Positions 1-64,000 of a stretch of DNA of 64,000 bases are shown one piece after another (positions within the stretch are counted from its first letter, which is position 1; each line of letters opens with the position of its first letter). Below the pieces are notes generated by a model. That model was not told where the DNA came from. It saw only the letters and a list, made by a program, of their open reading frames with translations, and did no database searches. A program made the translations under genes and the position numbers. Source of the DNA: Eledone cirrhosa (lineage: Eukaryota); the NCBI GenBank assembly GCA_964016885.1, contig OZ024740.1, positions 182,404,001 through 182,468,000 on the forward strand, read 5' to 3'.

Positions 1-734
1 ATGGGACAACTCATTTAAACCATACTAGCATGGAAAAATGGATGTCAAACAGTGATAATTATGATGATGATGGATGCAAAGCTGGTTCAGACACTGACTC
101 ATTAACAATTCCACCAACCCACCACCACTGGACTTGTAATTTTTTCATTGACCCCAACAGGTTGAAAGTTGACCTAAGATACTAGATTCTTCTAAAAAGA
201 AATAATTGTTATTCTCGATTCAACCTCCACCACGGCCACGAACACAACAACAACTACTACTACTACAGCTCCCATCATGACCACTATCAGCACATCCCCC
301 AAGTCAACCACCACAACAACAACAACCAACATCACAAGCCTCAACTGCACCAACACAACCACCACTACCACCACATTGGTTTCAGAGATATTCCTCATAT
401 CTATAACTTACATTATATCACTAAATATATTTCCATATTACCATCTATGTTATTTTATCTATAAGAGACTGAACTAGCTTCCATACTTTTTTCTTTCCTC
501 TTTAAAGTAAAGCAGACTTAGTTTTCCATTATTCCTACATTTACATTGGCTCCTGAGCCCATTAGCTCTGAAAATCTCGATATGACATGGAAAATGGACT
601 AAATAAAAATAATGCACACTCACACACACACACACACACATATATATATACAGCAAGGCACAATAAAAAAATATTATGGAAGAGCAATAATCTCAGTAAG
701 ATATGGATGAATTATATATGTATATATATATGTA

Positions 735-3700
735 TCATCATCATCATCACCGTTTTACGTCCGTTCTTCCACGCTAGCATGGGTTAGACGGGTTGTCCTG
801 TTGTGGACAGTGTCTGGTCGGCTGACCATGCCTTGCTCATACAGGAACTGATCTGGCTTGATTTCTACGGCTGGATGCCCTTCCTAACACCAACCTCATT
901 TACAGTGAGTGCTGGGTGCTTTTTCGTGGCGCCTACACGTCCACTTTACAGTGTGGACTGGGTGCTTTTTTGCCGTGGCACCTCCACGACCACCTTGCGG
1001 TGGGGAGTGTGGGGAGATATTGTCTATATGCTTCAGCTTGTACCCATGGGAGGTCGGGTACTCTGTATTACTGCGTGACGCCAGAAGTCACGGTCGTGTG
1101 TCATTGTCTTTGAGAGGTGTAATTGGGTAAGGTCGGCTTTTATCACCTCATCCCAGGTCATCTTGGGTCTCCCCACTCCACGGTTTCCATCAACTTCTAG
1201 TGCTCTGCACCTTTTTATGCAGCTGTCATCCTTCATACGCATCACATGTCCATACCAGCGCAACCGCCTCTCCTGCACACAGCATTTGATTCCTCTTATG
1301 CTCAGTCTCTCTCTCAATTCATTTATGCATTGTCGTTCATGTATATTACTGTTACACATCCATCGGAGCATGCAGGCTTCGTTTCTCTCTAATCTACGTA
1401 AGTCTTCCACCTTCAGCGCCCAGGTCTCACTACCATGCAACATCGCTGTTCGGATACACGCATCATACAGTCTGCCTTTCATTCTGAGGGAGAAGCCTTT
1501 TGCAGCTAGCAGTGGTAGTAGTTCCCTAAACTTCTTCCATCCCGTTCTTACCATAGTTATTGTACTTTCTGAACACCCACCTCCATTGCTAATTCGGTCA
1601 CCTAGGTAGCAGAAGCTGTCTACTGTTTCTGCAGGGCCCTCCCAGAGATTGGTGGTACTTGTTTCCTGTGGCTGTTGGCTGCTTGCTGTCCCAGCACAGC
1701 TGCTGCATGTGAATCCTACATTCTAAATTAAGCTTCCTGAGATCCCGTTACATCTCTTGTGTACCCATTGTTTGCATTTGGGGCAGAGAATGGAGTTCCT
1801 ACCTACACCTTTCCTACATACTGAGCAAGGCCATTTCCCTGAGGGGATCTGGGTTCTGTTTTCTCGTCTACTTACAAGGACCTTAGTCTTTGTCATGTTG
1901 ACTTTGAGACCCTTTCTTTCTAGTCCCTGCTTCCAAGTTTGGAATTTATTCTCTAGTTCTACCATAGATTCAGCTATGAGTGCAAGGTCATCAGCATACA
2001 GGAGTTCCCATGGGCATCCGGTCTTAAACTCCTCCGTTATTGCCTGCAGGACTATGATGAACAGGAGAGGGCTAAGAACAGAGCCCTGGTGGACCCCAAC
2101 CTGTACGTTAAATTACTCGCTATACTCATTGCTAATCCTAACTTTGCTGACTGCTCCCCTATACATGGCTTATACCGCTTTCACAAGCCATTCATCTACT
2201 CCTAATTTTCTAAGAGCCCACCAGATTACAGCACGTGGAACTCTGTCAAAGGCTTTCTCAAGGTCGACAAATGCCAAGTAGAGTGGCTTACTTTTAGCTA
2301 GGTACTTTTCCTGTAATTGCCTCACAAGGAAGAGGGCATCGGTGGTGCCTCTTCCTGGTACAAACCCAAATTGCATCTCGTCTATTTTCACCCGGTCCCT
2401 AATCAGCTGTGCTATAACTCTTTCTGTTACTTTCATGACCTGGTCCATCAACTTTATACCTCTATAGTTTCCTCTATCTAGTGCATTGTCTTTACCTTTG
2501 TAGCAGTTGACAATGATGCTACTGCACCAATCTTTTGGTATGGCACCTTCTAGTATTACCTGGTTAACGATACGTGTGGTTATAGTGTGACCTACAGACC
2601 CAGATGCCTTCAGCATCTCGGCAGCTATACCCGATGGACCGGTTGCCTTCCCCATCTTCATATCTTTGATTGCCTTACTTACTACGCTGCTGCTGACTTG
2701 TACTGCTGGTCCCTCTATAGGGTCTACTTGGGGTAGGGTCTCTTCTTCCCATGCATTCTCCTCATTTAGTAATCTATCATAATGACTCTTCCATGCATCT
2801 TTCTTCTCAGCACTTGTGAGGGCAAGCTCACCTTTATCGTTCCGGATACACTTCTCTCCAATGACATCACAACTATCTCTGACACACTGCCTCGCAATCT
2901 TAAATACCTCCTGTTTCTGGTCCTCACGTTGTAAAACATGCTTGAATTTTCTATCCTCTGCTTCCCTCCTAGCTAAGTATACTTGTCGCCTAGCTTCCCT
3001 CTTGGTCTCTATGTAATGTACCCTGCTCCCCCCGTTCTTCCATTCTTTCCATGCCTGTCTCTTGGCCTTAACTGATTCATCTACCTTATTGTTCCACCAC
3101 CAAATCACTCTCCTCCTGCTTGAGGTCTTACTCCAGCCACAGACCTCATCCGTCGCCTCTAGTAAATTATTTTTTAGGAACTCCCAGTTCTCTTCTACAT
3201 TAAATGTCTCTATCTGTTCTTCTTTACTGTCGTAGGCGTTGAGTAAAATATCTTTAAATCTGTTACTGGTTGAGGGGACTTTCAGCTTCCAGATCTTTCT
3301 TCTCCAGGTTGGCCTCTGTTTCCGGGTTCGTCTAGTTCTGACCGTGAGGTCGCTGACAACTAAGCTATGTTGGGATGTACATTCCTCACTAGGGAAGGCT
3401 TTTGTGTTTACGACCGTCCATCTTTCACGTCCTCTGATGAGGATAAAATCTAACTGACTAGGTGATCAGGTGGTTGTCGGGTTTTTTAAAGTTTGTGTTA
3501 CATATCAACATGTCATTGGTGTCGCAGAATTCTAGAAGTCTGAATCCTTCCTCATTCCTTGTGCCAACCCCATGGCCTCCATGTTCTCTATTGAAGCCGT
3601 CGCAGTGTTTACCTACGTGTCCGTTAAAATCTCCTGCGATGATTAGGAAGTCATTGTCATCTGTTAGAGCAGTAGTGTGCATTAGGGACTCGTAAAACCT

Positions 3701-3761
3701 ATCCTTAAGTTCGTCTGGCAGCCCCGATTGGGGTGCGTTAGCTGATATTATTGTGGTAATT

Positions 3762-3765
<4 letters not shown>
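735..3765 (-). mobile_element. RTE-clade LINE, family A, copy 1; 5'-truncated in the APE domain, (ATG)n 3' tail
   Basis: Minus-strand ORF pieces give APE motifs (IIAGDFNGHVG, NTNFKK) and RT motifs (QFGFVPGRGTTDA, AFVDLEKAFDRV, GVHQGSVLSP, LLYADDL), plus an RTE C-terminus (HGSETW, RLRWYGHVMR). (CAT)n lies at 735-750 on +, and the 5' end abuts (TA)n at 3766. Confidence 0.95.
1033..3765 (-). pseudogene. Disrupted APE-RT ORF of RTE-A copy 1
   Basis: In-frame TAA at 2170-2172 and 2113-2115, TAG at 1723-1725, and a 20-bp deletion near 3459 relative to copy 2. Confidence 0.92.
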
Positions 3766-3804
<39 letters not shown>

Positions 3805-3807
<3 letters not shown>

Positions 3808-3989
3808 GTTTCTACTTTTGGCACAAGGCCAGCAATAACCCAGTGTATTACTGGTACTTTATTTTATCGACCCCATAAGGATGAAAGGCAAAGTTAACAT
3901 CGAAGGGATTTGAACTCAATGTATATATATATATAATAACATATCATATATATACATATATACATCATAATCATATATATATATATATT

Positions 3990-4037
<48 letters not shown>

Positions 4038-5575
4038 CACACACATATATATATATATATGTATATATATGTATATATATGTATATATATGTATATATAT
4101 ACATATATAGACATATATATATATATATAATATATATATATGTATATATATAAAAAAAGCAACAAAAATCTATCCATATGAATAAAAACTTTAATATGAC
4201 TAATAATAAAAATAATAATTGTTTCTATTTTAGGCACAAGGCCAGCAATTACTCAGTGCATTACTGGTACTTTATTTTATTGACCCCGTAAGGATGAAAG
4301 GCAAAGTCAACCTCGGCATAATAATAAAAACAATAATGATAAGAATATGAAAGGAAGAAGAAAACTAGCAGGAGGAGGAGAATCAAGATGGATGATAAGA
4401 AAACATAAAGAATGGAAATGTATAAGGAAGTGAGAATGGAAATAAGAAACATCACCTGAAATAAGTATAATACTGATAAATAAAATGGCTAAACAACAAT
4501 AACTACTATTAATATTAATGATAATAATGCTGATGTTGATGATGATGATAGTGGTGGTGGTGGTGGGAATGAGGATGATGATAGCGGTGGTGGTGGAGGA
4601 GATGAGGATGATGATTGCGGTGGTGGTGGTGGTGGTGGTGGGGATGAGGATAATTATAATTGTTTCTACTTTTGGCACAAGGTCAGCAATTCCCCAGTGT
4701 ATTACTGGTACTTTATTCTATCGACCCCGTAAGGATGAAAGGCAAAGTTAACCTCGGCGGGATTTGAACTCAGATCATACAGGGAGGTAACTCTATGCTT
4801 CAAAGCATGGCATCCGACCCTCTACCGGAGGATAATTATAATGATAATAGCTAAACCACAATAACTACTATTAACATTAATGATAATAATGATGATGGCG
4901 GTGGTGGTGGTGATGGTGGCGGCGGGGGATGAGGATGATGATAATGATGATAAAGATAATAATTGTTTCTACTTTGAGCACAAGGCCAGCAATTACCCCA
5001 GTGTATTACTGGTACTTTAATTTATCCACCCCGTAAGGATGAAAGGCAAGTTAACCTTGGCGGGATTTGGACTGAGATCATAAAGGGCCGTAACTCTACG
5101 CTGCAAAGCATGGTGTCCGGCCCTCTACTGATACTGCCAATCCACCGATAAAGATAATATTGATTTCTAGTATAGGTAGAAGGCCAGTAATTTTGGAGAG
5201 GGGAAATTAAATCGACCCCAGTACGTTACTGGTGCCTTATTTTATCAACGCCAGAAGGATGACAAGCAAAGTTAACCTCGGCAGGATTTGAACACAGATC
5301 TTAAAGGGCCGTAACTCTATGCTGCAAAGCATCATGTCCCGCCCGCTACCAATACTGCCAATCCACCGATAAAGATAATAATTGTTTCTACTTTTGGCAC
5401 AAGGCCAGCAATTATCCCAGTGCATTACTGGTACTTTATCTTATCGACCCCATAAGGATGAAAGGTAAAGTTAACCTCAACGGGATTTGAACTCAGTCCG
5501 CAAAGGGACGTAACTCGATGCTGGAAAGCATGGCGTCCGACTCTCTACCAATACTACCAATCCGCCATCCTTAGA
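3805..5575 (-). mobile_element. Cluster of six tRNA-derived SINE copies (Meta-domain-like body), partly head-to-tail
   Basis: Repeated unit tttctact..ggcacaaggccagcaat..ctggtactttattttatcgacccc..aaggatgaaaggcaaagttaacctcggcgggatttgaactcag starts near 3805, 4218, 4660, 4962, 5163 and 5381. The minus strand reads GAGTTCAAATCCC (B-box-like) followed by GCCTTTCATCCTT..GGGGTCGATAAAAT..AGTACCAG. The domain name is from recall only. Confidence 0.8.
3926..4151. repeat. (TA)n/(CA)n compound microsatellite
   Basis: Directly visible. Confidence 0.95.
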
Positions 5576-5599
5576 TAAAGATAATAATTATGGCAAAGT

Positions 5600-6095
5600 A
5601 GTTGTCAATAATGATGATGTTGATGATGATAATGGCAGTGTTGGTGATGGTGGCGTTGGTGGTGTTGGTGTCGTTGGGGATAAGGCTGATGATAATGATG
5701 ACGGCCAATGAGAATAAGAATGTTCATGATGATGATAATGATAAAGGTGGTGGTGGTGGTATTGTTGGCAATGATGACAATGGTGGTGGTGGTATTGATG
5801 ATGATGATGATAACAACGATGGCAAAGAGGATGATGAAAATGTAGTGGTGGTGTTGATAATGATGACGGCCATGAGAATAAGGATGTTCATGATGATGAT
5901 CATGATGATAATGATAATGGTGGTGGTGGTGGCAATGATGAAGATGGTGTTAGTGATAATGATGATGATAATGATGATGATGATGACAACGACGATGATG
6001 AGAAGAAGGCGGAGGAAGAGGGTTGGATGAAGTGGACGACATCGATGAAAAGGAGGAGAATGGTGACGAACAACAACAATAACTACAACAACAAC
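5600..6095. repeat. (GAT)n/(GGT)n low-complexity trinucleotide tract
   Basis: Directly visible; it is the source of the spurious Met/Asp/Val-rich ORFs. Confidence 0.9.
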
Positions 6096-6599
6096 ATTAG
6101 ATTGATGAGCTATTTCAAATAAAAGCCAAATATCTCTGCTTAAAAAAGGAAATCAATAATTTAATGTGCAGTTGTCTTATTGTGTGTTTACAATCTCTAT
6201 TTAGTGAGAGGAGAATCAAGTTGTTGGTTGATTGAAGCTTAGTGAACTGATGCTTAGTGCTAGCTATAATGATATACACCAATAATGAGAGAATGGCAAA
6301 ATATGGCTGGTGGGAGGGAGAGAGAGTGGGCAAGAGAGTGAGATACGGCTGGCAGAGAGAGATAGAGAAAGAGTGGGTAAGAGCGAGACAGACAGGGAGG
6401 GTGATATGGCTGGCAGAGAGAGAGAAAGAGACAGAGAGGCACAAATAGAGAGAGAGAGAGAGAGAAGTGGGGGGAGAGAAAACCTATAGAAATATAATAT
6501 GACAATTAAATAATTACCGGGAAAATGTTCTTCCAAAACTTAACAATAAATGCAGCTGATGCATCATTTAACATCCACTTGTCTTCATCAATGCAGAGC

Positions 6600-6740
6600 A
6601 AACATGCATACATATGCATGTATACACATATTTGCACATGCACACACAAACATATGCATGTATATATAATCATATGCATGTATATATAATCATATTCATG
6701 CATATATAAACATATGCATGCATATATAACCATATGCATG
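6600..6740. repeat. ~20-bp minisatellite (catatgcatgtatatataat-like)
   Basis: catatgcatg recurs at 6611, 6651, 6671, 6711 and 6731. Confidence 0.75.
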
Positions 6741-7539
6741 TGATATAGGTGTAGACATACTCACACAAACACATAAACATACACATGCATAGATACATAT
6801 GAGTGCATACACATATGTACAAACAAACATATGCATATTATACAGGTGTATACATAGTCACACAGACGCACACATGAATATATGCAAGCACATATATATA
6901 CATACACACACAAACACACATACATATTCATATATGTATGCACAGACATATTCACACACACATACATCTGATAGTAATACTTCCTCTCTAAGTATACAAT
7001 TATATGAGTGTTTACTGATGTCAGTGTAACCTAATCATTAAAGGTGATAGGATTGAGAGATGAAGGAGGAAGCTTTAAATTTTTTACAGTATTTTATAAT
7101 TCTTGCTATTGTTGTTGTAACTCTTTTTCCTGTTCTTGTTGATGTCGTTTTTGTTGTATTGTTTACCATGTTTGTCACCTGTAAATGGAGCAGTGAAGAA
7201 ATAAACCATTATAACTTCATATATAAAACCAAGATCTCATTTCTTCTCATAGTAGAAACGAAGGAAATTATTCCTTTCATGGCAAATCTTCTGCTACAAA
7301 GAACTCTCAGTAGGTATTCCATTTTTGTTATTTTTTCCTCCAAAATGAGATAATGGAAGAGAAAATGAGAAAAAAGGGATCATTTTATTTATTAATTAAT
7401 AATTAGCAACCTGGGATGTAGCTATAGAATTTGAATATTCTGTTGAATTGATTGTTTATAATGGAAGCTAAAGCACGAAAGGGAAATATTCTTTGAAAAC
7501 AAATGTCATATGAGCGCATATATATATATATATATATAT

Positions 7540-7642
7540 ATGATGAAGGACCGTGACAAGTGGAGAGATGCTGTGCTGAATCAGACCCGTCCCACCCTAG
7601 CAAGCAGGGAAGAGCGGACGTAAAATGATGATGATGATGATG
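7540..7642 (+). mobile_element. RTE family B extreme 3' fragment with (ATG)n tail, inside (TA)n
   Basis: gaccgtgacaagtggagagatgctgtgctgaatcagacccgtcccaccctagcaagcagggaagagcggacgtaaaatgatg matches the reverse complement of 18545-18640. Confidence 0.88.
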
Positions 7643-8442
7643 ATATATATATATAAAATAAAAAATGACAGACACAAATATACAAAAACAGTTAGTGTTA
7701 TTAGGTTCATGCTTTGAACAAAACAGAAGAAGGAAGTTCAATTTATCAAAAATTAGTTCTTCATCAGGAGAGTATTTATGTGAGAGTTGAGAAAAGGAAC
7801 AAATGCGAGATAGAAGAGGGAGATAAAAGAGGAGAGAAGGTTGCAGAAGGATGTTGTGGTGAACAGTTAAAAACGTCCTGAAATCTGAAGATTGGGTTAT
7901 TTGCTGGTGATCCATTGTTGGTCAAAATGTTAGAAAGTTGCAGTTCATGTGTCAAGGACATGACAACATTCCTACTATTGGTGGTACACAGGATAAAAAC
8001 TACCAGTATATGCTGTAAAGTGGTTGATGATAGGAAGGGCATCTAGCCATAGAAAACTTTCCAAACAAAATATGACAACCTCTCTAGTGCTGGTACCATG
8101 ATAAAATGCACTCAGTAGAATGTGGGGCCCAATATATAAGTGGGGTGCAGAACCCCGGCCAGTCTGGAAATTAGTAGCTCTGCTTCAGTACTGACTCAGT
8201 CTGTGAAGGCATGTCCAGCCATTGCTAGCTGGGAAAGTGGACATTAATGATGATGATGATGACAATGTTATATTGGGGAAATGAGAATTTTTTTGTTATG
8301 TTCCAGGATTATATGTCATCATCTGCATTTTCGAAGATTCTAGAGTGATGCTTCTCATAATTGGTTCCATGAAATAGCCGTAAGATTTCAGGCATAAGGT
8401 GTTTTAATAAAATCTAATATAAATGTATTTTATATATGTATA

Positions 8443-8770
8443 CGAGGTGGTATCAAAAGGTTTCCTGACTAGTTCTGTAGCACACCCACAGACAGCAACA
8501 CATGGTTGCATGCACAATGAGAGCTAGCAGCGGCCTTCATGTGCCACTGTGTTGAGTGATATCATTATGTTCACTTTGCAAATTGAGAAATTTGTTTTTT
8601 TGTGATCACATGTATGCTGTAGCCTGCAATTATGTCCTGAACTGAAAGTTGGAACAAAGAGCCAACCTGAAATTTTGTGTTGAATTTGGGAAGTCTGCTA
8701 CAGAGACATTGAGTATGCTTCAGCAATGGGTTGTATGCAATGTTTTAAATGACACGAGTGCTTCAAAACA
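8443..8770 (+). mobile_element. Tc1/mariner (mariner-type) 5' relic with N-terminal transposase fragment
   Basis: TA followed by a CGAGGTGGTATCAAAAGGTTTCCTGACT terminus. From 8646 the frame reads KLEQRANLKFCVEFGKSATETLSMLQQ, a typical mariner HTH N-terminus. Confidence 0.8.
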
Positions 8771-9899
8771 TGGTCCTATTATGAGCACGTTATGCCACAG
8801 CCAACTAGCCAGACCTACCTCATAATGATACCACTTAACTCCCAAAATACGGTTCAACTACGAGAAAGTTATACCACAGCCAGCTGACCAGACCCTCCTC
8901 ATAATGAGACCACTCAGTTCTACACTGCAAACATGGTTCATGATAGAAAGGGCATCCAGCAGAAAAAAAATCTCAGCCATAATACATTTCCTTTCACTAG
9001 CCACAGAGGCTATGATGAAGGTAAAGAGCATTAATCTTCCTTCCCTAAACCATGAAAAAAAGGAGCAGTTAATGTATTCCTTCTTGTCTTTTCTCCTTAT
9101 AAAGCAATAAATCTACAATGCATTTTATTGTACAGCTAATAAACCAACATTGCTGCATTCACAAGAATGCTAAGATATAACACATGAAAATAATATTCCT
9201 AAACCTTTACCCAACTTGTATTTCTGCTAGTTTTAGGGCTTATTATACATGATACACATGGCTACATAATTAAGAAAATTGCTTCACAATCTTAGGAGGT
9301 CTTAGGTCACACTGTGTAATATCATAGTCAAGTGTATTTTACTAAAGCCTTGGATCATCTCAACCTTTATGAGGGAAATTGTTTTGGCACAAGTGTTTAC
9401 TGTTTGAAAGCTTGTTAGTTGAAGTTTATTTGTAATTTAAAGGGGAAACCTTGCTATACACTATATCACTCTGAATCTCCACAATAATTTATTTATAGGT
9501 ACATGTGTCTGCACAATACTCAGTCACTTGCCTATTTATTTAACATGCAGTCCATTCTGTTGATTAAACACTAGGAATACTCATTGCTGAAACTGAAGAA
9601 TGTCAATGTATACACAGCTCAATGGATATCTATGATAGAGTTTGTGCATAACAGAAAGATTCTACAAAACATAGGGATTAAACACAACATGGTACTTATA
9701 CACAACATAATGGTTACACAATGACAGCCATGAAAATTTCTGCAATTTTAAAAATCTTTTCAGTCAGCAAAGAAAGGACTGTACCCATAAATGGAATTTG
9801 AACTCAAAGGTAGAGAGCCAGAACAAATACAACAATACATTTTATCCTATGCTCTAACAACTCTGGCAATTCCTCACCTAAGTATATCTAAAGATCTAA

Positions 9900-10055
9900 A
9901 GTCTGTCTTAAGCCAGAAGGCTCGTTAGGCCAGTTCTTATCCCGGTTTCATGCATAAAGCGACTGAAGGTACAACACTCCCCTCTGGATAGGACACCAGT
10001 CCATCACAGGGTTAAACCGTCACCTACTACTGGTACTCTTTTTCATCTGAGTATA
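9900..10055 (-). mobile_element. Degenerate SINE 3' half with V-domain-like motif
   Basis: Minus strand reads TTAACCCTGTGATGGACTGGTGTCCTATCCAGAGGGGAGT; a related motif occurs at 17067-17105 (+). Confidence 0.55.
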
Positions 10056-13000
10056 TGAGGAAGGTAATTGTGAAAGCCTGCTACTCGTATTTGTTTATTT
10101 ATTTTACCAAGGCACTGTATATGACTGATACTTATATTATCAACCCTAGAGGCATGAGAGACAATATCAAAACAACTGATTTGTTATCAAACACCACAGA
10201 AGATCCACTAAGTAAAAGTTAGCATCACATAAAAATCTAAAGTGAATGTGACTTAAAATCAGAAATATGATTTGGAATGGAAAACTTCTAAATACTATGT
10301 ATGGCATTTAGTTCTACTATTTCTGCTGGCTTACTGCCCTAGTTACTCATTATAATTGTAAATGAAAAGTAGCACAAATAACCATAAGGTAGTCGCTTGT
10401 TGCCAATAACAATTCTATAAACATCTAATTAATTTTCTAAAGATAACAACTACCACCACCCCCACTACAACCAAAACAAGAACAATCATAACAGCACTAC
10501 ATTCAGTTGCACAATCTGTTGATTTCAGAAATTCACCATTATTGCAGATGAATCTTGCATTATTGATTGAATAATTAGTCTTTATTTAAACAAAAAATAA
10601 ACAAAACAACAACAACAAAACCAATAATCTTTAACAAGGCTATAAGTAATTCTTGCACAAATCTAGAAGGCTTGTGTGTTACATTTGTAGGCTTTTGTTA
10701 CTACAACTGACATTGTATGTATTCAATTTAATATTGAGTAGAAGTTATGGATGCAGACATGGCTGAGGGATAAAGAAAGTTGCCTTACAATCATGAGATT
10801 TTAGATTTAATCTCAGGGGATGCCATCTTAGGTAAGTGTCTTTACAATGGGCCTCAGGTCAAGCAAAGTTTTGGAACTGAAATTTTAGTACAAAGCTTTG
10901 AAATTGTGTTAATGGTACACATGTTTGAAAAATACTCAGCCACATACTAATTTAATACAGCACGCATTTTGTCAAACAACTGATTTGTCATCAAACACCA
11001 CAGAAGATCCACTAACTAAAAGTTAGCATCACATAAAAAATCTCTGATTTACTCACATCTTAAAAGATATCCTCATCGTCATCAACATCATTGTTTTAAC
11101 AATCATTTTGTCACACTGACACTAAATGGTACCGTGTGTAGCACATCACATTTTAAGATTGTTTGTCACTTTTTCTCTCATATTTGTGTAGAAAAGGCAA
11201 TGTGTCAGGGTAGAGAAGTCATTAAAAAAAAATAAAAGTAGATGCAAAGTTTAGAGAACCTTTGCTACTACAAACAACCCCTGTAGTAGGGATTTCTCAA
11301 TAAATACACTACATAACTTCCTGCAAACAATAGAACATAGGAAGGGTTTTGTAATGACAAGTGTCTTTTCCCACAGCCATGGGCCAACTTAAGCCTGATT
11401 AGTCAAATTAGGGAGACAGAAACTGTTTGGAACCCAACTGTTTGGATTGCACCAGCCTTGTCAAACAATGTTTCATGCTGAATCTATTTTTTTTTCGCTT
11501 GTGATTAAAAATACCATCGTTATCATCATCATTTTCGACATGCTTTCCATGCTAATATGGATTGGACAGGTCATCACACAGTGAGTCAGTTCTTATTCAG
11601 AGTTATTGTTCTTCTGAGCGGGTTGAAGTACTACACTGCACCAGTATATTTCATGTTTAGCAAATCCCTATGTTTGGTTGTCCTTTCTTACACTAATCAT
11701 TTTGCAGAATGTACTGCATGTATTTTAGTGTGTCACCAGCACTGTAGCAGATACTGTATACTTGGGACTAAAGAGTTATCTCCACTCTTTTGTCTATTTG
11801 TTTGCCAATTACCTCACAGGGTGTACTGGATATATTTAATCATAGAATGAACACTAGATATGTTGTCTTACCCCTTGCAAAATTAAAGACTTTTCTTTTT
11901 CTAAACGGAAAAGGGAAGAGCGTAAATATTACAGGCACTTATTTCATCAGAGAGATGAATTATGAAGTAGAGATAGCAACAGTATCTGAACTTGGACTAT
12001 AAAAGGATGGAAATACAAACTGTATGAAATATGTTCTTTTGATTTTATTTTTGATAAGCACCAGTTCATTCCTGATCAGGTAAACCTATGATCAAAGAAA
12101 TCCCATCTATTTATATCTAGCTTTTTATTAAGAGATAATATATTCAAAGTGTCCTTTTTTCCTTATCACAGTTGAGTGTAGTTTCAAGGGTATTTTGTTT
12201 GTGATTCTAGCAAGCTGAACGATTACCTAAAGGCTAACTAAACTTTGATGCATTTTAGTTTGTTGTTGTCATTTCTATTATGTCACCATCTTCAGTATTT
12301 AAAATTGAAAGAACATTTTTTAAATTTACATCAGCTCCCAAATTAAGCCAAAGTATAGGGTTCTAAAAATGAAATTATATTCTTTAGAGTGATCAAATGA
12401 GATATTAACAGATATCCTGAAGTGCCATTCAGCATTAAGTTTTACTTCTCTAAATATATCTATGATTGGCTTTCTCTCTAATGAAGACAACTGACCTAGT
12501 GAATATAAGCATTACTTTTAATTGTAATTGTTTTCTGTTTATTTAACAACATTGAGTTGTTAATAAAGCCTCTGAAATGTGACCCCTAGAAATTGATAAT
12601 CTACTATAATCAAACGCTTCGTTGTCTCACATCATTTAATGTCAAAACATCAGAGCTAAGTGCTAGACTTAGAGAAAATATTGTGGCATGGCTTTAGGAA
12701 ATATTTGCATAATTCACTATAGAAGTTTTTCCAAGCTCACAACCATAAAAAACATGCATGTTTAGACAAAATTTAACTTTTCCATTTCATTTGTGTCTCA
12801 AACGTATTAATCGGACAATACTTAATAGCCTTGAAAACGATGGGTTTTTTGCCAGTATGGCTTGCTCTTGACTTCATGACATAGAATTTATGGGATATTG
12901 TTACATACTGGCACTGCACTATGACTAAAGCAATTTTCATATATATCATGATATATATTGTAGATATATATTATGAATAATTACAGCACATTGCTGGTAG

Positions 13001-13733
13001 CAGGGGAAAGATGCAATGAAAAAAATAATGAGTGATTTGATAGTTTCCTTGAAGGGCTGAGTCTAGATCATATCTTACAGCTAAGCTGCTTTACATGCAG
13101 TGTGCGTGAATAGTTGAGTGAGCAATAATGAATCACAACTAAAATATTTGTCAGTGAGTTTCAAGTGAAATCATAAATTTTGTCCCATGTATATCAATAT
13201 CAATTTCAGTCAAGTTTCAAGTTATTTTATGATTTATTCAGAGTAGTAAAGACAGCTCCCATAACCCTTGACTGGGTGAGAGGAAGAGAGAAAGTTATCA
13301 TCAGACAGAAGACCTTACTCAATACTGCAATTGAATGTACTGTACAGAAGGCAGCCAAAGGTCAGATGGTGGTGTCAAACTGGATAACCAACTACAACTA
13401 CTCCCCTAAGAAAAGAAATGATCATTTTTATAGATATCTGAACAGGTTTCTGGATGCGACATTTTGCTCACAACACTTCAATTAATCTAAAGCTATGCTA
13501 TAAGATACTTGTCAAATATACTGCACGGTGGGATTGAAACTAGGACCATGTAGTTTTAAAACAAACACTGTAACCACTCACTTATAGAAATGTAAATGTA
13601 AAGAGAGTTTTTAATATTTCTATTTGAACATATTATTCTGATAATAATTTAGATTAGAAATTTAGTCACTATAATTAATATAACATGACATTATATTAGC
13701 TTATATAATTTTAGTACTTTATGTATACAAAGA

Positions 13734-14060
13734 GGAGGCACATGGCTTAATGGTTAGAGCATGGCCTTGCAATCGTAAGGTTGTGAGTTCAATTCTCAAA
13801 CCGAGTGATGTGTTGTTTCCTTGAGCAAGACACTTTATTTTACATTGCTCCAGTTTACTCAGCTGTAGAAATGAGATGATAGGGACTGGGGTCCCTATCA
13901 TTCTACTGCAAAGTGGAGGTGCCATGGAAAAATGCTCCAGCACTCACTGTAAATGAGGTTGGTGTTAGGAAGGGCATCCAGCTGTAGAAATCAAGCCAGA
14001 ATCAGTTCCTGTCCAACCCTTGCAAGCAGAGAAAAGCAGACGTAAAAATGATGATGATGA
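13734..14060 (+). mobile_element. tRNA-derived CORE-like SINE with RTE-B-type tail
   Basis: A box TGGCTTAATGG, B box GAGTTCAATTC, CORE-like ccttgagcaagacacttt..ctgtagaaatg, body ggttggtgttaggaagggcatccagc, and tail cccttgcaagcagagaaaagcagacgtaaaa(atg)n. Confidence 0.88.
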
Positions 14061-14515
14061 ATGTCTTCCTAACAGAATTTTTATAATATGGCCAGTAAAG
14101 CTTTCTGTAATTGAATGGTGGCAAAATAGAGTAGAGATGACTCCCCATTTATATCAAAGACAAAACAAATGCTTTAGTGCCATTGCCATATTGATATGCA
14201 TCCAGTCTACTCTAAAATAGTTGGTGTTAGGAAGGAGTATCCAGCTATAAGCCACAGCTAAATGGTATGTATAAGTGTGCCGGGGTCCTCTGATTCATCT
14301 AGGCAAGCAATAACTCTGAATGAGAAATGACTTAGTCCATGATGATCCATTTAACCCATGCAAGCATGGAAAGTGGATGGTCATGATGAGGTGATGATGT
14401 ATAAATCTAATAATTTGGTAGAAAAAATGTTACCTTATATAGCAGTGTAGTTAAATGTAGCATTGTATGATGTGAAATAAATGACTGATAAGTTTCAGAA
14501 AGCCAGTACATTATG

Positions 14516-14723
14516 GTAGAAATATATAAAGGGCAAAGGATGACAAATAAAACAAAACAAAGTAATGTTTTACCCAGTATATTTCAACATGATTTTCCAG
14601 GGCTATTATCACTTCTGTTTCACATTTGAAAAGGGGATGTTAGCCCTGAAATATCATGTTGAAATATATTGAGAAAAACATTACTTTGGTTTTTTTTTAT
14701 TTGTCACCTTTATATATTTCTAC
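14516..14723. repeat. ~210-bp imperfect fold-back (MITE-like)
   Basis: gtagaaatatataaagg..tgacaaataaaa..caaagtaatgtttt..tatatttcaacatgat..cagggcta is mirrored by tagccctg..atcatgttgaaatata..aaaacattactttg..ttttatttgtca.cctttatatatttctac. Confidence 0.8.
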
Positions 14724-14850
14724 TGTATATTACCAACTTGTATGCCGTTTGTTAGACTATATATTTATATCTAGTTAAACATGACTCCTTACTCTAACTT
14801 TATCTTATCAAAATCAACTTAGTATTTCATGAATTTGAGGTTTATTAGAC

Positions 14851-15142
14851 ATCATCATCATCATCAATTAACGTCTATCTTCCATGCTAGTATGGTTAGA
14901 CGGGTTTGTCCCATTTAGAGGCAAGTTGGGTCAAGTGATCCTGTCAGGCACATATAGGAGAGTTTCTGGCTGGTTTTCTACGGTTGGATGCCCTTCCTAA
15001 TGCCAACCACATTGACAGTGTGTGCCGGGTGCTTTTTGCCGTGTCTTTTACATGTCTACTTTACAGTGTGGGCTGGGTGCTTTTTGTTGTGATGCCTGCA
15101 CGATCACTTTACAGTGTGGGCTGTATGCTTTGTGGTACCAGT
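14851..15142 (-). mobile_element. 3' half of RTE-tailed SINE (three copies of the internal ~45-bp unit)
   Basis: (cat)n..acgtctatcttccatgctag..ggatgcccttcctaatgccaacc, followed by three cagtgtg..gctttt units. Confidence 0.75.
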
Positions 15143-15212
15143 ATAATATATATATACATATACATCATGATAATAATATACACATATATATATCATACAT
15201 ATGCATACACAC

Positions 15213-15256
<44 letters not shown>

Positions 15257-16904
15257 AATATATCATCAACCTCGTCGATTAGCATCCATTGTTCATGGGT
15301 TGGGCGGATTGACCCTTGTTAAGCTCACCCGGGGCCGGTTTTGGCTTGGTTTCTACAGCTGGTGGCCCTTCCTACCACTAACTGCATTTACAATCTGTGC
15401 TGGGTACTTTTGTTGTGTCACCTACACGAAGACAAAATATAATAATTGATAATCCATAAACAACAGAAATATACTTGGATCAATTCCATCCACAGTGTCC
15501 TTGACTTACAAATTTACAGTTTAAAAAAAAATACAATAATAATTTGCTTTCATTGCTGTGTGCTAAAAGATGGTGGAAGTTGTTAGCAAATCATATTAGT
15601 AGTTCACTATAGCCTTACTTAAACTTCCGCAATCTTGAAGCATCAACAATTTATTCCTTTTGTAGTTTATAGTTCCAATCCACACATAAAGGAGAGGGAG
15701 TTAATTTGTCATTCATGAAAATGTTGTTACCTTGAGAGTTCAAACAGCATGCTGAGGAATTTAATTTTAAGTGATATGTTGTTGTTGTTTTATTACAGTC
15801 ATATTTTACATGAAAATTCAAATAAAAAACTAAAATATAGTGCATAAAATAGAAATTGCAGGAATTTTACTATTATATTGAAGATTAAAATTTAAAAAAA
15901 TAATAAAATAAAAAAATAAAAAAATAATAAAATAAAAAAAAAAAAAAATAAAAGTAATAATAATAATAATAATAATAATGATGATGATGATGATGATAAA
16001 TTTCATGTTTTTGTTGCCTGAAACCATGAAAAATGAGATTATGAATTCCAATTGGATGATAATATCGTCAGATGAGCAGTAGTTTCAGAATTAATAAATT
16101 CTTTGTTTGTCTTTGGCTATTCTGCAAGCCTTAAAATGGGATGCAAAATTATATAAGAGATTACACAGGCTCATTATTCAATGAGGAAATCTGATTTTCT
16201 TTCAGCTCAGCTAGTCAGCAATCGTAAACAAGTATTGATTATATTTAAATGAGAGAGGGAGAGAGAAATAGAGGACGATAGAGATGTTCTTCTTTATCGT
16301 AATATGCATATCTTATTCGTTTTTTTCTTTTTTATAAATTCATAATTTTTTTGTTCAAATTCATATTTTCCAAGAATCCAGTTTTGATTTTTAAAAAAGT
16401 ACTGCTTTTATTTATTTTTATTAATTTGCTTGGGAAAAAATACAAGGCTTCAATCATATCAAGATCTGTTTTGAATAAAATTGAATTGATGATAACAGTT
16501 TAAATCCTTTATTGTAGGTTCAAGATATCTCCACTGTCATGAACAGAATAGCATACCATTATTGTGCTTTCTAACCTCTCAAAATCAAACACTAAAATAT
16601 TCTTAACAACCTTTTCTTTCCCCATCACTGAAAACAGCAGAAGATATAAAAGATTTCAATCTTTTTAAATATGTTTAATATACTCTGTCTACATTTTAAC
16701 TTGCTAACTTACTGTTCGGAGTTCAAATCTCACTAGGGTTATTATTCTTCTTTTTTTTTTTTTTTATCCTATTTTGTTAGCTATCTGCCTCAGATCGTAA
16801 AATTAAATATCACTAATACATTCAGACCAATTAAAGTTGGTGAGATAAATTATCTGTCAAAAATTATGCAGGTGCTTTCTTAAAAGAAGAAAATATTTGT
16901 TAAT

Positions 16905-17170
16905 TGGCAGACCTAGTGGTAAGTGTGTTGGACTTATGGTCATAATGTTGAGTTTGAATCCTGGACTAGCTTGTGTGTTGTGTTCTTGAGAAAAACAATT
17001 CATTTAACGTTGCTCCCGTATACTCAGCTGAAAATGAGTACCAGCAGTAGCTGGTGGGGAGAAGGGTTAACACTGAGATGGACTGGTGCTCGGTCCATGT
17101 GGAAGTTTTGTATTCTTAGTCACTTAACACCAGGAAAACTGGGATAAACACCTCCATGCGTGAGACAGAC
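16905..17170 (+). mobile_element. Degenerate tRNA/CORE-like SINE with V-like 3' part
   Basis: cctagtggtaag..gagtttgaatcc..gtgttgtgttcttgag..ctcagctgaaaatgagtacc..gatggactggtg. Confidence 0.6.
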
Positions 17171-17484
17171 TTTAGACTTTTAAAGAACTACATAGAGAAA
17201 AGCATTAAGAAAAAAAGTGAAACACATATAAATTAAATCAGTAGTTATGAAATATATTTTGTTGCAAAACCCTGATACAATTTTCCAAACTTCTTGTAAG
17301 ATTGTATCTATATTTTACAGCCAATACCCTTCACTTTAATTTTAATAAGATATTCACCTTTTTTATATTAAACTGATTATGTTAAAGTGTTTATAATTAT
17401 CTAAAAACTGTCAATCAACATTTTATGTAAGGACATTTATGTTCCAGACAAATTATCTACCAATACTGGCAATCCCCGTTTGTG

Positions 17485-17700
17485 GATTGGCAGTATTTGT
17501 AGTGTGCTGGACAACATTCTTTGCAGCATGGTATTACAGCCCTTTAAGTTCTGAGCTGAAATTCTACCAAAGTTAACTTTGCCTTTCATCCTTATGAGGT
17601 TGATAAAATAAAGTACCAGTTATGCACAGGGGCTGATTTAATCGACCTTCCACCTCCAAAAAATTGCTGGCCTTGTCCCTAAATCGAAAACCATTATTAT
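17485..17700 (+). mobile_element. Meta-like SINE, full-length diverged copy
   Basis: Reverse complement of the 3805-5575 unit (ttaactttgcctttcatcctt..gataaaataaagtaccag..aattgctggccttgt). Confidence 0.75.
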
Positions 17701-18542
17701 GTAGAGGATTGGCACATTCGTTAGTGTCAAGAAAAAAGATTTGTTATATTTATTCTGGCTTTTTACATTCTAAGTTCAAGTCTAACTGAAGTCATTTATC
17801 TTTCTAGAATTGATAAATTAAAGTACTAGTCAAATATTGAGATTGATATTATTGATTGTTCCCCACCTTAACATTTCTGAACTTGAGCATATGTTATAAA
17901 TTATTATCATTATCATCATCAACATTGTTATTATCATCTGTACTATTTTGTTTTGTTTTATTTTTTCATTATCTAATTGAAACCACTTGAGTCCAATTAG
18001 TCAAATGGAGACATATTACTTAGAAGCTTGTTTAAGCAACTGACGAAATTCAACACAGTAGATTGTTAGAAGAAAAGATTTACTGCATCTAATTCAATAC
18101 TGAATTACTTTATCTTTTAACTGAAATCCCATTAACAAGGTCAAGTTTGCTTTTCCAAAGGAATATTCATTACGCTGGTGTTAATAAGAGAGAGTGTTGA
18201 TTCAATTAACTATATTTTCTGCTACAATGGTTGAATATTGAACTTAGTTAAAATAAATTATTTGCACCTTCTTAAACCTTTGGATACCAAACTGCTAGAA
18301 ACTGGCCTAATTCTGTGTGATAAAATTATTTATTTTAAAGTATTTGTATTTATCTAAATTTTTTCCAACAATTTTATGTAAGAAACGGTATTCCAAACAC
18401 CAATTTAATAATGAGAAATATATATATATACAGGCATCATCTTTAAACTTTTTCAAAATCCGCTGTGTGAAACACATGTCCTCTAGTATGGTTTACTAAT
18501 TTGTTGTGAAACTAACTCTCTCTCTCTATATATATATATATA

Positions 18543-19447
18543 TCATCATCATCATCATTTTACGTCCGCTTTTCCCTGCTTGCAAGGGTGGGACGGGTCT
18601 TATTCAGCACAGCATCTCTCCACTCGTCATGGTCCCTCGTCATCTCCACCATGAGCTTCAATGATCTGAGGTCTGTTCTCACCACCTCCGCCCATGTTTT
18701 TCGTGGTCTAACTCTACCGCGTCTTCCTTCAACTGGCAATTCCTGGCACTTCTTCACCCATCGGTCATCCTCCATGCGCATCACATGTCCATACCACCTC
18801 AGTCTCCTCTCCCGTACACTACATTCTATCCCTCTCAGACACAGTTTCTCTCTCAACACATTTATGCTGGGTCGTTCACGCACATTTACACTGCACATGC
18901 AACGGAGCATGCTTGCCTCATTTCTCTCCAGCTGTAGCATATCCTCTGCAGTTGCTGCCCATGTCTCACTACCATGCAGCATCGCGCTCCTCACACATTC
19001 ATCATACAACCGGCCTTTCGTACGCAGGGAGAAACCCTTCTTCGTCAACAGAGGAAGCAGCTCCCTAAACTTCTTCCAACCCGTCCTTATTCTAGATACT
19101 ATGGCCTCGGAACACCCTCCTCCCATGCTAATCTGATCTCCTAGGTACCGGAAGCATTCCACCACTTCTATAGCGCCCTCTTGCATTTGAAAAGTGTGTC
19201 TATCAGTGCAACTTCTACTGTCTAATTTCCCTGTACATCTACTGTCTAATTTCCCTGTACATCTACTGCATACATATTTCTCCCTACCTGTTAGTTTGCC
19301 TGCTATCCCGCTACATCTCTTGTGTACCCAGGATCTGCATTGTGTGCATTTTATAGAATTTATGCCAGTTCCTTTTCTGCATATCGTACATGGCCATTTC
19401 CCTGACGGAATCAGGGTTTTGTCCTCTTTTCTACTCATCAACACTTT
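18543..19447 (-). mobile_element. RTE LINE family B, 5'-truncated, open C-terminal ORF, (ATG)n tail directly after the stop
   Basis: The ORF 18560-19447 part reads [51 protein letters not shown]. The element is flanked by (TA)n on both sides. Confidence 0.93.
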
Positions 19448-19611
19448 TGTCTTATATATATATATATATAACCAAAAGTTAAACAAGGTTCATTGATTAA
19501 TCAATGAATATAGTATTACAATAGATTAGAAGCACTCAACAAAAAAATTTTCTGGAGTTATTAATATTACTTCAAAATATTAATAAATATAGACATTCAT
19601 GTGATCAAATA

Positions 19612-19677
19612 TATTTTATTATATATATTTCAGAAGTACTGTACTGTTTCCTCAGTACGTTCTCCTCAGATAAAATA
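19612..19677 (-). ncRNA. Type I hammerhead ribozyme motif (PLE-type)
   Basis: Minus strand: TATTTTAT-CTGAGGA-gaacGTACTG..CAGTACttct-GAAA-TATATA-TA^ATAAAATA. It has an 8-bp stem I, an intact core, an irregular stem II and a palindromic stem III. Confidence 0.7.
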
Positions 19678-19821
19678 AATTAATGTCTGACATACCTCAA
19701 CTCTGCTGATGGTTCAATTCCAGTCTTGGCAGTCTGGAATTGAACCATCAGCACAGTTGAGGTATGTCAGACATTAATTTATTTTATCTGAGGAGGACGT
19801 ACTGAGGAAACAGTACAGTAC
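19636..19821. repeat. 88-bp inverted repeat with 10-nt spacer
   Basis: Arms 19636-19723 and 19734-19821, two mismatches by eye. Confidence 0.95.
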
Positions 19822-19918
19822 CACGAGCAAGACAACCAATCTTACCTCAAGTGGGAAAACTCCCGTCCAAACCCATGCAAGCATGGAAGATGGACGTTAA
19901 ACGATGATGATGATGATA
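19822..19918 (+). mobile_element. RTE-type 3' tail fused to the right arm of the inverted repeat
   Basis: cccgtccaaacccatgcaagcatggaagatggacgttaaac(gat)n. Confidence 0.8.
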
Positions 19919-19944
19919 TATATGTATATATGTATATTTTTATG

Positions 19945-19975
<31 letters not shown>

Positions 19976-20264
19976 CACCGGCATGGCACAGCTTCAAATT
20001 GGGTCATTTGTTTACAAACGAATTAAACATTATTATTAATGTTCGATATAACCCATACGTACATATGTATATGTATATATTTGTGTGTATGCATATATGT
20101 ATATGTGTGTACATGAACATTCTTATATATATATATATATATATATATATTACCCACTCTACTACCCTAAGTATTGAGTACTCTGGTGCATTATGGTCCA
20201 TATGGTTCCTTACCACAACTCCTTCATTATATATATATTATATATATATATAATAACAATAATA

Positions 20265-20480
20265 ATTTCTACTATAGACACAAGGCCAGCAATTTTGGGG
20301 GAGGGGAAATTCGATTAAATCAACTCTAGTGCATTACTTGTATTTTCTTTTATCGACTCTGTAAGGATGAAAGGCAAATCTAAAGCTGGTGGGATTTGAA
20401 CTCAGAATGGAAAGGGCCATATCTTTATGCTGCAAAGTATGATTTCCAATGCTCTACAGATTCTACCAATCTACCACCCA
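20265..20480 (-). mobile_element. Meta-like SINE copy
   Basis: tttctact..cacaaggccagcaatttt..tatcgac..aaggatgaaaggcaaa..gggatttgaactcag. Confidence 0.78.
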
Positions 20481-20677
20481 TATATATATATATATAATAA
20501 TAATGTAAATGATTGTGTACTGTGCTCAGCTGTATTACATCTCACCAAAGGTGCATGTATATCATCATTTTCATCAATATACGTCCGCTTTTCCCTGCAA
20601 TAATGTACAAATGTCAGGAAATTAAACAGTGTATAGGTAATGTTATACACACAGACACACATATGCATACATGTGTA

Positions 20678-20850
20678 TCAGATGTAGTGTTGGTGAAATT
20701 TGGGAGGCATAGATGTTTTGAAGGATGCAGTGGCCCGACAGCTATCAACTGACACAGGTAGTTTGTTACATGCTTCAGCAACTCTGAGTATGAAAAATGT
20801 TTCCAAATGTGATGTTTTCTGATTTTGTAAGAATGTCCATTTGAACTAAA
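20678..20850 (-). mobile_element. CR1/L2-group LINE 3' fragment
   Basis: Minus-strand translation across a frameshift: GHSYKIRK...KHFF-LRVAEACNKLPVSV-SC...SFK, matching the TRGH..K..FF..RV...WN.LP C-terminal signature of CR1-group LINEs. Confidence 0.7.
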
Positions 20851-21374
20851 ATTATCAAAGATTAATATACCTGAGATTTTGTATTTTAATTTATCGACAA
20901 CATCCCAATCTTCATTCACTTACCAAGTTGGGTGGAGCTTCTCAAATTAGACCAAGGAAACAATGTTTCAATAGATATTTCCATGTCTGATACTATCTAG
21001 ATGTGGCAACTTCTGACAGAAAGAACAACGTGAAATAAAGTATCTTGCTCAATACATAATACATCGCTCAGTCTGGAAATCGAACCTGCATCCTCATGAG
21101 GGTGAATACAATTCTCTAAGCATTAAGCCACACATATTCACAACTTGAGAAAATGTGAAACAGAAGGCAAAAGAAGTAATGAGATTGCTACAAAGTAATT
21201 TGAAAAAAATGTCAAACATGCTATCATCAAGAAACATTAATATCAAAGTCAGAAAAACATTATTAAAGTGTTATTATGTATGGTCCACTCAGCTACATGG
21301 ATATTAACAAATATTTGATCAAATAAATTAAAAGCCTTTGTAATGAAAGTATATAGAAGACTTTTGAGAATATC

Positions 21375-21583
21375 ACAGGCATTTAAACCGGCTGTATCCA
21401 GCCAGAATTCTCTCTCCTCTTTCTTTTCAAATTGGCCATAACTGACCACTCATACTGACGTTAAGGTATTGTTCTCAAAATAAAGAATATCAAAATCTCA
21501 TAGATTCAATATTATGTGAGGTAAAACCTTTACTATGAAAATACATTAGAAAATATAGAGTAATGACATTGCTAAAGGGTTAA
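21375..21583. mobile_element. Degenerate piggyBac-like MITE (right end intact)
   Basis: Ends in gctaaagggTTAA; the left part gcatttaaaccggc..tatccagcc is present but its TIR is eroded. Confidence 0.4.
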
Positions 21584-22402
21584 ATACAGCAAAAGTTTTA
21601 CAAAGACGATTTGTAGAAAGCAAAAGGAATGGAAAGAGAAGAAGAAGAAGAAAATCAAGAATTACATGGCCAGATAAAATCAAAAATTGGACAAAACTTA
21701 AATGTGGTAAACTACATGAGGATCACACAAGAAAGGCTGAGATGTCAATACAGTTAACATGTTGAAAGCAGATAATACCTGATGATGGTGATGGTACAAT
21801 TGAAACCCAAATAATGTATCTGTAAATGAATGTGACAGTACATCATTCATGATTTCTATATTTGGATTTAATTTCTTATTAAAATGTTATATAATCACAA
21901 TATTATTTATAACATATTAATATAAATCCAGTTCTTGGTAATTATTAATTTAAATACAAATTCTGTTCTTAAATGAAAGAAAAATCCCAAATCTCAATTA
22001 ACAACAAATATAAGTTTGAATATTACTTAAAGTTGTAATTTCAAAGTCACATATGAAAAAATGGGAACAAACTATAAACACTTAAAATTCTGTGACTGAA
22101 AGAAAATCTATAATATTTTATAAATCACTTCTTACCTTCTAAGCAAGAAAATGATCATGTTCTGAAAAGAAAAGAAAAAAAAAAAGTTACCATTTAAAAA
22201 TATTGAAAATCACATTTTTTATGAAAATTCAGAGAAATTTCAAGTACATTAATGTTTATTGAGTTATTTACCTATCCCAGAATTCTTCAGTAATAAATGG
22301 TTTCAGAGAAAATATCAAGACATATAATTATTTTATGTTCTGTCAATTTTATTCCTCATACACAAACATATATACATATAAACAAGCATACCTACACACA
22401 CA

Positions 22403-22442
<40 letters not shown>

Positions 22443-22447
22443 CATTG

Positions 22448-22527
<80 letters not shown>

Positions 22528-22678
22528 GGAGAGAGAAAGAGAAAGTGAGAGATAGAGACAGATGGAGAAAGGGAGCTGATGCATTTTATATAAATATATG
22601 TATATAGATAGATATATTAATCATCATCAACATCATTGTTTCTACATCCGTTTTTACAAACTTGCATGGGTTGAACGG

Positions 22679-22736
<58 letters not shown>

Positions 22737-23046
22737 GTGTGTTTCTGTGTCTATGTGTGTCTGTGTGTGTGCCTGTGTGTGTGCGTATGTGTGTGCTTGT
22801 GTGTGTGTGTGTGTAGGATGTGTAACAACTGATTATTTATACCAAATACATAACATAATTGAAATCTGGTTAACATATAAAAAACGACCCATTATAATCT
22901 ATTAAGAATACAATTTTATTATTTAAATTCTAAATTATTTTTTTGTTGTAATTTCAAAATACAATTTTACATGATACAATTTTTACAATTCAAACTTACA
23001 TCAAAATTCTGTTAAAAGATTTTTGGAAAACAATATACAGATGTAA

Positions 23047-23093
<47 letters not shown>

Positions 23094-23096
<3 letters not shown>

Positions 23097-24172
23097 TTAT
23101 CTATAAAAGGCAGATTGTTGTTGTTGTGTGTGTGTGCATGTTCCATGTTTATATATTTGCACAATTTCAAACCGATTCACACTAACCCACAATTACGGAA
23201 ATAATCGATAAAACTAAATACATGACGCCTTTCCCCTCTACTACAATCAGATTACCTCTCTCTACTCCCCTTAAACTTTAAGAGAGAGAGAGCCTGAGAG
23301 GGAGAGGGAGAGAGAACGTTTGTTTTCGAGTGTGGAATGGTCAAACATTTATTTATTTCAATGACAAAGAGAAGTTATTACATTTCATACGAAACAACAA
23401 TTATTCATAAGCAACAGATAAATATATTCAACAACAAAAAAAATAGCGATAAATCTTTTTTAAAACATCTATCAACGAACGTGGAAGAAAGAAGTATCAG
23501 TTCATTTACTATACACATTAATATCCTCTATGAGGTCACTAAACCTGCTAGAAACAGCAGCTAACTCTCCCCCACATCACACCACTCCCTACTGTCTTAA
23601 ATTTAGAAAACATATCCTCTATGAGGTCAATAAACCTGCTAGAAACAGCAGCTAACTCTCCCCATATTCAAAAGCAACAGATAAATTTATTCAACAACAA
23701 AATAAATAGCGATAAATCTTTTTAAAAACATCTATCAACGAACGTGGAAGAAAGAAGTATCAGTTCATTTACTATACACAATAATATCCTCTATGAGGTC
23801 ACTAAACCTGCTAGAAATAGCAACTAACTGTCCCCATATCCCACCCCTCCCAACTGTCTTAAATCTAGAAAACACACATTAGACAACCATGCAGAACAAC
23901 TCCATCGCAGCTCTGTTGTTCGGCTGGCATCGTCTACGTATGTGTTGCGCAAGTACTGTGAAATAATAAATTTCAACACTTCTTTGCACAGAGATAATAT
24001 CCATAGGGAAAACACCAATTGTCACTGCTGGTGCAGCTCCTGCTTTGGCAGTCCAGGTCTGCAATTCATTCAACCAGTGCCTGGCAGACAAAAAAGTGCT
24101 GCCATAAAATGGGTGTTGCAACCTAACTTTGGTAACTTACTGACCCCGAGCAACGCCGGGCTTTAATGCTAG
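23094..24172 (+). mobile_element. Non-autonomous Helitron with internal duplications
   Basis: 5' TC (tcattatctataaaag) follows an A. The 3' hairpin CCCGaGCaacGCCGGG at 24145-24160 precedes CTAG (24169-24172) and then T. No TSD; inserted in (TA)n. Confidence 0.88.
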
Positions 24173-24749
24173 TATATATATTTATATCAACTATAAATTG
24201 ATTGACATATATATATATTTAAAATAAACACATGAAACAATCATGGGGGATAATTTGTAAAGTGTGTAATCACACATAGCTAGGTAGGTAACTAATTAAG
24301 TTTAACTAGAGCTTCAAATATTACCTTTTTAAAAAATGATTAATCCTCCTTGTATATATTTCATTAAAGAAATATATTTCATCATTAATCCGTAAAGTCA
24401 CAGTAGTCAAATCTTGGATATTCAGCAAGGAGGGAAGATTTAACTATCTGTGTTTACACATCAAATGCAAATCTGCAAGTGACCCATCGCACGTGTTGCA
24501 ATTCTAAAACTACTAACAACATGCTAGCATCATCCCATTGGCATGAATAGAGTGATCGACAGCTATAAATAGCAGCCAAGTCCTTTCAACTGATTTAGCT
24601 CTACAATTAAGCTCTACAATTAAGAGAGAATGAAGGATAGCCTCGAACAGAAATATCAACTTTCTTCTCTAAATATGTATGTAAAAACTAATAATTTTTC
24701 TTCTCCATTTTATTATTATTCGTATAAATATGCAATTTATAATCAGACG

Positions 24750-25044
24750 ATTATGAAAAATGGAACAAATATTGAGAGATCAAAGCTCCTATACTATGGG
24801 CATGTAGCTAGAATATCTCAGGAAAGAATCACTGGAGAGTTTTATGTGCAAAACTAACTGGCAGGAGATGCAGGGTTAGATCTCGAGCAAGATGGTTGCA
24901 TAACATCCATGAGCTTGGCTAGTCTTGCTTGGGGTTCCAGCCGGATCAATTGGAGATGATTGCTTCTGACAGGAGGAGGAGGAGGGGGGGGAGAAGAAGA
25001 GAAGAAGAAGAAGAAGAAGGAGGAGGAGGAGGAGGAGGAGAAGG

Positions 25045-25077
<33 letters not shown>

Positions 25078-25090
25078 AGAAGAAGAAGAA
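24750..25090 (+). mobile_element. RTE family D 3' fragment with (GGA/GAA)n tail
   Basis: KLLYYGHVARISQERI...GRRCRVRSRARWLHNI...QPDQLEMIASDR, then a purine trinucleotide tract. Confidence 0.7.
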
Positions 25091-26980
25091 TGTAGTGCCA
25101 GCTGCAGAGTGCTAATCATGTTCTATGAGTAAGCAGTCCAATACCATGATGAATCTGATATCTTGCCCAGGCTATGATAGACTCGGGTTTAATCAATGCA
25201 CTGTGGTATCAAAATTTCATATACTCACATGGTTTTGTAGTTTCCTATGAAAAACTGTTTGTGTTCGTGTCTTCTGAGCATCAAATATATGTGGTTACTG
25301 AGCTAACAAAGAAACAGTTTGAGATTGCCTGAAATAGCAATAAAATATCTCTTAAATCACATAATACATGCATGGTCCTGTAACTAATGAGGGAGTCGAA
25401 GAGGTGCCATATTAAGGTATGGGATTTATAGGGCATTTTAAAACGTGGTGGAGCCCATCTCCTCATCTGGTCTGAATACAACAGACTCCTTCCTCAGAAG
25501 GATAGAGAGTGGGAGAATGGAAGTGAGAAAGTGCTATAGAGGAAGAATCGATCCCCGTAGAAGCATAACTAGAGTATGGCAAACATTGCTCGTCCCATGG
25601 ACGCCACATGAAGTGTGCTGCCACTTAAATGATGGGCACTTTCTATTTAAGCCAGATTAGCTATCTTCGGCGTGTAAAATGTATGATCTGTCTTTGATTA
25701 TCATGGGGGAGAAGCACTATGTTGGCTGGATCACTAAGCTATTTGTATGAATTATTTGGTCCATAGTTAAAAATATAGTGCTGGGAAGGGTGTGATTTCA
25801 TTGTCTGCCATAGGCCCTATTTTCCCTAGTAGTGCCTCTGGATCCCAGTACTAGACTGGTACATTTTATTTTATTAATCTTGAATGGATGAAAAATAAAT
25901 TTGGTCTCAGCAGGATTTGAAGTCAGTGAGCAGAGAGCTATCTAATATTCTAAGGACTCTGCCAATTTTACTCCTTCAAATAACATCATACAATACTAGA
26001 ATAAAAGATCATATTGGAGAATAAAATCAGAGCTACAGTTTATCTAAAAATGATGGGTTGATCATGGCAGGAATGTCTTTGATGATAGGTCTGTTTGGTT
26101 GAGGCTGACCTGAATTTAAACAATGGCTTTGCAGCATTTATTTACAGCTGATAATATTTTGATTTCAACTTTGTGTTTCACCCTTCTAGGGTCAATAAAA
26201 TAGAGTACCAGTTAAGTACTGGATTGCTATAATCAAATTTTCCTATCCCTCAAAACTACTGGTCTTGTGCCTAAATTAGAAACCATTACTCTATTAAAAA
26301 TGTCTCTTTGAAATAAGTAGAAGTGTTTCAGATGTAACTTAGTATTGGCTGCTTGTGCTTTGTATTAATGTTGGAGTATAGTATTTTATGTGGCTGCTTA
26401 GTATAGTCTGCTAGTACTTAGTATTGTCTAGTCTGAATAAAGGAGATCATGATAATGTCATAACAGAATATTATATAGCAATTTCTCTATAATATTTCAA
26501 AGAAACAATTATTAGAATTTGAAAAATAAAATACCAGACAACTTTTTTTTAAATTTCATTTGTCAATTTTTTTTTTTCAATGGCTTCCGAAGGGATCCAA
26601 GAATAACTCAAGATATTGCTTTCGCTAATATAAAATGGTTGAAGTAGTTTCAAGAGAATTCTTGGCAAATGCAATTTCTATATGTTATGTGCATTAGGGA
26701 AGACTTTAACCTCTAGCATAGCCACCCAAAAAGCTGTTTCATTTCTGACTTCAGCTACTTTTTAAAATTTTATATTGAGTTCTTTTAATTTTTTGTTTAG
26801 TTTTCAAATGATCAATAATGAAGAAAAATGCTTTAATGATGAAATGATGATGCTGTTAGTGATGGTAGGTCTTTTATTTTTGTCTCCTTACTTTCTTTTT
26901 CCCAAGCGCCATTATTGATTTGGCTTTGTTTTGACAGAATTCCTCTTTTAAAACTAATTGCATTTGAACATTTCTATTCA

Positions 26981-27012
<32 letters not shown>

Positions 27013-29480
27013 CAACAATAACAACAACAGCAACAATAATAATAAAAAATGAATGACTATGCGAATAACATCCATAAAGTGAACTTAGAATTATGGAAAT
27101 TTATTCTTAGCCATCTGAATTTGGTGTGATTGTAATGGTACAGGTTGAATACGAAAGCATTAAAATCACATTTTAAGTAATTAAATTCACTTATTTTGGG
27201 GGTTGGAATTGTTACAAAAATAAATATAATCAACACGGAGAACAACATAATCATAAACAAGCAATATTATTCAAATGATGATAAAACAAAATATGATTTA
27301 GCACAGACTGATGATATCATCAGTAACAATTTCTGAGTATCAACTTAAGCCATATATTTAGTAAATGGCATCATCAATATTTATTTATTTTGGCTAGACA
27401 GTATTGCTGAGAAATAACATTACTCTAGATTTACCTGGGGGAATTTGATAAAATTAACATATACACTGTTGCTAAGGCAACATGGACCACATCTCATCAT
27501 TATTATAGTTATTCAAAGCATTGGGAGGATCCTTTAGCTGTGTCAAAAACATCACACCTATCCCTGATGCACGATAGAATGTAAGACCATACATAAATGA
27601 AATGCTGACACCCCAGCCCATCTGGGAGGTCAGTAACATGGCTTCAGTACTGAATGGGTCTATGTAAACCCGTCCCGCCTTTGCTAGCAGAGAAAGGGGA
27701 CATTAAAAAATACTGATGATGATGATGATGATTCAAAGTAGCACATTTGCCACTGTACTGTTTCATTGCAGTGCAAAGAAAGTTGCATTACTGATTCAAT
27801 AACAGTAGATGAGTGGAATTGCTAGAGCAACAGGCAATGTTCCTTACAGTCACTAATTAGATTAGATCTATTTATATTCTAAATATAGACCTTACTCTAG
27901 ATGACTTGGCTGCTCAGTTTGCAGGATTGATAGAATACCAGTGTATATAAAGATTAGACTGTCCCAAGCCTGCTGGATCATCAGGCCAGTGCTCATTCTA
28001 GTTTCAGTGGCAATATCTTCTATTTTTTTATAAAGGGCATTCCACGACATCAAAAATATTATTATGTACTTAATACTGGTTAATTAAATTTCACCATTTG
28101 TCTCTGACCATGGAAATTCATATTGCATCTGACTAGATCCACATATAGAGATGTACACAAAATAATATAATTCATGCCTAAATGAAAAATGCACATTTCT
28201 TTAGCTGATAGAAATCCAATCTCATACAGGGTCTTCTCAGACCTGTTGGAGGAACCCATCCCTAATTGACCTCCACGGCTTTCTGTTTGATGTTGGTCAT
28301 GTCCTCTGGGGTGTAGCCATACACACCATACATGGCCAATTGTAGTTAAGGCTATTTAACACGTAGTTTGGGAGCTGATACATTTTAGATTTTTAAAAAT
28401 AATAATAATCTTGATTGTACATACTTTGAAAAGACAACATATACCATTCATTTCAATCACTAAAATAAAGCTACACAGCCTAATCATATCGGAAGCGATT
28501 TGCAAAAAAACATACATTTCAATGCACAATGTTTTACTGAAGGAAAAAACAAATAACACACATATGTAGAGAAATAACTCAAGTTTATCCTGAAGACTGA
28601 CTTGTACACAGTCACTATGGTACCAAGACTTGGCAACATAACTTTTCACTTACCAAACTTGTGATTTCACCAATAAACTGACATTATCTAACATGAAAGA
28701 TATCATATTTTCTCATAATTGCATCTAACATTTATAGTTTTCTGGAATATTAAACAGTATTAGACTCCTGCCAGGTGTAATATTATGTAGAAAAAAAAAT
28801 CTTTTTTTCTTTTTCTTCTTGCCTGCAAAATAGCATTCAAAAGGACATTTACATTGACAATTCCTTATAATAACTCTGTCATATGTTGGCAAGCAATTAT
28901 TTACATTTAGACTAAATCTATGTAGCCAAAAAAAAACTGTTTTTATTGGCAAATAAAAGAAATCATTACCATCATTATCATTATTATCATTATTATTATT
29001 GTTGTTGTCGTTGTTATTGTTATTGTTATTGTTATTATTATTATTATTATTATTACTATTGTTAAGAATTTTTGCTGTAAATCTATTGTGACAGCATGCA
29101 AGTAATCAATGCAGATCACGCAAGGCCAGAACGCTGCTTTGAAAAAAATTTGTTTTTGATAACAGCAAACAAAGATTCTAAATAACAGAAGTCACCAACG
29201 GAATTCTCTGCATCTCTCTTTCTTTTTCCTAAAATGGTGCATAGCTATATATTTATACAGACACACACATATATAGATAAATATTTTTCACTAATATATA
29301 AGAGTATATGTGGATGCACAGTGATAAAGATAGAATAGGTGGAGATTAGCGAGAACATATCACTATTCAATTAAATGAATCTTTATACATGTAGAGCAAG
29401 ACAGACTGCTGTTTTGACAAACAGCTTGACAACTAAATATAGATATTGGTTTGGGTAGGGTGGCAGCAAAGAGAAAGATG

Positions 29481-29483
<3 letters not shown>

Positions 29484-29560
<77 letters not shown>

Positions 29561-29706
29561 GCAGACTTCATATATATATATATATATATATATACAGTAT
29601 AAACATACACACACGCAGACTTTATATATATACATATATATTTACACACACACACATATATATATATATATATGTACAGTATATACATACATATATATAT
29701 ATATAC

Positions 29707-29789
<83 letters not shown>

Positions 29790-29808
29790 AATAAATATAC
29801 ACACACAC

Positions 29809-29843
<35 letters not shown>

Positions 29844-29845
29844 AA
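29484..29845. repeat. Long (TA)n/(CA)n/(GA)n compound microsatellite
   Basis: Directly visible. Confidence 0.95.
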
Positions 29846-30341
29846 GAGGATGGGGGGTGCAAAATAGAAAACAAACTTTGACATTTATGCAGAACATTAA
29901 TGCATATTATTTAAAGGAATTTAGATGTAAATACAAATCTGAGATGTCAATTTCCTTAGTGTTAACTTTTAAAACATTATACACTTACAGATCATATATG
30001 CACACTCTTTACATACACTGTTATGATAATACTTGTATACATTTTTATATCCTCATTATATATATTTTCTTTTTATTTTGTATATTTTATTGTTATGTTG
30101 TCACCCAATTTTTATGTATCATGCAAGATTTTCTCTCAACTTTTACTGATGATAAATTCACGTGTGTGTATTTATGTATATGTGTATCTCTGCATGCTTG
30201 TTTATGTACATGCCTGTTTGACTCTGTGTGTATTAAAATTGCATCGGTGTACTTGTACATTTATGCACATTATTGTGCATATATGTATGAATGTGTCTCT
30301 ACATGTATGTATGTGTTTGAATTTATCCATGTATGCATGCA

Positions 30342-33245
30342 CAATCTCCGGTTAGAGAACGGTTGTCTCTAACCGGAGATTGTGTGACGGGTGTCGGCGA
30401 AAGTCTCGATGAGGAAGACAACATCCTGAGGACCAGAATTCTGTCTGCAAAAACAACCACACGTATTGGATATTGGAACATAAGAACTCTGTACCAACCA
30501 TCCAAACTTGCGCAAGTTATCGAAGAAATAGAGGCCTACAAAATTAACATCATGGGCCTCAGCGAGTCCGCTGGACTAACTCTGGGAAGTTTGTCCATGA
30601 AAACAAGACCATACTGTTCTCAGGCCGTCAGAACGGGACCCACTGAGATGGAGTTGCAGTCATCATGGACAGGGCTGCCAGTGGTGCCCTTGAGGAGTGG
30701 ACTCCTATCAACAAACGCCTAATGACAGCAAGATTCACCACATCACATGCAAAGGTCACCATAGCTCAGTGCTATGCTCCAACCAACGAACATAATGACG
30801 ATGACAAGGACGCTTTCAACCAGCAACTACAAGATGTTGTCAGCAAAACCCCACGTCATGACATCCTGATCATCATGGGAGACATGAACGCACAGATCGG
30901 GGGAAGCAAGGTTGGCTTTGAACATGTCCTTGGCCCCCATGCTTATGGAAACCGGATGGACAATGGGGACAGGTTTGTCCAGTTCTGTGCCATGAACAAT
31001 ATGAAAATTGGCTCATCACTATTTGACCACAAGAACATCCACAAGGTCACAAGGTCACCACAGGACCAAGACATAAATAGACCACATTGCAATTGGCTCA
31101 AGCCAGAGAACTCCTTGCCTGCAGGACGTCCGAGTCTTCTGGGGCGAAGATGTCTGCAGTGACCACTATCTGTCTGTTACCAAACTTAAAATCAGACTGA
31201 GGAAGCAGAAGAAGAAAGCACCCACTACAAGGCGTTTTGACACTACCAAACTGAAGAACGGTGACACACAAGCACAGTTCGAGGCTGCTTTGAGGAACAG
31301 ATTTGCTGTCCTTAAGGAGTCTGCACCAGACTCGGTCAATTGGTGGGAAGAAATGAAGAACATGGAAGCCTCAGGGGAAGAAATCCTGGGCTACAGGAAG
31401 TCCCTCAGAGAAGCTTGGGTCAGCGACAACACCTGGCAGCTGATTAATGAAAGGAAAGCCCTGCACCAGCAGAGGCATGCCACTACCCCAGAGGCCATCA
31501 AAGTATATCAGCAGTATGTTGAGAAGGACAAGGAGGTGAAACGCAGCGCCCAAAAGGACAAACGAATGTAGCTTGAAGGTAAGGCAGAGGAGGCGGAAGC
31601 AGCTGCGGCACGCAATGACATGCGCTCTGTGTACCAAATTGCCAAGAAAATCACTGGCAGCTAACTCAGGCCCGGTGAAAGCGAAAGATGGCACACTGCT
31701 TTCCAAGGGTGAAGAAAAGTTAGTCAGATGTGCTGAACATTTCAAGGAAGTCCTCAACCGACCGGAGCCACGTGTGCCAGCAGATATTAAGGAACCTATT
31801 AGTTTGTTGCCTATCAATACTAATGACTTCACCGAGAAGGAAGTCCGCATGGCCATCAAAACCCTTAAGAATAACAAGTCACCAGGTATGGATGGCATTT
31901 CTGCTGAAATGCTGAAGTCAGGAGGTGAAAGCATGGTCAAGTGGATGGGCCACTTATGTAATCTTGTGTGGAACACGGGTGAAGTCCCAGAAGATTGGAG
32001 AAACGGAGCGCAACCATGCCAATTGTGACAACTGGAGGGGAGTGACACTTCTCTCCATACCAGGGAAGGTCTATTGTCTAGTAATCCTGAACCACATGCG
32101 TGGCATGGTAGACCGGGAACTGCGAGAACAACACGTTCCTGTGCAGAGATCTTTACGCTACGCCGCATCATTGAGAGGTACAACGATTTTCCAGAGGCCC
32201 CTCCCCATCAGCTTCATCGATTTCTCCAAAGCATTCGATAGCATTCATCGACCGTCACTCTGGAGCATCATGCATGAGTTTGGTCTGCCCCAGAAAGTCA
32301 TTTCAGCAATCAAATAGATTTACGCAAACTCCAAGTGCTGCATACGGACAGAGGATTGTTACAGTGACTGGTTTGAGGTGGTTACTGGTGTGCGTCAAGG
32401 TTGCTCGCTCTCTCCAATTCTCTTTGCCATAGCCATTGACTGGGTACTAAGAAGAGCGTCTAAAGACCAGGGTATATCTTGGGTTGGAGAGCAAAATTGT
32501 GTGACCTGGACTTTGCGGACGATATTGCTGCACTTGCAGAGAGCACAGCTGACCTGCAAATCATTGTGAACAAAAGCTTAGGTCTCAATATCAGTGCCAA
32601 GAAGACCAAAAGCATATTATCTGGGACACACCCATCACCAACTAGTGTCTTCATTGAACAGGGGAGGTGGAGATAGTGGACAACTTCACCTACCTAGGAA
32701 GCTCCATTAACAATGGTGGCACCATGGACAGTGAATTGCAATGTAGAATGGGAAAGGCTTCTGCAGCATTTAACCAGCTTGACAAGATCTGGAAGAGCAG
32801 GAAGTTCACCCTCAAAACAAAGATGAGATTCTACAACAGCAACGTGCTGTCCACACTCTTGTACGGAAGTGAAACATGGCACCTTAAGACCAGCCAAGAG
32901 AAGAAGTTGGATGCATTCGATTCCAGGTGTCTGCAAAAGATCCTGGGGATTAAATGGAGTGACCATGTAACAAACCAGGAAGTCAGGAACTGAACCAACC
33001 AGCAGCCAGTCTCTTCTACCATCTGCAAGTGACGCCTGGGCTGGTTTGGACACGCTTTGAGACTTACCCCGGAGAGACTGGCGAACCAAGTACTCAAATG
33101 GAGCCCGCAGGGAAGCAGATGGAGAGGGCGACCCAATATGAACTGGCGCCAGACAATTGAGAGGGACCTGCGAGCGACAAACAGACAATGGAACACTATG
33201 ATTGCCTCATGCGTCGCAAGACACGGGAGCTTCTGAGTCTGAGTG
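30342..33245 (+). mobile_element. Near full-length RTE LINE family C (APE+RT), many frameshifts, (CTGAGT)n tail, 9-bp TSD
   Basis: IGYWNIRTL, QCYAPTN, MGDMNAQIG, FIDFSKAFDSI, GVRQGCSLSP, LDFADDIA, FTYLGS and LLYGSETW lie in shifting frames. ATGCATGCA occurs at 30333-30341 and 33246-33254. Confidence 0.93.
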
Positions 33246-33789
33246 ATGCATGCATAGCATGGTGCATATATGTATGTGTGTGCATGTTTGTATACATTTG
33301 TGTATTAAAAGAAGAGACAACAATTAACTGAGATATTAAAAGATTCTGCATTCCTGTCTCACTCCTTTGAAGAAAGCTATTCAACTGATTGTCAAATTTT
33401 CTTTCACCAACTCATTAGAATTGCTGCTTTTTTAAAACAAGACAATTGCTCATAACATCTCTATTCCACACACCAGTCTTTCCTACTCTTGTTAACCTGA
33501 GTGCCTCTTGTACCCCACCTTTGCATAATCGTTTCTCCCAAGAACGTCAATCATTTGGAAATCCTTCTTACTTTTATTTATTTTTTTATTTTTTTACTAT
33601 TTACTGTTTGTGCAGCAAATTAGTAGAGTTGAATTAAATACATTGGCATTTTCTTCAGCTCTCTGAACTCTGAGTCCAAACCCCTTTTGGAATGTTAAGA
33701 GCTAGAAGGAATACTGTTGTTCTAACAATTCTGTAAATCCATTATCCTTGACTGGTACTATATTTTTCAATGCATAGCTTTATAACTGC

Positions 33790-34100
33790 CGAGGGTGTCG
33801 TAGGCGTGCCATATTAACCTGCAGCAGTTCTATGGTATTTTTGAAACCTTGTGGAACCCATCCCCTCTCCAGGCATGAGTACAGCAGATTTCTTCCCAAG
33901 AAGGATAGAAAGTTAGAGAAATGAAGAGAGAAAGATATATAAAAAATGAATCGACCTTAATACTAGACTGGTACTTAATTTTTTATCGATCTTGAATGGA
34001 TAAAAGACAAAACTGAAGTTGATGGTATTTGAACTCAGAGAGTAGCTGGCTGAAAAGAATACATCAATGCTCTAATGACTCTGCCAACTTGCCACTTTTG
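33790..34100 (-). mobile_element. Longer Meta-like SINE subfamily (related copies at ~25400-25560 and ~46925-47125)
   Basis: The shared block cccatcccctctccagg..gagtacagcagat..gaaggatagaaagt..gagaaatg..gaatcgac is seen at all three loci, and here it joins tactagactggtac..tttgaactcag. Confidence 0.65.
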
Positions 34101-35724
34101 GTAGTATATTTTATCAACCCTAAAAGAATGAAAGGCTAAGATGAGTCTAAGCAATGGAATACAATTCTATTTCCTCAGTTTACTCAGCAAGGGGTATAAA
34201 TACCATATTTTCTAAGAGATGGTGGTGAGTTATAAATTATAGACTTGTTGATTTATCTATTTTTATCAACACTATAAAATCCTTTTTTTTATTAATATTT
34301 TATTATTGAAGATAAGCACTAATCCTATGGACCTTTGGAGTATATGAAAACTATAAATGGTAAATGGATATTTTTGTATAATATTTGTAGTTATAAAGTC
34401 TAACAAATTTATGGAAGCAATTACGTGGCACCTTTCTTTCCATAGTAACAAACAACAGATGTGACAATAAATTTTATATTTTTCGTCCATTTTTTTTTGG
34501 CCAACAAATAGATTAAAAACTATAGAATAAATAAAATCAACAAGTGATGTTTTTCCAAGGATTCATTCAAGTATTTTTAATGCTTTCCATTTTATCAGCA
34601 ACAAACTGGTGAAAAATGCGATAAACAAACAAAATTGACCTGGTTGGTGCCAATCACAAGAAGAAAAAAGTGGATGAATTTTTATTACAATGCATCAGGA
34701 ACTTAAAATGAAACAGACCCTACTAAAGCGAGATGATTCCATCATGTACGTGATTGCATCCCTGGTTACCAAAATCTGTGAAAATGCCATAAATTTGTGA
34801 CATTTATACAAAAATTTTATAAAGTTCTAAAGAGAAAAGGAGAGAAAAATGAAGGTGTTTACAAATTTTCTTTTTTCTATCACTTAAATTAATTCACATA
34901 GAATAATTCCATTCATCTTTCAATTCTCAGTTTTGCTGTTTTATCATGTGTTGCAAAACATTATATGAAAATATACATTTACTGGATTAACTTTACTTTA
35001 TATATTATGCCTGTCACAATGGTAAATATATTTTCCATGAAGTTTTATCATAAAGATGTGTAGTCATTTTAAACAGATGTTATTATGTCAGTAGTTACAA
35101 TTCACCAAATTTCATAAATTTAATGTAAAGCTTTGTCAAGTTTATATTAAGTTTATGAGAAAAAAGTTTGACATCTAAAATTAATCTTATCATGAGTTTG
35201 TCTTTTATAACTACATTCAAGAAACAGTCACAGGAAGAGTCATAAGTTGTTGAATTGATAGATAAGGTCTTAATATATTGCCAAAAGATTAATACCTCAT
35301 ATACCATTATTAGCACTTTATTGTGTCTGCAAACAACAAACCTAGTTCTCAGTAGTATAAACAACCTAACAAACAATACGTAAACACACATGCATGGACA
35401 GACTAACACACACGCATAAATACATGAACAGATGGATGGACGGACACACACCTATTGTATCATCAACTGCATTAACCATCCTGGTATCTTTTTATGAAAT
35501 AACATGACTAGCTAGAAATAAGAGCAACAGCTTCCTTAAATCATACCCTAAAATCTTTAAAAAGGAGTACATTACATAATGTAATCCTAGATATGCAAAA
35601 AGACGGGGGAGTCATGTCTGTAATACCTCTGGCCATAATTCTGCTTAATGAATGCTGGCAACTAATGCTGCCTCACAAAGCTTTACACCTATGACTACAT
35701 TAATTATTAGTATCAAGGATGGTG

Positions 35725-35950
35725 GTTGGGTAGTATTGGTAGAGGATTGGACAACATGCTTTGTGACATGCAGTTACAGCACCGTACATTATGATTTCAA
35801 ATCCCACTAAGATTAGCGTTGCTTTTTATCATTACAGGTTTGATAAAATAAAGTACTAGTAAAGCACTGGGGTTGATTTAATCAACCACCCTCCACCACT
35901 AAAAAAAAAAAAAAGAATTGTTGTCCGTGTGCCTAAATCAGAAGCCTTTA
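35725..35950 (+). mobile_element. Meta-like SINE copy
   Basis: gtattggtagagg..catgctttg..ttcaaatccc..gataaaataaagtactag..ctggggttgatttaatc..gtgcctaaatcagaa. Confidence 0.7.
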
Positions 35951-36679
35951 TTAATGTCCTGTAATGGTTTAACAAAAAATATCTAAAAATAACAGGTTTG
36001 TTAATTCAAATATTTTTATTATCTATATTATTGGACAGATCATCATGACAATCTACAGTATATAGTAGACTTGAAATTTTATTGTATTTTGTACTTTTCA
36101 AGAATTTCATGTTAATGTGGTTTCATGTTAAGAGCTAAACATACTCAGAAATACCGTCAATTTACATAACACATTCATCATCATCATCATGATTGACATT
36201 GTATTTATTATGTCTACTTTTCCAGTAATTAGTGTGTTGCATTATAAGCCTTTACTCTGGTTCTCTACAATCTGAATCTAAATCCTGCACAGGTCAACTT
36301 TACTTTTCCTACTTTCACTATCAAAAAATAAAATACCAGTCCATTGTTGTCGATTGGTGGAATTCCTGATACACTGAACAGGATGCCTTATGGTATAAGT
36401 TTTGGCTCTGCCTGGGGAAATGATGATCTGATATGACTGGGGCCTCTATTAATAAAAGACCAAGGATAACTCCTATGAGATGCAATCTGATAGAAGCTTG
36501 TGTAAAACTGTGAAAGTGGTGAACTGTAATAAGAAGAACAACAACAAACAACTGAATACTTACATACCGGACAATGACAAGGAACAAAACAAGTATAGAT
36601 ATTACACACATACAAACTTCACTGCAAATGTAAATTGAACTAAAGTGATGATATTGATGATGATTGCTGGGTGAAGAAG

Positions 36680-36888
36680 TGCTAGGAAATCACAGTAGAA
36701 GGAAGGCACACTAGTGGTAGACCAAGGATGACCTTTGTGGCGGTGATGAGAGCTGAACTCAAATCGATAACACTCACAGAAGAGATGATGAAGAAACACA
36801 ATAAATGGAGAGATGCTGTGCTGAAAAGGACTGAGCTGAACCACGTGAGTGTGGAAAAATGGACGTATGATGGTGATGGTGATGATGA
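36680..36888 (+). mobile_element. RTE (B-like) 3' fragment, diverged
   Basis: GRPRMTFVAVMRAELKSITLTEEMMKKHNKWRDAVLKRT, then ggacgt(atg)n. Confidence 0.75.
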
Positions 36889-37460
36889 ACAGAAGAACAT
36901 GATTAAAATTCAAAAATGGCAAAAGTGTTCTATCAATACAAGATGAATGGAATGCAATATTTTGAAAGAAAAAATACATAATTTACATATAAGTCATTTT
37001 TTTCAGTTTTTTTTTCTCTCACTCTCCTAGTCAAAACAACACAAAGTAAGTAGACAGACTGATAGTCAAATTTAACATGTCGGAATATAAAATCAAAAAC
37101 AAACAAATCAATAAAAGAAAATATATAATGAGTAAACGACAAGAAACAAAGACCAGAGATTAATGAGGAAGTAACCAAATAGTTTTAATTATTAGTTTTG
37201 CAAACTTAAAGCAAACTCTAGAGAGGAAATTATTTCTTAAAGCATTCAATAGTGTCCATTAGGATATAAATAATTCAGAAACATTTAAATTAGCCAATGA
37301 GATACATTTGTTAATTCATCTTTTGTAGGTGAACTGCCATTAACATGGTTATAAATCTTCATTGCAATTATGCTATCGTATCTCAACTGACATGTTTATT
37401 TTCATTCAGAATTGCATCATTTCATTAAGATATTCATCATTGAAATACATCAACTATGCA

Positions 37461-37524
<64 letters not shown>

Positions 37525-37891
37525 CTTGGGAGTGTATTTTGAATCATATACAAAATCTTCATGTAAATAAACATTTTTATATCTTTGCTATGAATTTTAG
37601 AAGTGGTGAATTCCACCACTGGTCATTAGCAACTAAGAGTGAGCATCCAAACAGTTGTTTGCAATTCTTTAACTTTGCTTGGATGTTAAAACGAAAATGA
37701 GTTTATAGTATTTATACTTATGAAACTTGTCGGATGAAGCTCATTAGCATACAGAGCAAAAGCTGGTAGGGTCTAATTAATGAGATGTAGTGATGCTCTG
37801 ATATAGCATGATTGATATGTGATTGGGGTTTTATATTGCATCATATACAAAATATTCAAGTAAATACACACACACACACATATATATATAT

Positions 37892-38322
37892 ATGGCTTAG
37901 TGGTTAGAACATTGGGCTTGCAATCGAAGGTTGTGAGTTCAATACTCGAACCGGGTGATGTGTTGTTTCCTAAAGCAAGACACTTTATTTCACATTGCTC
38001 CTGTTTACTCAGCTGTAGAAATGAGATGATAGCACTGGGGTCCCTATCATTCTATTGCAAAGTGGTTGTGGTCGCGCCTCAGCAAAAAAGCACCCAGCCC
38101 ACACTTTAAAGTGGACGTATAGGCGCCACGGAAAAAAAGCACCCAGCACTCACTGTAAATGAGGTTGGTGTTAGGAAGGGCATCCAGCTGTAGAAATGAA
38201 GCCAGAATCAGTTTCTGTATGAGCAAGACAAGGTCAGCCGACCGGAAACTGCCCACAACAGGACAACCTGTCTAACCCATGCTAGCGTGGAAGAATGGAC
38301 GTAAAACAGTGATGATGATGAT
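37892..38322 (+). mobile_element. tRNA-derived CORE-like SINE whose 3' ~270 bp match the RTE-A 3' end
   Basis: Same head as the 13734 and 44764 copies; 38055-38322 aligns to the reverse complement of 735-1003. Confidence 0.9.
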
Positions 38323-38399
38323 ATATGTATATATATCTAAATAAACATATATATATGCGTGTGTGTGTGTGTGTGTATATATATATACATATATATTAT

Positions 38400-38690
38400 C
38401 ATTATCATTTTACATCTGTTTATTTATGCATGCATGGCATCTTTCCACTTGTTGTGATCCTTTGTCATCCCCTCTGTGAGCTTTAGTGATTCGAGATCAG
38501 TTCTCACAAACTCTGCCTAGGTCTTTCTTCGTCTACATCTACTGCTGTTTCCTTTCACTGGCATTTCCTGGCACTTCTACACCCAACAACCATTGTCCAG
38601 GCGCATCACAATTCCAGGCCAATGAAGTCTCCTTTCCTGCACAGCATTTGGGTTCCTCATAAACCCAGCTTCTCCCTCAATTTAACATGT
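38400..38690 (-). mobile_element. Degenerate RTE (B-like) 3' fragment
   Basis: gcatctttccacttgttgtgatcc..gatcagttctcac..ctggcatttcctggcacttc..gcgcatcaca parallels 18612-18850. Confidence 0.7.
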
Positions 38691-38943
38691 TTTCCCTGCT
38701 AACGAGGGTTGAAGAGGACATCACAGATCAAATCAGTACTCAATAGGACCCACTAATATACTTTCCAGAGGAACCATTCATTTTATTGAGGCACCAGCAC
38801 TAGGGAGGTCATCATGTCTTTGGCACAACTGAATGGTCCTCTCAACCATTTCCGACATTATTTCTATGGTAGCTAGGTGCTCCTCCTAACAACAACCAGT
38901 TTCCAAAGTGTACACACACACACATACACACACACACACACAC

Positions 38944-38999
<56 letters not shown>

Positions 39000-39194
39000 G
39001 GAGAGATTTAGTTCTACAACAAATTAGCAAACCATACGAGTGTTTTACCTAGCAGATTTTCAACCCATGTATGGCTACCCACTAAATGCTTCTCCGTGTA
39101 TGGTTTGCTAATCTGTTATGGAACTATTTCTATTCTGAGCTTGTCCTCTGAGTGCTCTACTTACTATGAACATAACTTCCTGACTTTTTAACGC

Positions 39195-39238
<44 letters not shown>

Positions 39239-39357
39239 TAAACGGAATAGAAAATGCTGACAAATTGTTCACAGTTGAAAAATGGTTTAATTAGGAATAA
39301 AAGAGTATTAGTGATTGTATGGGTTAGTATTCAGTTGTGGTTTTAAGTTTTTAAGTT

Positions 39358-39394
39358 TTTTACCGGTTGCGCATTTCTAAATGCTTTTCAAAAA
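39358..39394 (-). ncRNA. Variant hammerhead-like motif in PLE-1 terminus (antisense twin of 41227-41263)
   Basis: Reverse complement of TTGAAAA-GCATTT-AG-AAATGC-GCAA-CCGG-TA. Confidence 0.45.
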
Positions 39395-39698
39395 TAATTT
39401 TGAGATAGAGTGTCCGTGCTGTTTGCTCTGATCTGATTAGTTTTGGGAATTCTACCTGTTTTTATGTTAAAAAAGTGGCTCCAATTTGCAAAAATTCTTG
39501 TGGTCAAAACAATTTTGATTGGTCGGTAGAGGTCATGTGAATGTAAAAAATTGATTTTGCGCCAAGACTGTTTTTATGTTAAAAAAGTGGCTCCAGCAAA
39601 AATTCTTGTGGTCAAAACAATTTTGATTGGTCGGTAGAGGTCATGTGAATAAAAAATTGGTTTTGCGCCAAGATTGAGAAATGACTCTTTCACAACAA

Positions 39699-39750
<52 letters not shown>

Positions 39751-40022
39751 TAGTAGTAGTAGTAAGGTGTTCGATGTTGTGATAATGGTTAGCAGCGATG
39801 TGTGTCAAATGGCTATTAAGATAAGTGTGTGTGTGTGTGTATAGCAGAGTAATTCGTGGTGGCAAGGATGGTCAGTAAGAATGTGTCTGAAAGCAATGGG
39901 GGGTATTTTAGCATGTCAAAAGATATTTTTCAGCTTTTGTCTTATACGGAGCAGTGCGTGTGTGTGTGTGTGTGTATATATAAGTCTCTTTGTATGTTGA
40001 TGTACGCGTGTGTATGTGTGTG

Positions 40023-40062
<40 letters not shown>

Positions 40063-40214
40063 GGTGGACCAGTATTTTTTTCCCCCTGGTAAAATGGTGT
40101 ACATTATTCGATTTTTTCAGTAAAATCGGTTCTCTTAATAGAACATCAAAAATCTTAACAATAAAAGGTGTGAAATGATATTCACTATATATATATACAC
40201 ATACATATATTCAC

Positions 40215-40246
<32 letters not shown>

Positions 40247-40392
40247 CATATATACACATGTATATGCACATATATTTTTTTGTGTTGCACCATAGAGCAT
40301 GTGTGTTTATGTATGTCATTGTGTTTATATGTGGGTAGAGATGTGTGCTGATGTAGGTATGTATGTTGACGTGTGTATGTTGTGGGTTCGTC

Positions 40393-41156
40393 TTAGGGAT
40401 AAGTGTTTAGATGGGGTCCGTATTTGTTAATGAAGTAAGATTCCTTGCTGATGCGCTGGGTGTGGGTGGCATCATCTTTAAATTTGTAGAGGGGAAAGAT
40501 TCTAAAGTTGGGATGATTTTGGGCGGCACAGGTATCAATGTGTTCACTCAGTGGTATTTTCCTGTATTCCCGTATTTTGATTTGGGATCTATGGACAGTC
40601 ATGCGTTGGCGGAGGCTGTTTTTGGTCCGGCCTATGTATTGTTCTCGACAACCTGAACAAGTTAATACATATATTAGATTTTCCAATGCACATGTGAAAT
40701 TGTGTTTTACTATAAAACGTTGTCCATCTTTGAAATAGAATTCCGAACCCTCTATTAGGTTGATGCAGATGCCACAGTTGGGTCTATCGCATTTTTTTAC
40801 TGTGCGTTTCGTTGTTGTGGTTGGCAGTACTTTGGCATGTGTTAAGATGTTTTTCATTGACTTGGATTGTCTTTTGCTCTTTATGATATTGTGTGTTCGT
40901 AGAATTTGGTTCATTCTATGGTCCTTTTTCAATACAGGGATGTTCTGGAGGATGGTGTCAAAAGCCTCATTGTTGAGGGGGTTGTGTGTGGAGATGTATG
41001 GAAGAGCTTTTAGTTTTGGTTGATTTACTTTAGGGTGTCTAAGGTCCTGGGTACTGAGTTTTAGGGCACGTTGGATTCCATTGTCAATTAGTGATGCAGG
41101 GTAGTCCCTGCCTATGAGTGTGTCCTTTAGTTCTTGTAGCCGTAAGTAGCAGATGT
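40393..41156 (-). CDS. PLE-1 C-terminal ORF: end of RT thumb, Cys-rich linker, GIY-YIG endonuclease (Neptune-like, tentative)
   Basis: LIGRDYPASLI, CDRPNCGIC, NLIYVLTCSGCREQYIGRT..LRQRMTVH, ESYFI. The frame is open, but the annotated start (41178) lies in the inverted repeat. Confidence 0.88.
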
Positions 41157-41226
41157 TAAAAACAGGTAGAATTCCCAAAACTAATCAGATCAGAGCAAAC
41201 AGCATGGACACTCTATCTCAAAATTA

Positions 41227-41263
41227 TTTTTGAAAAGCATTTAGAAATGCGCAACCGGTAAAA
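41227..41263 (+). ncRNA. Variant hammerhead-like motif (U3/A8 core, GCAA for GAAA)
   Basis: ttt-TTGAAAA-GCATTTagAAATGC-GCAA-CCGG-TA^aaa. It has stem II and the palindromic stem III ACCGGT, but stem I is weak. Confidence 0.45.
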
Positions 41264-41382
41264 AACTTAAAAACTTAAAACCACAACTGAATACTAACCC
41301 ATACAATCACTAATACTCTTTTATTCCTAATTAAACCATTTTTCAACTGTGAACAATTTGTCAGCATTTTCTATTCCGTTTA

Positions 41383-41420
<38 letters not shown>

Positions 41421-41421
41421 C

Positions 41422-41454
<33 letters not shown>

Positions 41455-41457
<3 letters not shown>

Positions 41458-41615
41458 ATGTTGATTTAAAACTGCACTATCCACAAGTGTTTTTTAGCCT
41501 TCATATCATGTTCTCCTGTTTTATCTGATGAAAACTCAAATATTATTGCATGATGATATTTGTTTTTGAAATGCGCATAATAAAATACATGGAACTCCTT
41601 TAACCATCTTTTGAT

Positions 41616-41620
<5 letters not shown>
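41455..41620 (+). mobile_element. Solo terminal fragment of PLE-2
   Basis: Direct, diverged match to 44525-44690; flanked by (TA)n. Confidence 0.88.
41517..41587 (+). ncRNA. Type I hammerhead ribozyme motif (PLE-2 type)
   Basis: TGTTTTAT-CTGATGA-[long stem II]-GAAA-TGCGCA-TA^ATAAAATA. Confidence 0.82.
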
Positions 41621-41659
<39 letters not shown>

Positions 41660-41671
41660 TATATATATATA

Positions 41672-41855
41672 TGTACGTCGGAAGGTAAAAAATCGGAGAA
41701 TAGACCGTTAAAACATGTTTATTCAAAATATCACCTACATACGTTTCGCCCAGTTGGGCTTCTCAAGGGCATAAATAATCACAAGTGTTCCTTATATTGT
41801 CCGGAAAGTGTTTTGGGGGTTAAATCCACATCAAGGTTCATTGCTCACAAAAATA
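41672..41855 (-). mobile_element. 3' terminus of a third PLE-like family
   Basis: Island between (TA)n runs containing a hammerhead-like motif followed on minus by AATAAA; no diagnostic ORF. Confidence 0.55.
41731..41772 (-). ncRNA. Variant hammerhead motif (U3/A8 core)
   Basis: Minus strand: atgccc-TTGAGAA-GCCC-aact-GGGC-GAAA-CGTATG-TA^ggtga. Stem II is perfect, ACGUAUGU is self-complementary with G.U pairs, and stem I is short. Confidence 0.65.
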
Positions 41856-41874
41856 TCTATATATATATATTTAT

Positions 41875-41933
<59 letters not shown>

Positions 41934-42146
41934 GCGTTAAAAAGTCAGGAAGTTATGTTCATAGTAAGTAAAGCATATATATATATATATATATATAAAT
42001 ATATTTCGTTTCTGAATTTGTTTAGCAAGATTCTTTATCTGAAAACGTGTGTTGAAACCAATATTGTTATACTTTGGGAGGGTCATGTTGCCAATAAGAA
42101 ACACACGCACCAGTAGCTTTCACTTCAATTTATTATAATAAAGTAT

Positions 42147-42185
<39 letters not shown>

Positions 42186-42306
42186 GGAGGTGAGTTTTAT
42201 TGTAGTACAATAAAGCAATGTAGATATCGGATAAGTAGCACTCTACAGTTTGTAGGACTGGAGTATAAATAATATAAGATCAAAAGATGGTTAAAAGAGT
42301 TCCATG

Positions 42307-42377
42307 TATTTTATTATGCGCATTTCAAAAACAAATATCATATTGCGATGACATTTTCGTTTTCGTCAGATAAAATA
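42307..42377 (-). ncRNA. Type I hammerhead ribozyme motif (PLE-2 type)
   Basis: Minus strand: TATTTTAT-CTGACGA-[long stem II]-GAAA-TGCGCA-TA^ATAAAATA. Confidence 0.82.
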
Positions 42378-43589
42378 GGGAGACATGATATGAAGGTTAA
42401 AAAACACTTGTGAATAGTGGTGTTTTAAATCAACATATGAAAAGTAGTTTAAGATTGATGTGTGATATTGGGAAAAATGAGGAGAGGGTGGAAAGGATGA
42501 AAAAGAGGAGGAGATGAGAGTAAAGAATGGAGGGGGAGGAGTATAATAAGGAAGGGTGAGATAGGAGGAGAGATGGGTGATAGAGAGAGAGAGATAGCTT
42601 TTATAACTAAGAAAAATATATTGTTTTACAAAGAGGGGTTAAAATCCGTTACAGAGAGGGGTTAAAATCCGTTGGAAGATAATATATAAATTAAAGGAAT
42701 TGGAAAATTAACGAAGAGAAAAAATTAAGAATAATGTTAAATTAAATATGTGCGATGAAAAGAAATTGTTAATATGTATTAAGGTTTGAATATTGAAGAG
42801 TTTAATAATATGTGCGATGGAAAGAAATTGTTGATATGTATTATTAAAATAAAAAATAGTAATGTTATTAAGGATATAATGTGAAAAGAAGTAGAAGAGT
42901 GGATGAATTATGAATTTGGAGGAATTAGTTAGTGTTTAAGTTTGTTTTTATGTAATGTAATATGTATGTGTAATATATGTAAATAGTTTGTTTACAAATG
43001 AGTGCAGAAAGCAAAGAAGGAGATAGTGTTTAAGGAGAAGACCTTAACATCAAAATATGTATGTTTATGAAGTATTTCCTAATGGTAATAATATAATGTA
43101 ATAAAGGAGATTAGTTAGGGTTTAAGTTTGTTTTTATGAGTTGTGATGTGTAATATGTAAAAGTTAGACGAGCATGAAAGGGAGAAAAAAATAATAAATT
43201 GAGGATGAATAATCTAACGTAAAAAAAATGTTTATGTTTACGAAGGATTTTTAAAGGTGATACTATAAAGTATTTAAAAGGGTAATAGTAAGTTTTATGG
43301 CCAGTGATAGGATGGAAGAAGGAAGAGTGGATATATTGTGGTGAGTAATAATGAGAATTGAGAAGTATCTAGGAAGAAAAGGTACATATTAGAGGTTAGA
43401 AATTAAAAGAAAAAAGGAAAAAAGGAAGAAAGGGAAGTGATAAATAGGAATGATATAGAATGAGTAACTAGTTATAATGTATAATAAATAACATTGAAAT
43501 AAGGTAGAAAGATGGGTATATTTTTAAAGAAATATATATATGTATATGCCTTTGAGAAAAAGGATTTTAAATTGGTAAAGTATTAGATA

Positions 43590-44237
43590 TTAGCTGTATA
43601 CTTTATGGAATGTTCTGTGGAATTTATGCAAGCAGAGAGAAAATAAGTCAGTGTGTCTATTTATTATAGAATCTAAATTAGATATAATCGTAAATTTCTC
43701 ACATAAACAGAGATTACATGTTTTGGATAGAGAGGCATTCAAGTATGAGGAAGCAGAACAAACTTTCCTCCAAGAGATGTTATAGTTAATATTTTTGTCT
43801 TTCAAGGACCATATGAGTTCTGAGAGTGCCGTGTTTGTTCTTTTAAGTTGGTATTTAAAAGTCGAATGATGATTATAAAGACGAGATTTAAAGGAGGTGG
43901 AAGTGGAGCCAAAATAGGTAAAGGAATTGGTGTCAGTTATAACTTTACATTCATAGATTAAGTTTTTTTCAAGACAATGGTTGTTGAGAGGACATGTATT
44001 TTTAACAGGGCAATTACAATTGCGATTAGAGAAATTAACAGAGTTATTAACAAGTGACCTAGTGTTCTCTATAGGAGGAATTGGATTGGAGAAGTTATTT
44101 ACGATAGGAATAATAGTTTCTTGATTTAGATTGGGATTAAGAACATTTAACGAAGTTGCGTTTGAGGTCGTATTTGGGTTTGCAGAAATTAGCCTAGGGT
44201 AAACAATGACGTCGGGAGTACTATTACTATTATACAA
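43590..44237 (-). CDS. PLE-2 C-terminal ORF: Asn/Pro-rich linker and GIY-YIG endonuclease (Nematis-like, tentative)
   Basis: CNCPVKNTCPLNNHC..NLIYEC..YFGST..FKSRLYNH..TALSELIWSLK..CNLCLCEK..CLH. Confidence 0.85.
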   Translation of the reverse strand: MYNSNSTPDVIVYPRLISANPNTTSNATSLNVLNPNLNQETIIPIVNNFSNPIPPIENTRSLVNNSVNFSNRNCNCPVKNTCPLNNHCLEKNLIYECKVITDTNSFTYFGSTSTSFKSRLYNHHSTFKYQLKRTNTALSELIWSLKDKNINYNISWRKVCSASSYLNASLSKTCNLCLCEKFTIISNLDSIINRHTDLFSLCLHKFHRTFHKVYS

Positions 44238-44585
44238 ACCTTAATTTAATATTATTCTTAATTTTTTCTTTTCGTTAATTTTCCAATCCTTTTAATTTAT
44301 ATATTATCTTCCAACGGTTTTTAACCTCTCTCTGTAAAACAATATATTTTTCTCAGTTATAAAAGCTATCTCTCTCTCTCTATCACCGATCTCTCCTCCT
44401 ATCTCATCCTTCCTTATTATACTCCTCCCCCTCTATTCTTTACTTTCATCTCCTCCTCTTTTTCATCCTTTCCAACTCCCCTCATTTTTTCCCAATATCA
44501 CACATCAATCTTAAACTACTTTTCATATGTTGATTTAAAACAGCACTATTCACAAATGTTTTTTAACCTTCATATCATGTCTCCC

Positions 44586-44656
44586 TATTTTATCTGACGA
44601 AAACGCAAATGTCATAGCATGATGATATTTGTTTTTGAAATGCGCATAATAAAATA
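44586..44656 (+). ncRNA. Type I hammerhead ribozyme motif (PLE-2 type)
   Basis: TATTTTAT (44586-44593), CTGACGA (44594-44600), stem II, GAAA (44637-44640), TGCGCA-TA^ATAAAATA (44649-44656). Confidence 0.85.
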
Positions 44657-44684
44657 CATGGAACTCTTTTAACCATCTTTTGAT

Positions 44685-44742
<58 letters not shown>

Positions 44743-44748
44743 TAAATG

Positions 44749-45098
44749 GAGGCACATATATATGGCAGCACATGGCTTAGTGGTTAGAGCATTGGGCTTG
44801 CAATCGAAAGGTTGTGAGTTCAAATCTCAGACCGAGTGATGTGTTGTTTCCTTGAGCAAGACACTTTATTTCACATTGCTCCAGTTTACTCAGCTGTAGA
44901 AATGATATGATAGGGACTGGGTTCCCTATCATTCCACTGCAAAGTGGTCATGGTGGTGCCACGGCAAAAAAGCACCCACCACTCACTGTAAATGAGGTTG
45001 GTGTTAGAAAGGGCATCCAGCTGTAGAAATCAAGCCAGAATCAGTTCCCGTCCCACCCTTGCAAGCAGGGAAAAGCGGATGTAAAATAATGATGATGA

Positions 45099-45102
<4 letters not shown>
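44749..45102 (+). mobile_element. tRNA-derived CORE-like SINE with RTE-B-type tail
   Basis: A box TGGCTTAGTGG, B box GAGTTCAAATC, CORE-like block, and tail cccgtcccacccttgcaagcagggaaaagcggatgtaaaa(atg)n. Confidence 0.9.
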
Positions 45103-45146
<44 letters not shown>

Positions 45147-45349
45147 TGAGAGAGATGGGTATAGGAACTTTCTTTTAAGAATAGGTTCAGGAAAGCTTTA
45201 CATCATGCATATGCTGAAAGGGAAGATGAATTAGATACACATGATATTGAGGATGATTGGAAGTTCCGATTGCACACTACTGAGGAGACATTTGGCTAGA
45301 ACAAAGCATCAGTCAGAAAGAGGGTGTATTGGTAGTGGAACTGTAATTC

Positions 45350-46335
45350 CAGGTGACAGGCAGGGACATACTAGGAAAATAGGAATAGCAGAAACTTGTT
45401 CCAGGTAGCTAAAAAAGAAACTAGCCAACAAGTGTATATAGCATGTAAATAAGCTGAAAGGAGGAGCGTTTCAAATGCCTTGTGACATGAAGATCAGCGA
45501 TGTGGCGTGTTCTGCATCACAAGGCAATGTGTCAGTGTGAATTAGGATGTTGTTGAGGAAAGGTGTGTTCAAAATGACACTGGTGCACTTAGCATAAGTG
45601 ATGCTCAAAAGAAATTGGCTTGGAAATCTCACTATCAGAAGCTGATGAATATATAGAATGAATGAGGAAGAATGACTATCCCCAGCTGACCCACCAACGC
45701 GTCAGCTATCCAAACTGAGAGTTATGAGGTCAAAGAACCAATCAAGGAGATGAAAAATGAAATGGTAAAGCCACTGACCCCATAGCGATAGTCAGAGAGA
45801 TGCTTTCAGCATCTGTGGAAGTGGCTGCTAAGCCAGTCAGTCACCTATCATTGTCACTCAGATAATACAGGATGTGGTTATACCGAGTGACTGGCACAAC
45901 AGTATAATTAATAATTGCTACAAGTAAAAAGGAGCTTCTACAGAGGAATAAAATTAATACACCAAGTTATGAATATGACCGAAAGAGTTCTAGTACAACT
46001 AATTAGGGTGAAATTTAAATTAGAGGAGATACAGTTCAGTTTTGTGTGAGACTGGATTGCAAGAGATGTACTATCTTTAGTGAGACAAGAAGAGAAGTTC
46101 TTAGCCAAAGATAAGCCTCTATTTCTTGGTTTTGTTGATCTAGAGAAAGCCTTTGATAGAGTACCTTGATATATTAGCAGGTGGTCCTTAAGGAAACTGG
46201 GTGTGGAAGAATGGCTTGTAAGAGCAGTGCAATCTGTGTACAGAGATTCTGTAAGTAAAGTGATAATAGGATGTGAGTTTAATGAGGAATTCAAAATGCA
46301 GGTACGAATGCATCATGGCTCAGTCTCAGTCCTTG
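45350..46335 (+). mobile_element. Old degenerate RTE (A-related) internal fragment, linker to RT
   Basis: gcttggaaatctcactat (AWKSHY), YRGIKLI, FVDLEKAFDRVP, LRKLGVEEWLVRAVQSVY..FNEEFKMQV..HHGSV, with many stops. Confidence 0.88.
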
Positions 46336-46612
46336 GATTTTCAGAGAAACACACAAGTAGAGACTTTAATTTAATATTACCAGCAGCATATCCTCTCAAG
46401 AATTATTAAAGAAACAAAGAAGTTTTGGGGAGAAAGGGTATTCAGTATATGTTGGCAAGGTTGGAAATCACACACACCCACATATACATATATATTGAGG
46501 CAAATAACTATGTGTATACGCTGGTAATGTATCTTACATTGCCCATTGAGTGCGCTGAGATACAACCGGTACTGGCATTGATAAATATGCTGGGTCCGTC
46601 AACCCTTATTAT

Positions 46613-46666
<54 letters not shown>

Positions 46667-48489
46667 GTCTTGTAAGTAGATGTTTTCAAATTGTTAACTA
46701 TAATTTGACATTATCTAAACACTGAGAAGAGACATTTGTAAAAATAAGTAGTTTCAACTTGTTAAAATTTGCCTGAGTTTCCATAAAAGAAAATTACTGG
46801 CTATGTCTCAAAATTACTGGTCATACCTCACAATTTCCATAAGCATGGGATGATATAACTTGAGTTTCTCTGATCCTGTAACCTCTTTGCAATATAGTAT
46901 GGGTTGACACAAAGCGATACATCAGGTCATAGGCAATTTGCCTGAAAATATTTTGCCCAGCCCTCTCCAGGTCTGAGCACAGCAGATCTCTTCCAGAGAA
47001 AGATTGAAAGTTAGAGAGTAGGAGAATGGAAGTGATAAAGAGATATAGAAGAAGAATCAACCCCAGTACTAGACTGGTACTTTTTCTATCTACCTCAAAT
47101 TGGCGAAAGCAAAGTTGCCCTCAGTTCATAGTAATGCAATAATCTTCAGACATGATGGTGATGATGATGATTTGTAGTAGTGGTAGTGTAGACAGTAGTG
47201 GTGATGCTGATGGTATTGGTGGTGGAGACAGTGTTGATGGTACTGGTTGTCATGATAATGATTATGGTGGTCTTGCTGATGTTGGAGGTGATGATTATTA
47301 TAGTGATGTTGATGGGAGGACCAGATAACAAGAATAATAAAACTAACATGTAATTAATTTAAATGAGGAAATTTCTTTTTATTGTTTATTATATATATAT
47401 ATATATATAATTAGTCCAAGAAGACAATGACTTGTTGTATCACACACACCTGAATATAATCTTTTTTTCTTTTAATTTTTTAGTTGGCAGCAGCCAATAA
47501 TGCAATTTAAAAATATTTAAGAGTTAGACATAAGATAACATCTATCAAAAATCGCTTTTTTTAATTTTTACATTTATTTATATAAAACAAATAATATAAA
47601 TTTGCATATACATGCTACATTTGTATTTTTGTTTTATTTTAGATTTTAGATTTTTTGTTATATATTGTGCTTTCGATATATTTTAAAGCCATTAAGCAAA
47701 AATTTTAATACGATGTAATCAGTAGCTTCAAGAAAATAAGAACTGAGGAAAATCAATAATTTTCAATAAAATATTCACAAGGTGTTTTGAAGTTTTCGCA
47801 AAATTGCTATTATTTTTAAATGGAATTTAACTCTATTTAAAAATAATAGAAAATACAATTAAAGTGAACTATAGAGTTACAAACGACGAAATTGAGTGTT
47901 TCCTGCTTAAGCATCAAATTCGTTTGTTGGCAGCTGTCTGTTTGAAAATTTATGTTGTAAATATATATATCGAATGAAATAGCAAATAGATTTTAAAAGA
48001 GAAGAGACTTTTTCTTCTCTTTGTTTCAAATACCTATCTGAATGTTTTATATTTTAGTGTTTTATTAGTTTTACCTAAAACATTTCCAAAGTTAATTATG
48101 CTGAATAAAACAAATTTTTCTTTCAATAAAATTCAAATCTTTCATACTTGAACATATATAAAAGTGTTTCATTATTTAAACATTTTGTTTCAAATGTTTA
48201 TGTCTGTAGTAGTTTGGGGAGAATAGAAAAAAAATTAAAATTTCTCTAATGATGAATTACAAATCAATTGTTAGTTTTTGGCAATGTAGAAGCTATGTAA
48301 TTATTGTATTTAAAGAATTAGTCTTGAAAAAAGAAAAGGCTTCTAAGTATACTTCATTAGGTACTATTCTTTTCTTCATTCTGGCAATATAAACTATGTG
48401 AATGTGCTAGCTTTTTTTATACCTACTTCAGTTACAATACTGTAATCCTAAAGAATAGTACTAGGTGACCGCCATGTTCAATATAGAAA

Positions 48490-48870
48490 CAACCATCTTT
48501 GCCCACTTATTCCTGGGACAGGCAAGGGGACAGAGTCCTTAAGCACACCTTCCAATGATTCTTACTAGAGGCCACCATTTCGAGCTGAATAGTGGAGTTT
48601 CCATTCGCCATCCAGTACCTGAGCCACAGGACGTTGTTGAAGTAGCCTCAAACATATCTACCTGGTAGCATCTAGCTTCCTCCTTCTCCTAGTTCCTGCT
48701 CTTTGCCTGCAAAGGTTGTAATATTCCAGTTATCAATTGTCATGGTTTACTCATTTCCAGACCCCTCCGAGGTCTTGGGATATGAAACCTATGTGTTTCC
48801 ATCCTATGCCTCCCAGGGCAGGTCACAAGCTCATCACCAGTTCTTGCAGCGTTGGGAGGTGACTGTAATA
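48490..48870 (-). mobile_element. Internally deleted (bipartite) RTE family D element
   Basis: Minus strand: MTIDNWNITTFAGKEQEL (APE start) is joined near 48590 to QLEMVASSKNHWKVCLRTL, the family D C-terminus also seen at 24940 and 50270. Confidence 0.7.
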
Positions 48871-50169
48871 TATTTTTCAAACAAATCCTCTCATATACAC
48901 ACACACTCTTAATATCCCCTTTTGATAAAGACATCAAATGAATAAAAAGTTTGGTGTAGATGCTGCTGCCACCACCAACCACTACAGTCACTCTCACTTG
49001 CACACATACTCTATCTAACCCCTTTCCATAGTATGATGGACATTTTACACCACAAGTACACCAACCTTAATATAAGGGATAAGTAGATATATAGATAGAA
49101 GATAAGATCTAATAAGGACAAAACCTGTCCAAAGTTGTCGTAAAAATAATTAGTTACTAATCTAAAATTGTCTCCACTCAGCACTACTACTTTTAAGTAG
49201 ATTTTAGATACTCTATATTAAATATATTCAGACTATTTATGATATTTTATATATTGCATGATGTCAAAATCTACCTGTGTCTTATACACTAAAAATATCT
49301 TTCAAATATTACCGCATGGTTTTTTTCCAAACTTCTTATCAAAATAAAGCTATATCTTATACACTAGTGCTTCTTATATCCCTCCACATACCCTATCTTT
49401 GTTATGACTAATTTATGATATAGTTTCTGTTGTTTTCACTATAATTCTAGTGCATTACCTCATTGAGTTATCTGCTATGATTTGAATGGGATTCCTCTGT
49501 CTCAATCTAAGATGGAAAAATTAAACTATTGTTGTTTTGTCCCAAACAACCTCTGATTGAATAGATAAATAACTAAGTTATATTCAACCATGACAAACAA
49601 TATATTGTAGAGAATGAGGCAGATAGAACCAGTGATGAATGTTTGTCAAGGAATGAAATGGTTTGGTTATGTGTTGAGGAAGGGTGAAAGTGACTGGGTG
49701 AGAAGAGAGAAGGAAATGAAAATGAAAGGAAATAGAGAGAGGGACAACCACAAAGGACATGGCTAAGGATGATAGAAGAGACATGGTTAGGTAGGATACA
49801 GATGATAGGGCAAAATATAGAATCTTGTCACATTGAAAATAACCTTAAAATGCTTTTGTTGTACTTCGCCATAACCATCTTATTTTTAATTCAGGCAAAG
49901 GATAACTTGCACTACATCAACCAAAGTAAATGTTTGGGTGAGATTATAAAATAGATCTATCTCTTATATCTAGCAGGCCAGCTAACCAGAGATTATATTG
50001 TTGTTTTATATGTGATATATGAACTGATCTAAGAATTATATCTCAAATATTCTTTACCTCTCCGCTTCCTTAAAGACTGCTTGCCACCAAATCAACATAC
50101 TTATTCATTGTACAGTCACACTTATTAGTTGCCTAAACTAGTGTATCTGTTTCCCTGCAATTCATTGAA

Positions 50170-50430
50170 CATACCTCCTCCTACTCCTTCTTATTCTTTG
50201 CTTACTTATTCCTGGGAAGGTTGTCCTCAAACATTCCTTCCAGCAGGTCCTGTTAGAAGCAACCACCTCCAATTGATCCAGCTGGATCCTCAAGTGAGAC
50301 CAGAGGAGGTCTTTGATGTTATCAAACCATCTTTTTCAGGGTCTGCCCCTGGGTTTTCTATCAGTTGGTTTTGCCCATAAAAATCTACCAACTGATTCTT
50401 CCCAACATTCCAACATTCTAACAACATGTC
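50170..50430 (-). mobile_element. RTE family D 3' fragment
   Basis: Minus strand: KPRGRP*KRWFDNIKDLLWSHLRIQLDQLEVVASNRTCWKECLRT. A further relic lies at ~60345-60500. Confidence 0.75.
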
Positions 50431-51356
50431 CTCCTCTCTTTCCATTATGTATATTTGTTCATTTAAGGATTATTTCAACTCAAGGTAATCCTTTAGTGAG
50501 ACTCTCTAAAATGGAATAATATAGTAGAGAGTGCCAGTAAGGGTAATGTATGTAAAATTAGGATAAGAGTCATTTTTAATCCCCTGTATGTTATTGAGTC
50601 AGGGAGAATGTTCAAACCATAACTGTTATCTATTTCTATTGCTATCTGTTCACATTTTCCATGTGATTTTTAATACCTGTTTTTGTCCTCAGCTCTGAAA
50701 CAGTGAATCTCTCTGTAAAATATATTCTGCAGACAGTGTATAACTAAATATGTTTCAAACATTACTCTACATATAAGAATCATAGGACATCACAGCCTTA
50801 GCATATGAATCATATTAATTAGATTTTATTGCACACTAAAGACAAAAAAAATATTTTATGTTTTAGCCTTTTAGAGCTTTTGCCACTACATACATTGGTT
50901 CCTCTGACATTTAGCTTCATTGTAAATCAGAGAGATAATTGCTGCTAGGATGCCAGTATTCAGCTCAATAACTATTTTCCTCATTAATAGTACTCACCCT
51001 AAATATTAAGTGCTCAAAATCTATATTTATCGATTACTAATTCACTGAGGAGAAAAAGGACACATTCAATTTTAGGGAATCTTATTTTCATAGCCGTTTG
51101 CATGTCTCTTTGTAGATTCCCATACCATTTTTTTTCTCTTACTGTTTAGGTAGGGAGGGAAATGCAGTGCACATGACAACCTTTTGCTGAACCTCAGTGA
51201 CTAGTGAAAGTGAAGGAGAGATATATGCTCAAACTGGATACTTCAACTAAATGCCTGTAACAGACTGGATGTCCTCAAAGGCAATCAAGAGTGTTTAAAT
51301 ATGGTATGAGGTGTTAAAATAGGTGATGTATTTTTTATATCACATATATAGGTCAC

Positions 51357-51460
51357 AGGCACGTGGCTTACTGGTAAAAGAGTTGGATTCACTATCATGA
51401 GATTGCGAGTTCAATTCTCGGACCGGGTGATACGTTGTGTCCTTGAGTTCATGTTGCTCC
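51357..51460 (+). mobile_element. tRNA-derived SINE head
   Basis: ggcacgtggcttactggtaaaagag..gagttcaattctcggaccggg..gttgtgtccttgag. Confidence 0.65.
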
Positions 51461-53142
51461 TTCTTCCAGGAGTTACAACGGGTAAATAGTATCAGGAATG
51501 CAAAGATCAATGGAAACATTGTCTCCTTCATCTGATTTGACAAGTTCCACCATACTCGGTAACCAAATGAGTTATGAGATCTTGTCAATCAATTCCTTTT
51601 TATTAATAACTATAGGCACAGGTGTGTTTAAAGTTTTGCTTTGGAACAACATCTTTTTGGTTTCTATCCCCCTGCATGGCATCTTATGTTGTGTCTTCTA
51701 CTAAAGTCCGTGGCCCAACAAACACCTTGTTATTGACTTTATTAAAAATAACATTATATAATGTCTATTATATATGTGTGTGGGGATTTGCATACTATCT
51801 TCTTTGGCTTTTCTCTTCCCTCTGCATTTAACAGCATGGACACAGACAGTAATATTTGTTTACATTCTACAGAAAGAGGAGTTTTCTTGCTCAGTGGTTA
51901 GATATATGAAGATCTGTACCTTTAAAAACAAGTTAGCACCTGGACAGGTATCAAGTCATAGAATTCTGCCCCGAAAGGATTCATCAAGCCCATGCTAGCA
52001 CAGAAAAGTTGACTGCTGATGTTGATAATGATGATTATATACATTATGGAGATAAAATATTTATAGTGATGTTACATTTAGTAAGGGTATAAATATTCTA
52101 CTACTGCAGACATCTGCACAAGGAAGATTTGGACATACAAAGCAGTGATGAGGGCAATATTTTAAAGAGAACAGTAATTCTGAGTGAGCACTGACATTGT
52201 CTCAAAAAGACACTTTAGGCCTGACAGACAACCCCCACTCTAGAGCTGGAGGCTTGGCAAAATGTATTTAGTCCATCCTGTAAAGAGGTTAGTAATTGGA
52301 TGTCATCCAGCCAGTGAAATAATTTCCAAATTATGACAGGTGTAAATATAGAGGTATGTAATGAATAAAAACATTTTGTACATATTCTAGAAAAACATGC
52401 AATGAAACATACACAATAGTAAAAGCAAAGTAGATACACTCAAAACTAAGATTGTGAATGTAAAAAATGGCAAACATACATATATAAATAAGAAAACAAA
52501 TATTCTTAAGGACTCAAAGGAAAAAATATAAAATTATGTAAAAGGAAATATAAATCTTCCAAGAAGAAAAATCCTAACAAAACAAATATAACGAATTTGA
52601 TGCAAATAAATTATATTTTCACTTGGAAATGTATTAAAAAGTTATATATTTTTGTTAGGATGTTTCAGTATACCAAAGGCAATTCTAAAAACATGGTGAC
52701 AACTAACATAGAAACCGATCTTATACTAAAAATGAATCTACAAAATGTAAAATAAAGGTGGCAAATATCATTGAAAGGTAACAGAATGTTCTATATTCCA
52801 CAACTCTGTTTAGATGTAGCTTTATAGAATAATAGAAAACTATAATAAGCAAAACACACTCTAAGCTATTGAAGAATAACTAAAGAAAAATAAGAAGTGT
52901 AATACATAAATAGTGGATTCATACAAACTAAGATTATCATCCTCATCGTTTTTATGCCTGCTTTTCAATGATGGCAGCATGGGTTAGATGAGATATTATT
53001 AGAACAATATTCTATACTCTTCTTGAAACCAAAATATACTTAATAGATATACTTAATATGATACTTATTCCATTTCTCTTCATCAGACTGCTAAACTACA
53101 GGAAATAAATGAATATTTTAGTTCTTATATATATATAAATAT

Positions 53143-53918
53143 GAGAAAAATTGAAAATAATGTATTATAAAAAGGGTTGTGTCTTTTAAATATTTTATTT
53201 TGGCAAGGCAAATTTTAGTTACTGAGAATTAATATCTGTAGAAATTTTACATTTTAGAACTAACTTGAAAATAGCTAAAAAGGGAAAGGCTTTTAATGAG
53301 AAAATGACATTTTTTAGCATTTGGGAGAATTTGAAAATAATGTATTCTAAAAGCATGTTTTGAATAGTCTATTTCAGCCGGTTTTTGTTCGTGAGAGTGA
53401 ATAATTATGTAAAAATTTGCATTGACATTTTAGCCTGAAGTGGCTAAATAGTCAGAGTAGGAACAAGGCAGGGGGAAATGGTATCAATAGCATATGTGAA
53501 GAATTGAAAATGATGTTTTAAATGGTGCTGAATATTTTAAATAGTCTATTTCAGCATCTTTTAGCTCCTGGAAATGAATACATTTGTACAAATATTACAT
53601 TTTATAACTAGCCTGAAAGGGGCCAAAAATTGCTAACATAAATTGTACATGGAGAAGCCTTTTTCTGGAAATATTCACTCTCAGAAAATAAAATGTGCTG
53701 CAATAGACTATTTAAATCGTTTGCACATTTTAGAATATATAATTTTCAATTTTTTTCAAAAGAGAAAAAGATATTTTCCCCTACCTTAGCGTTTACAGAA
53801 TATTCCATTTTAAGTAATTTTCAAGACTTTTTATAAAATGTTCAGAAATATTCACTCTCAGTACTTACAATAGTTCATTTTAACATTTTGGCACATTTTA
53901 GAACAAATAATTTTCAAT
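53143..53918. repeat. Diverged ~175-180-bp unit array: three direct and two inverted units
   Basis: ttgaaaataatgtatt..aatagtctatttcagc..gagagtgaata-like units start near 53143, 53324 and 53498; reverse units with tattcactctcag..cacattttagaa..aattttcaat lie at 53668-53752 and 53845-53918. Confidence 0.65.
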
Positions 53919-56900
53919 GAAAGCACATTTTATGCACAGAGAAGCAGGAGGAATTTAATAAGATAATTAAATTTCCTACTAGGTTGATGTTTCAAAAATA
54001 ATTTAACAAAAGTACTTATAAAAACTTATGATAGAAGGTCGTTTGGTAAATATAATGCTTAAAAATCTAAGGCTGGTTCAACACAGAGAAACTCCCGTAT
54101 TGTTAATTAGATAATATGAGGAAGTTACATTTTGTCTTTTAAGTGCACAAGAAATACAATATAAATCTGTAGAAATTCATTCAAATTCTATGTGCAACTT
54201 TCTAAAGGGGAGATAACTATTGAAGAATAATATTAGTATTTCAAGAGACACCACAACAAGATGTACACTACAAGAAAGAGAACGATCAATCAATCAATCA
54301 ATGTAAAATGTTAATGAAACTTTGATTAACTCAATATTACTGCCAAAGAAAATTAGTGTAAAATAATATAAGAGTTGGCATAGAGATGACTGTGTGATAA
54401 TGACATTTTTTTTCTGACCACATAGTTTCAGGATCTGTCCCACTGTTTGGCACTTTGGGCAAGGGATTTCTGCTATAGCTGCAGGCCTGCTAATTCCTTG
54501 TGAGGGAATTTGAAGATGAAAATAATAAGGAAGCCCATTGTAAATATATTTCAAAGTGTTAGATCATTTTCTCACTTTCCTTTTTTCTAAGATGGGTGAC
54601 TAGCAACTACATATGATTTCTTCACTCACCCTTTTTTCCATTTCCCTCTGACATCCTTTGACAGCTTTCTATCAAACATCCTATCTTTTCTCTATATCTT
54701 TCTTCTGATGAAGGACTAGTAGCCAAACATTAAGAATCTTATCTAATTACTTATAGTCCATCATTATCGTGTTGATCTTTTGTCATCAAATGTTTTATGC
54801 TAGCTGTATTAATTTTTGTCGATAACCATAATTAATTTGTGGGATATATCAATAACATTGATCCCATTATTGGATGATTTGATGATCATGAAGTCACTGA
54901 TCATATTAAACTATTGTTGGTTGTCCTCACGAATTTCTTTATATGTTGCTACTTCACTACCAAATTATCTAGCGATATACTCTGCATCTGTTTAACCCCG
55001 TCTAGCATTGAGTAGGAAAGTGACTGGCGCAATATTGTAGTACCTTATATTGTATGAATCACCTTGTGGTGTTGTGATTTCATCAACTTATTAAATATAT
55101 ATATATATATATTTATATACATTTATTAAAATAACAGATTAAAATTGTCTATGGTTTTTATATATTTGATATATATATTATCCTTATCTAACCCTCTTCG
55201 GATTTTAGTCTTCATATTTATTATTATTACTATATTAATATACATATATATGTATAAGCATGTCTGTGAGAGAGAATGTGTGTGTGTGTGTGTCACTGTG
55301 AAAATGTTTGTATCAACATTGTTTTAAAAAGCAATCAGCTATATGTATTCATGTGCACCATAAATAATACATCAGTAGTATATATTATACTTAAAATAAA
55401 ATAAGGGTTGGCATTAAGAAGTGCAGCCAGCCAGTAGAAAATTCCCTGAAAAATCACCAACCAACCCATGGCAGTATTAAAAGCACACAGACAAACATGT
55501 GATGTTAATGATAAGATGGATTTTTATACCCAATTTTCTGAAGTCAGAGACAATAATACACTGGTCAGACAAAATTATTTCACTTTAAATTTGTAATCAG
55601 CTAAGTCTGGATGTATAGCAACACTAATTAATTATTGTCATTAGTTTTAATGTTACAATGTAAACAGCAGAGATGTTGTTTATGGTGCTAATCTAACAAA
55701 TTACAATCTAATCATATGTAATTTTGATTCATTACTACTTTCATTTGCTATTTTTACATTGATGATAAACCATTACTGTAGTCATTCAATAACTGTTTAT
55801 TATGTTTTTATGTTTATGTGTATTTTCAGAATGGGAATACTGTATTAAAGTCCAGCTCTTTTTGCCCACAAGCAATTATCTGTTCAGCTATTTACATAAT
55901 TCTTCTTTACATTTGATATTACATGATTGTATGGTAGACATTGTCGAGTTTGAAATAATTCCTAATGAAGTATTTACTCATTTTGGTGCAGCGAGTAGAT
56001 ATGAGTAAAACAGCATCATACTAAATGTATAGGTGGCTGAGCATTTCAAAGATACATGTACCCTTAATGTAATAATCAGAGAGATTCAGAATGACACAAT
56101 GTTTGACAAGGTTAGCCTTTTGAATTATAGGTACAGTCAATCTGACAGGCATTCATATAGTTTCCATACCTAGATAGGTTTAGTTTTCTTCTTTGAGGTT
56201 GCATCTTACAAAATTCTTGAGTGGTTTAATGATATGAGAATCAGTCTTATCTTGTTACATATCACCATTTTGCATTGCAGAGAGTGGTTACTGTTGTCTT
56301 TGGAAAACAAATTTGATACACTAAGCCATGGCCTTCCAATGTAGTTGATATTAATATCCCAGGGTTTGATGGAATTATTCAAGGGTTGATTGAAATGTTG
56401 GGCCTAAACATATCATTTGTATTAATGAAAATACATAAAATACAACTTGATTATATAGTATCCTATTTTTATAACCTTTTAAAAATGCACATACACAGAT
56501 GCACATGCACACACACATATGCATATGACAGTCTTCTGCACAGTTTCTGTCTCGCAAAGTTTACTCACAAGGTATTACCCAACCCAAGCCTATTGTAGAA
56601 GATTATATCCCAAAATGCTACGTATTCTGGCTGAATTTGAAACCACATGGTTGTGAAAGAAACTACGTAACCACACAGACATGCTTGCACATATACTTGC
56701 CTGCCTACCTACTACATACATACAAGCACACAGATACATACATACACACACTCATATATATATATATATATATGTATATATCATCATCATCATCATTCAA
56801 TGTCTATCTTCCACGCTAGCATGATATATATATATATATATGTTAATGAAGCTATCAGACTAGGAATCCATATAGCCCCAGCTGGTGACATAAGATTTGA

Positions 56901-56989
56901 CAATGAGAATGCACAAAACTATACCTCAGAGTGCACACAATACATTATTTGTAATGGAGATGACTGGACTTTGGTAGTGGTATATATAT

Positions 56990-57205
56990 ATAACAGGAAA
57001 TGCCAGTAGAAGGAAGACGTGGTAGAGGCAGACCATGGAAAACATAGGCGGAGGTGGTGAGAACAGACCTCAGATCGCTGAAGCTCCCGGTGGAGATGAC
57101 GAAGGACCGTGACAAGTGGAGAGATGCTGTGCTGAATAAGACCCATCCCACCCTTACAAGCAGGGAAAAGCGGACGTAAAATGATGATGATAAAATGATG
57201 GTGAT
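56990..57205 (+). mobile_element. RTE family B 3' fragment within (TA)n (shorter copy at 57866-57975)
   Basis: caggaaatgccagtagaaggaagacgtggtagaggcagacc..gctgaataagaccc..gcagggaaaagcggacgtaaaatgatg is the reverse complement of 18545-18745. Confidence 0.9.
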
Positions 57206-57944
57206 GATATATATATATATATATATATAGCGTGTGTGATTATGTGCTATGTTCATTTATATATAAATGCTACCTTAGTAAAAAATATTTTATTTAATAA
57301 TTTTTTGATTATGAGATTCTATGTAAACATACTTCAATCTTTGATTTTGCTTGAGATTCTTCATCCTGTCACTCTGTCCATCACCATATTTCATTTTGTA
57401 TTCATTAAAATCAATTATGTTCTCCAAACTTTATCAAATATACATGCACTAAATTATGATCACATATGTATTTATATACGTATTTGTGTATGTATGTTTA
57501 TATCTATCTATGTATCTTCAGAGTGTTCTTGTCAAAAAGTAAATACATTGTTAAATTTTTTTAAAGTCTCTTTTTTAAGACAGACAAATAGATAGAGATA
57601 TGTAGATAATTAGATAGATAGGTAAAGATAGATAGAATGACTGACAGAAAGACAGTTAGGCAAACATATGGATAGCTAGATAGATAGATAGCGACGAATG
57701 CAAGAAAGTTCTCCAACAAAGTTAACCAGGGATCTTTAAAATTCTTCCCACCGAAGTTAACAAAGAACTTACTAGATCTACCAACTCATAATATTATAAT
57801 ATTATAAAATTAATCAAATTATTTAGTGAAGTCATTCTTTTCCTTTTTTCAAATATATATATATATATGACAAGGGGAGAGATGGTGTGCTGAATAGGAC
57901 CCACCCCACCCTTGCAAGCAGAGAAAAGCAGATGTTTAAATGAC

Positions 57945-57975
<31 letters not shown>

Positions 57976-57984
57976 TGTGTGTGC

Positions 57985-58074
<90 letters not shown>

Positions 58075-59948
58075 GTATATATATATATACATAGGCATAC
58101 ATATATTTCTAATGCTTATATGTATATATATATGTGCGTGTGTGCATACATACACAGAGACTCACACACATACATGCATATCCTTTTATTTCTTTTTTTA
58201 TTAACTCCACCTATCTGTCAACAATCAAGATGAAAAGGAAGCTCTGTTGAGGGGTAGTGGTTGGGCAGGGTTGAGACAGAACTTCCCAAGAAAACAAAGC
58301 TAGATAAAAAATTAAAAGAGAGACATTGTTTTATCAACTCTGAATGAAAAGAAAAAAAACTAAATCATACAATAGAGAACTTTTACAATTGATAATTATA
58401 TCTAATTAGGAGCAACCACATTAATTGGATTGATTAGAATGACAGAGAATGTCATGTAAAATAAAGGGATGTTTTCTTATAAATGTTACTACTAATACTC
58501 CTTCTTTTTTCTTATTTTCTCAGCTTCATAGTTTGTGAACTTTATTTTTTTCTATATTTTGGTGGGCATAGATTTCAATGTAAGAGTTTTAGCACTTTAT
58601 TATTTTACTTGTTTCAGATATTAGACTGCGGCCAAGCTGGGGCACTGCTCTGATACTTTCCTTTCAAGCTAGTTTTTTTTTTTTATTGATCACTTTTTGT
58701 TTAACCAATAATTTATTAGATGTAAACAAAAACTAAAAATATATAAAAATATGACACTCATGTGCACACATATAAACAACAGGCTTTCACATGGTTTCTA
58801 TTTATCAAAATTCAATCACAAAGCATTTTATTCATTTATTTGCATATTTATTGTAATATATCAACCATTCATTTATCCCCAAAATATAAAACAACTGTTT
58901 TCAATCTTTAGTATGTGTATGTTTCAGAAGTTAAGGGCTGAAACATTTGCTTGAGGGGAGTTTATTCTCTGAAGACCTACTGCTATAAAGCTCTTCTGAA
59001 AGTTATTTTTTTACCACTGTATAAGTGGGTATGCAGCCTAGAAGTGAGGGTGGGAATGACATGATCTTGAGGGAACCTATTTCCCTCATGTTGTAGATCC
59101 ATTCCTTTTAAGTATTTTGTGTACACTACATGCACATATCTGTAGCTCACACACAAATCTTACATATTTAACACTGATTACTGAAATATGTAATGAGCAG
59201 TTTGAAAAGAGAACACATATGTTTCATATTAATGTTGGTCCTATTCAAAGTTTTGGAGGCCTCCCTTTTACATATTCTGAGCCTAATTTCAACTTTGCAC
59301 ATGCTTGTGTGTGTGGTGGGGAAACACTTTCTCAGTATTTTAACATAATTTTGTTGAATATAATTGCATCCTTTCAGATAGAATAATTAAGAATAAATAA
59401 TAGATTTACTTTCTCCAAATAGCTTTAGTAATAGCATGAAGTTCAATCAACAAGGTCCCAGATCTCATTGCTTATTGAGTGGGGTGAAACCCATCAAATC
59501 AGACCAATAAAACAATGTTTTATTGGGTCTTTCCATTGTTGATACTATCTACCAGTTGCAACCCCTGGATGTAATAAAAATAAACAACCATGAAGGAATT
59601 ACAAATGCAAACCCCTAGATGTCCATCATATTTCGCAATTAGAATAGTAAACAGCAAATGTAAGATAATATATAAATCAGTTTTGTGTAAGTGAAACAAG
59701 GTCCTCCAACCTGATCACTCACAATTTCCATGCCACCCCTGCTAGCATGGAAAATGGACGTTAAATGATGATGATGATGATGATGATAAAATACTGATAT
59801 TATTTAGTTGAAAGCCAACATTACTTTTGCTTGGCATATACAGAAGACTAATGAGATACATTTCATTCTGGTAATTTTTTAAAGGAGGTGCAGACATGTC
59901 AAAAATAATGAAAATGTTATTATTTAGTAAACATAAGGAAATCTATAT

Positions 59949-60188
59949 TTAACCATTTCATTTCCATATTTCTAATGAAATACACTGCCTATGATTTTCA
60001 AATAATTTTGATAATAATCAAGAATTTGGAGAGAATTAGTAATATGACTAAATTTCTCATTATTTAGCTGATATTTAGAACATAGCTTAAATGGTCTTAC
60101 ATAAAGATATGAAGAAAGGTTTTTAAATAAACACTTCAAAACATTAAAACATGCATAGTTTCATGCAATTTGAAATCAAAAGAGTTAA
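59949..60188. mobile_element. Possible piggyBac-like MITE
   Basis: TTAA|ccatttcatttc ... gaaatcaaaagag|TTAA; imperfect short TIRs. Confidence 0.4.
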
Positions 60189-60846
60189 CGGTCTACAATA
60201 GTGTTTTTTAAAGTGGGTTCCTCAAAATAATGTATTTTAATAGAATATTTCATAATTTTAATATGAAGAAATTCACTCTCTAATAGAATATTTCATTCAT
60301 CTGTCGTATTACAAAATGGGGTGATGTGGATATTTTTTCCTCCTCCTCCCTTTTTTTCTTTTCACCTACTTATTCCTTATTATTAGTCATCAGAGGGCCG
60401 GATAAGAAGCAACCATCACTAAATGATCTGGCTAAAACCCCAGGCAAGACTGAGATTATAGATGTTATCAAACCAACTTGCTCATTATCTACCATTAATA
60501 TACAGCTAGTCCTTTCTTAGAGGTTCTAACCACATGCCAGTAGTACAGGAGTAGTGGAAAAGAAACAGTTCTACCTCACTGATCTCCAAGCTATGCACCC
60601 TATCTAATAACATTACTCCAAAGACCCTTCAATGGAACCAAATTTTGGTCACTTGTTTCGTTGGTATTGGGGACCTCTGGTAAAACATAGATTAAGGTTC
60701 TACAATTCTTAGAAAACTATATAAGTGTACCATGACCAAATATGTTTGGGAGTACCTGATATATTGAAGAGTATTTAATAAAAATGAAGTCATTTGGAGA
60801 TGGATTTCATTTCAGATTCCTGCAGATATTATTTGCTTTTATATCT

Positions 60847-63800
60847 CATCATCATCATCATCATCATCATCATCACCGTTTTACGTCCGTTCTTCCACGC
60901 TAGCATGGGTTAGACGGGTTGTCCTGTTGTGGGCAGTGTCTGGTCGGCTGACCATGCCTTGCTCATACAGGAACTGATTTGGCTTGATTTCTACAGCTGG
61001 ATGCCCTTCCTAATACCAACCTCATTTACAGTGAGTGCTGGGTGCTTTTTCGTGGCGCCTACACGTCCACTTTACAGTGTGGGCTGGGTGCTTTTTTGCC
61101 ATGGCACCTCCATGACCACCTTGCGGTGGGGGGTGTGGGGGCATATTGTCTATATGCTTCAGCTTGTAACCATGGGAGGTCGGGTACTCTGTATTACTGC
61201 GTGACACCAGAGGTCACGGTCGTGTGTCATTGCCTTTGAGAGGTGTAATTGGGTAAGGTCGGCTTTTATCACCTCATCACAGGTCATCTTGGGTCTCCCC
61301 ACTCCGCGGTTTCCATCAACTTCTAGTGCTCTGCACCTTTTTATGCAGCTGTCATCCTTCATACGCATCACATGTCCATACCAGCACAACCGCCTCTCCT
61401 GCACACAGCATTTGATTCCTCTTATGCTCAGTCTCTCTCTCAATTCATTTATGCTTTGTCGTTCACGTATATTACTGTTACACATCCATCGGAGCATGCA
61501 GGCTTCGTTTCTCTCTAATCTACGTAAGTCTTCCACCTTCAGCGCCCAGGTCTCACTACCATGCAACATTGCTGTTCAGATACACGCATCATACAGTCTG
61601 CCTTTCATTCTGAGGGAGAAGCCTTTTGCAGCTAGCAGTGGTAGTAGTTCCCTAAACTTCTTCCATCCTATTCTTACCCTAGTTATTGTACTTTCTGAAC
61701 ACCCTCCTCCGCTGCTAATTCGGTCACCTAGGTAGCAGAAGCTGTCTACTGTTTCTACAGAGCCCTCCCAGAGATTGGTGGTACTTGTTTCCTGTGGCTG
61801 TTTGCTGCTTGCTGTCCCAGCACAGCTGCTGCATGTGAAGCCTACATTCTTAATTAAGCTTCCTGAGATCCCGCTACATCTCTTGTGTACCCATTGTTTG
61901 CATTTGGGGCAGAGAATGGAGTTCCTACCTACACCTTTCCTACATACTGAGCAAGGCCATTTCCCTGAGGGGATCTGGGTTCTGTTTTCCCATCTACTTA
62001 CAAGGACCTTAGTCTTTGTCATGTTGACTTTGAGACCCTTTCTTTCAAGTCCCTGCTTCCAAGTTTGGAATTTATTCTCTAGTTCTACCATAGATTCAGC
62101 TATGAGTGCGAGGTCATCAGCATACAGGAGTTCCCATGGGCATCCGGTCTTAAACACCTCCGTTATTGCCTGCAGGACTATGATGAACAGGAGAGGGCTA
62201 AGAACAGAGCCCTGGTGGACCCCAACCTGTACGTTAAATTACTCGCTATACTCATTGCTAATCCTAACTTTGCTGACTGCTCCCCTATACATGGCTTATA
62301 CCGCTTTCACAAGCCATTCATCTACTCCTAGTTTTCTAAGAGCCCACCAGATTACAGCACGTGGAACTCTGTCAAAGGCTTTCTCAAGGTCGACAAATGC
62401 CAAGTAGAGTGGCTTACTTTTAGCTAGGTACTTTTCCTGTAACTGCCTCACAAGGAAGAGGGCATCAGTGGTGCCTCTTCCTGGTACAAACCCAAATTGC
62501 ATCTCGTCTATTTTCACCCGGTCCCTAATCAGCTGTGCTATAACTCTTTCTGTTGCTTTCATGACCTGGTCCATCAACTTTATACCTCTATAGTTTCCTC
62601 TATCTAGTGCATCGCCTTTACCTTTGTAGCAGTTGACAATGATGCTACTGCACCAATCTTTTGGTATGACACCTTCTAGTATTACCTGGTTAACAATACG
62701 TGTGGTTATAGTGTGACCTACAGACCCAGATGCCTTTAGCATCTCGGCAGCTATAGCTGATGGACCGGTTGCCTTCCCCATCTTCATATCTTTGATTGCC
62801 TTACTTACTACGTTGCTGCTGACTTGTACTGCTGGCCCCTCTATAGGGTCTACTTGGGGTAGGGTCTCTTCTTCCCATGCATTCTCCTCATTTAGTAATC
62901 TATCATAATGACTCTTCCATACATCTTTCTTCTCAGCACTTGTGAGGGCAAGCTCACCTTTATCATTCCGGATACACTTCTCTCCATTGACATCACAACT
63001 ATCTCTGACACACTGCCTCGCAATCTTGAATACCTCCTGTTTCTGGTCCTCACATTGCAAGACATGCTTGAATTTTCTATCCTCTGCTTCCCTCCTAGCT
63101 AAGTATACTTGTCGCCTAGCTTCCCTCTTGGTCTCTATGTAATGTACCCTGCTCCTCCCATTCTTCCATTCTTTCCATGCCTGTCTCTTGGCCTTAACTG
63201 CTTCATTTACCTTATTGTTCCACCACCAAGTCACTCTCCTCCTGCTTGAGGTCTTACTCCAGCCACAGACCTCATCCGTCGCCTCTAGTAAATTATTTTT
63301 TAGGAACTCCCAGTTCTCTTCTACATTAAATGTCTGTATCTGTTCTTCTTTACTGTCATAGGCGTTGAGTAAAATATCTTTAAATCTGTTACTGGTTGAG
63401 GGGACTTTCAGCTTCCAGATCTTTCTTCTCCAGGTTGGCCTCTGTTTCCGGGTTCGTCTAGTTCTGACCGTGAGGTCGCTGACAACTAAGCTATGTTGGG
63501 ATGTACATTCCTCACTGGGGAAGGCTTTTGTGTTGACGACTGTCCATCTTTCACGTCTCTGATGAGGATAAAATCTATCTGACTGGAGTGCTCCCCTGAT
63601 CTATAGGTGATCAGGTGGTTGTCGGGTTTTTTAAAGTTTGTGTTACATATCAACATGTCATTGGTGTCGCAGAATTCTAGAAGTCTGAATCCTTCCTCAT
63701 TTCTTGTGCCAACCCCATGGCCTCCATGTTCTCTATTGAAGCCGTCGCAGTGTTTACCTACGTGTCCGTTAAAATCTCCTGCGATGATTAGGAAGTCATT

Positions 63801-64000
63801 GTCGTCTGTTAGAGCAGTAGTGTGCATTAGGGACTCGTAAAACCTATCCTTAAGTTCGTCTGGCAGCCCCGATTGGGGTGCGTAAGCTGATATTATTGTG
63901 GTAATTGTTTTATTCAGGACTAGTCTGAGTTTAATGATTCTTGCATTTACCCTGTACACTGAGATTACTTTATCTACCCACTTGTCAGCTAGTAGTATAC
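60847..64000 (-). mobile_element. RTE-clade LINE, family A, copy 2 (continues past the window end)
   Basis: Colinear with 735-3765 at an offset of about 60126; (CAT)n at 60847-60874; APE motifs IISAYAPQSG and AGDFNGHVG. Confidence 0.95.
61159..64000 (-). pseudogene. Disrupted APE-RT ORF of RTE-A copy 2
   Basis: TAA at 62296-62298 and 62239-62241 (shared with copy 1), a private TGA at 61576-61578, and a private 1-bp deletion near 63557. Confidence 0.92.

What the first reader, a model, noticed from the sequence alone, without database searches (positions are those of the whole stretch)
735..1033. RTE-A ends in a SINE-shared module carrying a second, fossil RTE terminus (candidate LINE-SINE chimera)
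Seen: the RTE-A ORF stops at ..STRPPMGTS* (1033). After about 30 nt, 1003 down to 735 matches the 3' half of the tRNA/CORE SINE at 38055-38322. The last 40 nt of this module read TRLTHASVEERT* then (ATG)n, homologous to the true ORF end of RTE-B ([12 protein letters not shown], 18560). Copy 2 has the same structure, so RTE-A carries two successive RTE ends. Established: SINEs normally take tails from LINEs, and bipartite RTE-derived segments occur in SINE bodies. Inference: here the LINE may have captured the SINE 3' half, reversing the usual direction.
Basis: partly seen in the sequence, partly recalled or inferred. Interest (0 to 1): 0.75.

Follow-up and report, generated by a model that had tools for sequence, protein, structure and literature searches.

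The report
Retrotransposon lineage with a borrowed tail
A family of jumping genes carries an extra tail, made from the start and the end of a related element and likely added long ago, and the short element that shares this tail likely copied it from the jumping gene, the usual direction, not the reverse.

Summary
In detail: both RTE-A copies end in a 270-nt module, 90% identical to the SINE at 38057-38336, whose last 39 nt are an RTE ORF end. The proposed direction fails for this SINE. The module is the 3' UTR of an old RTE lineage: 86 of 88 complete A/C/D/E ends carry it, and its divergence tracks the ORF (rho 0.80). The SINE modules nest inside LINE diversity at an older RTE-A stage (AU p=0.0002 against lying outside), and older SINEs with the same head lack the module. 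What survives is a deeper oddity. The module is a bipartite RTE piece: a start-proximal 5' UTR segment plus an ancestral-type ORF end. Sister family RTE-B and RTEs of other organisms keep that segment before the ATG; this lineage has it after the stop. So an autonomous LINE likely annexed a bipartite RTE piece long ago. Whether the donor was a SINE is untested; no head remnant was found. The scan noted this module earlier elsewhere in this genome, as an RNA structure.

The parts
1033..1722 (-). 3' part of the RTE-A ORF, copy 1; stop at 1035-1033; its own terminus is decayed
1004..1032 (-). LINE-specific spacer between stop and module; shortened from about 100 nt in the older D family
896..1003 (-). 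about two and a half tandem 48-nt units homologous to the RTE-B 5' UTR upstream of the motif
870..895 (-). conserved motif GGTTGGTGTTAGGAAGGGCATCCAGC; lies shortly before the ATG in RTE-B and in RTEs of other organisms
794..869 (-). middle segment; first about 25 nt follow the RTE-B 5' UTR, the rest is of unknown origin
755..793 (-). second RTE terminus, relic frame TRLTHASVEERT*, predicted stem-loop; the working end of the element
735..754 (-). (ATG)n tail
60860..61186 (-). RTE-A copy 2: ORF end, spacer and module
37892..38330 (+). SINE with RTE-A-type tail: head to about 38025, imperfect hairpin about 38026-38051, module from about 38057
44772..45104 (+). same SINE head and module start, tail switched to the RTE-B end
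13742..14060 (+). second copy of the RTE-B-tailed SINE
18560..19489 (-). 3' part of RTE-B: ORF runs to the element end, no module
14850..15119 (-). older, 5'-truncated module copy, 76% identical to RTE-A's
7930..8230 (+). part of a module of the old G family, an RTE 3' UTR with 140-nt units

Best explanation
The module is the 3' UTR of a long-lived RTE LINE lineage, composed of an RTE 5' UTR segment and an ancestral-type RTE end, which was likely appended behind the ORF long ago and which the young SINE likely copied from an older stage of RTE-A. Step 1 (shown): the ancestral layout has the motif before the ATG and an ORF that runs to the element end, as in RTE-B. Step 2 (inferred): an internally deleted, bipartite RTE piece came to lie behind a LINE end, by insertion at its tail and read-through or by template switching, and its stem-loop plus (ATG)n became the end at which reverse transcription starts. 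Step 3 (pattern shown, cause inferred): the first terminus decayed, differently in A/D, C and G, and the sampled A and C 5' regions lack the motif. Step 4 (shown as tree nesting): the module then evolved with the ORF through M, D, old A and young A, and through E and C. Step 5 (inferred): an existing SINE head joined the old-A module; a subfamily later swapped its last 40-45 nt for the RTE-B end, which would move it to a second partner LINE.
For: 86 of 88 complete A/C/D/E ORF ends carry the module, 16 of 16 in 1.12 Mb not chosen by sequence; 0 of 58 complete B/H ends do. ORF and module distances correlate over 38 copies, rho 0.80, 0 of 999 permutations. Module trees place the SINEs with old and young A (99/88; 99/93); SINEs outside A+D+C+E rejected, p-AU 0.0002; A+D without SINEs rejected, p-AU 0.028. 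None of 32 SINE modules has the young-A haplotype; they match old-A LINE copies such as L110, and LINE intermediates exist. Mean identity among copies: G 73.5, M 80.8, D 81.8, old A 89.3, SINE A-tail 92.7, SINE B-tail 94.2, young A 98.1. Four older SINEs with the same head have another body. RTE-B 5' UTR matches the module middle, 0 of 5000 shuffles. In metagenome contigs 8 of 66 motif loci lie just before an RTE ORF, none behind one. Outgroup RTE proteins end in RPTHAS-type words like the relic frame; rooted tree is ((H,B),(G,ACDE)).
Against: A single gain is not shown: G+ACDE has only 86/82 support and both alternatives pass the AU test (p 0.175 and 0.132); G ends in a B-type stem (20 of 25) while the others are H-type, which needs a second gain or a tail swap. 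In one search one SINE copy (L232) groups with young A (100/99), and clades of SINEs alone (p 0.020) and of A-type LINEs alone (p 0.010) are rejected, so some later exchange in either direction is possible; one search shows that L232 shares only one of the four scored young-A states. No free headless bipartite element was found in this genome. True 5' ends of A and C were not reached. Only three old-A copies entered the trees. Terminal stem-loops do not fold better than shuffles. Identity values for old families come from best-hit sets and are biased upward.
Confidence: 0.8

Rival explanations
1. RTE-A itself captured the 3' half of the SINE family at 38055.
For: 90% identity; young A sits in an unresolved cluster with SINE copies, once as sister to SINE copy L232.
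Against: The module was already on D, M, C, E and G LINEs, all more diverged than the SINE; the LINE spacer is continuous from D to young A; older heads lack the module; AU p 0.0002.
Confidence: 0.05
2. The ancient donor was the 3' half of an extinct SINE that had a long bipartite RTE tail, so a SINE-to-LINE transfer did occur, but in the lineage's ancestor.
For: An old SINE-like family (K, 67.5% among copies) with motif plus H-type end exists here. Such SINEs are common (PMC5786205).
Against: K lacks the upstream 5' UTR unit that all LINE modules keep (score 14.4 against 13.9 shuffled; LINE modules 29-40). No head remnant in 13 spacers against 4 heads (best 6 of 300 shuffles among 52 tests).
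Confidence: 0.2
3. The module arose in place: two RTE copies head to tail, the second losing its interior by deletion, with no free non-autonomous donor.
For: RTE copies lie next to each other's tails (L028, L146). Three of four M spacers hold a decayed H-type end just before the units (0 of 500 shuffles). No free donor was seen.
Against: Needs a second, precise deletion; 20 of 66 metagenome loci look like free bipartite elements by a loose pattern, so such donors arise easily. It cannot be told from capture of a headless donor with these data.
Confidence: 0.25

Closest known systems
Bipartite non-autonomous RTEs and RTE-derived SINE bodies (Bov-A, WALLSI, Ceph-SINE 3' half; Kojima 2018, PMC5786205, parts 1-4 of 5 read, supplement searched twice)
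   Same: An internal RTE 5' UTR segment joined to the RTE 3' end; tRNA+CORE+RTE5'+RTE3' SINE layout; tail exchange.
   Different: Here the bipartite piece is fixed behind the ORF of autonomous LINE families, and the SINE takes it from there. The motif was not found in that paper's supplement text.
Ingi-3_AC and R4-1_ADi carrying an RTE/Ceph-like segment (PMC5786205)
   Same: An autonomous LINE holds a segment of another RTE's 5' UTR; SINE-LINE recombination was suggested for Ingi-3_AC.
   Different: Those sit in 5' UTRs and add no second terminus.
SINE tail switching and chimera series (hagfish SINE1-1_EBu, PMC7245038; CmiSINE, PMC5499810; passages)
   Same: One head with successive RTE-derived parts and swapped tails, as in the A-tailed and B-tailed SINEs here.
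   Different: Those concern SINEs only; ordinary for the SINE part of this finding.
5' switching and variable/conserved 3' UTR of tobacco SolRTE (bioRxiv 10.1101/2022.11.04.512097, passages)
   Same: RTE families replace 5' UTRs and have a variable spacer before a conserved 3' end.
   Different: In the passages seen, no 5' UTR-derived segment or second ORF end is reported in the 3' UTR.
Octopus CORE-SINEs OR1/OR2 (Ohshima and Okada 1994; not read, cited in PMC4824008 and PMC4758252)
   Same: tRNA-like head with CORE in an octopus.
   Different: Sequences not compared; identity with these families is untested.

Membership tests
RTE-clade LINE | single ORF with APE endonuclease and reverse transcriptase | tested here: met
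   Pfam PF03372/PF14529 and PF00078 in the 1021-aa RTE-B ORF, and RT and EN in RTE-A fragments
RTE-clade LINE | RT phylogeny with named RTE references | not tested
   outgroups used are unnamed proteins; the clade label rests on layout and recall
RTE-clade LINE | short tandem-repeat tail | tested here: met
   (ATG)n
Bipartite RTE-derived segment | 5' part matches an RTE 5' UTR | tested here: met
   89-column match to RTE-B 5' UTR, 0 of 5000 shuffles
Bipartite RTE-derived segment | 3' part matches an RTE 3' end | tested here: met
   30 of 39 identical to RTE-B end; relic frame like outgroup C-termini
Bipartite RTE-derived segment | exists as a free headless family | tested here: inconclusive
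   G and M, first seen as orphans, led back to RTE ORFs in 3 of 30 and 1 of 15 loci; family J could not be fetched
tRNA-CORE SINE (38055 family) | tRNA-derived head with A and B boxes | tested here: inconclusive
   boxes seen by eye; no ARAGORN or Rfam call
tRNA-CORE SINE (38055 family) | CORE domain | not tested
   resemblance recalled; no reference alignment made
tRNA-CORE SINE (38055 family) | many copies of one structure with a LINE-shared tail | tested here: met
   30 A-tailed and 34 B-tailed copies among the loci held (A-tailed enriched by the search)
LINE that captured this SINE | LINE modules nest within SINE diversity | tested here: not met
LINE that captured this SINE | close LINE relatives without the module | tested here: not met
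   86 of 88 carry it; L159 looks internally deleted, L245 interrupted
LINE that captured this SINE | SINE head or CORE remnant in the LINE 3' UTR | tested here: not met

The most novel reading that the evidence does not exclude
An autonomous RTE lineage took over the end of a non-autonomous bipartite RTE derivative (a parasite-to-host transfer, possibly from a SINE and possibly twice, in G and in M/A/C/D/E), moved the conserved start-proximal RNA element from its 5' to its 3' UTR, freed its 5' UTR for replacement, and later handed the ready-made module back to SINEs, closing a LINE-to-parasite-to-LINE-to-SINE cycle.
Probability: 0.45. Interest if true: 0.62.

Novelty: new variant of a known kind. 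Interest (0 to 1): 0.42.

Why it matters
Tail sharing is read by default as LINE-to-SINE. Here that default holds for the present SINE, but the LINE's tail is itself a second-hand, bipartite piece. This gives a second route to bipartite SINEs (copying a ready module from a LINE 3' UTR) and a natural experiment: one conserved RNA element sits before the ATG in RTE-B and after the stop in its sisters, which makes its function (translation start versus protein binding in cis) directly testable.

Tried and rejected
Ceph-domain or Meta-domain identity of the motif: not found in the supplement text of PMC5786205 or in 2 of 3 supplement files of PMC4824008; figures held as pictures were not seen. Full-text searches for the motif found 0 papers; searches for a LINE acquiring a SINE or second RTE end found no such case; Repbase and Ogiwara 2002 could not be consulted, so prior description is not excluded. 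K family as donor: rejected. L091 as an old headed module: it is an old-body SINE abutting a G module. L329 as a foreign ORF-plus-module case: its ORF has its own tail. TSDs: mostly unreadable in AT microsatellites (18 of 66 SINE copies gave a candidate, many trivial). The test 'all LINE rows one side' (p 0.196) only asks whether SINEs can be one clade and says nothing on direction. Single-strand folding gave no significant z for either terminus.

Full report
Observation. The RTE-A ORF in the window stops at 1035-1033 after STRPPMGTS. Behind a 29-nt spacer, 998-723 matches the SINE at 38057-38336 at 90%. The last 39 nt before the tail read TRLTHASVEERT* and are 30 of 39 identical to the ORF end of RTE-B (0 of 5000 shuffles). 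Copy 2 is the same. The genome is a 3.0-Gb animal assembly, probably an octopod: among the named hits the most similar is an Octopus bimaculoides protein at 66%.

Is the module special to RTE-A? No. All 30 best RTE-A ends run through it (the query held part of the module, so this set is biased). Stretches taken at fixed positions and targeted searches showed sister families with the same layout: C (76% to A), D, E, and the older G and M, first seen as orphan modules and traced to RTE ORFs in 3 of 30 and 1 of 15 loci. Of 95 distinct A/C/D/E ORF ends, 7 were cut by a locus end; 86 of the other 88 carry the module. One (L159) keeps only the last letters of the module, as after an internal deletion, and one (L245) is interrupted. 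Of 59 B/H ends one was cut, 55 have the tail right after the ORF, 3 were unscored by the pattern, and none has the module.

Direction for this SINE. ORF and module distances among 38 LINE copies correlate (rho 0.80, 0 of 999 permutations), for example A to C 75.1% in the ORF and 72.4% in the module. In module trees the SINE copies (16 and 12 of 31 used) fall with old-A and young-A LINEs inside D, with C/E and M outside; placing the SINEs outside A+D+C+E is rejected (p-AU 0.0002). At four diagnostic sites the SINEs show the state of old-A LINE copies, none of 32 shows the young-A haplotype, and LINE intermediates exist. SINE modules are 92.7-94.2% alike, against 81.8% for D, 80.8% for M and 73.5% for G. 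Four older copies of the same head (76-87% identical) carry a different body. So the head existed first and picked up the old-A module. Against this: SINE copy L232 groups with young A, and strict SINE-only and LINE-only clades at the tip are rejected, so late exchange is possible, though L232 shares only one scored young-A state. A commoner subfamily (11 against 1 in 1.12 Mb, after removing duplicates) ends in the RTE-B terminus instead; 44772 and 13742 are examples.

What the module is. Full-length RTE-B copies with open 1000-aa frames (EN, RT and PHD by Pfam) carry the unit and the motif in the 5' UTR shortly before the ATG. The module middle matches that UTR over 89 columns and the G units over 154 (0 of 5000 shuffles), while about 1 kb upstream of three A and two C ORFs scores at shuffle level (true 5' ends not reached, A has tandem monomers there). 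The oldest LINE modules are the closest to the RTE-B UTR. In metagenome contigs the motif gave 66 loci (55 distinct downstream words): 8 just before an RTE ORF, 20 with an RTE-like end close behind by a loose pattern, none attached behind an ORF. Distant RTE proteins often end in words such as RPTHASMENGR or RPTHASVEKRR, like the relic frame. The module is therefore a bipartite RTE piece in the sense of Kojima 2018 (PMC5786205, parts 1-4 of 5 read).

Gain, not loss. With 11 outside proteins as root the tree is ((H,B),(G,(C,E),(D,A))); the nucleotide tree splits module-bearing from module-free families at 100/100. The G+ACDE branch has only 86/82 and alternatives are not rejected. G has a B-type terminal stem, the others an H-type one, the paired positions changing together, so two gains or a tail swap are open. 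Three of four M spacers hold a decayed H-type terminus before the units (0 of 500 shuffles against one of four test ends), a hint of stacked ends.

Mechanism. Shown: position, composition, age order and tree nesting. Inferred: that a bipartite piece came to lie behind a LINE end and was fixed by read-through or template switching; that its stem-loop and (ATG)n now serve as the start of reverse transcription (copies end there; recognition of 3' stem-loops by LINE proteins is established knowledge, not tested here; folding z-scores are near zero); that the first terminus decayed for lack of use. The donor is unknown. An old SINE-like family (K) has motif plus H-type end but lacks the upstream unit, and no head remnant was found in spacers. 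I put a headless bipartite donor at about 0.45, an in-place dimer with deletion at 0.25 and an extinct SINE at 0.2.

Literature. Bipartite RTE SINEs and tail exchange are well described (PMC5786205; passages of PMC7245038 and PMC5499810). A possible SINE-to-LINE transfer into a 5' UTR is mentioned for Ingi-3_AC; a SINE carried inside a MITE is described in PMC6887750 (passages). Passages of PMC13282606, PMC4758252, PMC13295347, PMC13174262 and bioRxiv 2022.11.04.512097, and part 2 and passages of PMC4824008, did not describe this layout. Searches found no report of an autonomous RTE with a bipartite 3' UTR, but Repbase, Ohshima and Okada 1994 and Ogiwara 2002 were not seen, nor one supplement file of PMC4824008. 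Earlier notes of this scan describe the same module at RTE tails, an RTE head and in a SINE, as an RNA structure; they were read after my and agree with them.

Verdict. Real feature; the reversed direction fails for this SINE; an ancient annexation of a bipartite RTE end by an autonomous lineage is likely and appears to be a new variant of known module shuffling.

Noticed in passing
window 44907-44932, 13875-13900, 38026-38051: An 11-bp inverted repeat forms a hairpin exactly at the joint of SINE head and module (z -3.41 at 44900-44940; decayed at 38020-38060); possibly a fold-back scar of the fusion.
   Followed up: partly
window 45040-45104 and 14005-14060: The SINE tail switches from RTE-A type to RTE-B type at a short shared word (CCTGT or CCCGT); the B-tailed form is younger and commoner.
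   Followed up: yes
L058, L061, L069, L074, L080, upstream of the RTE-A ORF: RTE-A 5' regions consist of tandem monomers of a few hundred bases in several variants, and lack the conserved motif.
   Followed up: partly
L421, L425, L426, spacer before the units: Family M may carry three RTE ends in a row: ORF end, a decayed end in the spacer, and the module end.
   Followed up: partly
L085, L086, L105, L018 (family C); L414, L296: Units or the whole motif block are tandemly amplified in many copies, up to long arrays.
   Followed up: no
L121:9732 and L038:7061: E- or C-type modules joined to a different upstream sequence, in L121 with a 15-bp hairpin at the joint; possibly another non-autonomous family.
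   Followed up: no
L035:8470-8740, L139:5982, window 8780-8990: Family J: another motif-plus-terminus family with a different unit; at least 40 genome matches, upstream context not seen.
   Followed up: partly
L146:614-960, L028, L018: RTE-A copies lie directly at RTE-C ends; in L146 the C spacer runs straight into an A ORF fragment.
   Followed up: no
window 40393-41184 and 43590-44240; inverted repeats 39198-41423 and 42272-44691: Two ORF fragments that look by eye like Penelope-type GIY-YIG endonuclease regions, each between long inverted repeats.
   Followed up: no
window 3798-5612, 17482-17698, 20258-20521, 35706-35883: Another short repeat family, with about five near-tandem copies at 3798-5612.
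   Followed up: no
window 30647-32028 (+): A distant RTE-like element in pieces, 33% identical to the RTE-A endonuclease.
   Followed up: no
window 1-68 (+): End of an older module (continuing from L032), facing RTE-A copy 1 tail to tail about 670 nt away.
   Followed up: no
L257:4883-7945: RTE-B has open 1000-aa frames in several near-identical copies and a PHD finger behind the RT.
   Followed up: partly

What the first reader, a model, noticed from the sequence alone, without database searches (positions are those of the whole stretch)
2113..2172. Two RTE-A copies 60 kb apart share the same two nonsense codons in RT: a dead master copied in trans?
Seen: both copies read KAV*AMYRGAVSKVRISNEYSE*FNVQVG (TAA at 2170 and 2113; 62296 and 62239). 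The older relative at 46203-46320 has Q and E at these sites, so the stops look derived. The copies have unrelated 3' flanks, different 5' extents and private lesions (1723, ~3459, 61576, ~63557). Inference: either a non-autonomous source element was mobilised by another RTE, which fits the foreign 3' tail, or one copy was templated from the other by gene conversion or local duplication.
Basis: partly seen in the sequence, partly recalled or inferred. Interest (0 to 1): 0.7.

Follow-up and report, generated by a model that had tools for sequence, protein, structure and literature searches.

The report
Neighbouring LINE copies swap mutations
Two dead jumping-gene copies 60 kb apart carry the same two stop codons, a pair found together nowhere else in the genome, likely because short stretches were copied from one neighbour into the other, and nearby copies elsewhere on the chromosome also share rare mutations more often than distant ones.

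Summary
Of 5,627 genome-wide pattern matches, 5,560 carry neither stop, 55 the first, 10 the second and 2 both: exactly these two copies (second pattern agrees). The copies are separate insertions: different 5' truncations, unrelated 3' flanks, 16 differences at 103 lineage-marking sites, separate tree positions. Yet they share 7 rare alleles in two short patches (3585-3424, 2172-2108), and no other near-full copy lies within the 499 kb read. Best reading: patchy non-allelic gene conversion between neighbours after insertion (0.65). In 87 unselected copies elsewhere on the chromosome, pairs under 300 kb apart share 38 rare alleles against 9.3 after shuffling positions, so the case is not unique. 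Main rival: local cross-talk during assembly (0.2); the read check was inconclusive and found no contig with the second stop. Known process (Alu, LTRs); the roughly 300-kb reach exceeds the about 10 kb cited for Alu. Earlier scan notes on other DNA of this genome proposed similar copying between LINE copies.

The parts
734..3765 (-). Copy A: 5'-truncated non-LTR retrotransposon (endonuclease remnant, RT, Cys-rich PHD-like motif, ~300-bp 3' UTR, (GAT)n tail), set in a TA microsatellite
60860..64000 (-). Copy B: same family, older lineage haplotype, 5' end about 64044 (just outside the window); 3' flank single-copy
2170..2172 (-). Shared stop 1 in A (TAA; family codon Gln)
2113..2115 (-). Shared stop 2 in A (TAA; family codon Glu)
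62296..62298 (-). Shared stop 1 in B
62239..62241 (-). Shared stop 2 in B
2108..2172 (-). Shared patch 2 in A: three rare alleles (2172, 2115, 2108) inside a 174-bp run of A/B identity (2031-2204); B equivalent 62234-62298
3424..3585 (-). Shared patch 1 in A: four rare alleles (3585, 3520, 3507, 3424; two are CpG-type), interrupted by lineage differences at 3557 and 3453 and by both indels; B equivalent 63550-63730
1723..1725 (-). Private stop in A
61576..61578 (-). Private stop in B
63584..63603 (-). 20 bp present in B and the family, deleted in A (at 3459/3460)
3800..3918 (-). Short interspersed repeat (SINE-like; label from memory) directly 5' of A; a copy of the same repeat lies directly 5' of B at about 64092-64213
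45171..46325 (+). Older relative (41% amino-acid identity to an intact family ORF) with Q and E at the two stop positions

Best explanation
A and B are two separate, dead insertions of one LINE family that share seven rare alleles, both stops among them, most likely because short patches were copied from one to the other by non-allelic gene conversion after insertion. Shown: the insertions are independent (different truncations, flanks, lineage haplotypes), the shared alleles are confined to this pair, they fall in two patches, and neighbours elsewhere share rare alleles in excess. Inferred: one copy gained the stops by ordinary neutral decay; during repair of a DNA break in one copy the neighbour, its only close homologue within the 499 kb read, served as template; the interruptions in the 5' patch would come from patchy mismatch repair or several short events. 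Direction and number of events are not determined.
For: Both stops together only at A and B, 2 of 5,627 matches, with two different patterns; 3585 allele 2 matches in the genome; 5 shared non-CpG rare alleles against 0.085 expected by coincidence; the 7 alleles fit two patches totalling 225 bp, P=0.0002 (post hoc statistic); A and B fall on different rungs of the family tree in both halves and A's lineage pattern matches unlinked L153 and L008; rare changes in A and B look neutral (syn/nonsyn/stop 5/11/3 and 8/16/3) while lineage sites are 47 syn to 26 nonsyn; only A and B are near-full copies in 499 kb; neighbour excess in an unselected sample: under 300 kb 38 alleles in 25 of 208 pairs against 9.3 and 7.7 shuffled, P=0.0003, none at 0.3-1 Mb, robust to dropping satellite-embedded copies and two top pairs; excess is larger when both copies are older (20.7 vs 4.4 per 1,000) than when one is young (3.3 vs 0.55), as a process that accumulates with time predicts; identity runs around shared alleles are slightly longer in close pairs (mean percentile 0.61, n=42, p=0.014).
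Against: No read evidence that both loci carry the stops: no contig of runs X7-X9 matched the stop-2 plus 2108 haplotype (depth 0 at 62235-62239). Patch 1 is not contiguous: lineage differences at 3557 and 3453 and both indels lie inside it, and allele 3424 sits in only 16 bp of identity. 60 kb, and up to 300 kb in the sample, is well beyond the about 10 kb cited for Alu. The neighbour sample is one region (first 33 Mb of one chromosome), and part of its excess could be sister insertions from minor sources.
Confidence: 0.65

Rival explanations
1. Assembly artefact: during read correction or polishing, reads or alleles from one copy leaked into the consensus of its neighbour, site by site.
For: Site-by-site interleaving in patch 1; both copies lie on one gap-free stretch (no N in 499 kb); no contig of X7-X9 carries the stop-2 haplotype; would also give a general neighbour excess.
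Against: About 55 private differences and 16 lineage differences persist; shared alleles cluster in two patches rather than uniformly; the excess is lowest per allele in old-young pairs and not highest in near-identical young pairs (7.9 per 1,000, 4 alleles only); contigs drop rare variants and only one of B's private clusters showed among the listed pieces (63032-63084), so their silence is weak; mis-mapped reads would be expected to import the family majority base, not a neighbour's private base (inference).
Confidence: 0.2
2. A is a chimeric insertion or a DNA-level local copy of B that was later overwritten by younger family members, the shared alleles being what is left of the common origin.
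For: Every older-type lineage allele of A is also in B; both copies have the same short repeat directly 5', seen in only 1 of 102 other truncated copies.
Against: A's interleaved lineage pattern is reproduced by unlinked L153 and L008, which random overwriting by the abundant youngest copies would not give; the two upstream repeats are only about 87% alike, no more than other local copies; other flanks unrelated; a chimera would need four or more template switches.
Confidence: 0.1
3. A non-autonomous source element carrying both stops was retrotransposed in trans by an intact family member.
For: Helpers exist: 7 of 18 long copies tested have stop-free frames of 1,015-1,048 aa. Three stop-2 carriers (A, L008, L103) sit close in the 3' tree.
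Against: No unlinked copy carries both stops; A and B are not sisters; L008 and L103 share no further rare allele with A; the tail is the family's normal tail.
Confidence: 0.03
4. Parallel mutation: the same changes arose twice by chance.
For: Each stop recurs singly (55 and 10 copies); two of the seven alleles are CpG-type and occur together in 8 other copies.
Against: Per-copy chance of both stops 1.8e-5; five non-CpG alleles shared against 0.085 expected; 3585 allele unique to the pair.
Confidence: 0.01

Closest known systems
Non-allelic gene conversion between neighbouring Alu elements (Aleshin and Zhi 2010, seen only second-hand in passages of PMC8230782 and PMC6598467; the paper itself was not held)
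   Same: Independent retrotransposon insertions share non-diagnostic mutations in excess, more so when close; mosaic patterns within copies.
   Different: Here a 3-kb LINE in an invertebrate, and the excess reaches 100-300 kb rather than about 10 kb; single assembly, not confirmed by reads.
Gene conversion among LTR elements (PMC4921805, PMC5751070; search listing and start of abstract only)
   Same: Sequence exchange between dispersed or paired retroelement copies after insertion.
   Different: Non-LTR element; partner is a separate insertion 60 kb away, not the sister LTR of one element.
RTE-clade LINEs of octopus such as RTE-2_OV (PMC9115989, passages)
   Same: Single ORF with endonuclease, RT and a Cys-rich zinc-binding motif; microsatellite 3' end; recent activity.
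   Different: ORF here 1,039 aa against 1,109 aa; no sequence comparison or tree with RTE-2_OV was made, so identity of family is open.
Trans-mobilised non-autonomous retroelements such as SVA (PMC3287187, search listing and start of abstract)
   Same: Would explain shared disabling mutations if many unlinked copies carried them.
   Different: No unlinked copies, no diagnostic sub-family: defining feature not met.

Membership tests
Non-autonomous sub-family mobilised in trans | Several unlinked insertions carry the same disabling mutations | tested here: not met
   2 of 5,627 matches, both in this window
Non-autonomous sub-family mobilised in trans | Carriers form one clade over their whole length | tested here: not met
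   A and B on different rungs in both halves; 16 of 103 lineage sites differ
Non-autonomous sub-family mobilised in trans | An intact helper with the same 3' end exists | tested here: met
   7 of 18 long copies with frames over 1,000 aa; same 3' UTR
Non-allelic gene conversion between TE copies | Copies are independent insertions | tested here: met
   Different truncation, flanks and lineage haplotype; no informative TSD could be read
Non-allelic gene conversion between TE copies | Rare non-diagnostic alleles shared beyond chance, in local tracts | tested here: met
   5 non-CpG vs 0.085 expected; two patches, P=0.0002
Non-allelic gene conversion between TE copies | Tracts are contiguous (co-conversion of adjacent differences) | tested here: inconclusive
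   Patch 2 contiguous over 174 bp; patch 1 interrupted at 3557, 3453 and two indels
Non-allelic gene conversion between TE copies | Sharing falls with distance | tested here: met
   Excess under 300 kb, none at 0.3-1 Mb; one chromosome region only
Non-allelic gene conversion between TE copies | Alleles present at both loci in raw DNA; unconverted state seen in other individuals or species | tested here: inconclusive
   Contigs and RAD reads neither phase nor cover the haplotype
Segmental or local duplication | Shared flanks and shared insertion junctions | tested here: not met
   Flanks unrelated apart from common short repeats
RTE-clade LINE | Single ORF with AP-type endonuclease and RT, short 3' UTR ending in a microsatellite | tested here: met
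   Pfam RVT_1 above cut-off; Exo_endo_phos_2 below cut-off (24.2 vs 27.4 bits) on a truncated piece; one 1,039-aa ORF in L193; (GAT)n end
RTE-clade LINE | RT groups with reference RTE elements in a tree | not tested
   No reference RTs at hand; the clade name rests on architecture and memory

The most novel reading that the evidence does not exclude
In this genome, dead LINE copies exchange short patches with neighbours up to about 300 kb away, some thirty times the range cited for Alu, in either orientation, at a rate high enough to put about a fifth of a copy's rare alleles (7 of 31 in A) into its neighbour; this would let the family map the reach of homology search in the germline and would bias ages and sub-family calls of LINEs.
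Probability: 0.4. Interest if true: 0.55.

Novelty: new member of a known kind. Interest (0 to 1): 0.33.

Why it matters
The shared stops are not a sign of a parasitic sub-family, so the finding as flagged is modest. What remains is a clean example, and a small systematic signal, of neighbouring LINE copies sharing rare mutations. If real, thousands of nearly identical copies offer a natural ruler for how far ectopic repair reaches and a warning for dating insertions by divergence; if an artefact, it marks a distance-dependent assembly error that would mislead any copy-level analysis of this genome.

Tried and rejected
Dead master in trans: rejected by genome-wide counts. A stop-2 sub-lineage (A, L008, L103): no further shared rare alleles, and L008's 8-bp deletion differs from A's 20-bp one. 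The 3520+3507 pair as a lineage marker: 10 matches against 1,838 with the family bases; the 8 others lack the 3585 allele where covered and are mostly older, so CpG decay explains them; one search used a mis-designed pattern (1 match) and was redone. Alternative haplotig of the locus for an independent consensus: none found. Read test: X7-X9 (one sample, contigs) and X10, X11 (RAD reads) gave no verdict; a stop-1 contig of depth 50.9 exists in X7 but other copies carry stop 1 too. TSDs: only a TA microsatellite match for A, none for B. Protein atlas gave no answer, so the clade was not placed. Third neighbours sharing A/B alleles: only CpG-type sites and 2108 in 83-91% relatives, not informative.

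Full report
Observation. The window holds two minus-strand copies of one non-LTR retrotransposon: A at 734-3765 and B from 60860 to about 64044, just past the window end. Pfam finds RT on both sides of the stops, a PHD-like Cys motif after it, and a weak endonuclease match below cut-off on B's 5' piece. An intact relative (L193) has one ORF of 1,039 aa, and 7 of 18 long copies tested have stop-free frames over 1,000 aa. The name RTE rests on this architecture and on memory; no tree with reference elements was made. That the host is an octopus-like animal is my inference from the repeats, not a tool result.

Test of the dead-master idea. Exact patterns with the same 20-base context gave 5,560 matches with neither stop, 55 with stop 1 only, 10 with stop 2 only and 2 with both, A and B. 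A second pattern with other anchors again gave only A and B. Of 10 matches to a stop-2 pattern, only A and B also have the 2108 allele. Exact patterns miss copies mutated in the anchors, so counts are lower bounds, but a sub-family would have shown. Under independence 0.10 doubles are expected genome-wide, so two within 60 kb need copying between them or an assembly error. The tail is the ordinary family tail: 96.7-99.3% identity to six other copies.

Are A and B sisters? No. Trees of the 3' and 5' halves show a ladder-like family with A and B on different rungs in both. At 103 lineage-marking sites they differ at 16, whereas A differs from unlinked L153 at 6 of 102 and from L008 at 8 of 101, and B from L029 at 9 of 90; the interleaved pattern of A is reproduced by those unlinked copies. 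The ladder is not perfect: intermediate copies show some mosaicism. Lineage sites are mostly silent (47 of 73), rare changes in A and B are not (5/11/3 and 8/16/3 silent/missense/stop), as expected for a selected source line and neutral decay of its copies. Flanks are unrelated apart from common short repeats, B's 3' flank is single-copy, and no informative target-site duplication could be read.

What they share. Seven rare alleles, in A coordinates 3585, 3520, 3507, 3424 and 2172, 2115, 2108: 7 of A's 31 and 7 of B's 36 rare alleles in the overlap. In 90 copies kept from the first 100 stop-free matches on the chromosome (10 dropped for divergence over 6% or under 1,200 aligned bases) they occur in 0 of 37, 0 of 37, 2 of 37, 0 of 40 and, for 2108, 0 of 90; the zero counts for the two stops are by construction. 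The 3585 allele has 2 matches in the genome. The two CpG-type alleles occur together in 8 other copies against 1,838 with family bases. Five shared non-CpG alleles compare with 0.085 expected by coincidence, and seven points fit two patches of 225 bp in total with P=0.0002, a statistic chosen after seeing the data. Patch 2, with the stops, lies in a 174-bp run of identity. Patch 1 is interrupted by lineage differences at 3557 and 3453 and by both indels; this counts against a single simple tract. In 499 kb around the window, free of gaps, A and B are the only near-full copies; three shorter relatives are 83-91% alike.

Is it general? Among unselected copies from the first 33 Mb of the same chromosome, non-CpG alleles carried by 2-3 copies are shared by close pairs in excess. 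With flank-sharing duplicates dropped (L195, L192, L188; 87 copies), pairs under 100 kb share 10 alleles against 2.1 after shuffling positions within age classes, pairs at 100-300 kb 28 against 7.2 (both P=0.0003), pairs at 0.3-1 Mb 18 against 14.2 (P=0.22). Dropping all 24 satellite-embedded copies (66 left) gives 36 against 9.2 under 300 kb, and dropping L170 and L160 as well 23 against 7.1 (first version). Many sharing pairs have unrelated flanks and differ at many lineage sites, some (L159/L160) differ at few and may be sisters. The excess is larger when both copies are older (20.7 vs 4.4 per 1,000 rare alleles) than in old-young pairs (3.3 vs 0.55), young-young 7.9 vs 0.78 on 4 alleles; same and opposite orientation are alike (9.1 and 11.1). 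This is one region near a chromosome end, not the genome.

Reads. Three contig sets of one sample held 0.81-0.85 of the sampled words. At 100% likeness one contig across stop 1 appears in X7 (depth 50.9), but other copies carry that stop; no contig of X7-X9 covers 62235-62239, so the stop-2 plus 2108 haplotype was not seen; the few X11 reads there end at the stop position. Contigs drop rare variants, only one of B's private clusters showed among listed pieces, and it is unknown whether this sample is the assembled individual. The test neither confirms nor excludes an artefact.

Mechanism. Shown: independent insertions, pair-specific shared alleles in two patches, neighbour excess elsewhere. 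Inferred: the stops arose by decay in one copy and were carried to the other when a break was repaired from the nearest homologue; interruptions reflect patchy mismatch repair or several short events. I put this at 0.65, assembly cross-talk at 0.2, a local copy or chimera later overwritten at 0.1, a dead master at 0.03, chance at 0.01.

Comparison with what is known. Passages of PMC8230782 and PMC6598467 report, citing Aleshin and Zhi 2010, excess sharing of non-diagnostic mutations between neighbouring Alus within about 10 kb; I could not read that paper. Conversion among LTRs is in print (PMC4921805, PMC5751070; listing only). Passages of PMC9115989 describe octopus RTE elements of like build; PMC13282606 has no occurrence of 'gene conversion' in its main text (supplement not read). 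My searches listed no report of conversion between neighbouring LINE copies in cephalopods, but the library lacks most subscription journals. Two unreviewed notes of this scan on other DNA of this genome propose copying between LINE copies; I did not test them. Verdict: real in the assembly, not a trans-mobilised dead master, most likely a new instance of a known process; the long reach is the part worth following.

Noticed in passing
window 3800-3918 and about 64092-64213 (L033:5092-5213): Both A and B have the 3' end of the same short repeat (SINE-like) within about 50 bp of their 5' truncation, same orientation; only 1 of 102 other truncated copies does. The repeat is dense here (85 hits in 499 kb) and the two copies are only about 87% alike. 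Could be SINE-LINE template-switch chimeras or chance; unexplained.
   Followed up: partly
G000:C1 about 7.5-9.6 Mb (L175-L200): 24 of 26 consecutive sampled family copies are inserted in one short-unit satellite; L194/L195 and L191/L192 are duplicated with their flanks.
   Followed up: partly
window 63517-63557 and 3459: Both A/B indels and three B-private substitutions lie within about 70 bp around shared allele 3424, the densest cluster of changes in the pair; could be a scar of error-prone repair or a local assembly error.
   Followed up: no
L035:853-, i.e. about 9.1-10.5 kb before the window start: An 83%-identical older relative, 5'-truncated right at this region, carries the same base as A and B at 2108, so that allele may be a reversion or come from an older copy.
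   Followed up: no
window 4200-5600: Tandem array of units made of the same SINE-like repeat plus GAT/GGT microsatellite.
   Followed up: no
window 40396-41184 (-): 263-aa stop-free frame that from memory resembles a Penelope-like element; not searched.
   Followed up: no
L033:5274-5625 (window coordinates 64274-64625): Two direct copies of a ~170-bp unit (78% alike) upstream of B; part of B's 3' flank looks similar by eye.
   Followed up: no
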